Source: Octopus vulgaris
Lineage: Eukaryota
Assembly (NCBI GenBank): GCA_951406725.2
Contig: OX597818.1
Span: 29,140,001 to 29,204,000, forward strand
DNA: 64,000 bases
Reading direction: 5' to 3'
Shown: positions 1 through 64,000 of the stretch, in pieces
How positions within the stretch are numbered: the first letter of the stretch is position 1
How the letters are laid out: each line of letters begins with the position of its first letter
Made by a program: the position numbers and the translations under genes
The notes under the pieces: generated by a model
Seen by the model: the letters and a program-made list of their open reading frames with translations, nothing else
The model's database searches: none
Told to the model about the DNA's origin: nothing

Positions 1-229
1 AACCATACCAAAACAGACAATGAACATTGTTGTGGCTTATAGCCTTGTCAGTTCCTGTCAAATTTTCCAACCCATTCCAGCATGGAAAACAGATGTTATG
101 ATGATGATGATGATGATATATACTTAGATGTACATACATATAAGCATACACCACACCTTGTCTACAAATGAGAGTTGAGAAATTCCACAGTAATTATCTT
201 CTCTTTCTCTTATAAGCAAGGTTTTGTTT

Positions 230-551
230 CATTCTGGATTGACTTCCCAGCAACATTGCTGAGGAGCTTCTTCTTGAGTCTCAGTGTAGTTTCAGAAGTG
301 GCAGAGTGATATTGGATAGGATTTTTGTTTTGCATCCTGTCAGGCAACTTCAAGAGAAATGCAATGAACAGAAGCTGGACTTGTATGAAGTCTCTGTTGA
401 TCTGAAGAAGACTTTTGATCCTGTAAATAGAAATTCTTTATGGAGTGTTCTGAAGCTTCGGTGTCCTGTTAAGTGTGTTCCTCAGCTTAGATGTTTTCAT
501 GATAGAATTGAGAGTATGTGTTGAAATGGTGTTAAACAAAGCCACATATAT

Positions 552-640
<89 letters not shown>

Positions 641-1880
641 AACTTCATTTGCCTTGTATTTTCTTTAGTGTTGTCGATGGCTTTTGAGGAGTGCTTACAT
701 GGTTTCTATATCGGATACTGAACAATGGGGATGATGTTGCTGCCAAAATAAAGTGTTCTTATATGTAAATTCCTGTATATTGATGACTTTCATATTTATC
801 TTGATGCTCACTCCCAGAATGATATGCAGCATCTTATGGACTCCTTTTCAACAGCATGCAATGCATTGAGCCTAACAACCAGCCTACAAAAGACAGTCAT
901 AATATACCAATGTGCACAAGGTAAAGCCTACTCTTGTGTTTATGTATATGGACAGAAATTGTTGCTTGTGGAAAAATTTGTGTATTTAGACAGTACTGTG
1001 AAAATGACGAATATTCTTGATAATGAAATTTCCCTCCATATCAAGAAAGCCTGTGATGCATTTGGAAAATTTGTTAGAAGTTTATGGTCTTGGTATGGAA
1101 TTTCAGTTGTGACAAAATCAAAAGTCTGCAATACTTGTATTTTGTTTTTATTGCGATAGTCTTGTCAGATCTTTGTTATTTACTAGAGACATATGAATAG
1201 GCTGTCATCTACTAAATGTTCAGTAACAAACATAAGTGACAAATTCCTTGAATTCAATAAGCCTAGTAGTGTATAGTCTCTTGTAGTTCAAGATTATGAT
1301 GCAGTGGTTATATGGTCAAGATGGAAGATGGTTGGATTCCTTAGCAATTTATATGTTGTAAGTTTGGTCAGGGTAAAAGACCAGCACACAATCTTAAATG
1401 AAATAAGAACTGCATCAAGAATATACTGGAAAAAGTTAAAATGTTGGAAAATGGATGGGAAAACATCATTCTAGATCATTCCTTATATATAAAAGCAGTG
1501 CATCATCACTGGAAGGAATTTGAATGAAATTGTACTGAGCATGAAAATCTCAAGAGAGATGTTCATAAGGGTCTTGATGTTAATTTGCCTGAGAATGTTG
1601 GTTTAACATGTAACAAATGTGGTTGTTTCTAAGACAGACATACCATAGAAGTCACCAGAGAAGCCACACACACACAGAGGAACATTGTTAACTATACATT
1701 GTGCAGCATCTCTTCTTGCAGTGAATGTGGAAAAGAATGTGCATCAGGAGACAGAGTGAAATGCCATGACAATTCACCAAAGCAATACTATAACACCTAC
1801 TACAAAAGGTGCCCATCATTGTGACATATCAAAAGCCACATCAATGTTGCTTATGTTCAAAAGAACTATCAAGTAGTGGC
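230..1880 (+). mobile_element. Decayed RTE-clade LINE (RT region to C-terminal zinc-finger-like region), interrupted by (CA)n
   Basis: ORF fragments 306-524 (RQLQEKCNEQ..DLKKTFDPVNR) and 824-1159 (MQHLMDSFSTAC..FVYL..AFGK) match RTE RT motifs; many stops and frameshifts. Confidence 0.75.
552..638. repeat. (CA)n microsatellite
   Basis: Directly visible. Confidence 0.98.
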
Positions 1881-2869
1881 ATTATTTGAAATGAAGTTGC
1901 AACTATTATATATTTGTGTGTGTGTGTGATGAGAGAGAGAGAGAGAGAAGAAAAAATATTACTATACTGCTGAGTATTGTGCCTTATTGTATGAAAATTA
2001 CAAAATGATTTTTACCTTCAAAACAGAAATGCAAGTTGTACATATATATCTGTTGATATACAAGCACATATGTCATTATAGTATATTCTATATATACTCT
2101 GTACTATATACTGTGTATTGGTATGTGTGTTGGTCTGTCTAATAGTGTTGCACTGCTGGAGCTAGTGTTCTGGATATGGTGCTGAGGAGGGAGCAGTAGC
2201 CTCCTGAGGTATGCATAAACACCCATTACCTGTTTTCTGTCTTCATTTGCATTGTTTACATGGATATGTTCATGGGAAAAGTGTTGTAACTTTCAGTACT
2301 GGCTCTCGAGTCTGACTTGTTGAATATATGTGTTTATTTCTCACAAAAAGCTTTTCATATCCTCTCTTAATTATTGTCTGGATGGTGTTTGTATTTTCTT
2401 TCTAAAGTTGGGATCCTTCATTTGCTTGCAATGTGCCCACCCTTCCAGCCCCACTACCTATACCCACTCTACTCATTCCCATCCCCAACACCTATACCCT
2501 TTCACCACCCACTATACCTACACCCTTTACTCATTCTGAAAACCTATCTTCTGTACCAGAATCTCTCTTAACAACCCTTCTTTTGCTCTTCCCTCCTTTT
2601 TTCTCTCTCAGTAGTGTCTCACCTCTGTTACTGTAATATGAATGCCATAGCTTGTATGCTTTGCACCAAAATGTAACTGAAGAGAACCTATCAATTAACT
2701 AATCAACTAATCAATTTTGATTTATCTTACGATTAAGTAGGCTTGCAAAGCACACTCACCTCCAGTAGATGCAGCAAGTGTGACATGAATGAATAATGGT
2801 CGATTAACTGTGAGGACAACTGGCATGTATGTTACTGGCAAATGCTTGTTGAAAGTTTCTTTTTAGATG

Positions 2870-5800
2870 CTGAATGCTGTCACCCATCCCTGTTCCCTCC
2901 TATCTCCCATTTCACTTCCTTACAATTGACACTGTCACTGTAGGCATATTGAAAGGTAGGTCTGGTGAGATGGTTGAGATGCCTCAGTGGAAGTGTGCCA
3001 ATGTGTATTGCATTCAAGAAGTAGGGTGGAGGGGAGCTTCATCCAGGTTCCTCACAGGCAAAGAACATACGTATAAAATCTTCTAGGAAGACAATAATGG
3101 TGGGGTAGGTGGTGTTAGCATACTTTTATTTAATAAATTGATGGATAAGGTAATTGAGGTACTCAGACTGTGAGAGAAGATACTTAAGCTTAGATTAGTT
3201 ACACAAAGTAGTACAGCAACAATTATTTCCACCTATGCTCCTCAACCATATCTGCCAAATGAACAAGAGGATCAACTATGCAGACTACTTCAAGGACAAA
3301 TGCCAGTGACCTTATTTTCATGATTGGTGACTTCAATGGGCATGTTGGACAGCATCCAGTTGGTTTCAGTGGTGTACATGGGGGTTAGGGAGTTGGTTCC
3401 CATAATGAGATGGGAATAAGAATCAGCAACACCAACTTCACCTGATAAACTATCGATCTGATGGCCACACTAGACAGATTCACTACATTTTAACCAGAAA
3501 GTAAGGTACATGGTTGCTCATAAATACAAAGACCTTCTGGGGTGAAGAAGGCACCCCTCATCATAGATTAGTCATTAGTGACCTCAGACTTCAGGCTAGA
3601 AGAATTCCAAGAAGCAGACCAGTCTAGAAAAGAAGGATTTGGAAGCTTAAGGATCCTTTTAATAGTCAGTGATTTAGAGACACTCTAAATGAAGCATTTG
3701 ATGAAGAAAGGTTACAGACATGTAACATAGAGGACAACTTGGAGTTTCTACAGAATAATTTAGTGAGAGCCACTGACCAAATTTGTGCCTGGTGCAAAGT
3801 CCCAACTAGATGTAGGGTAACATGTTTGTGGAATTGTGTAGTAGACAGGGCCATTAGACAAAGAAACAGGTTGGAAGTATTGGAAGAGTAGTGGCATCAG
3901 AGAACAATATTAGGTAGACTGAAAGGAAGATGGGTGAAAGGTACATTTAGCTAGGGAAGAAGCAGAAAGGGAGCAGTCTGCCAATGTTCAGTAGTGTAAG
4001 GACTTGAGTTTTGAGGTGTTTCAGATAGTAATATAGTGTGCCAGAGGAAACTGTGATGTTGCAGAAGAGAAATGAATTTATATTGATCATGGTTCACTTG
4101 CAATTATTGTTTCTGGAAAAAAAGAGGCCTAGAAATGCCACTGTCAAAGATTGTTAAATGTAGAGAAGGCATGAATAAAGAAGAGCCTAACACAGACTCA
4201 ACAGAGGGACCAGCTGTCCTAATTGACAGTAGTTCAGTAGATAAAGCAATTAAGGATGTGAAGAGAAGAAACACTGTAGCCCATCAAGAATCACCACTAA
4301 GATATTTAAAGTATCTGGTGGAGTGTGATATGGCCTCATCACCTGCATAGTTAATCAGCTTGTTCACAATGAAGTCATACCTAATGACTGTTATAGCAAC
4401 ATTTTCGTCAATTGCAAAAAAAGTAAAGGTGATACCTTACACAGAAATAATTGCAGAAGTGTCAAATTGCTGAACCAGATGATGAAAGTTACTGAGAGGG
4501 TCATAGTCCAAATGATTGGGAAGAGAGTTAGCCTAGATGTGATACAGTTCAGTTTTGTACCAGGAAGAAGCACAATTAATGCTACCTTTCTGGTAAGACA
4601 ACTGCAGGAGAAGCATAAAAAAGCTTCTGCTCATGTAAAATTCGCACCCAAAAGTTTTCAGAATTGCCAATAAGGCCAGGGGTAAAAGGTTTTCAATTTA
4701 GTTGTATTTAGCATAATTTCACATACTTATGATTAGATTTTATTAACTTTTCATTAAATAAAAATAATTTCTGTTAAACAGGTATCACATTAAAAGCTAT
4801 TAAATTACAAAGTGTTTATGTTGTTTATAATAAACTTTATTTTACTTTCCTTGCCCACAAGAGATTATGTCCGTTCTTTAGCATACAATCACAGGAAAAA
4901 TTGTTGATAAGAATTATTAACAAAAGCAAAGAAGATAAATATGCACAGGTGTTGCAAATTAAGTTTAATTACTAATAAACATTAATGGTTTTAGTAAATT
5001 TATAAAGAAAACATAAGCAATATACCATCCAGCATAAATAAAAGTAAACTTCATTATATTTAAGCCCTTATTTTTTTCTGTAAAAACCTATTCTGACATT
5101 AAATGAGTCAATTTCTGGTATAAATGTTTACATTTTGTATGTCTTTTTTCAACAAAAAAACAATTTCTAAAAAAAATTCTGGAAATGTTCTGCTCATGTA
5201 ATTTATGCACCCTAAAGTTTATTTTTATTTTTGAGAAAAAATGCACAAATTACATGGGTTTTTACAGTAACCAAAAATACACCCCAGCAGTTGTCTTTTG
5301 TTGACATAGAGAGAGCTTTTGATAGGGTCCCCACTCCCATATCTGGTGGTCAGTATAGATGAGTGGTTTGTGAGAGCTGTAAAATCCACATACAGAGATG
5401 CTGTCAGTTTGGTGAAAGTCAGCAATGAGTATATTAATGAATTTAGTGTACAGGTAGGAGTTCACTAAGGTTTGGTTGCCAGCTCCATCTTGTTTGTCAT
5501 AGTCCTCCAAACCATAAGAGAGGAATTTAAGACTGGCTGTCCTTGGGCACTCTTTTACGATGATGACCTTGTCCTTATAGCTGAATCTCTGCCAGAACTA
5601 GAGAAGAAATTTCATGTGTAGAAGCAGTGTATGGAATTAAAGGGTTGTAGAGTTAATTTAGGAAAACCAAAGTTCTAGTAAATAGGAAAGCTCACTGAAC
5701 ATGTAGAAAAGATGTATGTAGAAACCTGATACTGTGTACCCAGTGCAAGTTATGGACACATAACAGATTTAGGAAAGACAAAGTGCTAGTAAGTAGGAAA

Positions 5801-6530
5801 ACTCACTCAATATGTAGAAAAGATGTATGTAGAGATTCGATACTGTGTACCCAGTGCAAGTTATGGACATATAGGAAATGCTGCAGTATCACTGGAAGGT
5901 AAACAGAGAAAGTCATCTTTGTGTGTGGCAGATGTGCAGGTACAATAAGCATTAGGAATGTACTGAAAACAGAGTTCCTCAAATGTCTAACGGAGCATCT
6001 TTAGAAGTAGTAGATAACTTACACTACTTAGACAACCAAGTTAACAGTGGAGGAGGATGCTTTGAAAGCATAAGTGCTAAAATAAGAGCAGCTGGACAAA
6101 TTTCAAAGAGCTACTACCTCTGAGTGAGAGGCTGATTGCATGATGCCTATGTATGAACAATTATACCACATGGCAGTGAAACATGGTCTGTGACAACAGA
6201 GGGTATGTGATAGCTTCAAAGGAATGAAGCTAGTGTGCATATACGACAAAGTATAAATGATTTAAGAGAGAATTTGGGTACAAGCCACATCAGATGTCAT
6301 GTACAAGAGAGAGGGCTACACTGGTTTAATCATGTGATGTATATGTATGAGGACAGCTGTATAAAGAAGTGCCAATGTCTAATTATGGAGATAACTTCTG
6401 GAATGAGTAGACCAGGAAGACATGGGACAAAGTGGGGAGAAATGATCTTCCAATGTTGAGCCTCCAAAAGATGACAAGGGACTGAGATTTCTGATGATCC
6501 GTTGTGCTTGAAAAGACACATCGAGCTAAG
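2870..6530 (+). mobile_element. Decayed near-full-length RTE-type LINE (APE endonuclease + RT)
   Basis: Fragments CIQEVGWRG, TEGPA, QMMKVTERVI, VRQLQEK and RLHWFxHV-like segments are collinear with the better-preserved copy at 14570-17150. Confidence 0.85.
4615..5269. mobile_element. AT-rich non-autonomous DNA-transposon-like insertion splitting the RTE RT
   Basis: RTE frame breaks at QEK and resumes at ~5270. Motif CTGCTCATGTAA..GCACCC occurs at ~4628 and ~5190, with a related inverted copy ending TTTTTACAGTA at ~5269. Confidence 0.5.
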
Positions 6531-6939
6531 TATAATTGTGGCCATCCATACATATAAGTAGATCCATCATGACCATGCACCCCACTCATTCATGCACATA
6601 ATCTGTTTTCTGTCTAAACACCCCTACAGTCCATCTTCCCAACATCCCTCCATGATCACCCACTGCAGATCCCTCTATTATACCTCACATGCCTATCTGT
6701 GCATTCTCTATGCTCTGACATATCAACCATACTCCACCTCTCAGCCACCCGACTTCCTGTTACCATCACTTGCTATAATCATGTTTTCTCCATCTCTAAA
6801 CATAAATTTTCTCTTTTTCCTGGACTTATTGTACATTGACATCTGCTGGGCAGCTGACCTCTGCAACAGTGCATGACTTTTGCTCCCTGTCCCACAGAAC
6901 AATATCAGTTCTGTTATGTTTGCACCAAATTGATATTTT

Positions 6940-7912
6940 TATTAGAGAAAGTAATATTTGTGTGTGGCACATATATAGGTACAATAAACACTAGAAGTGT
7001 ACAAAAAATAAACTTCATCAAATGTCAATGGAGATACTTAGAAGTGGTAGATAGCTTCTGTTATCTGGGTGACCAAGTCATCAGTGGTGATGGATGCTCC
7101 AAGAACATAGTTGCTTGAATAAGAATAGGCTAGGCAAAGTTCAGAGAGCTTCTGTCTCTGTTGGTAACTAATGGCCTCTCCCTCAGAGTGAAATGCAGAT
7201 TGCATGATGCTTGTGTGGGAACAGCTATGGTACATGGCAGTGAAACATGAGCTATGACTTCAGAGGACATGTGAAGGCTCAAAAGAAAATGAGGCTAATA
7301 TGCTTCATTGGATGTGCAATGTCAGTGTGTATTTACGGCAGTGTAAGCACCTTGAGAGAAAAATTGAGCATAAGTGGCATCAGACGTGGTGTGCAAGAGA
7401 GATGAGTGCACTGGTATGGTCATGTGATGCATATGGACAATGACAGCTGCATAAAGAAGTGCGAATCTCTAACTGTGGTGGGAACTTGTAGAAAAGGTAG
7501 ACCCACGAAGACATGATGTGAGGTAGTGAAGCATTATCTTCAGATGTTGAGTCTCATGATGCAATGACAAGTGATTGAGACCTTTGACAATTTGATGTAT
7601 TTGAGAAGACATGTAAAAGACAGCCATGTCTGTAACATGTGAACAGCACCTGTGCTGGTGTCACAGAAAGGGCATCTATGCTGGTGACATGTAAAAGGCA
7701 CTCATGCTGGTGGCACATAAAAGGCACCCATGCTGGTGACATGTAAAAGGCACCCACTACATTCTTGGAGTGGTTGGTATTAGGAAGGGCATCCAGTTGT
7801 ACAAACCAGGCCAAATCAGACAGGAGCCTAGTGCAACTCTCCAGCTTACCAGTTTCGGTCAAACTGTCTAACCCATGCCAGCATAGATAATAGACACTAA
7901 ATGATGATGATT
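6940..7912 (+). mobile_element. RTE LINE 3' fragment with 3' UTR tandem motifs and (ATG)n tail
   Basis: LEVVDSFCYLGDQ motif; tail CATGCCAGCAT..AAATGATGATGA. Confidence 0.8.
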
Positions 7913-8559
7913 GGGGTATTTCACCAGTATTCCATGTTTTTAAAGGCATGGATACTAGCTGGTTCTGACATGCCCTTGATGTATACATCAGGGCAGTCCT
8001 TCCTGCAGATTGCATTGTAAATAGTCTTTGCAACTGTATCATGCCTCAGGGGCAGGTATTATCTTATAGACATTTTGGGGCAGCTGCTGATGATATGTTT
8101 GATATCTTCCATGGTGGTATAGCAGAGCCAACATTTTTTATCTCAATTTGGAGGTTTGGTGGAATATTTGTCCCTCCTATTTATCAGGCATTTAGCAGCT
8201 TTCTCCTGTTCCTGACTAGCAAAGGCATAACTCTGTGTGTGTGTGTGCACATGCATACGTATGCGTACCCTTGTTTCAATGCTATGTGATGGCTATAAAC
8301 AATGATCACCATCATACAAGCAGCAATATTTCTCTCTAGTCTTCTGTAAAAACAGGTCTGATCATGAGGAAATAATAACTTGCTTCGAATCAGATGAGGA
8401 AGGGCATCCAGCTTTAGAAAATCTGCCTCAACAATTTCTGTGGTTGTTTACTCCTTATGCCACCTCTTGTACCTACACCTTAAATCCATCATGGCATCTG
8501 ATGTGGCTTTTTAAACCAGACAATGTATTGAAAAGACACCCATAAAGATTGCATATCTG

Positions 8560-8955
8560 CAGTTAAGTTCTGATCTTTGTGGATCTTAAAATGTCTTTTG
8601 AGGCCTCCATTAGATTTTCAGACCTTGTGGCATACATGGTATTGAAAGGTGTGCACAGATATATAGGCAGAATAGTTGGTGAAGGTCCACATATGAGATT
8701 TGAGCCCAGCAAAAGTCAGGCATGTTCTGCCACAAACTGTGCGCAGAAAAAGGTTACTGAAATTCACCTTCTCAATCAGAACATTCTTCTTTAAATCTCT
8801 CTTGAGTCTTGCATATGTTATCCTGGCCTCTTCAAATGCTTTCACTCCACTCCACACTTTCTCCACCATCCAGCTCAAGCCAAAGCAAGGGTTTCTATGG
8901 CCTTTGGATCCATTCCAAGTTACTTCATGGTAGTTCTTATGCCATCCTAAAACCT
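8560..8955 (-). mobile_element. 3' end of RTE LINE with C2H2-like finger
   Basis: Minus ORF 8618-8878: W..GVKAFEEAR..VCGRTCLTFAGLKSHM. Confidence 0.6.
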
Positions 8956-9748
8956 ATATATATATAATAATTATATACATAGTTGTAACAAGGGATTAGC
9001 TTTACACCTCACCACGTGCTGTAGAAATAGACACCAAATGCCCTATTACCACCTTAAAATCTCCGAGAATAAAACACTATATTGTAGGTGAGCAAAAGAA
9101 TAATAATGAATCAACAACTATTTGGTTAACCGCATGCAAGATTCTGTTTCAAGCTTAAAGTAAAAAAATATAACCTATTGCTATCATTAATGACAGTATT
9201 CCATAGCATAAATTTATGAGTATCTCAAAATATGCATGCGAGCTGTGACATCACCTAACCAATATCCACCCACACTCGTAGAAATATACTGCAAAGTAGA
9301 ATTCACATCTTTCCTTTATACCCATGTGTAGTGCATCAAGATCTAGCTTGCAGTTAATACAGTTTTGATCAAGGAGTAAATTTTTCGAATATTAATTATA
9401 ATAAAGGGTTGAATCATTGATACTTTTACCAGGTGTTCAGCACGGAAATAAAAACTTTGTAGGTAAATTTGTATTTCCACGCTTCCCACCTGGTAAAATT
9501 ATTAATGATTTTACCCTTTATTTTAATATATATGTATATATATATAATAGACAGAAGTATTGGGTTATAAAAATTTATTTATTTACTATTGGCTTATAGA
9601 TGTTTCTGATATGTATTTGTGTGTGTTCATGTTTCAGTATTATCACTCGATTGATTGATCGACTGAAAATATTCTGAACTGTTCTCACAACGATATCTTT
9701 GTCATAGCCAAAACAAATGAAATGGCATTTATATATACAAATAAACAA

Positions 9749-9751
<3 letters not shown>

Positions 9752-9789
<38 letters not shown>

Positions 9790-9790
9790 T

Positions 9791-9866
<76 letters not shown>
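9752..9866. repeat. (TA)n microsatellite
   Basis: Directly visible. Confidence 0.97.
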
Positions 9867-9867
<1 letters not shown>

Positions 9868-10210
9868 CATCATCATCATCGTTTAACATCCGTTCTCCAT
9901 GCTAGCATGGGTTGGACGGTTCGACCGGGGATCTGGGAAGCCAGAAGGCTGCACCAGGCTCCAGTCTTATCTGGCAATGTTTCTACAGCTGGATGCCCTT
10001 CCTAACGCCAACCACTCCGTGAGTGTAGTGGGTGCTTTTTACGTGCCACCTGCACAGGTGCCAGGCGAGGCTGGCAATGGCCACGGTCGGATAGGTGTAT
10101 TTTATGTGCCACCGGCACGGAAGCCAGTCGAGGCTGCACTGGCATCGGCCACGAGTCGGATAGTGCTTTTTACGTACCACCAGACCAGGGATCCTGGCTG
10201 GTTCAATTCG
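9867..10210 (-). mobile_element. SINE / RTE 3' tail copy
   Basis: Reverse complement of the recurrent CACCCACTACACTC..GAGTGGTTGGCGTTAGGAAGGGCATCCAGCTGTAGAAAC..(ATG)n module also seen at ~7750, 14380, 32280 and 34465. Confidence 0.85.
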
Positions 10211-10290
10211 ATTTATATATTATATATATATATTATATATATATATATATTATATATATATATTATATATATATATATATATATTATATT

Positions 10291-10622
10291 AAATTAGAGA
10301 CAAAACCACTATTAGGCAAATCAAACAATGAAAAACTTGAGCCAATACATAATATTTAATTTATATTATTTAAATATAACAAAATTATTAAAAAAATATA
10401 ATTAATATCACACCTCGATAAGATAAATAGTTAAACCACCTGATGAATGACTGCGGCTCAAAGATTTGAAGAAGTTAGCAGGCAGGAAACGATCGTAGTG
10501 TGATATTAATTATATATTTTTAATAATTTTGTTACATTTAAACAATATAAATTAAATATTATGTATTGGCACAAGTTTTTCATTGTTTGATTTGCCTAAT
10601 AGTGGTTTTGTCTCTAATTTAA
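10291..10622. repeat. Inverted repeat (~130 bp arms) around a hammerhead-like core; Penelope-like pLTR remnant
   Basis: 10291-10419 is the reverse complement of 10492-10620; the spacer has CTGATGA..GAAACGATCGTA. Confidence 0.75.
10435..10502 (+). ncRNA. Hammerhead-ribozyme-like motif (type I, minimal stem III)
   Basis: CAC-CTGATGA (10440-10446), imperfect stem II TGACTGC..GCAGGCA, GAAAC (10486-10490), GATC, GTA, GTG. Confidence 0.55.
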
Positions 10623-10739
10623 TATAATATAATATTTTACTATAAAATTGGATTCAATCCTAAATCTGATTTTTCCCTGTAAGTTTGAATTTATTCCCTA
10701 ATATTTATTATATATATATATCTAGAGAGAGAGAGAGAG

Positions 10740-11076
10740 AGAGTGGTTGTATACTGTCAACATAATGTGACATGCCCGTAAAGCGAATTACACCACCGCT
10801 ATTTAGCCCTAGGAAGCATCGATGCTTCCTGTCGGCTTTGACACATTTACTGTGTCCTTATATTTGTGAAGGGGAGGCAAGCACCTCCACCAGTTAGGAT
10901 TAGCACCTGTCATCTGGTCCAGCTGGTGGGGTTGCTTGCCTCCCCTTCACAAATATAAGGATGCAGGAAATGTGTCAAAGCCAACAGGAAGCATCGATGC
11001 TTCCTAGGGCTAAATAGTGGTGGTGTAATTCTCTTTACAGGACTGTCACGTTATGTTGACAGTATACAACTACTCT
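10740..11076. repeat. Long foldback inverted repeat (~160 bp arms, ~17 bp spacer)
   Basis: 10740-10899 is the reverse complement of 10917-11076; each arm contains the palindrome GGAAGCATCGATGCTTCC. Confidence 0.9.
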
Positions 11077-11159
11077 ATCGCTCCACCACCGCTCATGTCT
11101 CTGAGACATTTAGAAATTCAATATTTCTAACATATATATATATATATATACCTACATTT

Positions 11160-12215
11160 ATGCCACACTTGCCCTTACCTCTCCAACACCACCCTCCTCA
11201 CAGGCACCCATCATCAGCCCTATCATTTCACTGACTCCTTTGCCTGCACTTCTAGCAATGTCATCTACTGCATCTCCTGCTCTCTCTGTCCTTCTCTATA
11301 CATTGGTCAATCAGGACGCCACTTGGCTGATCAGACTTGGCCACAACATCCCAGTCTAATGCCATTTCTGCTCTACCAGTCACTCTTTACAGTATCTGTC
11401 TGTGTTCAGATTGTCCTTGCACAGGGGCGATCTGAGTTCCCGTCTTCGCCATGAGCAGGGATTAAACTTCTCTCTTCACTCCTTTGTGTCACATGGGCTC
11501 AACTCTCCTCCCCTCTTCATCTGACTCTCCTCCTCTCTCCTCTCTTCATCTCACACCTAGTTCCTCCCACCCACCTCTCCTCTCTTGCTCTAACGCCTAC
11601 TTCCTCTCTTCACTCCTACCCACCTCTTCTTCCTTCCACCCTCTCCCTTCATCATCACGTCCTCCCTTGTTACCCACCCCTACATATTCCAACTGCACCA
11701 TCCCCATACATCCCATCCCTTAGAATCCACCCTTGCTTCCTCCACTCTCACCTCCACTACACCACACCACACAATCACACACCACCATAAACCACCATAC
11801 CACACTATATCACACCACCCTGCACACACTAGCACTGACCACTTCCCAGCACCTACACCATCATCCACACACCTACACATGCACACACACATGTCGAGGT
11901 CACCAGCCCCCTTCCACATGCACATACATGCTCTCACATACATGCACATGCACCTTCATTTTAGCATCACCACTACTTTATTATCACCCCTTCTTCCTAG
12001 CTCTCCTGTGTGACCCCTCTGTCCGGCATTCATGATGATAGATCACTAGCCACTAAAACTTTAGTATTTTGGCTACCTGTTTATTTCTGTGTTCCTTTCT
12101 GTCGATGAGTGTAGGCTCAAAACATAAAAGACTTTCTCACTTCCAGAGCATTAAACTAATACATCTGTTTGTTGTTTACACACCCGTCTTCGTCTTTTGT
12201 TTTTTTTTGTAAATT
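11160..12215 (+). mobile_element. Penelope-like element remnant: GIY-YIG endonuclease fragment plus 3' region
   Basis: Manual translation from ~11161 gives CHTCPYL..FTDSFACTSSNVIYCISCSLCPSLYIGQSGRHLAD and ends ..HGLN, the PLE GIY-YIG signature. Confidence 0.75.
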
Positions 12216-12246
12216 CACACTATATATATATATGTATATATATATA

Positions 12247-12442
12247 TCAAGGGGTACTGAAAAGTTTCTGGATTTGGGTAAAAGAAAATAGAGAAGGATT
12301 AGTTAATTATAATTTTATTCAACATATTCCTCTCTCAGATTCTCACACTTATTGCAGTGGTCCTTCAGTTTTTCTAAGCTCTGTAAAAAACCTCAGAAGG
12401 CTGTGATACTCTTAAAGCCAGGAACTTTTCAGCACCCCCTCA
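12247..12442. mobile_element. Mariner-type MITE
   Basis: TIRs AGGGGTACTGAAAAGTTTCTGG / CCAGGAACTTTTCAGCACCCCCT, adjoining a TA run. Confidence 0.7.
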
Positions 12443-12764
12443 TGAGGTTGTGCATCACTCCTTGCTTTGCTGCTATTTCAATTTTCTTGTGGCAAAGCTA
12501 ACCATTTCTAACATTTCTTGTTTGTGATGGGCCCACACATTCCTTCCTCACCACCAATACCGGAAATCTCCTTCCCTCATACCGGAAATCCCTTCTCTTA
12601 ATACTGGTAATCTCTTCTCTTATGCCGGTAAACTCTTCCCTTATACCGAAAGCTCCCACAGAATGCTGCCTCACTTCTGAACCAGAAGACATACATACCT
12701 TCATCCCTCCCTCACTTCCAAACCATCTTCCTCCTTCTTCTCACCCCCTCTCATTCTCTCTCAT

Positions 12765-12811
<47 letters not shown>

Positions 12812-12855
12812 TGGACTAACCCAGCCAAATAGCAGCCCATTACTTACTGATTTAA

Positions 12856-13082
12856 TTTCATCTCAATCAAAGGAGAGGAGCTTTCTCCGTCCGGGTTGCG
12901 GATCCGTGGAACAAGCTGCCAGACGAGATGGTGAAGATGCCGACGACCGCTTTGTTCAAAGCCTCCCTGGACCTCAAGTGGCCTGAACTCTTTACATGAA
13001 CACCACCCTGTACTTAACTCCATGTCCCCCTACATGGCCTTGCTATTTGCTTTTGAGCCAAATTAGCTAACTAACTAACTAA
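12856..13082 (+). mobile_element. 5'-truncated CR1-group LINE 3' end with (CTAA)n tail
   Basis: Translates RRGAFSVRVADPWNKLPDEMVKMPTTALFKASLDLKW, the CR1-type C-terminal F.xRV..WNxLP..FK..LD pattern; CpGs intact. Confidence 0.7.
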
Positions 13083-13249
13083 TTTAACATTGGCCTATTT
13101 ATATCTATATTTGCAACTGCAGTAACACTTATATTACAATGCTTAGTTTACTCTCACCCCCAGTAGAGGCAAAAATTTTAACATGTTTGAATGATGATAG
13201 GTTAAAAGCGAGACCAACTGTTTTGACATGTCTGTCATCAAACTATCAT

Positions 13250-14534
13250 GGAAACCTTCTTTTCAGGTGCTGAATAACATCACTCCTTCCCATGTTCCCT
13301 CCCACATCCCTTTCCTGGTTTTCAGAGTTGGCACTCTAAATGTAAGCACATTGAAATGTAGGTCTAACATGATTATAGAAATGCTTGAATGGAGGCATGT
13401 TGATGTATGTTGCATCCAAGTGGTAAGGTGGAGGGGGGCTTCTGCCAGATTCTTCACAGGCAAGACACACAGGTACAAAATTTTCTGGGAAGGTAAAAGT
13501 GACAGAGTAGGTGGTATGGAAATACTTCTTGCAGACAGATGGGTGGATTAGGTCATAGAGGTAGTTAGAGTGTGAGTACTTAAGCTCAAGCTAGTTTTGC
13601 AGAATAGTATAGCTACAATTATATCTGCCTACGCCCCCACAAGCAGGCCTACTAAATGAACAAAAGGACCACTTTTATGATATTCTTCTGCAGGCTACCT
13701 CAAAGACGAGAGACAACGATTTTGTCTTTGTGGCTGGGAATTTCAATGGGTATGTCAGACAGCAGCCTGGTATCTTCCATGATGTTCATGGAAGCCATGG
13801 AATTGGTTTCCAAAACAAAGAGGGGACAAGGCTACTGGAGTTCTTTGATGCAAATAACCTTTTGATCTGCAACACCAACTTCAGGAAGCCAGCCAGATCG
13901 ATTTCATTCTCACTAGACAGTGTGATGCATGGTTGTTCTTAAATACAAAAACCCTCCATAGTGAAGAACGTACCCCCCACCAAACTCCAGGCCATAAGGA
14001 AGCCAAGAAGCAGATCAAACTGGAAAAGAAAGATTTGGAAGCTTAAGGACCTTTCAATGGTCAGAGATTTAGAGACACCCTAATTGAGAAATCTGGTGAG
14101 AGGGAGGAGGAGCTACAATGTTGGTGACATGTAAAGAACATCTTTTGAACATTGGGCCTCATGGTGGCAAAGTGGCTGAGTTCCTTTCAAGTATTGGGCC
14201 TGAGGGAGGGAATTTGGTTGAGTTCCATTCATGTGTTGGGCCTCACAGAGACGATACCCAAGACCATTGGCACTATGCTGTACTTGAGGAGAAGACCCAT
14301 CAAGCCAAACAAGATCACAGTCGTGGCAGATACCTGTGTCATGCAAACTGGTACCCATGTCAGTGGCATGTAGAAGCACCCATTACTCTCTTGGAGTGGT
14401 TGGCATTAGGAAGGGTATCCAGTCATAGAAAACCATGCCAAATGAGACTGGAGTCTTGTGCAGCCTTCCAGTGCCAGCCCAGTGAAACTGTTCAACCGAT
14501 GCCAGCATGGACAATGGATGTTAAATGATGATGT

Positions 14535-14535
<1 letters not shown>
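13250..14535 (+). mobile_element. RTE endonuclease fragment followed by an RTE/SINE tail
   Basis: RVGTLNV..VDVCCIQ..RWRG and AGNFNG motifs; tail module at 14330-14535. Confidence 0.8.
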
Positions 14536-14569
<34 letters not shown>

Positions 14570-14571
<2 letters not shown>

Positions 14572-17215
14572 GATTAGATTAGTGCTTCATCATAGATTAG
14601 CAACCATTATATTGGCCTATGCCCCTCATCCGAGACTACCCCATGGACAGAAAGACTGATTCTATGACACCCTACTGCAGACTACCTCGTTGATGAACAA
14701 CAGAGACCTTCTCTTTGTGGCTGGTGACTCCAATGGGCATGTTGGACAACATGCTGGGGGCTTCCATGGTGTACATGGAGGCTACGGTTATGTCTCCTGC
14801 AATGAAGAGGGAACCAGGCTGCTGGAGTTCTGCGATGCAAATGATCTTATGGTTTGCAAAACTAACTTCAGGAAAGCTACCAGACACCTAGTTACCTACC
14901 GATCGGGCCGACATACTAGCCAAATTGACTACATCCTTGCCAGGAAAAGGGAAAGATGGCTGCTTATAAATGCCAAAACCTTCCTAGGTGAAGAATGTAC
15001 CCCACAACATAGACTGGTAGTTAGTGACTTTAGGATCAGGACTAAGAGGACGACCAGAAGACGACCAACATGGAGAAGAAGGGTCTAGAAGCTTAAAGAT
15101 CCTGCCAATAGACAGATTTAGGGACATATTAATTGAAGCCTTTGACAAAGTAGAAGGGGATATAGCTTCACATGGGGTAGAAGACAACTGGAGGTTTCTA
15201 AGGGACAACCTGCTGAGAGCCACTGACCAGATCTGTGGATGGTGCAAAGTCCCCTCTCGACCCAAAATAACGTGGTGGTGGAATAAGGTTGTAGACAGGG
15301 CTATTAGAGAAAAGAGACAGGCTTGGAAGGACTGGAAGAATGGTGGTAGCAGGGAATCGTATCAGACTGCCAAAAGAGAAGCTAGGAGACAGGTTTATTT
15401 AGCCAGAGGGGAAGCAGATAAGAAAAAATTTACCAATGTTCTGCACCATGAGAACCAAAGACTTGAGGTATTTCATGTTGCAAGACTGTGTGAGAGAGAA
15501 TCGTGATGTTGTAGGAGAGAAATGTGTCCACATGGATGATGGTTCTCTTGCACTAATTGAGGCTGCAAAGAGAGAGGTTTGGAGATGCCACAATGTAGGT
15601 TACTGAATAAAGAAAATGAATGGGAGAAAGAGAGACTGCTGATTGTCGACCCAACAGAGGGACCAGCTATCCGAGTTGACAGTACCTTGGTAGTTAAAGC
15701 AATTAAGAGTATGAAAACAGGGAAAGCCCCCGGCCCATCAGGAATTACTGCAGAGATGCTCAAAATATCTGGCAGTGTCGGCATTAGCCTGGTCACCTGT
15801 ATAGTTAACCAGGTGATACACGAAGGAGTCATACCCAACGACTGGTGTAGCAGCATAATAGTCAGCTGCTACAAAGGTAAAGGTGACGCCCTAGATACAA
15901 ATAACTACAGGGGTATCAAGCTGCTGGATCAGGTAATGAAGGTTACGGAGAGGGTTATAGCCCAACTAATTAGAGAGAGAGTTAGCCTAGATCAGATGCA
16001 GTTTGGGTTCGTGCCAGGGAAAAGCACCACTGATGCTATATTTCTGGTTAGACAGCTGCAGGAGAAATACCTAGCCAAAGACAAGCCCCTGTACCTGGGT
16101 TTCATTGACATGGAGAAAGCCCTCGACAGGGTCCCCCGATCCCTTATCTGGTGGTCAATGAGGAAACTAGGGATAGATGAACGGTTAATGAGAGCTGTGC
16201 CAGCCATGTAAAGGGACGCTGTCTGTAAGGCAACGAGTACAGTGAAGAATTCCAGATAGAGGTAGGGGTCCACCAAGGTTGAGTGTCCTCAGCCCCCTCC
16301 TAATGACGGAGGAATTCAAGACAGGATGCCTCTGGGAGCTCCTCTATGCTGATGACCTTGCTCTAATTGCCGAGTCACTATCAGAACTAGAGATGTTTCA
16401 AGTGTGGAAACAAGGATGAGAATCGAAGGGCCTTAGAGTCAACCTAGCTAAAACCAAAGTCCTATTAAGTAGGAAGGCAGGCAAACCACAAATCCTTCAG
16501 GTAGTTGGCCCTGTTCGATCTCTAGAAAAGACGTAGGTAGAAACTCTATAAGAGGTATCCAGTGTAACCTATGGACACATAAGAGGTGCAGCAATATCAA
16601 AGGAAGGCTAACTGGGAGGATAGCTTTCGTATGTGGCAGATGCTTGGGCGCTATAAATAAAACTGAAAATGTCTAGAGAACAACTTCCGCCACATTCTAG
16701 GGAGAAAAACTAGAAGTAGTTGATAGCTTCTGTTACCTAGGTGACCAAGTCAGGAGTAGGGGAGGGTGCACTGAAAGTGTAGCTGCCAGAATAAGAATAG
16801 CCTGGGCTAAGTTCAGAGAGCTCTTACCTCTGCTGGTGACAAACGGCCTCTCGCTTAGAGTAAAAGGTAGACTGTACGACACATGTGTACGAATAGCCAT
16901 GCTACATGGCAGTGAAACATGGGCTGTAACTGCTGAGGATATGCGTATGCTCACAAGGAATGAAGCCAGCATACTTCGATGGATCTGTAATGTCAGTGTG
17001 CATACTTGACAGAGTGTTAGTGCCCTGAGAGAAAGGTTGGACCTAAGAAGTATCAAGTGTGGTGTGCAAGAGAAACGACTGCGAGAATGGATGTCGACAG
17101 CTGTGTGAAAAAGTGCCACACCCTAGCAGTTGAGGGAACCTTTTGAAGAGGTTCAATGAGGAGGAGGAGTATGAGGAGTATGATGATGATAATGATGACG
17201 ATGATGACGAGGAGG
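14570..17215 (+). mobile_element. RTE-type LINE (EN + RT), frameshifted
   Basis: ORFs 14690-15088 (AGDSNGHVG, QIDYIL, QHRLVV) and 15579-16211 (KAPGPSG, NYRGIKLL, QFGFVPG, DMEKALDRVPR); YADD-coding CTCTATGCTGATGAC at ~16343. Confidence 0.9.
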
Positions 17216-17503
17216 ATTGTGTTGTCACTTGCTATTTTACTGTGATACTTGTTCACAACCTTTCTTCTTAACCTGTTACACCATAAAATATCTTCCAATG
17301 TGTTTTAGCTGATTTTGTTTTGTATTCTGCAGAATAAAAGAAATCTTTTCTTTACATGTTATATTTGTACCATATTATTGTTTTTTCTTTGTTTTTCTTT
17401 TTATACATGGACTACAGTCAAATAACCTTGTTTTATTATATTAAAAAGGTTCTGCCATTTGGTGAATAATGTTTGATTTATTTTGTAATAATTTGTCTTT
17501 TAG

Positions 17504-17809
17504 ATGACAATGGGAATCTTTACCCAAGTTTTGAAACACCAAATGCCATAAAGGATAAAAAATTCACATTGAAATGCAATTTTGATACTGGTACAATAGT
17601 TTGGTTTACTGGAAATGGAACAATTATTGCTAAATACACTGGAACAGTAAACCAAAATTATCCTAAATATTTTGGTAGCCGTCAAGAAACTAGTTGCCAA
17701 GAGAAAATCTGCACATTGAGTATAACCAGCATTAGTTTAGATGAAGAGAACATGAGCATTATTTGCAGTTCTGGTCTCCATACAAGCATGTTCAATATTA
17801 CAGTATTTG
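17504..17809 (+). CDS. Internal exon encoding an immunoglobulin-like domain of a host gene
   Basis: TTTGTCTTTTAG acceptor and G|GTATGT donor; 306 nt, phase 1-1, stop-free. FTLKC..IVWF..TLSITSISLDEE..IIC..FNITVF fits Ig B/C/E/F/G strands; several NxS/T sequons. Confidence 0.75.
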
Positions 17810-17849
17810 GTATGTAATTATATTTTAAAATTTATTGTGTGATTTTATT

Positions 17850-18100
17850 CTCTACATTATTTACATTGTACAGATATGTATTCTCATCTTGTTTGTTACC
17901 ATGTTTCGGCTGATTTACTCCCCAACCCTCATCAGGTGTCCTGGTGGAATTTTGAACCCAGCCCTGGGTTCTCATTCCTAAGGTATTTTTGTTGATGCTA
18001 TTATTGTTATTATTATTATTATTTATTCAAGACACTACCTGGAATTGAACTTGGAATTTTGGGGTTAGTAGTTTACTCTTAACCACTTCACTAGATGCCC
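17850..18100 (-). mobile_element. tRNA-headed SINE-like element with (AAT)n spacer and hammerhead-like body
   Basis: Minus strand: AGTGGTTAAGAG (A-box-like)..AGTTCAATTCC (B-box-like), then (AAT)n, then CTGATGA-GGGTTG..CAGCC-GAAAC. Confidence 0.55.
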
Positions 18101-18719
18101 ACGTGGAATAGGAGAGAGAAGAGAAGGTAGTGAAGATGTGTTGGAGTCCCATCGGGTTACAAATAAATATATGCTGGTTGTAAAGGAGTGAGAAAGAAAT
18201 ACAAAGATGACACAACTCAGTTACATAGATGTGTATATGTATACATCCTCATCATCATCAATATCATTTAATGCCCATTTTCCATGCTGGTACGGTCTGG
18301 ATGGTTTAATAAGAGTTGGCAACAGCAGCAGTGGGTCACCAAATAACTTGCGAGACATAACTCCTTAAATGAGTGGGGAGTAGTATTGAGGGAGGTGGCT
18401 TTGTGCCAGATGATGAAAGGTTAGAGTATGAATAGAGGTACAGAAATTAGTGTCTTGCTGTTGAGGAGATACATGGCTACTCCAGGTGAAATAGGAAAGA
18501 GAGAAGCAAAGTGGTGAAGATGTGTTGGAGTACCATCAGGTTATAAGTAGGTAGTAATTAGACTGGAGAGGATGAGTAGGCAGTTAAGTTCATGAGAGTG
18601 CAAAAGAGTGTGTTGTGGAGAAGAGAGGTATTCATCAGGGATAGATTGTGTGCTTATAAGTTCATGAGAGTGCAAAAGGTAAGTGGGAGATAAAGAGGAA
18701 TGCAGTGAGAGGTGAACAT

Positions 18720-20120
18720 GGGTGAAGAGAGTGGGTGTTAGGAAGATGGCAAATAGCCAGCCATCTCTTCTGTGAGGCTCAACTTCTGAAAGTCACTTTT
18801 TACCAATTCGTTCCACCTCTTCCTAATCCTTCCTCTTCCGCATGTTCTATCCACATGTAGCAACTGGCACTTCTTTATGCTGCTGTCCTTACACATATGC
18901 ATTTGTGTAGCAATACCAGAGCAGTCTCCTCTCTTGCGCACTACACCTGATACCTCTTATACTGAATTTTTTCTCATCACATTTCTGCTTTGTTGTTTAT
19001 TTATACCAACATTGCACATCCATCAGCTCATGCTTGCTTCATTCCTTCGAACCTTCACATGTCCTCTGCATTCACAGCCCTTTTTTCACTACTGTGTTGT
19101 ATAACCATTTGTGCAATCTGTCTTTCACTCTGAGGAAGAAGCCCTTGTTAACAATCAAGAGAATAGCCTTCTGAACTTTCCTCAGTTATTATTCTAGCTA
19201 CTATGCTTTCAGGGTATCCTCTTTCACTACTAATTAGGTCACCTAGGTAACAAAAATTAACTACTACCTCTAAGGGTCCTCCTGAACATTTGAGGAAATC
19301 TATTTCCTGTGTGTTCTTAGTATTTATTGTATCTGCACATCTGCCAAACACAATGAGTACTCTCTCTTGTAACTTTTCTGTGATTTGACTATACCTTTTA
19401 TGTCTATAACATGTAATGGTTACAATGTATGGAATTTCTATCTACACTTTTTCTACATATCAAGCAGGGCTATTTCCCTGTCGAGATTATTAACGTATTT
19501 GCTTTCCTGCATACCAAGTCTTTGGGCTATGCTTAGTTAACTTTAAGGCCTTATGATTCCAAGCATTGCTTCCACACCTGATAATACTTTTTTAATGCTA
19601 CTGTAAATCCAGCCATAAGAACAAGGTCGTCAGGATACAGGAGCTTCCCACATGCAACCAGTCTTAAACTCCTCTGTTGTTGCTTGAAGGACTATGATGA
19701 AGAAGTGGGGACTAAGAATCAACCCCTAGTTAACTCCAACCTACCCACTAAATTTATTGCTATATTCATTGCTGACTTCCATACTGACCACCCAATGAGA
19801 GCACAACGGGCCCTGTCAAATGTTCTTTCCATGTCAACATATCCTATGTACAGTGGTTTATATTTGACTAAATATTTCTGCAGCTACTTTACTTAGAAGA
19901 TAGCATCAGCAGTAGTTGCCCTGGGACAAAAACGAATTGTATCTCATCTTTGTTAACTATCTTCTGAATTAGCTGAATTATGACAGTTTTCTGTAACTTT
20001 CATGACCTGCTCCAGGAATATCATGCCTCTAATTACTTCTGTCTAAGCCCTTTCCTTTACATTTGTAGCAGTTGTAGGGCATGATACTTTTGTGGACAAC
20101 CTGATTAACCATACCGAGTG
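18720..20120 (-). mobile_element. Decayed RTE LINE RT/C-terminal region
   Basis: Minus ORFs with LEVVVNFCYLGD and GRGRIRKRW; collinear with the plus-strand copies. Confidence 0.8.
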
Positions 20121-20499
20121 CCATGTAAAAGACACATCTGACTCATTCCAGCATTATAAATGGATATTAAACGGTGATAATGATGAAGATGATTGTGGTA
20201 ATTCCTGATTAACCAGGGGATTTCCTTGTCTTTATAGCCTTTATTCCTGTATCTGACTTACAGCTCTCAGTTCAGATACTGAGTCTCTACTAAGTTCACT
20301 TCAAAAAGACTCATGCTGGCATAGGTTGGACAGTTTGACCAGAGCTGGCAAGCTGGAGAGTTTCATCAGGCTCTAGTCTAATTTGGCATGGTTTCTATGG
20401 CTGGATGTCCTTTCTAGTGCCAACAACAGTGTGTCCTGGGTAATTTTACATGGCACTGGCACAGGACTCTTGCAGGCCAATTCTCTTCACCAGAGGGAC

Positions 20500-23400
20500 C
20501 AGTATTAACAATTCTATTGTGGAGCATGGGTCTTCTTCAGTACACCAAGGCACCAAGCATTTCAGTCCTTTGTCATCTTACCCAAAAGGTTTAGCATTCT
20601 GAGGTTGTCTTTAGTACCCATGTCTTCCTGGGTGTCCCATTCTGATGTCTTCTGTCTACTTAGGGAGACTGGCACTTCTTTATGGAGTGTCAGCATCATT
20701 CTTCATTACATGACCAAACTAATGCAGTCTTCTTCCTTGCACAGAGCATCTAATTCCTCTTATGCTTAACTTCTGTCTCAGTACACTAGCACTCTGTCAA
20801 ATATGTATGCTTGTATTACACATCCAACAGAGCATTCCAGCCTCATTCCTCTCTAACCTTTGCATGTCCTCTGCATTCAGGGCCTACATCTCACTAGCAT
20901 GTAGGATGTCTGTGTACATGTGTCATACAATCTTCCTTTCACTTGAAGAGAAAAGCCTTTCATAGCTAACAAATGTAACAGCTCTCTGAATTTCCTCCAC
21001 CCTATTCTTATTCTAGATATTACACTCTCCGTGCATCCTCCTCCACTCCTAACTTGGTCCTACTATCTCTAATGAGCCACCAGGGCTTTTGAGAGAATCA
21101 ATTTCCTAAGTCTCTATAGCATTTTCAACATATGAATATTACCTTCTCTGATAAACTTCCTATTAATCCACTGCACCTCTTGTGTGTCCATAGCTTATAC
21201 CGGGTACACCATATAGAGTTCTTACCTACACTTTTCTCAGAAATCAAACAGGGACACCTACTTGAAACAGGGAGGGTCTCGTCTGTTTTCTTGCTTACTG
21301 AGGCTCTAGTCTTCACTAAGTTAATCTTAAGGCTCTTAGATTCCAGATTTTGCTTCTACAACTGGAATTTCTCTTCTAGCTCTAATGTGAAGTCTGATAT
21401 GTGGGTAAGATCATCAGTATATAGTAGTCCCAAGGGCTGCTGGTCTTGAATTTCTCTGTTATGGCCTGGAAGCCAACAGTGAAAAGGTGGAGACTAAGGA
21501 CTGAGCCTTGATGAATTTTTTGCTGGACTCATGGTTAACTCTCACCTTATTGACAGCGTTTCTGTACATAGTCTGTACAACTTTCACCAGCCACTTGTCT
21601 ATCCCTAGTCTCCTCAGAGCACACCATATCACACAATGAGGTACTTTATCAAAGGCTTTCTCTAGATCAACAAATGCCAAGTATAATGGTTTATTCTTAG
21701 TTAAATACTTCTCTTACAGTTGCCTCACTATGAAAATAGTGTCAGCAGTGCTTCTCCCTCAGATGAAACTGAACTGCATTTCATCTAACCTTAATCATGC
21801 TCCTAATTAATTGAGCTATAACTCTCTAATTTTCATCACCTGGTCCAGGAGTTTGATAATTAATTACTTCTGTCTAAAGCATCCCCCTTACTGTTGTAGC
21901 AGCTAACAATAATGCTGCTACCCCAAACACTAGAATTTACATCTTCCTGAATGACCTAGTTAACTATGCAGGTGACTATCCTGTATCCTATCTTACCAGA
22001 TATTTTGAGCATCTTAGCTTTTAATTGCCTTGTCTACCATACTGCTGACCACTAGGACAGCTGGTCCCTCTGTTGGTTTCACTTGAGGGAGACTCCCTTT
22101 ATCACATTCATTCTCTACATTCAACAGTTTTGCATAGTAACTTTTCCACACCTCTTTCTTGTCTACATCATTAAATGTAAGCATACCATTATCCATCTGC
22201 ACACACTTGCAAAATATCTTGATTCTCACTGACACTCTGTTTGGTAATTTGGAGCACTTCAAATCTCTTATCTTCCCATTGTAGTACATTGGCAAATCTC
22301 TTCTTTTCTGCTTCTACTATAGCTAGATAAACCTGATGTCTAGCTTCCCTTTTAGCTTTCTAATATGATTAATTGCTACCCCCACCCTTTTATTCCATTC
22401 TTCATAGACCTATCTCTTCTCTTTTATGGTCCTGTCAACATTACTGTCCACCACCACATCACCTTGGCCTGGCAGAGGCTTTGCTCCAACCACAGATTTG
22501 GTCTGTTGCTCTTAGTAGATTGTCTCGTAGGAACTTCTAGTTGTCTTGTATGTTATATGTCTCTATCTCTTCCCCCTTCTCATCAAAGGCTTCATTAAGG
22601 ATATCTAAATCTCTGTCCTTTTGGAAGATCCTTGAGATTCTACAACATCCTTTCCTATATTGGCTTGCATCTCTGGATCTTTAGATCAGTGATCATATGA
22701 TTGGCAGGTTTTCTGAACTTGGTGTTGCAGACTGGTAAGCCATGAGCATCACAAAACTTCAGTAACCTTGTCCCCTCCTCAGTTCTGGAACTAAAACCAC
22801 AGCTTCCATGCTCACCATGAAATTCATTGGAGTGCTGTCCAACATGTCAATTGAAGACTCATACAATGATGTGAATGTTATCATCTTTCATTGTCAAGGT
22901 AGTCTGCAGATGTGGCCTTTCTGAGTATGTGAGTTTGATGTGGAACATATGCAGAGATCACTGACACAATTACATCAACCAAGGTTATTCTTAGCTTAAT
23001 AATCCTTAATCCTATCACACTACTTCAGTCACCTTATACTTCATTCCTCTGCTAATAGAATACCCATACTACTTAGTCTGTCTTTGTTGCCCTCTCAGAA
23101 AAATTTGTATCTCTGCCCCTTTGCCTGTAAGCAGTCTAGCTGAGGCTCCCTTCATTGTACCTCTTGGACACAACATATGAGGTCTGATCAATAAGTATCC
23201 GGACTTTTACCATAGTAACAAAGCTAAAGCACGCAGAGTGAAGTGCTTGGCACAGACTGACCTTGTCCTCTGTTGTGCATTTACACTAAGTTTTAACATT
23301 CTAGCTTACATCTGCTGTTTACAGCAGTGCTTCAAAGTAATGTGTGATCGTCACATTGACCATAACAGAGAAAAATGCCATGGCGATACCTACTCAGAAG

Positions 23401-24030
23401 CCTATGCAAAGCTGCAGAAAGTGTATGGAAAGGAGTGTATGATCTGCACACAAGTATACAAGTGGTTCAGACGTATCCAAGATAGCCAAAAAAATGTCGA
23501 TAATGATGAATGTTCTGGGACACCTGCAACAAGCAGAACTGAGAAAAACATCGCAGATGGGCATGCAGCTGTGAGGGAAAATTGTCAAATCACCATCCAT
23601 GAGTTATCAGATGAACAGGTTAATTATAGTTCAGTTCAGTCCATTATTACTGAAGATTTGGGTATGAGACGCATATCTACCAAGTTTGTGCCAAAACTGC
23701 TTTCAGCTAATCAAAAGGACACTGAGATTTTAGTTGCATAAAATCTCCTTGTTTGTGTCGAGAATGATGAAAACTTCTTTAAAATTTTGCATAGGCCTCT
23801 GAAAATTGAATAGGCTTCTGAGCAGGCCGATGTGATGAACATACACTACACACATTACTTCCAAACACTACTGTAAACAGTAGAAGTGAGCTAGAACATC
23901 AAAACTTAGTGCACATGCACAATGGAGTTAAAGGTGCCTAGCAGTTTCACTCTGCATGCTGTAGCTTTGTTACTATGGCAACAGTCCAGATACTTATTGA
24001 TCAGACCACATACATCTACCTGTCTCTGCT
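20500..24030 (-). mobile_element. Decayed RTE LINE (EN to 3' end), interrupted by mariner at 23178
   Basis: Minus ORFs MAFVDLEKAFDKVP, WTHKRCSG, LLNVENE..PTEGPA. Confidence 0.8.
23178..24010 (+). mobile_element. Internally deleted mariner element retaining the N-terminal HTH region
   Basis: TA-flanked TIRs TGAGGTCTGATCAATAAGTATCCGGACT / AGTCCAGATACTTATTGATCAGACCACA; ORF 23238-23741 has VYG..QVYKWFRR..TIHELS..LGMRRI.TKFVPKLLS; no DDD domain. Confidence 0.85.
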
Positions 24031-25919
24031 TCTGTAGAACTAAGGAGTCTTGAAGAATGCTTTCAGTTAATGAAAGAGAAATATTTTGGGGGTCACATGC
24101 CTAGAGGCTGCAGGTCCTTGTGTTTAGTGTCAAAAATAATGTTACAATTGCAGTTTTAATTTCCTTCAGTACCGGAAAGCCTAAAAATGTAATAAAAGAT
24201 ATAAACAATGCATTTATGCATATGCTTGAGTAGCTTTTGCAGAAGTGATGGTAAGTAGTGGGTGGGTATTAGAAATGGATTCAGTTGATATTGCATGATA
24301 GAATATTCCAACATGAAATTTACCAATCTAAGTTGAAATTAATTTGTCAGTGAGTAGAGAGATGAAATATTCATTATTCAAGATCTGAAATAACTGTATA
24401 TTTTCATAGAGCAAGACAGAGAAGTTAGGTTTGGTAGCAATTTGTTGTTATTTGCCTATCGATATTGAAAATAAAGAAATTTCAATCATTCAACCACATA
24501 AGGAAAGAGAAAGTGGGATAGAATTTGATATAAGCTTGAAATTTCACAATGGTAGGCCAACACAAGTTCTTTTAGTTTTTGTATTGAATTGGCTGCTGTG
24601 ATGTCATAAATTTTGCTGACATAAGCACTTCTAGGATACCTTCTGAAAATACCAAAACTTGTCAGTGAATCTGCTACTTTGTCTGTGTGATTTCTTAATT
24701 AGCCTAAAAATATTGCATGGCACTTGAAAATATGCATATAACTTAGTATCAAATTGCTAAAAAGAAAATGCACTTAAAGCATTAATAGGCTGCATACACA
24801 TGGATGCAATTTCCATACCAGAAAACAAAATTTGAAAGGGTTGGAATATGATGGCAGACCTCCAAAATTTAAAGAATGCATGCATGAATATAGAAAAGCT
24901 CCAAAAATTTGTTACAAGTATTAAAAAGGAAAATCACAAACTTTCATTATCACAACTTTTACCATTTTGAGAAAACTTTAAAAAAAATAACAGAGGATGG
25001 GGGAAAGGGGTTTATATTTACACTCACCCAACCTGGTGAAGAGTAGGGTTTACATAGGTATTTTTTACATTAAAAAAAAACATTCCATCTGCTTATAAAT
25101 GAGGATGAAAATTTATTTACTCTATTCCATGATCAAGAAGAAATTGCTCTTAAACTGGATATTTTCCAGATTGGTTTGTGTCTCTAAGTCCTTTTAACTC
25201 TCCAAGTCTGAAGTTGTTACCTGCTACATCATTATCAACATCACCATCATTACTTGATATATGTTTTCCATGTTTAACAAGAGCTGGTAAATCAGAGGGC
25301 TACACCAGGCTCCCGTCTTCTATTTTGGCATAGTTTCAACAGTTGGATGCCCTTCATAATACCAGTCACTTTACAAAATGTACTAGGAGCTTTTAATTTG
25401 GTTTCAGCATGGGTTTTTTTTATGTGGTGCCAGCATGGATGCTTTATTCATAGTGCCAGCACAGATGCTTTTCATGTGGCACCAGCACCCATAGCATTGC
25501 CAAGTAGCTTGCAAGACAAGACCATCTCAGTTGAGAGAAGGAGAGGAATGAAGAGAAGTGGCCATGTGCCAGGTGATAAGTGGAAGTATGACATTGGGAT
25601 TGGGATAGCTGTCTTACAACAGAGATGATACTTGGTAACCCAGTAGGACAATAAAGGGGAGGGAAGTGGGAGTAGAAGAGAGAAAGATATAGACAGTCAG
25701 AGAGAGAGAGAGGGAGACCTATCCAAAGAGAATAATGGTGAGGGATGATATTTAAAGGTATAACAAGTTATGGTGAGAAGAACTGGAGAGGCCTGCAGCG
25801 GATGGTGGAGTTGTTAGGGAGGTGGATTGTGGGTGGTTTTTGCCAGAGGATAGAATTATGTGTGTATGTGAAGGTGGAGCTATGGTTGTAAAAGGTATGC
25901 CTGTATGTATAGATGACCA

Positions 25920-28270
25920 TTATGTTATTTAGCTTAATATGTCTCCTCAAGCACAACAAACCACTAGAAGTCTTGCTCCTATGTTATCTTCTCAAAGAGA
26001 GTCTACCTCTGTAGATCATTTCTCACCAGTTTGTCCCTTGTCTTTCTGACTTTACCCCTTTTATAGGTTTCCTGCACAGACAGAGATTAGAACTTCTTTA
26101 TGCAGCTGTCCTCATCCATTACAGTGCAGCCTTCTCTCTTCCATACTATACTTCTCTCTTCAATACTCTTATACCCAGATTTTCTCATAAATCATTTACA
26201 CTCTCATATATGCACGCTAACATTACCCATTCGGTGGAATAGGCTGACTTCATTTCTTTCAAGCCTTTGCATGTTCTCTGTAGTCAGAACCCATATTTCA
26301 CTGCCATGTAGCATAGCTGTTCATACAGTCATCATACACTCTGACTTTCCCTCTGAGAGTGAGACTCTTTGTTACCAACAAATGTAGCAGCTCTCTGGAC
26401 ATTGTGCAGTCTGTTCTTATTCTAACACCTATGCCTTCAGAGCTTGCTCCTCCACCACTAATTTGGTTACCTAGGTAACAGAAACTATCTATTACTTCTA
26501 CAGACCCTTCTAACATTTGAGAGAGTCTGTTTTCTGTACCTGCACATTTACCACACACAAAGACTACTTTCTCTGTTAATCTTCCTGTAATATTGCTGCA
26601 CCTCTTATGTGTCCATAGCTATCACTGGGCATCCCATATGGAGTTTCTATCTACAACTTTTCTTCATATTGAGTAGGACTATCGCCCTAAAGGGATTAGT
26701 GAGTTTTCCAACTTACCAAGACTTTGGCTTTTGCTAAATTAACTCTAAGGCCCTTTGCTTCCACACCTGAAATTTCTTCCCTAATTCTCTAGTGATTCAA
26801 CAGTAAGAACAAGATCATCATTGCAGAAGAACACCAAAGTGCAGCCAGTTTTCAGTTTCTCTGTTATGGTCTAGAAGACTATGATACACAAGAGGAGATT
26901 GTGTACCAATCCTTGGTGAACTCCTACCTTTACCCTAAATTCCTTGCTATATTCTTTGCTAACTCTCATCTTACTATCAGTGTCTTTGTACATGGCTTTC
27001 ACAACAACCACTCATTTATCTGTAGCTTCCACATTGACTACCAGATAAGGGAGCAGGAGACCCTGTCCAATTTTTTCTCCATGTCAACAAAAGCCAAGTA
27101 CAAAGGTTTATTTTCAGCTAAATATTTCTGAAGTTGCCTCTCCAGGAAGATAGTATTGGTAAAGCTTTTTCCTGGCACAAAACTGAACTGCATCACATCT
27201 AAGCTAACTCTTTTCCTGATTAATTGAGTTATGACCCTTCTTGTAACCTTCATCACCTGGCCCAGCAATTTAATACTTCTCTAATTAATTCTGTCTAAGG
27301 TGTCACCCTTACCTTTCTAGCAGTTGACTATAATGTTACGTCACCAGTCTTTGGGTGGCATGACTTCCTTGTGGACAACCTGATTATCTATACAGGTGAC
27401 TCAGGCTACTATTGATTCAGATAGCTTATCTGTGTTGGGTTCACATGAGGCAGACTCTCCTTCTCTCATGTATTCTGTAGTGTTGTAGGATCTTTAAGCT
27501 TCCAGACCCTTCTCCTTCATGCCGGTCATCTTCTGGACATCCACTTAGCCCTGATCCTGAAGTCACTAACTACCAGTCTATGTTGTGGGGGCACCTTCTT
27601 TGCCTGTGAAGGTTTTGACATTTATAAGCAGCCATCTTTCCCTTTATCTGGTGAGGATGTTGTTGATTTGGCTAGTGTGTCTTCCAGAACTGTAGGTGAC
27701 TAGGTGACTGGCAGGTTTTCTAAAGTTAGTATTGCAAACCATAAGATCATGTACGCCATGGAAGCCCCCTGTATGTTGTCCAACATGTCCATTGAAGTCA
27801 CCAGCCACAAAGAGAGGGTCCCTGTCATTCATCAACAAGGTAGTCTGCAAGAGGGTTTCATAGAATCGGTCTTTCTGTCCATCGAGGGGCATAGGCCGAG
27901 ATAATTGTTGCTAACCCATGATGAAGCACTAATCTAATCTGAAGTATTCTGTCGCATACTCTGACTACCTCAATTACCTTATCCCCCGATTTCTCCACAA
28001 GAAGCATACCCATGCACCTGACCCCGTCAGTGTTCCCTGCCCAGAAAAATCTTGTACTTGTGTTCTTTGCCTGTGAGGAACCTAGCGGAATCTTCTCTCC
28101 ACCTTACTTCTTGGATGCAGCACATAGCATCTCAACAATCTCACCAGACCTACCTTTCAGTGCTCCGATGTTGAGAGTGCCAACCCTGAGGGTGTGGGAA
28201 GTATTGGTCCTTGAGACCCTGGGACTGGGGACAGCAGCGTCATGTACCTGAAAAGAGAGCTTGCATTTGG
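25920..28270 (-). mobile_element. Decayed RTE LINE with internal deletion
   Basis: Minus ORFs AGDFNGHVG, QVMKVT, LAFVDMEK, DSFCYLG. Confidence 0.85.
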
Positions 28271-29829
28271 CAGAATTCATAAAACAATAGCCTTAAGTTC
28301 AACCTCCATACACTACACTATCATATTTTTGCACTATATGATCACTACCTTACATAGTAGGGGTGGGGATGGCGTAAAGCCTTTAGAAGTGTTCTTGAGA
28401 GACAACCAAAAGATGACAAAGAATAGGAACTTCTGGTACAGGTGGAGGAGGTGGGAGGGTGGTCGTACCACAAACTAGCAAATTTGCACAAGAGCATCTT
28501 CTGGATACGTATTCTTTCGGTGGAGGTATTAAAAATCGAGTAGGGGAATCCGAGTGTGTGCACTAGTTTATATAGGGTGGTGGTGGTGGTGGAGGAAGTC
28601 TTGGTAAGGTGAGTGGTAAACAAAAGAGAGAGAGACACACAGACAGAGTGAGGCCAAGAGAGAGAGAGAGGTGGTCAGAACCCGAGGGAGAAAATTATTC
28701 TTTCAGGATTTGTGTGGCATAGTTAAATTTAACGAGACAGCAAATGTTGATAATAGTAAAATAGAATTGAAGAATCTAAGAGCCAATCTAAGACAAAATT
28801 GGAGAAAAATGACTGTCATAAACTTTAATAGATGAATGAATGAATATGTTGCAGTTAAGGAAATGCGTGAACTAAGGTTATCTTAAGGCAACAACAAGGA
28901 AGATGAAACTATTGAAACTATATTTACATGATTATATGGTAATGAAATAGATAAAATAATGAAAAGAACTAATAAGGGGTTTATGATATGCGCAGAAATA
29001 GAAGAGTAGATGACGGGTTTGAAAAGACAAAACTTCTTATCTGAGCATCTTCAGGGATTCGTAATTTTCAGCTGAGATATTTAAATCGAGAAGGGGAGTC
29101 AGAGTGCGTGTGCTAGTTTATATAGGATGGTGGTGGAGGAAGTCTTGGCAAGGCGAGTGGTAATCGAAAGAGAGAGAGAGAGAGACAAAGACAGAGTGAG
29201 GCTGAGAGAGAGAGAGACAGTGAGACAGACAGAGAGAGTGTGGGTAGTGGTGGTCAGAACATGAGGGATGATAAAAATATACAGTATGTTGAATGATATA
29301 TTCAACTTTTGCAAAGTGGTCAACATTAGGATCCATTGCTTTGAAACTGGTAAGAGTTTTATTCAATTGCAAAAAGGAATCAATAAACACTTCGCTGTGA
29401 ATTTCTTTTCTGGTTCATCCTCTTTTTTCTCACTTTTTCTTCTGCTGCTCTGTGTGCTTCCAATTCAATCTCTGCAACTGAGTGAGAGACAGTGGCAGGC
29501 AGTGGATGCCTGGGTCTGAGGGAGACCTGTATTACCAGATGCTGCCATAGTTATTGTATGCACAACTGTCCAAAGTCCAAAAATTGTTTTTTTTATTCTA
29601 TTTACTTTTGTATTTTATTTATAAGTGCAGATTGTCATAAGTCACATAGGTCATAAGTCAAGGAGAAGGTGTATTAGGTAGGTCATCCAGATGCAATAAC
29701 CATGCCAAAGCAGACAATGGAGGTTGGTGCAGTCCTCTGGCTTACCAGCTCCTGTCAAACCATCACATGGGAGACAGATGTTAAATGTTGATGTTGATAA
29801 TGATGATATATAACACTTACATATACATA

Positions 29830-32450
29830 TATATATCTCACCTAAGGACATCCTCATCAAGGAATTTGACGAGAGGAAGGAGGATCTACAGTCCTCAGAC
29901 ATAGGAGGTAGCTGGAAATTCTTACAGGACAGCTTACAGAGTGCCTCAGACCAAGTGTGCGGATAGTCCAAGTCCCTTCCAGACCTAGAGTTTTGTGGTG
30001 GTGGAATAATACGGTAGACAAGGCCATGAGAACAAAGAAACAAGCTTGGAAAGCCTGGAAGAGTGGTGGTAGCAGGGAACCATACCAGATAGCCAAAAGG
30101 GAGGCTGGCGACAGTTAGACATAGACAAGGGAGAAGCAGAAAAGAAGAAGTTTTCCCATGTCCAGGCATGTGAGGACCAAAGAACTGAGGTATTTCAGAT
30201 TGCAAGTCAGTGTGTAAGAGAAAATTGTGATGTCACAGGAGAGAAATGTGTCCATATGGATGATGGTGCACTTGCTTTTAATGATTCGGAAAAGAAAGAG
30301 GCTTGGAGGAGCCATTATGGAAGACTGCTTAATGTGGGGAATGAATGAGAGAAGAGCCTGCCAAATGTTGATCCAGTAGAGGGACCAGCTATCGAAATAG
30401 ATAGCACCCTGGTAGATAAAGCAATTAAGGATATGAAGCTAGGAAAATCCCCTTGCCAATCAGGAATCCCTGCTGAGGTGCTTAAAACGTCTGGTGGTGT
30501 GGACTATGGCCTCATCACCCGTATTGTAAGCCAGGTGGTTCATGATGAAGTCATACCCAATGACTGGTGCAACAGCACCATAGTCAACTTCTGCAAAGGT
30601 AAAGGTGATGCTTTTGATAGAAATAACTACAGGGGTATCAAGCTGCAGGATCAGGTGATGAAGGTCATAGAGAGGGTCATAGAGAGGGTCATAGCCCAAC
30701 CAATTAGAGAGAGAGTCTTGTTCTGGGTAGATGCACCACTGATGCTATATTCCTGGTACAGCAACTGCAGGAGAAGTACATAGCCAGGATATATTTGGCT
30801 TTTGTGAACTTGGAGAAAGCCTTTGACAGGGTCCCCAATCCCTTACCTGGTGGGCAATGTAGAAACTGGAGATTGACAAATGGTTAATAAGGGCTTTACA
30901 GACCCTATACAGAGGTGCCGTTAGTAGGGTTAGGATTGGAAATGAGTATAATGAAGAATTCTGGGTAGAAGTGGGAGCTCACCAAGGATCAGCCCTCAGC
31001 TCCCTCTTATTCATCATAGTCCTCCAGGCAATAACAGAGGAATTCAAGACAGGTTGCCCCTGGGAACTCCTCTATGCTAATGACCTGGCCCTCATAGCAG
31101 AATCACTACCAGAACTACAGAAGAAACTTCAAGTGTGGAAGCAAGGTTTAGAATCGAAGGGCCTTAGAGTCAATGTTGTAAAGACCAAAATCCTAGTATG
31201 TAGGAAGGCGACCACATCACACACCCCCTCTGGTAGGTGGCCCTGCTTGATCTGTAGAAAAGGTGTAGGTAGAAACTTCATAAGATGTACCCAGTGTAAG
31301 CTATGGACACATAAGGAGTGTAGCAAAATCAAAGGGAGATTAACCAGGAAGATAGCTTTCACATGCCAAGGGGAGAAATTAGAAGTAGTTAATAGCTTCT
31401 GCTACCTAGGTGATCAAGTTTGTAGTGGGGAGTGGATGCATAGAGAATGTTACCACTAGAATAAGAATAGCCTGGGCAAAGTTCAGAAAGCTTCTACTCC
31501 TACTGGTGACAAAGGGCCTCTCACTCAGAGTGAAAGGTAGATTGTACGATGCATGTGTGCAACATGACATGTTTCATGGCAGTAAAACATGTGCTGTGAC
31601 TGCTGAAGACATGCTTAGGCTTGAAAGAAATGAAGCTAGCATGATCCACTGGATGTGTAATGTCAGTGTGCACGCAGGACAGTGTAAGCACCCTGAGAGA
31701 TATGTTAGATATAAGAAGCATCGGATGTGCATGCAAGAGAGACGTTTGCATTGGTATGGTCATGCACTATGGATGGACAAGAATAGCTGTGTGAAGTGCC
31801 ACTCCCAAACAGTGGAAGGAATCCAGGATAGAGAGAGACCCAGGAAGACATGGGATGAGGTGGTGAAGCATGACCATCGAACGTTGGGCCTCACAGAGAC
31901 AATGACAAAAAACTGCGACCTCTGGTGGTATGCTGTGACTGAGAAGACCCGGCAAATAAAGTGAGTCCACAGCTGTAACCTACACCAGTGTCGCATAATC
32001 AGCCCACTCAAAAGTATCTTGGATTGTAGGGCGACACACCATGCCTGAGGAGACCTATTGAGTCAAGTACATCAACATCAACAGCAATATCAAAATCAAG
32101 TCAAATGGAAATTGTAGTTGTGTACCTCGTGCCGGTATCACATAAAAAGCACCATCCAAACATTGCCGATGCCAGTGCCGCTTTGACTGGCTTCTGTGCT
32201 GGTGGCATGTAAAAAGCACCATTCGATCATGTTCGATACCAGCTCCTCTAGCCCCTGTGCCGGTGGCACATAAAAAGCACCCACTACAATCTCAGAGTGG
32301 TTGGTGTTAGGAAGGGCATCCAGCTGTAGAAACACTACCAGATCAGATTCAGGCCTGGTGCAGCCTCCTAACTTCCCAGACCCCAGTCGAACCGTCCAAC
32401 CCATGCTAGCATGGAAAATAGACATGAAACGATGATGATGATGAGGATGA
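29830..32450 (+). mobile_element. RTE LINE RT to 3' tail
   Basis: ORFs 30433-30783, 30971-31459 (HQGSALS..ELLYANDL) and 31410-31964; tail ends in (GAT)n. Confidence 0.9.
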
Positions 32451-32711
32451 TATATATAAATAAAGTTAACAATTGAAAATTGGAATATTAATTATTTATT
32501 TATTCTCATATCTATAAAATTCATAAGATATAGACATTAATAAATAGATAAAATATCTGACACATGTTTCAGCTGATTTACCAAGAACATATCCAAGTTC
32601 CTAGCTACACTATTTGATAATCATATGTGTGTTGTGTGTTTGTGTGTGTGTGTGTGTGTGTAGATAAATAGATAGATTTTTTTTTATTTAAAGTGCACCA
32701 TATATGTATTG

Positions 32712-33260
32712 CAGTGCTATAATAATTTCATATGTTGAGAAATACTCAAGCATACTCTTCAGGTACAAACCACATGCTAAAAAACATTGAATAATCGAAG
32801 AAACACATAAAAACTGAGAAGGCTGTAAATAGAAAACACAGAAAATAAAAAATGAAAAATACAAAAACGCAAACACAAAAGCTAAAAAAATATGAAATGT
32901 AAAAAGTGAAAAGGTGAAAGAGCTATCCTCTTTAGACCTTCAGTGATAAGGTTGGAAAAACATCAAGTTAGTCAGGAATATGCAGAATTTCTAATTCTTC
33001 AAAATATCGCTTTATCTATGCTTGCAACCACTTCTTATTTTTAACATTTTAGTTTTTGTGTTTTCTGTTTTTCATTTTCCACTTTTTGCATTTTCTGTAT
33101 GCTGCCTTTTCAGTTTTTTCATGTTTCTGTTATTATTCATTTCCTTTTGGTTCATTATGATATGTAGTTTGCACCTGAAGAATATGTCTGAATATTTCTC
33201 AACATATGAAACAATTAGTTGTGCTTAAATATGAACATATGAAACTATTAGTTGTGCTTA
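32712..33260. mobile_element. Inverted pair of Penelope-like pLTR/hammerhead modules
   Basis: ~32724-32774 is the reverse complement of ~33162-33212; both carry CTGAAGA..GAAA cores. Confidence 0.6.
33171..33224 (+). ncRNA. Type I hammerhead ribozyme motif
   Basis: Stem I GCAC/GTGC; CTGAAGA; stem II ATATGT/ACATAT; GAAAC-AATTA-GTT (NUH = GUU). Confidence 0.65.
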
Positions 33261-34370
33261 AATATATGCATTGTGTTCTTTAAATAAGTGATATTTATTT
33301 CTCACCTGATGGAGTACTTTTTTGTTGAACTTTCAATCATGGAACAGTACATTATATATATATCTTAATATATAAAACAGAGTTTGTGTGTGCGAGTGTG
33401 TGTGTGCATATATTCCATATGAATTTGAAAACTGAGTTGATGATTTTGATGTGTGCGGTATCAAAAAACTCAATAATCTTTCGGTTACCAAATAAAGTAC
33501 GTTTTTTGCACAAGTACTATTTCTTACTACAAAAATAACCTTGAAAACAAGGTCGGGTTGCCCAATTGGGAAGTCTTTAGCTAAGGGAGGTAACGCTGCC
33601 AGAACAATCTATGTCTTAGGACATAATGGGAAAATGTTTAACATACATGGAGTTATACAAGGGAATGAAACTTTGAAGATATACCATCGACTTTATTAGT
33701 ATTATTTAGTAGGTAATCTTTTAATGTGAAGTATGTCTATCTGTGGTTTGTTTAGTCCAGAGTTGCCTCTGATGTAGCAGACCCATCGCATTTTTTTTTC
33801 TTTTTTTACTTCCTGAAACACTGTAATCTTTTGATGAAAGGTTGTGTTTTAAGAGAGATTTGGCTGCTATTTGTAGCAGCTCAAGTTATCACAGACACAC
33901 CACTGTGTGTGTGTTTTGTTGTGGTGAAAAAATACTTTTTCTTGGAATATTTTGCACCATAATTTTTAAAGAAATCTGGACATCTTTCTTACTGCTAACC
34001 ATTCAACTTCAAATTACAATTGTTAATTGTTGGAAGTCAAGTAGACTGAGATGTACATATTCTATTATTGTATTGAATGGAAGTTCAATGCGAAGTTTTG
34101 AACTCATTATCTTGTCGTTAGTAATCTATTGCCTTAAATTTGAAGCCATTAAGTCTTTAAACATTATTTTACTTGGTTTAGTCTTTTGACTGTCGCTATG
34201 ATGGGTTATCACCTTCAAAAATTTAATTGATCATACTGACCTCAGTACATATTTCAATGTGACATTTATTTTATAGATCTCTGCTTGATGAACTGCTAAC
34301 TTTGAGATATAGTGGGACACAATACTCTATTTAACTACAAATGTAAACAGACACACACACACACACATAT

Positions 34371-34632
34371 TAGGTGCAAGAATAACTGTTGTTGAGAAGT
34401 TTGCTTCCCAACTACATGTTTCCATATTCAGTCCCTCTCTAGGTGGCTTGGGCAAGTGTTTTCACCCACTACACTCTCGGAATGGTTGGCGTTAGGAAGG
34501 GCATCCAGCTCTAGAAACTCTGCCAGATCAGATTGGAGTCTGGTGCAGCCATCTGGTTTGCCAGTCCCCAGTCAAATCATCTAACCCATGCCAGCATAGA
34601 AAGCAGACGTTAAATGATGATGATGATGATAA
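34371..34632 (+). mobile_element. tRNA-derived SINE with the RTE-shared 3' tail
   Basis: Degenerate head (..TTGCTTCCCAAC..TTCAGTCCC..TTGGGCAAGTGT) fused to the recurrent tail and (ATG)n. Confidence 0.7.
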
Positions 34633-35040
34633 TATATATATATTAACATACAGACATTATTTATTCAAAGATATTCAAATTCATGTAGAGAAAGTCCTGC
34701 CTATAGCTGTTTCCACACCCAATCAGTTCAATTACAGAAATAAAATACTTTAATTAAAATCCCCATATTTGAAACCAGTCAATTGGGAGAATTTTGAAAA
34801 GGAAGTTACACTTCGACATGTAGGTTAACCTATGACAAACTCTGATGTGTGTGTTTTCTTAAATGCAGATATTCCTTAAAAAACCATTACTACCATATGT
34901 ATGAATAAACACATTCAATATATTTGAGTGTGTGCAAATATGATGCATAATAGTTTATTGATGGTGGTATAGTAGTTAAGATGTAGATATTATAGAGAGA
35001 AAAAGAAAGAGATAAAGACGAGTGTATGGGGAAGAATGGT

Positions 35041-35095
<55 letters not shown>

Positions 35096-35247
35096 TACTT
35101 ATATATATATGTATATATATATATGTGTGTGTGTATAGATAGATAGATTGATAGATAGACAGACAGACAGACAGATATACATATGTGTATACCTAAACAT
35201 ACATACACATTTACATACATGGATATACCCACATATATATATATATA

Positions 35248-36630
35248 CAGTGACCTGCTAAAGTTTGCAATTCACAGTTAAAAGTCCAAGTTTACATATA
35301 ATGCAGGTTAATGAAATTTCCACCATTTATGAAGTTTTTGTAATAAATTCAATGCAACAATCAGAATTACATAATAATGAACAAAAGAAAGTTGAAATAT
35401 GGAAAAAAGTTGAAATTCAAAACAAAAGTTTACAACACATTTAACTCAATTGAATAATTTTTCATGTATTTTGAATAAAAATGATTTTGTTTCTCAAAAT
35501 ATCCATAGTGTTCTAGAAGATTTGGGAAGTTTTGTTTGTAAATATTTATAGCCATTGCATCATTTCTGACATCAGTTCTGGGTAAAAATAAACAAATTGT
35601 TTAAGACCTTTATGAGCGTATTGTTGACCTTCACAAGAGTGGCAGTGGGTACAGAAAGGTCTCTGCACAGCTTAATGTGCAACTGAGTTCAGTTGGTATG
35701 CTAATGCATAACTGGAAATCTCTCTCTAGTCTGTTCAAGTCACCCATGTAAGTTAGCAGAGCATACAGCAAGAAAACTTACAAGGACAGCTAGTAATAGA
35801 GCACAAACCACACTCAAGGAGCTGCAGGAAGATCTGGAATCATGTGAAGTATAAGTGAGCAAAGATATAATTAGTATATCACTTTGTTATTAGGATCACT
35901 TTTCTCCTTCTCCAAGAAAGACTCCATTGTTTAAGAAATGTCACTTTAAATTTCATTTTGCCTTTGCAAAGAGACATTTAAGTAAACCGGTTACATATTG
36001 GGAAAATGTAGTGTGGTCTGACGAAACTAATATTGAGCTTCTCAGCAGAAACTCAATAAACAAGGTTTGGAGAGAGAACAGCATAGAGAACCTGCCAGAG
36101 AATACTTTCTGTTCAGTCAAATTCAGAGGTGGATCAGTAATGGTATGGACTTGTTTTTGCTAATCAGGTGTTGGTAGAATAGAAGTAGTAAAAAGAACAA
36201 TGGATGGGGAAATATATAGGGAGATTTTAGAGTGATGTTTAATACCTAGTGCATATTCCCTAAACTTGGAACGAGGATGGGCCTTTCAACATGATAACGA
36301 TTCAAAGCACACAGCAAAGCTGAGCAAGTATTAGTTGGAAACAAATGGAATTAATGCTTTGGAATGGAGAAGTCAATCTCCAGACTATAATCCAATCAAA
36401 AATCTGTGGTAAAAATTGAAACTCAGAGTTCAAAAAAGAAATCCATGTAACTTACAAGAATTGAAAAGAATTTTGGAATGGGGGAAAATAGGCCCCGCCA
36501 CATGTAAAAAGTATTTAGGAAACTATTCAAAGTGTCTGCAAGCTCTCATCATCAACAAGTGTGATGTAACTAAATACGGATTTAATTGTATAAATGTGTT
36601 GTAAACTTTTGCATTTTGAAGTTCAACTTT
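35248..36630 (+). mobile_element. Decayed Tc1-family transposon
   Basis: TA|CAGTG start; fragments [53 protein letters not shown]. Confidence 0.85.
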
Positions 36631-36699
36631 TTATATATATATATATAAGTATATATATATATATGTGTATGTATATATATGTGTGTATATATATATATA

Positions 36700-38143
36700 C
36701 TAGCAGTATCGCCCGGCGTTGCTTCGGTTTGTAAGGGAAATAACTATATAAGCATTTTTAGAGAGTCATAGCCAAAAAATAGCAAAAAAATGCATTAAAA
36801 ATTGAAAACAAATTAAGGTAAATTTTTTTTTAAATCGTTGACACATCGTAGATATTTTTAGAGAGTTACTTCCCTTATATAAAAGCGAAAAAAATGCATT
36901 AAAATGGAAAAATATGATGGTAAATTTTTTAAAAATCGTAGACTCATCGTAGACGCACGCTAATACCCAGAAGGGCTCGATATGAATCACGACTATCAGA
37001 TACCCGCTTTTGGTTAAACTGCACCGCAAAATGTGGAAGTAGTTAGGAATCTAAATCGTAGGAGACAGACATCACACAACTTCACTCTTATATAAAGATG
37101 GTTTTTTTTTTCACTCATAGAGTTAGATTTATGAAGGTCTTCAGTAGAAAATCCTTCGAATTCTGACTCGCTGCTTGATATAATGAAATTCGTATCCATT
37201 TTTTGTCAGAATTACAAATTTTGAAAACACAATAGGAACAAATTTCGGAAAAAAATCTCCCATAATTCACGGAATTAAAATTACACTTCGATTTTTGTAC
37301 AAAACTGTAGTTGAAGTGTTTACGAAGTATAATACGTGTTTTCACGAATGTACTAAAGAGATTTGCTCTGATATTCTCATTTAAATATGAATAGGTAAAT
37401 TCGGGCGTAATAAAATATATACAGAGTAAAATAAAAACCAATTTACCTTTTCTGTCCGTCCGTGTGTCTTTGCAAATGTGTTGGAATGATAAGTGAGTTG
37501 TGATTTGGCGCCTTTTTTACTAATAACAAACACACACGTGTTTGTATGTAGTTGTATGTGTATGTAGTTGTATGTAGTTGTATATGTATGTGTATGCGTG
37601 TGTGTGAGGAATGACACACACACACTCACGCACGCACACATGTACATCAATGCTTTCGGAGTGATATGTTAAAATATTGAGTTTTCTCGAATTTTGTCTT
37701 AATTGGTGGTAAAATTGAAAGAAATTTTTTATGGCATCACCCACTGAAGTACTCTGAAAAATCTTAGGTAAACTCTAATTGAAGAAATTTTCTGTTTGCT
37801 GTGTTTTTTTATTTTTTGAGTAGTGGTTTAAATACTTTCAGTTTAGTCTTCCTCAAATCACTCTGTCGCTATTTACTTTCATTTTATTCGTTGCACACTG
37901 TGTGTATGCGTTTGCGTGTGGTGTAAACCAGACTAAGAAAAGCATTTGACACACACACCAGAATGTGAGTTTTCTGTAAATTTTGCTTAATTGGAGTTTA
38001 AATTTTAAAAACTGGACCTGGCATGACGCGATGCATTGTACTCTTAAAAATGCTAGGTAAATTGTAATTGAAGAAATCCTATATTGTAGATTTGTATAAC
38101 TCCCAAAGGGAGGCAGATAAAATCTGCCTTTTATAATAAGAGA
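36700..38143 (-). mobile_element. Non-autonomous Helitron-like element(s)
   Basis: Minus strand: GC-rich hairpin then CTAG end at 36700; candidate A|TC 5' starts at 37098 and 38143. Confidence 0.55.
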
Positions 38144-38185
38144 TATATATGTATATATATATGTGTATATATATATATTTATATA

Positions 38186-38670
38186 TCTCTATATATATAA
38201 AACTGAGAATGTCTGTCTGTCTGTGTGTTTCCATAAAACTTGAGAACTACACAACCAATTTCATTCAAATTTGACACATGCCTTACTTAGGGTCCATGTA
38301 GTTTCATGGGCACAAAAAAATGTTTAACTTCTTACCTAGAGCGAGCCCATAGCAATATCATATCTTCTCCACTATTTCAGTATTACGTAAAAGTGAAACA
38401 AAAGCATTTCTCTATTTTATGTCAGATGCTTTCACTTTAACAATAAAATAATAATAACAATTGAATTATATGTAGTAAGTAATAATTAAAATCAAACTAA
38501 AGTATAATATTATTGTAACATAACAAAAGTAAAAATAGCAATTGGTATAAAATTGCATAAATGACTTGAACTTGAATCAGTCGTTTCACATGAATGGGAA
38601 TAAATAAAAAATAAAATTTAAGTGGAGAAATGGAATAGTCCAGATGGAGGTGTGCACGGCTTTTACATTA
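38186..38670 (+). mobile_element. Helitron-like element 5' portion, immediately upstream of the array
   Basis: A|TCTCTATATATATAAAA..(GTCT)n start resembling the reverse complement of the 37098 end; 3' boundary uncertain. Confidence 0.4.
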
Positions 38671-38719
38671 GATTATTTGCTAATTAGCTAGCATTAAGTA
38701 TCTATATGAAGTTTGGCTG

Positions 38720-38726
38720 TATATAA
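38720..38726 (+). promoter_or_regulatory. TATA-like box ~30 bp upstream of unit 1
   Basis: TATATAA at canonical Pol II spacing from 38751; AT-rich context makes a chance match plausible. Confidence 0.3.
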
Positions 38727-38949
38727 TGTCTGTTTTCTCGAAAGATGCTTCTACTGAGTACCGCTTCTGTTAATTGCGTTATTTTTCTGTTTGCGTTGTG
38801 AGAAAATTGCTGCTCCCATTTAAGAGAGTCGAAGTTGTGAATTTATTGTTTGTACCAACTGCTTTGAACAGTGCCCGTTGTGAAACGGTGATTTTCGCCC
38901 TACGGGGCAGAAAATTTTGTATTATTTGAAATTTGCTACCTTTGAGGTG

Positions 38950-40373
38950 ATGGAGTTCGACTTAACGTCGAAGGACGATTTTCCCGTGATGGGAAAAGGT
39001 GAAACCATGGAAAACCCAGTAACCAAACAGTCATTCTCGGCCGCGGTGGGCGGCGCTATGATAGAGGTCGAATTCAAGATCGAACAGCTGTATGAATACA
39101 GGAATCTTGTAAAGGTGGAAGGAGGAGAGATAAGGCTGGTACCGCCGCAAGCGAAAGTGCAAGAAATCAAGGAAAGGATTGTAACTTATAAAGTGTATAG
39201 CTTTAAGGAAAAAAAGATTATGGACGCGAAAAACGAAATTGTTGAGAAGTGCCTGTCCCCGGTGTGGGACAGAATTCGTCACATCGCGAGAGGCGCACGT
39301 AGTGCTACGGTAGAGGTGCACTTCGACACGGCAGAAGTGGCGAAGGAGGTGTCGTCGTTAACCTTAAAAAGCGACGACATCATGTTGTTACCCTCGTATA
39401 TGGGGAAACGAACTGCAAAGTTAGTGGTAGATGACATACCCAGAGGGTACGACATCATGTGGGTGGCAGCGGCGGTACTACACAACATGGAGCGGGAAAT
39501 TTCAATTCTGCAAATGAGAAGGAAGGAAGTGGTACGCTGGAAGGGTCAGACCTTGGAACTCCTCGTACAGGCAGAGAACAAGATCTTGGAGAGCCTGCCT
39601 GACAGAATTTTTAATGAGGACGGCACGTCCATGAGAGTGTCGGTGGAGGGACGTAGACCCAGATGCTTCAAGTGTGGAGAGAAGGGTCACGTCCGGTCCA
39701 ACTGCATTAAGAAAAAAAGAACAGAAGAAACGCCTCCTCAAAGTGTACCTGTCACTGAAGGGGAGGAAACAAGCAAGAACAACCAAATGAAGAAGACAAG
39801 TACGGAAACGAAAACGGATTCAAAAGAACCAATGGACTACACACAAGTCACACACAAAAGAAAAAAGAGAACACCCAGGACTCCCCTCCCCAAACAAGGA
39901 AAAAAACAACAAACACAGCAGACACACACATTAAACAAATCCCCCAACCCTACCCCCATGGCACTGTTTTCATTGGAAAACAGTTTGCCAAACCCCTCCC
40001 CATAAAACAAGACATCAAAAAGTGCATATCGAAAAACGAAAGAATTATAGCCTTTGATGAAAAAAATGAAAAAGTTTACAAATGCTGCAAACTCGCGAGA
40101 TTTCCACTGTATAGTAGAACCTCAGATGGGAAGGCGACCGCTCGTTTCGCGAAGGTAGGGGAGAACGAGTGGAAGGAGGAGGTTCTTCAGGAACACCTGA
40201 GGAACCGTCTTATTAGAGATGTAACCAAGGAGGTAATGGAGGGTAAACTGGCAATAACCCCGGCAACCACACCCACCCAGAGCCCAGTGGCAACGCCGGT
40301 CAAGAACCCTGCAGCAACGGAAGAAAGGGAAGCAGGCAGATTGAAACTGTCATGCTCCCTCTCGCAACCGTGA
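38950..40373 (+). pseudogene. Unit 1 ORF1 (1-nt deletion)
   Basis: Identical to intact ORF1 up to the A-run, then shifts frame and stops at 40005. Confidence 0.85.
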
Positions 40374-40401
40374 GTATATACATTTCCTTCTCTCACCCAC
40401 A

Positions 40402-43400
40402 ATGGCTAAGCTGGGCTGTATAAATGTACGTGGAATGGGGTCGAAACGGAAACAAATTTGTTTCCTGAACGACCTCACGACACACAGTGTAGATATTGCT
40501 ATTGCAACCGAGTCCAAGATGAGCGAGACCCAAGCGTTCTCGCCTCTTCTAAATGGTTTCGAGAAATTTATTTCTCCTAGCCGAGGAAGAGGCAGAGGCG
40601 TGGCAGTCTTCATCAGGAAGAGCTTGGACTTGCAGGTAAGTACTGTCTTTCTGGACCCAGAAGGCAGGCTGGTTGTCCTGGATGTGACTCACGTAAGTAA
40701 ACAGTCCTTCAGGTTGGTAGCTGTCTACGCCCCGAACGAGGGTAGACAGACGGGTTTTTTCCGGAACCTGGAGCCCTTTTTAGCGACGTCGAAAACAGTA
40801 ATCCTAGTAGGGGACTTTAACACTGTCCTTGAAGCGCACATCGACAGTGTTGGCTCAACCAATAGGAAGGGGAACCCTAGCCTCAAGGGTCTACTAGAGA
40901 GCTTTGATCTAGTGGACCGTTACCGACTGGATGAGCCGAGCGTTCCACAGTGGACGTGGAGTAACAACGACGGCTCACACAGATCGTATCTAGATAGGAT
41001 ATTTATTAAGAAAAGAGATAAGGATACGTTTAGTTGTCCACAATTTCATATTGTACCTTACTCGGATCACAAATTTGTGACGTGTGAGGTGCAATTAGAC
41101 AAGTGTCATAGACAGGGACCCGGGTACTGGAAGCTGAACAAGGCTATTTTGAATTGTGAAGACTTCCGTACCCGGATTAAGGTGTTAGTTCAGAGGGCAT
41201 TGTGTGGCACCATCATTAACAATAGATGGTGGCACGCCCTCAAAAGAGCCATTCGTTTAGAGTCCGTCAGATTTAGCAATCAGCTAAGGATAGATAGGGC
41301 TAGTCTAGAGGGCGATTTAGTCAAGAATCTAGACGAGGCAATGGAAGCTGGCTCTGCATCCGGAGTGTTGGCGGCAAGGACGGTATTGTACCGTCACCTT
41401 AACTCCAAGTACGAAGGTTGCAGAGTCAGAGCTAAGCTGCGTGCTGGGAAATGAGAAGGTATTAACGTGGCCGGATGGGCCCGTCGTGTGGAGAGTAAGA
41501 GAGGCAATAGAGCCTCAATTAAATCTTTGACTGACGAACAGGGACAAAAGATCTATGGACAGGAGGAGATGCAAAAGTTTCTTCACCAGCATTTCGCTCG
41601 CGTGTTCGGGGGTGGTGGTTCGCTGGATCGGGGGAGGGCCTTAAAGGACTTCCTGGCCGGCGGACCGCGGCTCGCGGGGCGTGAAGTGGAGTGCTGTGAG
41701 GGAGCGATCACTCCCGCGGAGATAAAGGAGATACTGGCCGGATGCGCCGGGGAGAAGTCGCCGGGGTTGGATGGTCTGCCCTATGAGTTTTACCAAAGTA
41801 TGCCGGACTTGTTCGGGGGAATACTGGCAGGCGTCTACACGAACTGGCAGCAGAATGGGAGAATCCCCAGTTCTGTAAGCCGGGGAGTGGTGACGCTAAT
41901 CCAGAAAGACCCGAGCAAGGGGGATAATATTAGTAACTACAGGCCCATAACTCTACTTAATGTAGAGTTAAAGATTCTGGCCAAGGTGTTAGCAAAAAGG
42001 TTGACGGTTGTCGTGGAGAAACTTGTAGGGAGAGCACAGACATGTGCAATTCCAGGCAGGTCGATCCAGGACAATCTTCACCTTATACGCTACACCTTAG
42101 ATAGGGTGGGTAAATTAGCCGGCAAAGGTGGGGTAATGGTCCATTTAGACCAAAGTAAAGCCTTCGATAGGGTAGACCATGGGTACCTGGCGACGGTCCT
42201 CGAAGCGACTGGGCTGGGCCCTGAATTTCGCGGGTGGATCTCCGCTATGTATAGCGGCATCAAGTCCACCGTCCAGATAAACGGTTACCTAACGGAACCG
42301 TTTTCGATCAAGTGTTCAGTGCGTCAGGGGTGCCCCTTGTCACCACTTTTGTACGTATTGGCTCTTGAGCCACTGCTGCGAAAGTTGGAGAGGCTGGGGA
42401 GTAACTCGGATGAAATCGGAGGTGGGAGGACGGTGACTGCTTACGCGGATGACGTCACCCTCATCGTGTCCAAAGAGGCCCAACTACCTTGTGTGGAGGA
42501 GGTTATCAGAGGATACGAGGCGGTGGCAGGAGCAAAGGTTAACAAGGACAAATCGGTTGGCTTGCGCCTCGGCACCTGGAGGAGCAAGCCGATATCGTCC
42601 AGTGTCGTGGGACACTGGACGGATGGCCCTGTTAAGTTGCTGGGAGTTTGGTTTGGACCAGACTCCCAAACGGAGAAGAACTGGAGCGAGGTGACGAGCA
42701 GGGTGGAGGCCATAGTACGGACCTGGTCCGGAAGGTCTCTGTCCCTGAAAGGAAGGGCGGAGGTGGTGCAGATGTTTATTGCATCTGTAATCACCTACCG
42801 CCTGACCGTTGTCCCTTGCCCCGATTCATGGCTTAACAAGTTGGAACGAATCCTTTTCCGCTTTTTGTGGAAAGGAGGAAAGCCACTTGTGAGACGATCC
42901 GTTTGCTGCCAAGAACCGTTAAAGGGCGGGTTAGGGATGCCTTGGTTGATGATGCGCAGACATGCGTTGAGGCTAAGGCACCTCTGGCACCACCTGGAGG
43001 GTGATAAGGTGTGGAGTCCGCTGGCAGAGGGATTTTTCCCGAGACCGGCCTCCTTAGTTAATTTTAAACCCGGTTACATCAAAAGATGGAAACTGACTCC
43101 ATGGCAAAAAGAGTGCCGACAGGCACTCACGCTGATCCACAAGACGGGTAAGGCCGGCTGCGGAAATACCACCTCGGTATTTTATAGAGGGCTGGTGGAG
43201 GTAAAAAATGACGACGTCCTAGGAGGGGCTCTGGGGTTTGATGAAGACCAGCTCGCCAACCTGTTTAAAAAAACTTTCAGGTCGGGGTATTTGGATAATT
43301 TCCAAAGATCCCTGGCCTGGCAGTGCTACAGGAATGCTTTACCTGTTCGCGAGAAGTTATCGCGGCACGGAGTTCAAGTGCCACCGACGTGTCCAAGGTG

Positions 43401-43791
43401 CGGGTTGGACGATGAAACCGTCCAGCACGCCTTTGTTCACTGTCGGAAGTTGTCCGACTTGATAAGTTACGCAGAACACGTGTTGTCCCATCTGGGACGA
43501 GTACAGCTGTCGGCTGAGTCTATGATTAAGATGATACCGCCAACTGGACTCTCGAAGGAAGGTGAGGCATGTTTCCACTGCACGGTGGCAGTGGTAAAGG
43601 AATGCATGTGGAGAACGAGAATGGAAGGAGCCGCGATAGGGTCCTTCATCTCCGGACCCGGCTTGCTCACTTACTTCAGATATCATCTGAAGAGCAAAAT
43701 GGGGCTGGAGAAGAGGACCCTGCCGCGGGGTGTGTACGAGAAAAGATGGAAGGAAGTAGAAAGAAAGGTGGGTGTGAGAAACCCAGCTTGA
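40402..43791 (+). pseudogene. Unit 1 ORF2 with nonsense codon
   Basis: Split into 40402-41454 and 41467-43791 by TGA where the other units have CGA. Confidence 0.9.
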
Positions 43792-44011
43792 TCATGGAGG
43801 AGAGAGGAAGTGGAAGCTGCAGGGCCTCACAAATTGCCGGGGTGTAAAAACGCCAGTGAGACGACAAGGTTACCTACTGTTGTTTGCTATACTAGTTAAG
43901 CAAAGGTTAATATTTTTATAACGAATTTAAACAATTTTTAAACGATTCTCTTAAATGTTTTTGTATGTATGTCCTGTATTTGTAATTCTGTGTACCGATT
44001 TTTATAATCGT

Positions 44012-44017
44012 AATAAA
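44012..44017 (+). terminator. AATAAA polyadenylation signal at unit end (present in units 1-4)
   Basis: AATAAA lies 7 nt before the next unit's head. Confidence 0.6.
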
Positions 44018-44223
44018 GAAATATCTACTGAGTACCGCTTCTGTTAATTGCGTTATTTTTCTGTTTGCGTTGTGAGAAAATTGCTGCCTCCATTTAAGAG
44101 AGTCGAAGTTGTGAATTTATTGTTTGTACCAACTGCTTTGAACAGTGGCCGTTGTGAAACGGTGATTTTCGCCCTACGGGGCAGAAAATTTTGTATTATT
44201 TGAAATTTGCTACCTTTGAGGTG

Positions 44224-45647
44224 ATGGAGTTCGACTTAACGTCGAAGGACGATTTTCCCGTGATGGGAAAAGGTGAAACCATGGAAAACCCAGTAACCAA
44301 ACAGTCATTCTCGGCCGCGGTGGGCGGCGCTATGATAGAGGTCGAATTCAAGATCGAACAGCTGTATGAATACAGGAATCTTGTAAAGGTGGAAGGAGGA
44401 GAGATAAGGCTGGTACCGCCGCAAGCGAAAGTGCAAGAAATCAAGGAAAGGATTGTAACTTATAAAGTGTATAGCTTTAAGGAAAAAAAGATTATGGACG
44501 CGAAAAACGAAATTGTTGAGAAGTGCCTGTCCCCGGTGTGGGACAGAATTCGTCACATCGCGAGAGGCGCACGTAGTGCTACGGTAGAGGTGCACTTCGA
44601 CACGGCAGAAGTGGCGAAGGAGGTGTCGTCGTTAACCTTAAAAAGCGACGACATCATGTTGTTACCCTCGTATATGGGGAAACGAACTGCAAAGTTAGTG
44701 GTAGATGACATACCCAGAGGGTACGACATCATGTGGGTGGCAGCGGCGGTACTACACAACATGGAGCGGGAAATTTCAATTCTGCAAATGAGAAGGAAGG
44801 AAGTGGTACGCTGGAAGGGTCAGACCTTGGAACTCCTCGTACAGGCAGAGAACAAGATCTTGGAGAGCCTGCCTGACAGAATTTTTAATGAGGACGGCAC
44901 GTCCATGAGAGTGTCGGTGGAGGGACGTAGACCCAGATGCTTCAAGTGTGGAGAGAAGGGTCACGTCCGGTCCAACTGCATTAAGAAAAAAAGAACAGAA
45001 GAAACGCCTCCTCAAAGTGTACCTGTCACTGAAGGGGAGGAAACAAGCAAGAACAACCAAATGAAGAAGACAAGTACGGAAACGAAAACGGATTCAAAAG
45101 AACCAATGGACTACACACAAGTCACACACAAAAGAAAAAAGAGAACACCCAGGACTCCCCTCCCCAAACAAGGAAAAAAACAACAAACACAGCAGACACA
45201 CACATTAAACAAATCCCCCAACCCTACCCCCATGGCACTGTTTTCATTGGAAAACAGTTTGCCAAACCCCTCCCCATAAAACAAGACATCAAAAAGTGCA
45301 TATCGAAAAACGAAAGAATTATAGCCTTTGATGAAAAAAATGAAAAAGTTTACAAATGCTGCAAACTCGCGAGATTTCCACTGTATAGTAGAACCTCAGA
45401 TGGGAAGGCGACCGCTCGTTTCGCGAAGGTAGGGGAGAACGAGTGGAAGGAGGAGGTTCTTCAGGAACACCTGAGGAACCGTCTTATTAGAGATGTAACC
45501 AAGGAGGTAATGGAGGGTAAACTGGCAATAACCCCGGCAACCACACCCACCCAGAGCCCAGTGGCAACGCCGGTCAAGAACCCTGCAGCAACGGAAGAAA
45601 GGGAAGCAGGCAGATTGAAACTGTCATGCTCCCTCTCGCAACCGTGA
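44224..45647 (+). pseudogene. Unit 2 ORF1 (1-nt deletion)
   Basis: Same frameshift as unit 1; stops at 45279. Confidence 0.85.
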
Positions 45648-45675
45648 GTATATACATTTCCTTCTCTCACCCACA

Positions 45676-48600
45676 ATGGCTAAGCTGGGCTGTATAAATG
45701 TACGTGGAATGGGGTCGAAACGGAAACAAATTTGTTTCCTGAACGACCTCACGACACACAGTGTAGATATTGCTATTGCAACCGAGTCCAAGATGAGCGA
45801 GACCCAAGCGTTCTCGCCTCTTCTAAATGGTTTCGAGAAATTTATTTCTCCTAGCCGAGGAAGAGGCAGAGGCGTGGCAGTCTTCATCAGGAAGAGCTTG
45901 GACTTGCAGGTAAGTACTGTCTTTCTGGACCCAGAAGGCAGGCTGGTTGTCCTGGATGTGACTCACGTAAGTAAACAGTCCTTCAGGTTGGTAGCTGTCT
46001 ACGCCCCGAACGAGGGTAGACAGACGGGTTTTTTCCGGAACCTGGAGCCCTTTTTAGCGACGTCGAAAACAGTAATCCTAGTAGGGGACTTTAACACTGT
46101 CCTTGAAGCGCACATCGACAGTGTTGGCTCAACCAATAGGAAGGGGAACCCTAGCCTCAAGGGTCTACTAGAGAGCTTTGATCTAGTGGACCGTTACCGA
46201 CTGGATGAGCCGAGCGTTCCACAGTGGACGTGGAGTAACAACGACGGCTCACACAGATCGTATCTAGATAGGATATTTATTAAGAAAAGAGATAAGGATA
46301 CGTTTAGTTGTCCACAATTTCATATTGTACCTTACTCGGATCACAAATTTGTGACGTGTGAGGTGCAATTAGACAAGTGTCATAGACAGGGACCCGGGTA
46401 CTGGAAGCTGAACAAGGCTATTTTGAATTGTGAAGACTTCCGTACCCGGATTAAGGTGTTAGTTCAGAGGGCATTGTGTGGCACCATCATTAACAATAGA
46501 TGGTGGCACGCCCTCAAAAGAGCCATTAGTTTAGAGTCCGTCAGATTTAGCAATCAGCTAAGGATAGATAGGGCTAGTCTAGAGGGCGATTTAGTCAAGA
46601 ATCTAGACGAGGCAATGGAAGCTGGCTCTGCATCCGGAGTGTTGGCGGCAAGGACGGTATTGTACCGTCACCTTAACTCCAAGTACGAAGGTTGCAGAGT
46701 CAGAGCTAAGCTGCGTGCTGGGAAACGAGAAGGTATTAACGTGGCCGGATGGGCCCGTCGTGTGGAGAGTAAGAGAGGCAATAGAGCCTCAATTAAATCT
46801 TTGACTGACGAACAGGGACAAAAGATCTATGGACAGGAGGAGATGCAAAAGTTTCTTCACCAGCATTTCGCTCGCGTGTTCGGGGGTGGTGGTTCGCTGG
46901 ATCGGGGGAGGGCCTTAAAGGACTTCCTGGCCGGCGGACCGCGGCTCGCGGGGCGTGAAGTGGAGTGCTGTGAGGGAGCGATCACTCCCGCGGAGATAAA
47001 GGAGATACTGGCCGGATGCGCCGGGGAGAAGTCGCCGGGGTTGGATGGTCTGCCCTATGAGTTTTACCAAAGTATGCCGGACTTGTTCGGGGGAATACTG
47101 GCAGGCGTCTACACGAACTGGCAGCAGAATGGGAGAATCCCCAGTTCTGTAAGCCGGGGAGTGGTGACGCTAATCCAGAAAGACCCGAGCAAGGGGGATA
47201 ATATTAGTAACTACAGGCCCATAACTCTACTTAATGTAGAGTTAAAGATTCTGGCCAAGGTGTTAGCAAAAAGGTTGACGGTTGTCGTGGAGAAACTTGT
47301 AGGGAGAGCACAGACATGTGCAATTCCAGGCAGGTCGATCCAGGACAATCTTCACCTTATACGCTACACCTTAGATAGGGTGGGTAAATTAGCCGGCAAA
47401 GGTGGGGTAATGGTCCATTTAGACCAAAGTAAAGCCTTCGATAGGGTAGACCATGGGTACCTGGCGACGGTCCTCGAAGCGACTGGGCTGGGCCCTGAAT
47501 TTCGCGGGTGGATCTCCGCTATGTATAGCGGCATCAAGTCCACCGTCCAGATAAACGGTTACCTAACGGAACCGTTTTCGATCAAGTGTTCAGTGCGTCA
47601 GGGGTGCCCCTTGTCACCACTTTTGTACGTATTGGCTCTTGAGCCACTGCTGCGAAAGTTGGAGAGGCTGGGGAGTAACTCGGATGAAATCGGAGGTGGG
47701 AGGACGGTGACTGCTTACGCGGATGACGTCACCCTCATCGTGTCCAAAGAGGCCCAACTACCTTGTGTGGAGGAGGTTATCAGAGGATACGAGGCGGTGG
47801 CAGGAGCAAAGGTTAACAAGGACAAATCGGTTGGCTTGCGCCTCGGCACCTGGAGGAGCAAGCCGATATCGTCCAGTGTCGTGGGACACTGGACGGATGG
47901 CCCTGTTAAGTTGCTGGGAGTTTGGTTTGGACCAGACTCCCAAACGGAGAAGAACTGGAGCGAGGTGACGAGCAGGGTGGAGGCCATAGTACGGACCTGG
48001 TCCGGAAGGTCTCTGTCCCTGAAAGGAAGGGCGGAGGTGGTGCAGATGTTTATTGCATCTGTAATCACCTACCGCCTGACCGTTGTCCCTTGCCCCGATT
48101 CATGGCTTAACAAGTTGGAACGAATCCTTTTCCGCTTTTTGTGGAAAGGAGGAAAGCCACTTGTGAGACGATCCGTTTGCTGCCAAGAACCGTTAAAGGG
48201 CGGGTTAGGGATGCCTTGGTTGATGATGCGCAGACATGCGTTGAGGCTAAGGCACCTCTGGCACCACCTGGAGGGTGATAAGGTGTGGAGTCCGCTGGCA
48301 GAGGGATTTTTCCCGAGACCGGCCTCCTTAGTTAATTTTAAACCCGGTTACATCAAAAGATGGAAACTGACTCCATGGCAAAAAGAGTGCCGACAGGCAC
48401 TCACGCTGATCCACAAGACGGGTAAGGCCGGCTGCGGAAATACCACCTCGGTATTTTATAGAGGGCTGGTGGAGGTAAAAAATGACGACGTCCTAGGAGG
48501 GGCTCTGGGGTTTGATGAAGACCAGCTCGCCAACCTGTTTAAAAAAACTTTCAGGTCGGGGTATTTGGATAATTTCCAAAGATCCCTGGCCTGGCAGTGC

Positions 48601-49065
48601 TACAGGAATGCTTTACCTGTTCGCGAGAAGTTATCGCGGCACGGAGTTCAAGTGCCACCGACGTGTCCAAGGTGCGGGTTGGACGATGAAACCGTCCAGC
48701 ACGCCTTTGTTCACTGTCGGAAGTTGTCCGACTTGATAAGTTACGCAGAACACGTGTTGTCCCATCTGGGACGAGTACAGCTGTCGGCTGAGTCTATGAT
48801 TAAGATGATACCGCCAACTGGACTCTCGAAGGAAGGTGAGGCATGTTTCCACTGCACGGTGGCAGTGGTAAAGGAATGCATGTGGAGAACGAGAATGGAA
48901 GGAGCCGCGATAGGGTCCTTCATCTCCGGACCCGGCTTGCTCACTTACTTCAGATATCATCTGAAGAGCAAAATGGGGCTGGAGAAGAGGACCCTGCCGC
49001 GGGGTGTGTACGAGAAAAGATGGAAGGAAGTAGAAAGAAAGGTGGGTGTGAGAAACCCAGCTTGA
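45676..49065 (+). CDS. ORF2: APE endonuclease, reverse transcriptase, C-terminal CCHC finger (1129 aa)
   Basis: INVRG, TESK, VYAPN, GDFN, LDRI, SDH; PGLDG, YRPITLLN, DQSKAFDRV, RQGCPLSP, YADD; GGLGMP; CPRC..HAFVHC. Confidence 0.96.
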   Translation: MAKLGCINVRGMGSKRKQICFLNDLTTHSVDIAIATESKMSETQAFSPLLNGFEKFISPSRGRGRGVAVFIRKSLDLQVSTVFLDPEGRLVVLDVTHVSKQSFRLVAVYAPNEGRQTGFFRNLEPFLATSKTVILVGDFNTVLEAHIDSVGSTNRKGNPSLKGLLESFDLVDRYRLDEPSVPQWTWSNNDGSHRSYLDRIFIKKRDKDTFSCPQFHIVPYSDHKFVTCEVQLDKCHRQGPGYWKLNKAILNCEDFRTRIKVLVQRALCGTIINNRWWHALKRAISLESVRFSNQLRIDRASLEGDLVKNLDEAMEAGSASGVLAARTVLYRHLNSKYEGCRVRAKLRAGKREGINVAGWARRVESKRGNRASIKSLTDEQGQKIYGQEEMQKFLHQHFARVFGGGGSLDRGRALKDFLAGGPRLAGREVECCEGAITPAEIKEILAGCAGEKSPGLDGLPYEFYQSMPDLFGGILAGVYTNWQQNGRIPSSVSRGVVTLIQKDPSKGDNISNYRPITLLNVELKILAKVLAKRLTVVVEKLVGRAQTCAIPGRSIQDNLHLIRYTLDRVGKLAGKGGVMVHLDQSKAFDRVDHGYLATVLEATGLGPEFRGWISAMYSGIKSTVQINGYLTEPFSIKCSVRQGCPLSPLLYVLALEPLLRKLERLGSNSDEIGGGRTVTAYADDVTLIVSKEAQLPCVEEVIRGYEAVAGAKVNKDKSVGLRLGTWRSKPISSSVVGHWTDGPVKLLGVWFGPDSQTEKNWSEVTSRVEAIVRTWSGRSLSLKGRAEVVQMFIASVITYRLTVVPCPDSWLNKLERILFRFLWKGGKPLVRRSVCCQEPLKGGLGMPWLMMRRHALRLRHLWHHLEGDKVWSPLAEGFFPRPASLVNFKPGYIKRWKLTPWQKECRQALTLIHKTGKAGCGNTTSVFYRGLVEVKNDDVLGGALGFDEDQLANLFKKTFRSGYLDNFQRSLAWQCYRNALPVREKLSRHGVQVPPTCPRCGLDDETVQHAFVHCRKLSDLISYAEHVLSHLGRVQLSAESMIKMIPPTGLSKEGEACFHCTVAVVKECMWRTRMEGAAIGSFISGPGLLTYFRYHLKSKMGLEKRTLPRGVYEKRWKEVERKVGVRNPA

Positions 49066-49499
49066 TCATGGAGGAGAGAGAGGAAGTGGAAGCTGCAGGG
49101 CCTCACAAATTGCCGGGGTGTAAAAACGCCAGTGAGACGACAAGGTTACCTACTGTTGTTTGCTATACTAGTTAAGCAAAGGTTAATATTTTTATAACGA
49201 ATTTAAACAATTTTTAAACGATTCTCTTAAATGTTTTTGTATGTATGTCCTGTATTTGTAATTCTGTGTACCGATTTTTATAATCGTAATAAAGAAATAT
49301 CTACTGAGTACCGCTTCTGTTAATTGCGTTATTTTTCTGTTTGCGTTGTGAGAAAATTGCTGCCTCCATTTAAGAGAGTCGAAGTTGTGAATTTATTGTT
49401 TGTACCAACTGCTTTGAACAGTGGCCGTTGTGAAACGGTGATTTTCGCCCTACGGGGCAGAAAATTTTGTATTATTTGAAATTTGCTACCTTTGAGGTG

Positions 49500-50924
49500 A
49501 TGGAGTTCGACTTAACGTCGAAGGACGATTTTCCCGTGATGGGAAAAGGTGAAACCATGGAAAACCCAGTAACCAAACAGTCATTCTCGGCCGCGGTGGG
49601 CGGCGCTATGATAGAGGTCGAATTCAAGATCGAACAGCTGTATGAATACAGGAATCTTGTAAAGGTGGAAGGAGGAGAGATAAGGCTGGTACCGCCGCAA
49701 GCGAAAGTGCAAGAAATCAAGGAAAGGATTGTAACTTATAAAGTGTATAGCTTTAAGGAAAAAAAGATTATGGACGCGAAAAACGAAATTGTTGAGAAGT
49801 GCCTGTCCCCGGTGTGGGACAGAATTCGTCACATCGCGAGAGGCGCACGTAGTGCTACGGTAGAGGTGCACTTCGACACGGCAGAAGTGGCGAAGGAGGT
49901 GTCGTCGTTAACCTTAAAAAGCGACGACATCATGTTGTTACCCTCGTATATGGGGAAACGAACTGCAAAGTTAGTGGTAGATGACATACCCAGAGGGTAC
50001 GACATCATGTGGGTGGCAGCGGCGGTACTACACAACATGGAGCGGGAAATTTCAATTCTGCAAATGAGAAGGAAGGAAGTGGTACGCTGGAAGGGTCAGA
50101 CCTTGGAACTCCTCGTACAGGCAGAGAACAAGATCTTGGAGAGCCTGCCTGACAGAATTTTTAATGAGGACGGCACGTCCATGAGAGTGTCGGTGGAGGG
50201 ACGTAGACCCAGATGCTTCAAGTGTGGAGAGAAGGGTCACGTCCGGTCCAACTGCATTAAGAAAAAAAGAACAGAAGAAACGCCTCCTCAAAGTGTACCT
50301 GTCACTGAAGGGGAGGAAACAAGCAAGAACAACCAAATGAAGAAGACAAGTACGGAAACGAAAACGGATTCAAAAGAACCAATGGACTACACACAAGTCA
50401 CACACAAAAGAAAAAAAGAGAACACCCAGGACTCCCCTCCCCAAACAAGGAAAAAAACAACAAACACAGCAGACACACACATTAAACAAATCCCCCAACC
50501 CTACCCCCATGGCACTGTTTTCATTGGAAAACAGTTTGCCAAACCCCTCCCCATAAAACAAGACATCAAAAAGTGCATATCGAAAAACGAAAGAATTATA
50601 GCCTTTGATGAAAAAAATGAAAAAGTTTACAAATGCTGCAAACTCGCGAGATTTCCACTGTATAGTAGAACCTCAGATGGGAAGGCGACCGCTCGTTTCG
50701 CGAAGGTAGGGGAGAACGAGTGGAAGGAGGAGGTTCTTCAGGAACACCTGAGGAACCGTCTTATTAGAGATGTAACCAAGGAGGTAATGGAGGGTAAACT
50801 GGCAATAACCCCGGCAACCACACCCACCCAGAGCCCAGTGGCAACGCCGGTCAAGAACCCTGCAGCAACGGAAGAAAGGGAAGCAGGCAGATTGAAACTG
50901 TCATGCTCCCTCTCGCAACCGTGA
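49500..50924 (+). CDS. ORF1: gag-like nucleic-acid-binding protein with CCHC zinc knuckle (474 aa from first ATG)
   Basis: CFKCGEKGHVRSNC knuckle and basic low-complexity linker; the track's TTG start at 49467 is less likely. Confidence 0.9.
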   Translation: MEFDLTSKDDFPVMGKGETMENPVTKQSFSAAVGGAMIEVEFKIEQLYEYRNLVKVEGGEIRLVPPQAKVQEIKERIVTYKVYSFKEKKIMDAKNEIVEKCLSPVWDRIRHIARGARSATVEVHFDTAEVAKEVSSLTLKSDDIMLLPSYMGKRTAKLVVDDIPRGYDIMWVAAAVLHNMEREISILQMRRKEVVRWKGQTLELLVQAENKILESLPDRIFNEDGTSMRVSVEGRRPRCFKCGEKGHVRSNCIKKKRTEETPPQSVPVTEGEETSKNNQMKKTSTETKTDSKEPMDYTQVTHKRKKENTQDSPPQTRKKTTNTADTHIKQIPQPYPHGTVFIGKQFAKPLPIKQDIKKCISKNERIIAFDEKNEKVYKCCKLARFPLYSRTSDGKATARFAKVGENEWKEEVLQEHLRNRLIRDVTKEVMEGKLAITPATTPTQSPVATPVKNPAATEEREAGRLKLSCSLSQP

Positions 50925-50952
50925 GTATATACATTTCCTTCTCTCACCCACA

Positions 50953-53900
50953 ATGGCTAAGCTGGGCTGTATAAATGTACGTGGAATGGGGTCGAAACGG
51001 AAACAAATTTGTTTCCTGAACGACCTCACGACACACAGTGTAGATATTGCTATTGCAACCGAGTCCAAGATGAGCGAGACCCAAGCGTTCTCGCCTCTTC
51101 TAAATGGTTTCGAGAAATTTATTTCTCCTAGCCGAGGAAGAGGCAGAGGCGTGGCAGTCTTCATCAGGAAGAGCTTGGACTTGCAGGTAAGTACTGTCTT
51201 TCTGGACCCAGAAGGCAGGCTGGTTGTCCTGGATGTGACTCACGTAAGTAAACAGTCCTTCAGGTTGGTAGCTGTCTACGCCCCGAACGAGGGTAGACAG
51301 ACGGGTTTTTTCCGGAACCTGGAGCCCTTTTTAGCGACGTCGAAAACAGTAATCCTAGTAGGGGACTTTAACACTGTCCTTGAAGCGCACATCGACAGTG
51401 TTGGCTCAACCAATAGGAAGGGGAACCCTAGCCTCAAGGGTCTACTAGAGAGCTTTGATCTAGTGGACCGTTACCGACTGGATGAGCCGAGCGTTCCACA
51501 GTGGACGTGGAGTAACAACGACGGCTCACACAGATCGTATCTAGATAGGATATTTATTAAGAAAAGAGATAAGGATACGTTTAGTTGTCCACAATTTCAT
51601 ATTGTACCTTACTCGGATCACAAATTTGTGACGTGTGAGGTGCAATTAGACAAGTGTCATAGACAGGGACCCGGGTACTGGAAGCTGAACAAGGCTATTT
51701 TGAATTGTGAAGACTTCCGTACCCGGATTAAGGTGTTAGTTCAGAGGGCATTGTGTGGCACCATCATTAACAATAGATGGTGGCACGCCCTCAAAAGAGC
51801 CATTCGTTTAGAGTCCGTCAGATTTAGCAATCAGCTAAGGATAGATAGGGCTAGTCTAGAGGGCGATTTAGTCAAGAATCTAGACGAGGCAATGGAAGCT
51901 GGCTCTGCATCCGGAGTGTTGGCGGCAAGGACGGTATTGTACCGTCACCTTAACTCCAAGTACGAAGGTTGCAGAGTCAGAGCTAAGCTGCGTGCTGGGA
52001 AACGAGAAGGTATTAACGTGGCCGGATGGGCCCGTCGTGTGGAGAGTAAGAGAGGCAATAGAGCCTCAATTAAATCTTTGACTGACGAACAGGGACAAAA
52101 GATCTATGGACAGGAGGAGATGCAAAAGTTTCTTCACCAGCATTTCGCTCGCGTGTTCGGGGGTGGTGGTTCGCTGGATCGGGGGAGGGCCTTAAAGGAC
52201 TTCCTGGCCGGCGGACCGCGGCTCGCGGGGCGTGAAGTGGAGTGCTGTGAGGGAGCGATCACTCCCGCGGAGATAAAGGAGATACTGGCCGGATGCGCCG
52301 GGGAGAAGTCGCCGGGGTTGGATGGTCTGCCCTATGAGTTTTACCAAAGTATGCCGGACTTGTTCGGGGGAATACTGGCAGGCGTCTACACGAACTGGCA
52401 GCAGAATGGGAGAATCCCCAGTTCTGTAAGCCGGGGAGTGGTGACGCTAATCCAGAAAGACCCGAGCAAGGGGGATAATATTAGTAACTACAGGCCCATA
52501 ACTCTACTTAATGTAGAGTTAAAGATTCTGGCCAAGGTGTTAGCAAAAAGGTTGACGGTTGTCGTGGAGAAACTTGTAGGGAGAGCACAGACATGTGCAA
52601 TTCCAGGCAGGTCGATCCAGGACAATCTTCACCTTATACGCTACACCTTAGATAGGGTGGGTAAATTAGCCGGCAAAGGTGGGGTAATGGTCCATTTAGA
52701 CCAAAGTAAAGCCTTCGATAGGGTAGACCATGGGTACCTGGCGACGGTCCTCGAAGCGACTGGGCTGGGCCCTGAATTTCGCGGGTGGATCTCCGCTATG
52801 TATAGCGGCATCAAGTCCACCGTCCAGATAAACGGTTACCTAACGGAACCGTTTTCGATCAAGTGTTCAGTGCGTCAGGGGTGCCCCTTGTCACCACTTT
52901 TGTACGTATTGGCTCTTGAGCCACTGCTGCGAAAGTTGGAGAGGCTGGGGAGTAACTCGGATGAAATCGGAGGTGGGAGGACGGTGACTGCTTACGCGGA
53001 TGACGTCACCCTCATCGTGTCCAAAGAGGCCCAACTACCTTGTGTGGAGGAGGTTATCAGAGGATACGAGGCGGTGGCAGGAGCAAAGGTTAACAAGGAC
53101 AAATCGGTTGGCTTGCGCCTCGGCACCTGGAGGAGCAAGCCGATATCGTCCAGTGTCGTGGGACACTGGACGGATGGCCCTGTTAAGTTGCTGGGAGTTT
53201 GGTTTGGACCAGACTCCCAAACGGAGAAGAACTGGAGCGAGGTGACGAGCAGGGTGGAGGCCATAGTACGGACCTGGTCCGGAAGGTCTCTGTCCCTGAA
53301 AGGAAGGGCGGAGGTGGTGCAGATGTTTATTGCATCTGTAATCACCTACCGCCTGACCGTTGTCCCTTGCCCCGATTCATGGCTTAACAAGTTGGAACGA
53401 ATCCTTTTCCGCTTTTTGTGGAAAGGAGGAAAGCCACTTGTGAGACGATCCGTTTGCTGCCAAGAACCGTTAAAGGGCGGGTTAGGGATGCCTTGGTTGA
53501 TGATGCGCAGACATGCGTTGAGGCTAAGGCACCTCTGGCACCACCTGGAGGGTGATAAGGTGTGGAGTCCGCTGGCAGAGGGATTTTTCCCGAGACCGGC
53601 CTCCTTAGTTAATTTTAAACCCGGTTACATCAAAAGATGGAAACTGACTCCATGGCAAAAAGAGTGCCGACAGGCACTCACGCTGATCCACAAGACGGGT
53701 AAGGCCGGCTGCGGAAATACCACCTCGGTATTTTATAGAGGGCTGGTGGAGGTAAAAAATGACGACGTCCTAGGAGGGGCTCTGGGGTTTGATGAAGACC
53801 AGCTCGCCAACCTGTTTAAAAAACTTTCAGGTCGGGGTATTTGGATAATTTCCAAAGATCCCTGGCCTGGCAGTGCTACAGGAATGCTTTACCTGTTCGC

Positions 53901-54341
53901 GAGAAGTTATCGCGGCACGGAGTTCAAGTGCCACCGACGTGTCCAAGGTGCGGGTTGGACGATGAAACCGTCCAGCACGCCTTTGTTCACTGTCGGAAGT
54001 TGTCCGACTTGATAAGTTACGCAGAACACGTGTTGTCCCATCTGGGACGAGTACAGCTGTCGGCTGAGTCTATGATTAAGATGATACCGCCAACTGGACT
54101 CTCGAAGGAAGGTGAGGCATGTTTCCACTGCACGGTGGCAGTGGTAAAGGAATGCATGTGGAGAACGAGAATGGAAGGAGCCGCGATAGGGTCCTTCATC
54201 TCCGGACCCGGCTTGCTCACTTACTTCAGATATCATCTGAAGAGCAAAATGGGGCTGGAGAGGAGGACACTGCCGCGGGGTGTGTACGAGAAAAGATGGA
54301 AGGAAGTAGAAAGAAAGGTGGGTGTGAGAAACCCAGCTTGA
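50953..54341 (+). pseudogene. Unit 3 ORF2 (frameshift near C-terminus)
   Basis: Frame ends at 54012; the true C-terminus is in the 53841-54341 frame. Confidence 0.85.
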
Positions 54342-54775
54342 TCATGGAGGAGAGAGAGGAAGTGGAAGCTGCAGGGCCTCACAAATTGCCGGGGTGTAAA
54401 AACGCCAGTGAGACGACAAGGTTACCTACTGTTGTTTGCTATACTAGTTAAGCAAAGGTTAATATTTTTATAACGAATTTAAACAATTTTTAAACGATTC
54501 TCTTAAATGTTTTTGTATGTATGTCCTGTATTTGTAATTCTGTGTACCGATTTTTATAATCGTAATAAAGAAATATCTACTGAGTACCGCTTCTGTTAAT
54601 TGCGTTATTTTTCTGTTTGCGTTGTGAGAAAATTGCTGCTCCCATTTAAGAGAGTCGAAGTTGTGAATTTATTGTTTGTACCAACTGCTTTGAACAGTGC
54701 CCGTTGTGAAACGGTGATTTTCGCCCTACGGGGCAGAAAATTTTGTATTATTTGAAATTTGCTACCTTTGAGGTG

Positions 54776-56200
54776 ATGGAGTTCGACTTAACGTCGAAGG
54801 ACGATTTTCCCGTGATGGGAAAAGGTGAAACCATGGAAAACCCAGTAACCAAACAGTCATTCTCGGCCGCGGTGGGCGGCGCTATGATAGAGGTCGAATT
54901 CAAGATCGAACAGCTGTATGAATACAGGAATCTTGTAAAGGTGGAAGGAGGAGAGATAAGGCTGGTACCGCCGCAAGCGAAAGTGCAAGAAATCAAGGAA
55001 AGGATTGTAACTTATAAAGTGTATAGCTTTAAGGAAAAAAAGATTATGGACGCGAAAAACGAAATTGTTGAGAAGTGCCTGTCCCCGGTGTGGGACAGAA
55101 TTCGTCACATCGCGAGAGGCGCACGTAGTGCTACGGTAGAGGTGCACTTCGACACGGCAGAAGTGGCGAAGGAGGTGTCGTCGTTAACCTTAAAAAGCGA
55201 CGACATCATGTTGTTACCCTCGTATATGGGGAAACGAACTGCAAAGTTAGTGGTAGATGACATACCCAGAGGGTACGACATCATGTGGGTGGCAGCGGCG
55301 GTACTACACAACATGGAGCGGGAAATTTCAATTCTGCAAATGAGAAGGAAGGAAGTGGTACGCTGGAAGGGTCAGACCTTGGAACTCCTCGTACAGGCAG
55401 AGAACAAGATCTTGGAGAGCCTGCCTGACAGAATTTTTAATGAGGACGGCACGTCCATGAGAGTGTCGGTGGAGGGACGTAGACCCAGATGCTTCAAGTG
55501 TGGAGAGAAGGGTCACGTCCGGTCCAACTGCATTAAGAAAAAAAGAACAGAAGAAACGCCTCCTCAAAGTGTACCTGTCACTGAAGGGGAGGAAACAAGC
55601 AAGAACAACCAAATGAAGAAGACAAGTACGGAAACGAAAACGGATTCAAAAGAACCAATGGACTACACACAAGTCACACACAAAAGAAAAAAAGAGAACA
55701 CCCAGGACTCCCCTCCCCAAACAAGGAAAAAAACAACAAACACAGCAGACACACACATTAAACAAATCCCCCAACCCTACCCCCATGGCACTGTTTTCAT
55801 TGGAAAACAGTTTGCCAAACCCCTCCCCATAAAACAAGACATCAAAAAGTGCATATCGAAAAACGAAAGAATTATAGCCTTTGATGAAAAAAATGAAAAA
55901 GTTTACAAATGCTGCAAACTCGCGAGATTTCCACTGTATAGTAGAACCTCAGATGGGAAGGCGACCGCTCGTTTCGCGAAGGTAGGGGAGAACGAGTGGA
56001 AGGAGGAGGTTCTTCAGGAACACCTGAGGAACCGTCTTATTAGAGATGTAACCAAGGAGGTAATGGAGGGTAAACTGGCAATAACTCCGGCAACCACACC
56101 CACCCAGAGCCCAGTGGCAACGCCGGTCAAGAACCCTGCAGCAACGGAAGAAAGGGAAGCAGGCAGATTGAAACTGTCATGCTCCCTCTCGCAACCGTGA
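54776..56200 (+). CDS. ORF1 zinc-knuckle protein
   Basis: Same protein as unit 3 ORF1. Confidence 0.9.
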   Translation: MEFDLTSKDDFPVMGKGETMENPVTKQSFSAAVGGAMIEVEFKIEQLYEYRNLVKVEGGEIRLVPPQAKVQEIKERIVTYKVYSFKEKKIMDAKNEIVEKCLSPVWDRIRHIARGARSATVEVHFDTAEVAKEVSSLTLKSDDIMLLPSYMGKRTAKLVVDDIPRGYDIMWVAAAVLHNMEREISILQMRRKEVVRWKGQTLELLVQAENKILESLPDRIFNEDGTSMRVSVEGRRPRCFKCGEKGHVRSNCIKKKRTEETPPQSVPVTEGEETSKNNQMKKTSTETKTDSKEPMDYTQVTHKRKKENTQDSPPQTRKKTTNTADTHIKQIPQPYPHGTVFIGKQFAKPLPIKQDIKKCISKNERIIAFDEKNEKVYKCCKLARFPLYSRTSDGKATARFAKVGENEWKEEVLQEHLRNRLIRDVTKEVMEGKLAITPATTPTQSPVATPVKNPAATEEREAGRLKLSCSLSQP

Positions 56201-56228
56201 GTATATACATTTCCTTCTCTCACCCACA

Positions 56229-59200
56229 ATGGCTAAGCTGGGCTGTATAAATGTACGTGGAATGGGGTCGAAACGGAAACAAATTTGTTTCCTGGACGAC
56301 CTCACGACACACGATATAGATATTGCTGTTGCAACCGAGTCCAAGATGAGCGAGACCCAAGCGTTCTCGCCTCTTCTAAATGGTTTCGAGAAATTTATTT
56401 CTCCTAGCCGAGGAAGAGGCAGAGGCGTGGCAGTCTTCATCAGGAAGAGCTTGGACGTGCAGGTAAGTACTGTCTTTCTGGACCCAGAAGGTAGGCTGGT
56501 TGTCCTGGATGTGACTCACGCAAGTAAACAGTCCTTCAGGTTGGGAGCTGTCTACGCCCCGAACGAGGGTAGACAGACGGGTTTCTTTCGGAACCTGGAG
56601 CCCTTTCTAGCGACGTCAAAAACAGTAATCCTAGTAGGGGACTTTAACACTGTCCTTGAAGCGCACATCGACAATGTTGGCTCAACCAATAGGAAGGGGA
56701 ACCCTAGCCTCAAGGGCCTACTAGAGAGCTTTGATCTAGTGGACCGTTACCGACTGGATGAGCCGAGCGTTCCACAGTGGACGTGGAGTAACAACGACGG
56801 CTCACACAGATCGTACCTAGATAGGATAATTATTAAGAAAAGAGATAAGGATACGTTTAGTTGTCCACAATTTCATATTGTACCTTACTCGGATCACAAG
56901 TTTGTGACGTGTGAGGTGCAATTAGACAAGTGTCATAGACAGGGACCCGGGTACTGGAAGCTGAACAAGGCTATTTTGAATTGTGAAGACTTCCGTTCCC
57001 GGATTAAGGTGTTAGTTCAGAGGGCATTGTGTGGCACCATCACTAATAATAGATGGTGGCACGCCCTCAAAAGAGCCATTCGTTTAGAGTCCGTCAGATT
57101 TAGCAATCAGCTAAGGATAGATAGGGCTAGTCTAGAGGGTGATTTAGTTAAGAATCTAGACGAGGCAATGGAAGCTGGCTCTGCATCCGGAGTGTTGGCG
57201 GCAAGGACGGTATTGTACCGTCACCTTAACTCCAAACACGAAGGTTGCAGAGTCAGAGCTAAGCTGCGCGCTGGAAAACGAGAAGGTATTAACGTGGCCG
57301 GATGGGCCCGTCGTGTGGAGAGTAAGAGAGGCAATAGAGCCTCAATTAAATCTTTGACTGACGAACAGGGACAAAAGATCTATGGACAGGAGGAGATGCA
57401 AAAGTTCCTTCACCAGCACTTCGCTCGCGTGTTCGGGGGTGGCGGTTCGCTGGATCGGGGGAGGGCCTTAAAGGACTTCCTGGCCGGCGGACCGCGGCTT
57501 GCGGGGCGTGAAGTGGAGTGCTGTGAAGGAGCGATCACTCCCGCGGAGATAAAGGAGATTCTGGCCGGATGCGCCGGGGAGAAGTCGCCGGGGTTGGATG
57601 GTCTGCCCTACGAGTTTTACCAAAGTATGCCGGACTTGTTCGGGGAGATACTGGCAGGCGTCTACACGAACTGGCAGCAGAATGGGAGAATCCCCAGCTC
57701 TGTAAGCCGGGGAGTGGTGACGCTAATCCGGAAAGACCCGAGCAAGGGGGATAATATTAGTAACTACAGGCCCATAACTCTACTTAATGTAGAGTTAAAG
57801 ATTTTGGCCAAGGTGTTAGCAAAAAGGTTGACGGTTGTCGTGGAGAAACTTGTAGGGAGAGCACAGACATGTGCAATTCCAGGCAGGTCGATCCAGGACA
57901 ATCTTCACCTTATACGCTACACCTTAGATAGGGTGGGTAAATTAGCCGGCAAAGGTGGGGTAATGGTCCATTTAGACCAAAGTAAAGCCTTCGATAGGGT
58001 AGACCACGGGTACCTGGCGACGGTCCTCGAAGCGACTGGGCTGGGCCCTGAATTTCGCGGGTGGATCTCCGCTATGTATAGCGGCATCAAGTCCACCGTC
58101 CAGATAAACGGTTACCTAACGGAACCGTTTTCGATCAAGTGTTCAGTGCGTCAGGGGTGCCCCTTGTCACCACTTTTGTATGTATTGGCTCTTGAGCCAC
58201 TGCTGCGAAGGTTGGAAAGGCTGGGGAGTAACTCGGATGAAATCGGAGGCGGGAGGACGGTGACTGCTTACGCGGATGACGTCACCCTCATCGTGTCCAA
58301 AGAGGCCCAACTACCTTGTGTGGAGGAGGTTATCAGAGGATACGAGGCGGTGGCAGGAGCAAAGGTTAACAAGGACAAATCGGTTGGCTTGCGCCTCGGC
58401 ACCTGGAGGAGCAAGCCGATATCGTCCAGTGTCGTGGGACACTGGACGGATGGCCCTGTTAAGTTGCTGGGAGTTTGGTTTGGACCAGACTCCCAAACGG
58501 AGAAGAACTGGAGCGAGGTGACGAGCAGGGTGGAGGCCATAGTACGGACCTGGTCCGGAAGGTCTCTGTCCCTGAAAGGAAGGGCGGAGGTGGTGCAGAT
58601 GTTTATTGCATCTGTAATCACCTACCGCCTGACCGTTGTCCCTTGCCCCGATTCATGGCTTAACAAGTTGGAACGAATCCTTTTCCGCTTTTTGTGGAAA
58701 GGAGGAAAGCCACTTGTGAGACGATCCGTTTGCTGCCAAGAACCGTTAAAGGGCGGGTTAGGGATGCCTTGGTTGATGATGCGCAGACATGCGTTGAGGC
58801 TAAGGCACCTCTGGCACCACCTGGAGGGTGATAAGGTGTGGAGTCCGCTGGCAGAGGGATTTTTCCCGAGACCGGCCTCCTTAGTTAATTTTAAACCCGG
58901 TTACATCAAAAGATGGAAACTGACTCCATGGCAAAAAGAGTGCCGACAGGCACTCACGCTGATCCACAAGACGGGTAAGGCCGGCTGCGGAAATACCACC
59001 TCGGTATTTTATAGAGGGCTGGTGGAGGTAAAAAATGACGACGTCCTAGGAGGGGCTCTGGGGTTTGATGAAGACCAGCTCGCCAACCTGTTTAAAAAAA
59101 CTTTCAGGTCGGGGTATTTGGATAATTTCCAAAGATCCCTGGCCTGGCAGTGCTACAGGAATGCTTTACCTGTTCGCGAGAAGTTATCGCGGCACGGAGT

Positions 59201-59618
59201 TCAAGTGCCACCGACGTGTCCAAGGTGCGGGTTGGACGATGAAACCGTCCAGCACGCCTTTGTTCACTGTCGGAAGTTGTCCGACTTGATAAGTTACGCA
59301 GAACACGTGTTGTCCCATCTGGGACGAGTACAGCTGTCGGCTGAGTCTATGATTAAGATGATACCGCCAACTGGACTCTCGAAGGAAGGTGAGGCATGTT
59401 TCCACTGCACGGTGGCAGTGGTAAAGGAATGCATGTGGAGAACGAGAATGGAAGGAGCCGCGATAGGGTCCTTCATCTCCGGACCCGGCTTGCTCACTTA
59501 CTTCAGATATCATCTGAAGAGCAAAATGGGGCTGGAGAAGAGGACCCTGCCGCGGGGTGTGTACGAGAAAAGATGGAAGGAAGTAGAAAGAAAGGTGGGT
59601 GTGAGAAACCCAGCTTGA
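56229..59618 (+). CDS. ORF2 EN-RT-zinc finger, variant allele (1129 aa)
   Basis: All motifs present; about 15 aa differ from the consensus of the other units. Confidence 0.96.
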   Translation: MAKLGCINVRGMGSKRKQICFLDDLTTHDIDIAVATESKMSETQAFSPLLNGFEKFISPSRGRGRGVAVFIRKSLDVQVSTVFLDPEGRLVVLDVTHASKQSFRLGAVYAPNEGRQTGFFRNLEPFLATSKTVILVGDFNTVLEAHIDNVGSTNRKGNPSLKGLLESFDLVDRYRLDEPSVPQWTWSNNDGSHRSYLDRIIIKKRDKDTFSCPQFHIVPYSDHKFVTCEVQLDKCHRQGPGYWKLNKAILNCEDFRSRIKVLVQRALCGTITNNRWWHALKRAIRLESVRFSNQLRIDRASLEGDLVKNLDEAMEAGSASGVLAARTVLYRHLNSKHEGCRVRAKLRAGKREGINVAGWARRVESKRGNRASIKSLTDEQGQKIYGQEEMQKFLHQHFARVFGGGGSLDRGRALKDFLAGGPRLAGREVECCEGAITPAEIKEILAGCAGEKSPGLDGLPYEFYQSMPDLFGEILAGVYTNWQQNGRIPSSVSRGVVTLIRKDPSKGDNISNYRPITLLNVELKILAKVLAKRLTVVVEKLVGRAQTCAIPGRSIQDNLHLIRYTLDRVGKLAGKGGVMVHLDQSKAFDRVDHGYLATVLEATGLGPEFRGWISAMYSGIKSTVQINGYLTEPFSIKCSVRQGCPLSPLLYVLALEPLLRRLERLGSNSDEIGGGRTVTAYADDVTLIVSKEAQLPCVEEVIRGYEAVAGAKVNKDKSVGLRLGTWRSKPISSSVVGHWTDGPVKLLGVWFGPDSQTEKNWSEVTSRVEAIVRTWSGRSLSLKGRAEVVQMFIASVITYRLTVVPCPDSWLNKLERILFRFLWKGGKPLVRRSVCCQEPLKGGLGMPWLMMRRHALRLRHLWHHLEGDKVWSPLAEGFFPRPASLVNFKPGYIKRWKLTPWQKECRQALTLIHKTGKAGCGNTTSVFYRGLVEVKNDDVLGGALGFDEDQLANLFKKTFRSGYLDNFQRSLAWQCYRNALPVREKLSRHGVQVPPTCPRCGLDDETVQHAFVHCRKLSDLISYAEHVLSHLGRVQLSAESMIKMIPPTGLSKEGEACFHCTVAVVKECMWRTRMEGAAIGSFISGPGLLTYFRYHLKSKMGLEKRTLPRGVYEKRWKEVERKVGVRNPA

Positions 59619-60052
59619 TCATGGAGGAGAGAGAGGAAGTGGAAGCTGCAGGGCCTCACAAATTGCCGGGGTGTAAAAACGCCAGTGAGACGACAAGGTT
59701 ACCTACTGTTGTTTGCTATACTAGTTAAGCAAAGGTTAATATTTTTATAACGAATTTAAACAATTTTTAAACGATTCTCTTAAATGTTTTTGTATGTATG
59801 TCCTGTATTTGTAATTCTGTGTACCGATTTTTATAATCGTAATAAAGAAATATCTACTGAGTACCGCTTCTGTTAATTGCGTTATTTTTCTGTTTGCGTT
59901 GTGAGAAAATTGCTGCCTCCATTTAAGAGAGTCGAAGTTGTGAATTTATTGTTTGTACCAACTGCTTTGAACAGTGCCCGTTGTGAAACGGTGATTTTCG
60001 CCCTACGGGGCAGAAAATTTTGTATTATTTGAAATTTGCTACCTTTGAGGTG

Positions 60053-61477
60053 ATGGAGTTCGACTTAACGTCGAAGGACGATTTTCCCGTGATGGGAAAA
60101 GGTGAAACCATGGAAAACCCAGTAACCAAACAGTCATTCTCGGCCGCGGTGGGCGGCGCTATGATAGAGGTCGAATTCAAGATCGAACAGCTGTATGAAT
60201 ACAGGAATCTTGTAAAGGTGGAAGGAGGAGAGATAAGGCTGGTACCGCCGCAAGCGAAAGTGCAAGAAATCAAGGAAAGGATTGTAACTTATAAAGTGTA
60301 TAGCTTTAAGGAAAAAAAGATTATGGACGCGAAAAACGAAATTGTTGAGAAGTGCCTGTCCCCGGTGTGGGACAGAATTCGTCACATCGCGAGAGGCGCA
60401 CGTAGTGCTACGGTAGAGGTGCACTTCGACACGGCAGAAGTGGCGAAGGAGGTGTCGTCGTTAACCTTAAAAAGCGACGACATCATGTTGTTACCCTCGT
60501 ATATGGGGAAACGAACTGCAAAGTTAGTGGTAGATGACATACCCAGAGGGTACGACATCATGTGGGTGGCAGCGGCGGTACTACACAACATGGAGCGGGA
60601 AATTTCAATTCTGCAAATGAGAAGGAAGGAAGTGGTACGCTGGAAGGGTCAGACCTTGGAACTCCTCGTACAGGCAGAGAACAAGATCTTGGAGAGCCTG
60701 CCTGACAGAATTTTTAATGAGGACGGCACGTCCATGAGAGTGTCGGTGGAGGGACGTAGACCCAGATGCTTCAAGTGTGGAGAGAAGGGTCACGTCCGGT
60801 CCAACTGCATTAAGAAAAAAAGAACAGAAGAAACGCCTCCTCAAAGTGTACCTGTCACTGAAGGGGAGGAAACAAGCAAGAACAACCAAATGAAGAAGAC
60901 AAGTACGGAAACGAAAACGGATTCAAAAGAACCAATGGACTACACACAAGTCACACACAAAAGAAAAAAAGAGAACACCCAGGACTCCCCTCCCCAAACA
61001 AGGAAAAAAACAACAAACACAGCAGACACACACATTAAACAAATCCCCCAACCCTACCCCCATGGCACTGTTTTCATTGGAAAACAGTTTGCCAAACCCC
61101 TCCCCATAAAACAAGACATCAAAAAGTGCATATCGAAAAACGAAAGAATTATAGCCTTTGATGAAAAAAATGAAAAAGTTTACAAATGCTGCAAACTCGC
61201 GAGATTTCCACTGTATAGTAGAACCTCAGATGGGAAGGCGACCGCTCGTTTCGCGAAGGTAGGGGAGAACGAGTGGAAGGAGGAGGTTCTTCAGGAACAC
61301 CTGAGGAACCGTCTTATTAGAGATGTAACCAAGGAGGTAATGGAGGGTAAACTGGCAATAACCCCGGCAACCACACCCACCCAGAGCCCAGTGGCAACGC
61401 CGGTCAAGAACCCTGCAGCAACGGAAGAAAGGGAAGCAGGCAGATTGAAACTGTCATGCTCCCTCTCGCAACCGTGA
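60053..61477 (+). CDS. ORF1 zinc-knuckle protein
   Basis: Same protein as units 3 and 4. Confidence 0.9.
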   Translation: MEFDLTSKDDFPVMGKGETMENPVTKQSFSAAVGGAMIEVEFKIEQLYEYRNLVKVEGGEIRLVPPQAKVQEIKERIVTYKVYSFKEKKIMDAKNEIVEKCLSPVWDRIRHIARGARSATVEVHFDTAEVAKEVSSLTLKSDDIMLLPSYMGKRTAKLVVDDIPRGYDIMWVAAAVLHNMEREISILQMRRKEVVRWKGQTLELLVQAENKILESLPDRIFNEDGTSMRVSVEGRRPRCFKCGEKGHVRSNCIKKKRTEETPPQSVPVTEGEETSKNNQMKKTSTETKTDSKEPMDYTQVTHKRKKENTQDSPPQTRKKTTNTADTHIKQIPQPYPHGTVFIGKQFAKPLPIKQDIKKCISKNERIIAFDEKNEKVYKCCKLARFPLYSRTSDGKATARFAKVGENEWKEEVLQEHLRNRLIRDVTKEVMEGKLAITPATTPTQSPVATPVKNPAATEEREAGRLKLSCSLSQP

Positions 61478-61505
61478 GTATATACATTTCCTTCTCTCAC
61501 CCACA

Positions 61506-64000
61506 ATGGCTAAGCTGGGCTGTATAAATGTACGTGGAATGGGGTCGAAACGGAAACAAATTTGTTTCCTGAACGACCTCACGACACACAGTGTAGATAT
61601 TGCTATTGCAACCGAGTCCAAGATGAGCGAGACCCAAGCGTTCTCGCCTCTTCTAAATGGTTTCGAGAAATTTATTTCTCCTAGCCGAGGAAGAGGCAGA
61701 GGCGTGGCAGTCTTCATCAGGAAGAGCTTGGACTTGCAGGTAAGTACTGTCTTTCTGGACCCAGAAGGCAGGCTGGTTGTCCTGGATGTGACTCACGTAA
61801 GTAAACAGTCCTTCAGGTTGGTAGCTGTCTACGCCCCGAACGAGGGTAGACAGACGGGTTTTTTCCGGAACCTGGAGCCCTTTTTAGCGACGTCGAAAAC
61901 AGTAATCCTAGTAGGGGACTTTAACACTGTCCTTGAAGCGCACATCGACAGTGTTGGCTCAACCAATAGGAAGGGGAACCCTAGCCTCAAGGGTCTACTA
62001 GAGAGCTTTGATCTAGTGGACCGTTACCGACTGGATGAGCCGAGCGTTCCACAGTGGACGTGGAGTAACAACGACGGCTCACACAGATCGTATCTAGATA
62101 GGATATTTATTAAGAAAAGAGATAAGGATACGTTTAGTTGTCCACAATTTCATATTGTACCTTACTCGGATCACAAATTTGTGACGTGTGAGGTGCAATT
62201 AGACAAGTGTCATAGACAGGGACCCGGGTACTGGAAGCTGAACAAGGCTATTTTGAATTGTGAAGACTTCCGTACCCGGATTAAGGTGTTAGTTCAGAGG
62301 GCATTGTGTGGCACCATCATTAACAATAGATGGTGGCACGCCCTCAAAAGAGCCATTCGTTTAGAGTCCGTCAGATTTAGCAATCAGCTAAGGATAGATA
62401 GGGCTAGTCTAGAGGGCGATTTAGTCAAGAATCTAGACGAGGCAATGGAAGCTGGCTCTGCATCCGGAGTGTTGGCGGCAAGGACGGTATTGTACCGTCA
62501 CCTTAACTCCAAGTACGAAGGTTGCAGAGTCAGAGCTAAGCTGCGTGCTGGGAAACGAGAAGGTATTAACGTGGCCGGATGGGCCCGTCGTGTGGAGAGT
62601 AAGAGAGGCAATAGAGCCTCAATTAAATCTTTGACTGACGAACAGGGACAAAAGATCTATGGACAGGAGGAGATGCAAAAGTTTCTTCACCAGCATTTCG
62701 CTCGCGTGTTCGGGGGTGGTGGTTCGCTGGATCGGGGGAGGGCCTTAAAGGACTTCCTGGCCGGCGGACCGCGGCTCGCGGGGCGTGAAGTGGAGTGCTG
62801 TGAGGGAGCGATCACTCCCGCGGAGATAAAGGAGATACTGGCCGGATGCGCCGGGGAGAAGTCGCCGGGGTTGGATGGTCTGCCCTATGAGTTTTACCAA
62901 AGTATGCCGGACTTGTTCGGGGGAATACTGGCAGGCGTCTACACGAACTGGCAGCAGAATGGGAGAATCCCCAGTTCTGTAAGCCGGGGAGTGGTGACGC
63001 TAATCCAGAAAGACCCGAGCAAGGGGGATAATATTAGTAACTACAGGCCCATAACTCTACTTAATGTAGAGTTAAAGATTCTGGCCAAGGTGTTAGCAAA
63101 AAGGTTGACGGTTGTCGTGGAGAAACTTGTAGGGAGAGCACAGACATGTGCAATTCCAGGCAGGTCGATCCAGGACAATCTTCACCTTATACGCTACACC
63201 TTAGATAGGGTGGGTAAATTAGCCGGCAAAGGTGGGGTAATGGTCCATTTAGACCAAAGTAAAGCCTTCGATAGGGTAGACCATGGGTACCTGGCGACGG
63301 TCCTCGAAGCGACTGGGCTGGGCCCTGAATTTCGCGGGTGGATCTCCGCTATGTATAGCGGCATCAAGTCCACCGTCCAGATAAACGGTTACCTAACGGA
63401 ACCGTTTTCGATCAAGTGTTCAGTGCGTCAGGGGTGCCCCTTGTCACCACTTTTGTACGTATTGGCTCTTGAGCCACTGCTGCGAAAGTTGGAGAGGCTG
63501 GGGAGTAACTCGGATGAAATCGGAGGTGGGAGGACGGTTACTGCTTACGCGGATGACGTCACCCTCATCGTGTCCAAAGAGGCCCAACTACCTTGTGTGG
63601 AGGAGGTTATCAGAGGATACGAGGCGGTGGCAGGAGCAAAGGTTAACAAGGACAAATCGGTTGGCTTGCGCCTCGGCACCTGGAGGAGCAAGCCGATATC
63701 GTCCAGTGTCGTGGGACACTGGACGGATGGCCCTGTTAAGTTGCTGGGAGTTTGGTTTGGACCAGACTCCCAAACGGAGAAGAACTGGAGCGAGGTGACG
63801 AGCAGGGTGGAGGCCATAGTACGGACCTGGTCCGGAAGGTCTCTGTCCCTGAAAGGAAGGGCGGAGGTGGTGCAGATGTTTATTGCATCTGTAATCACCT
63901 ACCGCCTGACCGTTGTCCCTTGCCCCGATTCATGGCTTAACAAGTTGGAACGAATCCTTTTCCGCTTTTTGTGGAAAGGAGGAAAGCCACTTGTGAGACG
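61506..64000 (+). CDS. ORF2 EN-RT, partial (open to window end)
   Basis: ATGGCTAAGCTG at 61506; CGA at the unit-1 stop position; YADD at ~63546. Confidence 0.9.
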   Translation, partial: MAKLGCINVRGMGSKRKQICFLNDLTTHSVDIAIATESKMSETQAFSPLLNGFEKFISPSRGRGRGVAVFIRKSLDLQVSTVFLDPEGRLVVLDVTHVSKQSFRLVAVYAPNEGRQTGFFRNLEPFLATSKTVILVGDFNTVLEAHIDSVGSTNRKGNPSLKGLLESFDLVDRYRLDEPSVPQWTWSNNDGSHRSYLDRIFIKKRDKDTFSCPQFHIVPYSDHKFVTCEVQLDKCHRQGPGYWKLNKAILNCEDFRTRIKVLVQRALCGTIINNRWWHALKRAIRLESVRFSNQLRIDRASLEGDLVKNLDEAMEAGSASGVLAARTVLYRHLNSKYEGCRVRAKLRAGKREGINVAGWARRVESKRGNRASIKSLTDEQGQKIYGQEEMQKFLHQHFARVFGGGGSLDRGRALKDFLAGGPRLAGREVECCEGAITPAEIKEILAGCAGEKSPGLDGLPYEFYQSMPDLFGGILAGVYTNWQQNGRIPSSVSRGVVTLIQKDPSKGDNISNYRPITLLNVELKILAKVLAKRLTVVVEKLVGRAQTCAIPGRSIQDNLHLIRYTLDRVGKLAGKGGVMVHLDQSKAFDRVDHGYLATVLEATGLGPEFRGWISAMYSGIKSTVQINGYLTEPFSIKCSVRQGCPLSPLLYVLALEPLLRKLERLGSNSDEIGGGRTVTAYADDVTLIVSKEAQLPCVEEVIRGYEAVAGAKVNKDKSVGLRLGTWRSKPISSSVVGHWTDGPVKLLGVWFGPDSQTEKNWSEVTSRVEAIVRTWSGRSLSLKGRAEVVQMFIASVITYRLTVVPCPDSWLNKLERILFRFLWKGGKPLVR

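Follow-up and report, generated by a model that had tools for sequence, protein, structure and literature searches.

A tail-less L1/Tx1-type LINE in Octopus vulgaris that appears to insert at RNA polymerase II start sites and may be guided by the target-site duplications on its RNA

Targeting by LINEs is usually explained by sequence recognition through the element's endonuclease, and tethering of a LINE to promoters has been described for Pol III genes. Among the Tx1 clade, Xenopus Tx1 resides in Tx1D, the crocodilian Tx1-Mar and SINEU-3 reside in Mariner-N4_AMi, and Tx1-8_Crp and Tx1-4_AMi insert in LTR elements (Tx1 passages of Kojima 2015, PMC4494074). According to the same passages, these families share with the octopus LINE described here the independent insertion of an APE-RT LINE into transposon copies, tandems that sandwich a 16-bp target-site duplication (TSD) and 5' extensions derived from donor flank; whereas their target choice is ascribed mainly to the endonuclease, with one repeat type per family, the octopus LINE occupies many unrelated sequences, often with TATA at -30, using the same endonuclease. 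Promoter targeting is not mentioned in those Tx1 passages, nor in the sections of two further papers that list Tx1 as target-specific (PMC4640811, PMC3747384), and the main-text passages of a 2026 octopus repeat annotation, which reports 13 recently active L1-Tx1 families, do not refer to TATA or promoters (PMC13282606).

Other systems share single features with the octopus LINE. Drosophila R1 forms TSD-separated arrays through insertion into the 5' TSD of an existing copy, and flank sequence on its RNA yields precise junctions, while R2 relies on co-transcription (relevant parts of Stage and Eickbush 2009, PMC2718515); the R1/R2 target is, however, fixed in the 28S gene of Pol I units, whereas that of the octopus LINE is positional, lies at Pol II promoters and would change with each TSD. 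In the passages of PMC5911963 dealing with Dictyostelium TRE5-A (L1 clade) and yeast Ty3, insertion is likewise measured from a promoter, since TFIIIB, which contains TBP, positions both elements at Pol III genes, Ty3 at the start site itself. These are Pol III (tRNA, 5S) promoters and not Pol II TATA promoters as in the octopus; TRE5-A lands 44–54 bp upstream in the opposite orientation with an oligo(A) tail, whereas the octopus LINE lies in the same orientation at about +1 without a tail; and Ty3, unlike the octopus LINE, uses an integrase. HeT-A carries short 5' tags from upstream transcription-start DNA, as the octopus LINE does, but its promoter lies in the 3' UTR of the upstream element and it adds to chromosome ends (relevant part of 10.1101/782904, citing George et al. 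2010). The tail of the octopus LINE has no TATA at -30 and its tags are old TSDs; a HeT-A-like promoter in its 3' end was considered and rejected, as the TATAAT of the tail is at -21. In the literature searched, mostly the main text of open papers, we found no account of a LINE that uses Pol II start sites as insertion targets.

The window is a stretch of 64,000 nt from contig OX597818.1 of the Octopus vulgaris assembly (GCA_951406725.2, positions 29,140,001 to 29,204,000). It contains most of an array of six head-to-tail LINE units (Table 1), which extends beyond the window; unit 6, which is frameshifted, and the right TSD reach to about G000:C5:29210421. The units recur with a period of about 5,276 bp and are 99.4–99.9% identical, and CTACTGAGTACC is found at window positions 38751, 44025, 49301, 54577 and 59854, preceded by AATAAAGAAATAT at four copies and by GAAAGATGCTT at the first. 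The tail-less junctions of the original prediction are therefore real, poly(A) being absent, and the junction itself is a known feature, that of a TSD-spaced LINE array. A 16-mer, TCTACTGAGTACCGCT, forms the spacer and begins at each of the five TSD positions of Table 1. It had been taken for the head of the next unit, which is wrong: it is host DNA, and solo copies of the element run into host flank instead. Its alternative reading as a TSD (CTACTGAG..) was borne out, as it is duplicated at the right end of the array, with one base changed, although what follows there is host repeat DNA and not the unique DNA that had been envisaged. The AATAAA near the junction was likewise correctly seen but misplaced by one base: it lies 6 nt from the element end and not 7, because the T before CTACT belongs to the 16-mer. 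The near-palindrome within the TSD was rejected as a signal, since a 9-nt palindrome was present in this one alone of 13 TSDs and six had none of at least 5 nt. A contig from another sample (run X1, possibly RNA) crosses the junction at 43997–44194 with one difference, which argues against an assembly artefact.

Table 1. Features of the LINE array and its host repeat (positions in the window)
Feature	Position	Strand	Remark
Helitron-like host repeat, 5' part	38188..38749	+	same ends and different outer flanks at filled and empty copies
TATA box TATATAAT, 30 nt before TSD	38720..38727	+	
Left TSD 16-mer, probably over the transcription start	38750..38765	+	donor-type allele, unlike right-end copy
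LINE unit 1	38766..44023	+	both ORFs frameshifted
AATAAA poly(A) signal	44012..44017	+	6 nt before invariant 3' end
TSD spacer, units 1/2	44024..44039	+	
Lineage-specific 5' layer ahead of shared core	44040..44057	+	begins TCT like a TSD
LINE unit 2	44040..49299	+	ORF2 intact, ORF1 frameshifted
TSD spacer	49300..49315	+	
LINE unit 3	49316..54575	+	ORF2 frameshifted near its end
TSD spacer	54576..54591	+	
LINE unit 4	54592..59852	+	both ORFs open
ORF1, 474 aa, CCHC zinc knuckle (PF00098)	54776..56200	+	unit 4
ORF2, 1129 aa: APE endonuclease PF03372, reverse transcriptase PF00078, zf-RVT PF13966	56229..59618	+	
TSD spacer	59853..59868	+	
LINE unit 5	59869..64000	+	both ORFs open; continues past window end

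Two further observations concern these sequences. An X1 contig covering window 43711–44026 shows the 3' end of the element, a different 15-nt spacer starting with TCT and then a 5'-truncated copy, another TSD-spaced tandem which is not seen in this assembly. Elsewhere in the window, positions 2700–32500 hold many decayed other repeats, 63–85% mutually identical and in both orientations.

The repeat that hosts the array is non-autonomous and Helitron-like. Helitrons are recognised by a 5' TC, a subterminal hairpin, a 3' CTAG, the lack of a TSD and TA-rich landing sites; the host repeat has these hallmarks, starting with TC followed by TATATATATAAAACTGAG at 38188 and ending with a hairpin and CTAG in its 3' part, about 1 kb past the last 16-mer and outside the window. 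This 3' part (L041, G000:C5 ~29210700–29211300) also holds a relic of another Tx1-like family. A 29-nt pattern across the insertion site gave 275 matches, and all 30 of those fetched were empty, while 12 host copies on 9 contigs bore the element at the same base, six of them as a solo copy, four as a dimer, one as a trimer and one as the hexamer of the window. Since the same flanks occur filled and empty, the 16-mer is host DNA that was duplicated on insertion. Empty sites, for which the original prediction had suggested a search, made up 25 of the 35 sites of a short deletion variant of the host (10 filled) and 15 of the 17 sites of a GATGCT variant (2 filled), and all of about 230 other hosts (a number obtained by subtraction), which have one or two mismatches, were empty.

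In its protein architecture the element conforms to the L1 group, with an ORF2 that combines APE endonuclease, reverse transcriptase and a C-terminal zinc finger and a separate CCHC ORF1; the best solved relative of ORF2 in the PDB is human L1 ORF2p (E 1e-67, against 5e-25 for R2). We classify it provisionally as an L1/Tx1-type LINE, 'Tx1-type' being based on this architecture and on general features of the clade; named Tx1 references were absent both from the PDB matches and from the homologue search, whose 20 proteins had neither informative names nor a helpful genomic context. The C-terminal domain of ORF1 had no usable Atlas match, and a single-sequence fold model of ORF1 was too poor for use (mean pLDDT 39.5). 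The TSDs measure 12–19 bp, mostly 15–17, and 5'-truncated copies are present at C9:89.3M, C8:93.3M, C1:66.3M and C18:79.7M. A poly(A) tract was found at none of the 52 catalogued right ends, so that a mammalian-type L1 tail is lacking, and the A-tails that the original prediction had named as a counter-sign did not appear.

Like Tx1, the element shows a target preference, with the same base used in 12 Helitron copies and with four promoter families among its targets. These 12 loci, and the tendency of known Tx1 families to target transposons and to stack around a TSD (Tx1 passages of PMC4494074), would suit an endonuclease that reads the Helitron sequence surrounding the 16-mer, in the manner of Tx1L at Tx1D. 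Against this, about 19 different target sequences were identified, so the family is not specific for the 16-mer. Copies from Helitron sites, unique sites and the C9 array also have endonucleases that are identical over 245 aa, and the unrelated sites occupied with this endonuclease have only (T/G)CT in common. A single target set by the endonuclease is thus not what we find, and we regard this explanation as extremely improbable. The first bases of the TSD track the lineage of the element (TCT in young copies, CC in older ones and GAG in the zinc-finger group), and no endonuclease residue separates TCT-start from CC-start targets.

The 12 filled Helitrons could also be descended from one another, one Helitron insertion having been spread by rolling-circle transposition and the arrays having arisen through unequal exchange and gene conversion. 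Filled hosts do have complete Helitron ends and identical junctions, and filling is limited to one host lineage. However, young units differ by 0.02–0.17% while their adjoining hosts differ by 2.3–4.7% (28 pairs at the eight loci with young units, four loci with older or mosaic units having been left out), so that divergence is about 35 times lower among the units than among their hosts, which argues for independent insertions. Host-specific differences come within 3–5 nt of the TSD, filled and empty hosts are interspersed in the host tree, and both deletion variants include filled as well as empty copies. Some window units, moreover, have their nearest relatives on other contigs, a single substitution separating unit 1 from a C2 copy and unit 5 from C11 copies. 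The 13 TSD-spaced arrays, spaced by their own TSDs as in R1, have six different spacers, supporting the earlier proposal that insertions re-use their own TSD; the five other spacer types and the TATA spacing described below would go unexplained by Helitron spread, which we consider very improbable as the whole account.

Recombination nevertheless acts too, as shown by mosaic units and by identical neighbouring units at C11 and C7. The middle of unit 4 is a mosaic that matches a unique-site copy at C6:42.1M, and the array at C9:59.2M, which has at least ten units with its own TSD as spacer, contains paired units. Unequal exchange at the DNA level probably contributes to array growth, and conversion, by producing mosaics, blurs both the ages of units and the endonuclease comparison. 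The C9 array itself (G000:C9:59.20-59.25M, 16-bp spacer) runs into an assembly gap and includes one young unit among older ones and several near-identical pairs.

What many of the dissimilar targets share is a TATA box at a fixed distance upstream, the main determinant, which the original prediction, otherwise partly supported, had missed. In a set of 15 independent targets, where each repeat family was scored a single time, the two Helitron variants were kept apart and six copies without a findable TSD were left out, a strict TATAWA started at -31 to -28 before the TSD in 6 (background 2.0%, P 2e-7) and was absent in 9, while a relaxed TATA motif was present in 8 (background 2.9%, P 3e-9). 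At other offsets from -58 to -7 the relaxed motif was not found in any target, and the observed count was reached in 0 of 20,000 shuffles. As the motif had been noticed post hoc while reading flanks, further copies were fetched as a held-out test, and the strict TATA was at -30 in 3 of 4 held-out targets (P 3e-5). The host TATA of the window, TATATAAT, is at exactly -30; it occurs in this host only among 42 long-type hosts, 5 of which were unreadable by the motif pattern, and 29 have TATGTAAT. Owing to a short deletion downstream of its TATA, the target at C14:37.1M has its TSD 5 nt farther along the sequence, with the TATA remaining at -30, and at C27:23.38M, where the deletion is longer, the TSD has moved likewise with the TATA at about -28 (the boundary being approximate); the distance from the promoter element is thus fixed at -30 to -28 and the site shifts with deletions, as might be expected of a TRE5- or Ty3-like mode of placement. 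Two 5'-truncated copies, at C9:89.3M and C1:66.3M, also have a TATA at -30, so selection for full-length copies that are expressed does not by itself account for the association. By the textbook spacing, a TATA that begins near -30 would place the nick at about the transcription start, and we consider it very likely that the family targets transcription start sites. The short Helitron variant, however, has no TATA at -30, yet it was filled most often, so that a second route is needed there.

The nature of the targets was examined further. Three of the target families consist of tandem TATA monomers from 5' UTRs of LINEs which, judging by their motifs, we take to be of the RTE clade. In five cases (L244, L245, L246, L260 and L261) the RTE-type 5' UTRs contained tandem monomers of about 500–600 bp with a TATA each, reminiscent of the monomer promoters of mouse L1. 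The fourth family is a C2H2 zinc-finger gene promoter with a first exon and a GTAAGT donor, 2.4 kb beyond which lies a zinc-finger frame of 715 aa; at eight zinc-finger-promoter loci the strict TATA was at -30 in three, at -28 in one and at -33 in two, and the remaining two had TATTAAAG. Relative to 630 background windows, CpG density reached the 84th percentile or higher at 11 of the 13 sites outside repeats, among them 6 of the 7 that have no TATA. At four sites, that of the window Helitron included, the TSD is followed by the 5' part of another Tx1-like family (ORF1 24–36% identical), and related families therefore seem to stack at the same starts, which suggests, judged from sequence, that several families may share start-site targeting. 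The site at C7:13.5M is the start of another element's ORF2, with no obvious promoter.

The targets comprise RTE promoters, zinc-finger genes and the Helitron, and no Pol III genes. A small-RNA gene as target was rejected, there being no Rfam match at gathering score in window 33000–45000, where weak miRNA matches fall on microsatellites; a ribosomal-protein TCT promoter at C2:182.8M was not supported either, that site being the 5' end of another Tx1-like element. Four sites without a TATA had 135 open frames downstream, and a Pfam scan of 38 of these gave other retroelements only. Among separate observations, another Tx1-like 5' UTR with ORF1 lies directly behind the TSD at C2:182.8M, C27:22.93M and C27:26.27M, and a 12.9-kb tandem duplication in three repeats at G000:C2:14.69-14.73M (L266–L269) carries a C2H2 zinc-finger gene whose promoter has an internally deleted LINE copy inside.

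Two copies have the TSD of another locus at their 5' ends. Unit 2 at C7:109.68M has a 5' tag of 16 nt of another promoter family's TSD, and the copy at C7:13.5M has one of 17 nt of a third family's TSD; other copies have one or two extra 5' layers beginning (T)CT like TSDs. Donors were traced for 2 of 34 distinct 5' layers, and two more layers matched the copy's own target family, against 0.5 matches of at least 10 nt for shuffled layers. The 5' layer of the window units in Table 1 is probably an older captured TSD, for which a donor was not found. At 3 of the 12 Helitron loci, the window array among them, the right-end 16-mer differs from the left copies; in two of these three cases the right-end form is the commonest empty-host allele, and the left TSDs at all three keep the common donor allele. 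Together the foreign TSDs serving as 5' tags and the donor alleles of left TSDs point to an RNA whose 5' end includes the left TSD of the donor. On the 3' side, the opening base reads T instead of the target's G at one locus, C2:173.9M, and at two junctions of the C9:59.2M array, and one C27 junction includes part of a further 16-mer whose allele differs, as would fit an RNA-borne TSD at either end. Flank on the RNA thus appears better supported for the 5' end than for the 3' end, where cleavage inside the TSD and the resulting terminal redundancy would be consistent with an AAUAAA only 6 nt before the element end.

Such RNA could in principle suffice, as in the original prediction, with terminal redundancy and inherited microhomology directing each insertion and the TATA being incidental or an expression bias. 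TSD starts do follow lineage without a matching change in the endonuclease, foreign tags exist, and TATA-less short Helitrons were filled in 10 of 35 cases; but homology in itself predicts neither a TATA at one fixed distance from unrelated targets, nor a site that moves with the TATA after deletions, nor a TATA at dead 5'-truncated copies, and we hold this account, taken alone, to be quite improbable. The converse proposal is that ORF1p/ORF2p find the starts, that short Helitrons are active TATA-less promoters and that 5' tags are passive by-products. All of the TATA, deletion-shift and CpG evidence is in keeping with it, as are the binding of TRE5-A ORF1 to TBP, Brf1 and Bdp1 (relevant passages of PMC5911963) and a fill rate with no clear dependence on the one-base TSD allele (of 4 short hosts whose T allele is a mismatch, 1 was filled). 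It does not, however, account for 5' junctions that are base-exact at 22 of 23 Helitron-site units, for left TSDs with donor alleles, for TSD starts inherited by lineage without endonuclease change, or for young units in mid-array without a TATA at -30 (C9:59.2M unit 3), and we regard it as unlikely. The short hosts are also a weak point of the reading preferred below, as homology is there confounded with host lineage and the roughly 230 near-identical hosts are empty.

The reading we prefer, and think somewhat better than an even chance from the sequence comparisons, combines both: a tail-less L1/Tx1-type LINE would insert at Pol II starts, borrow the promoter there and make RNA which, having the TSD at both ends, may re-home to identical sites. 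Insertion sites enriched for TATA 28–30 nt upstream, and following the TATA when it shifts, would be presented to the element's protein by the pre-initiation complex (TBP/TFIID) or through direct reading of the TATA, with a nick at about +1. The RNA would then bear the donor's left TSD at its 5' end, as the tags indirectly indicate, and the AAUAAA 6 nt before the end would lead to cleavage inside the right TSD or the flank. Read-through bases could pair with the nicked strand, so that copying would start at the fixed end of the element and poly(A) would stay uncopied. The new copy would be transcribed from the captured promoter, starting in the left TSD, and both ends of its RNA could pair with the same 16-mer in its own TSD, in other Helitrons or in other RTE and zinc-finger promoters. 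Such double-end pairing would give exact re-insertion, tandem arrays and dispersed homing, including to TATA-less short Helitrons, and unequal exchange and gene conversion would later reshuffle the units.

A broader formulation, to which we give slightly less than even credence, is that the LINE docks on Pol II core promoters and inserts at +1 without a promoter of its own, each TSD acting as an RNA guide at both ends; specificity would be reprogrammed with each landing in a repeated promoter without any change in the protein, and related families would stack at the same starts, including those of expanded C2H2 zinc-finger genes. Start-site targeting and TSD-tagged RNA would be what is new here beyond the known TSD-spaced arrays, Tx1-in-transposon insertions and donor-derived 5' extensions. 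If true, insertion measured from the TATA together with the use of the element's own TSD as RNA guide would add a principle of targeting and explain quick target switching in Tx1-type families; active copies would be predicted to silence or capture host promoters, here including those of zinc-finger genes, and LINE-based gene insertion tools would also be touched by the finding.

Two minor observations were made on decayed copies. In the endonuclease (ORF2 residues 111–126), many older copies from different loci have a frameshift in common, which may reflect either a homopolymer hotspot or a defective copy spread in trans. Finally, a 76-nt 3' fragment of the element at G000:C1:114.657M (L219) lies between duplicated stretches of about 65 nt, far above the usual TSD length.
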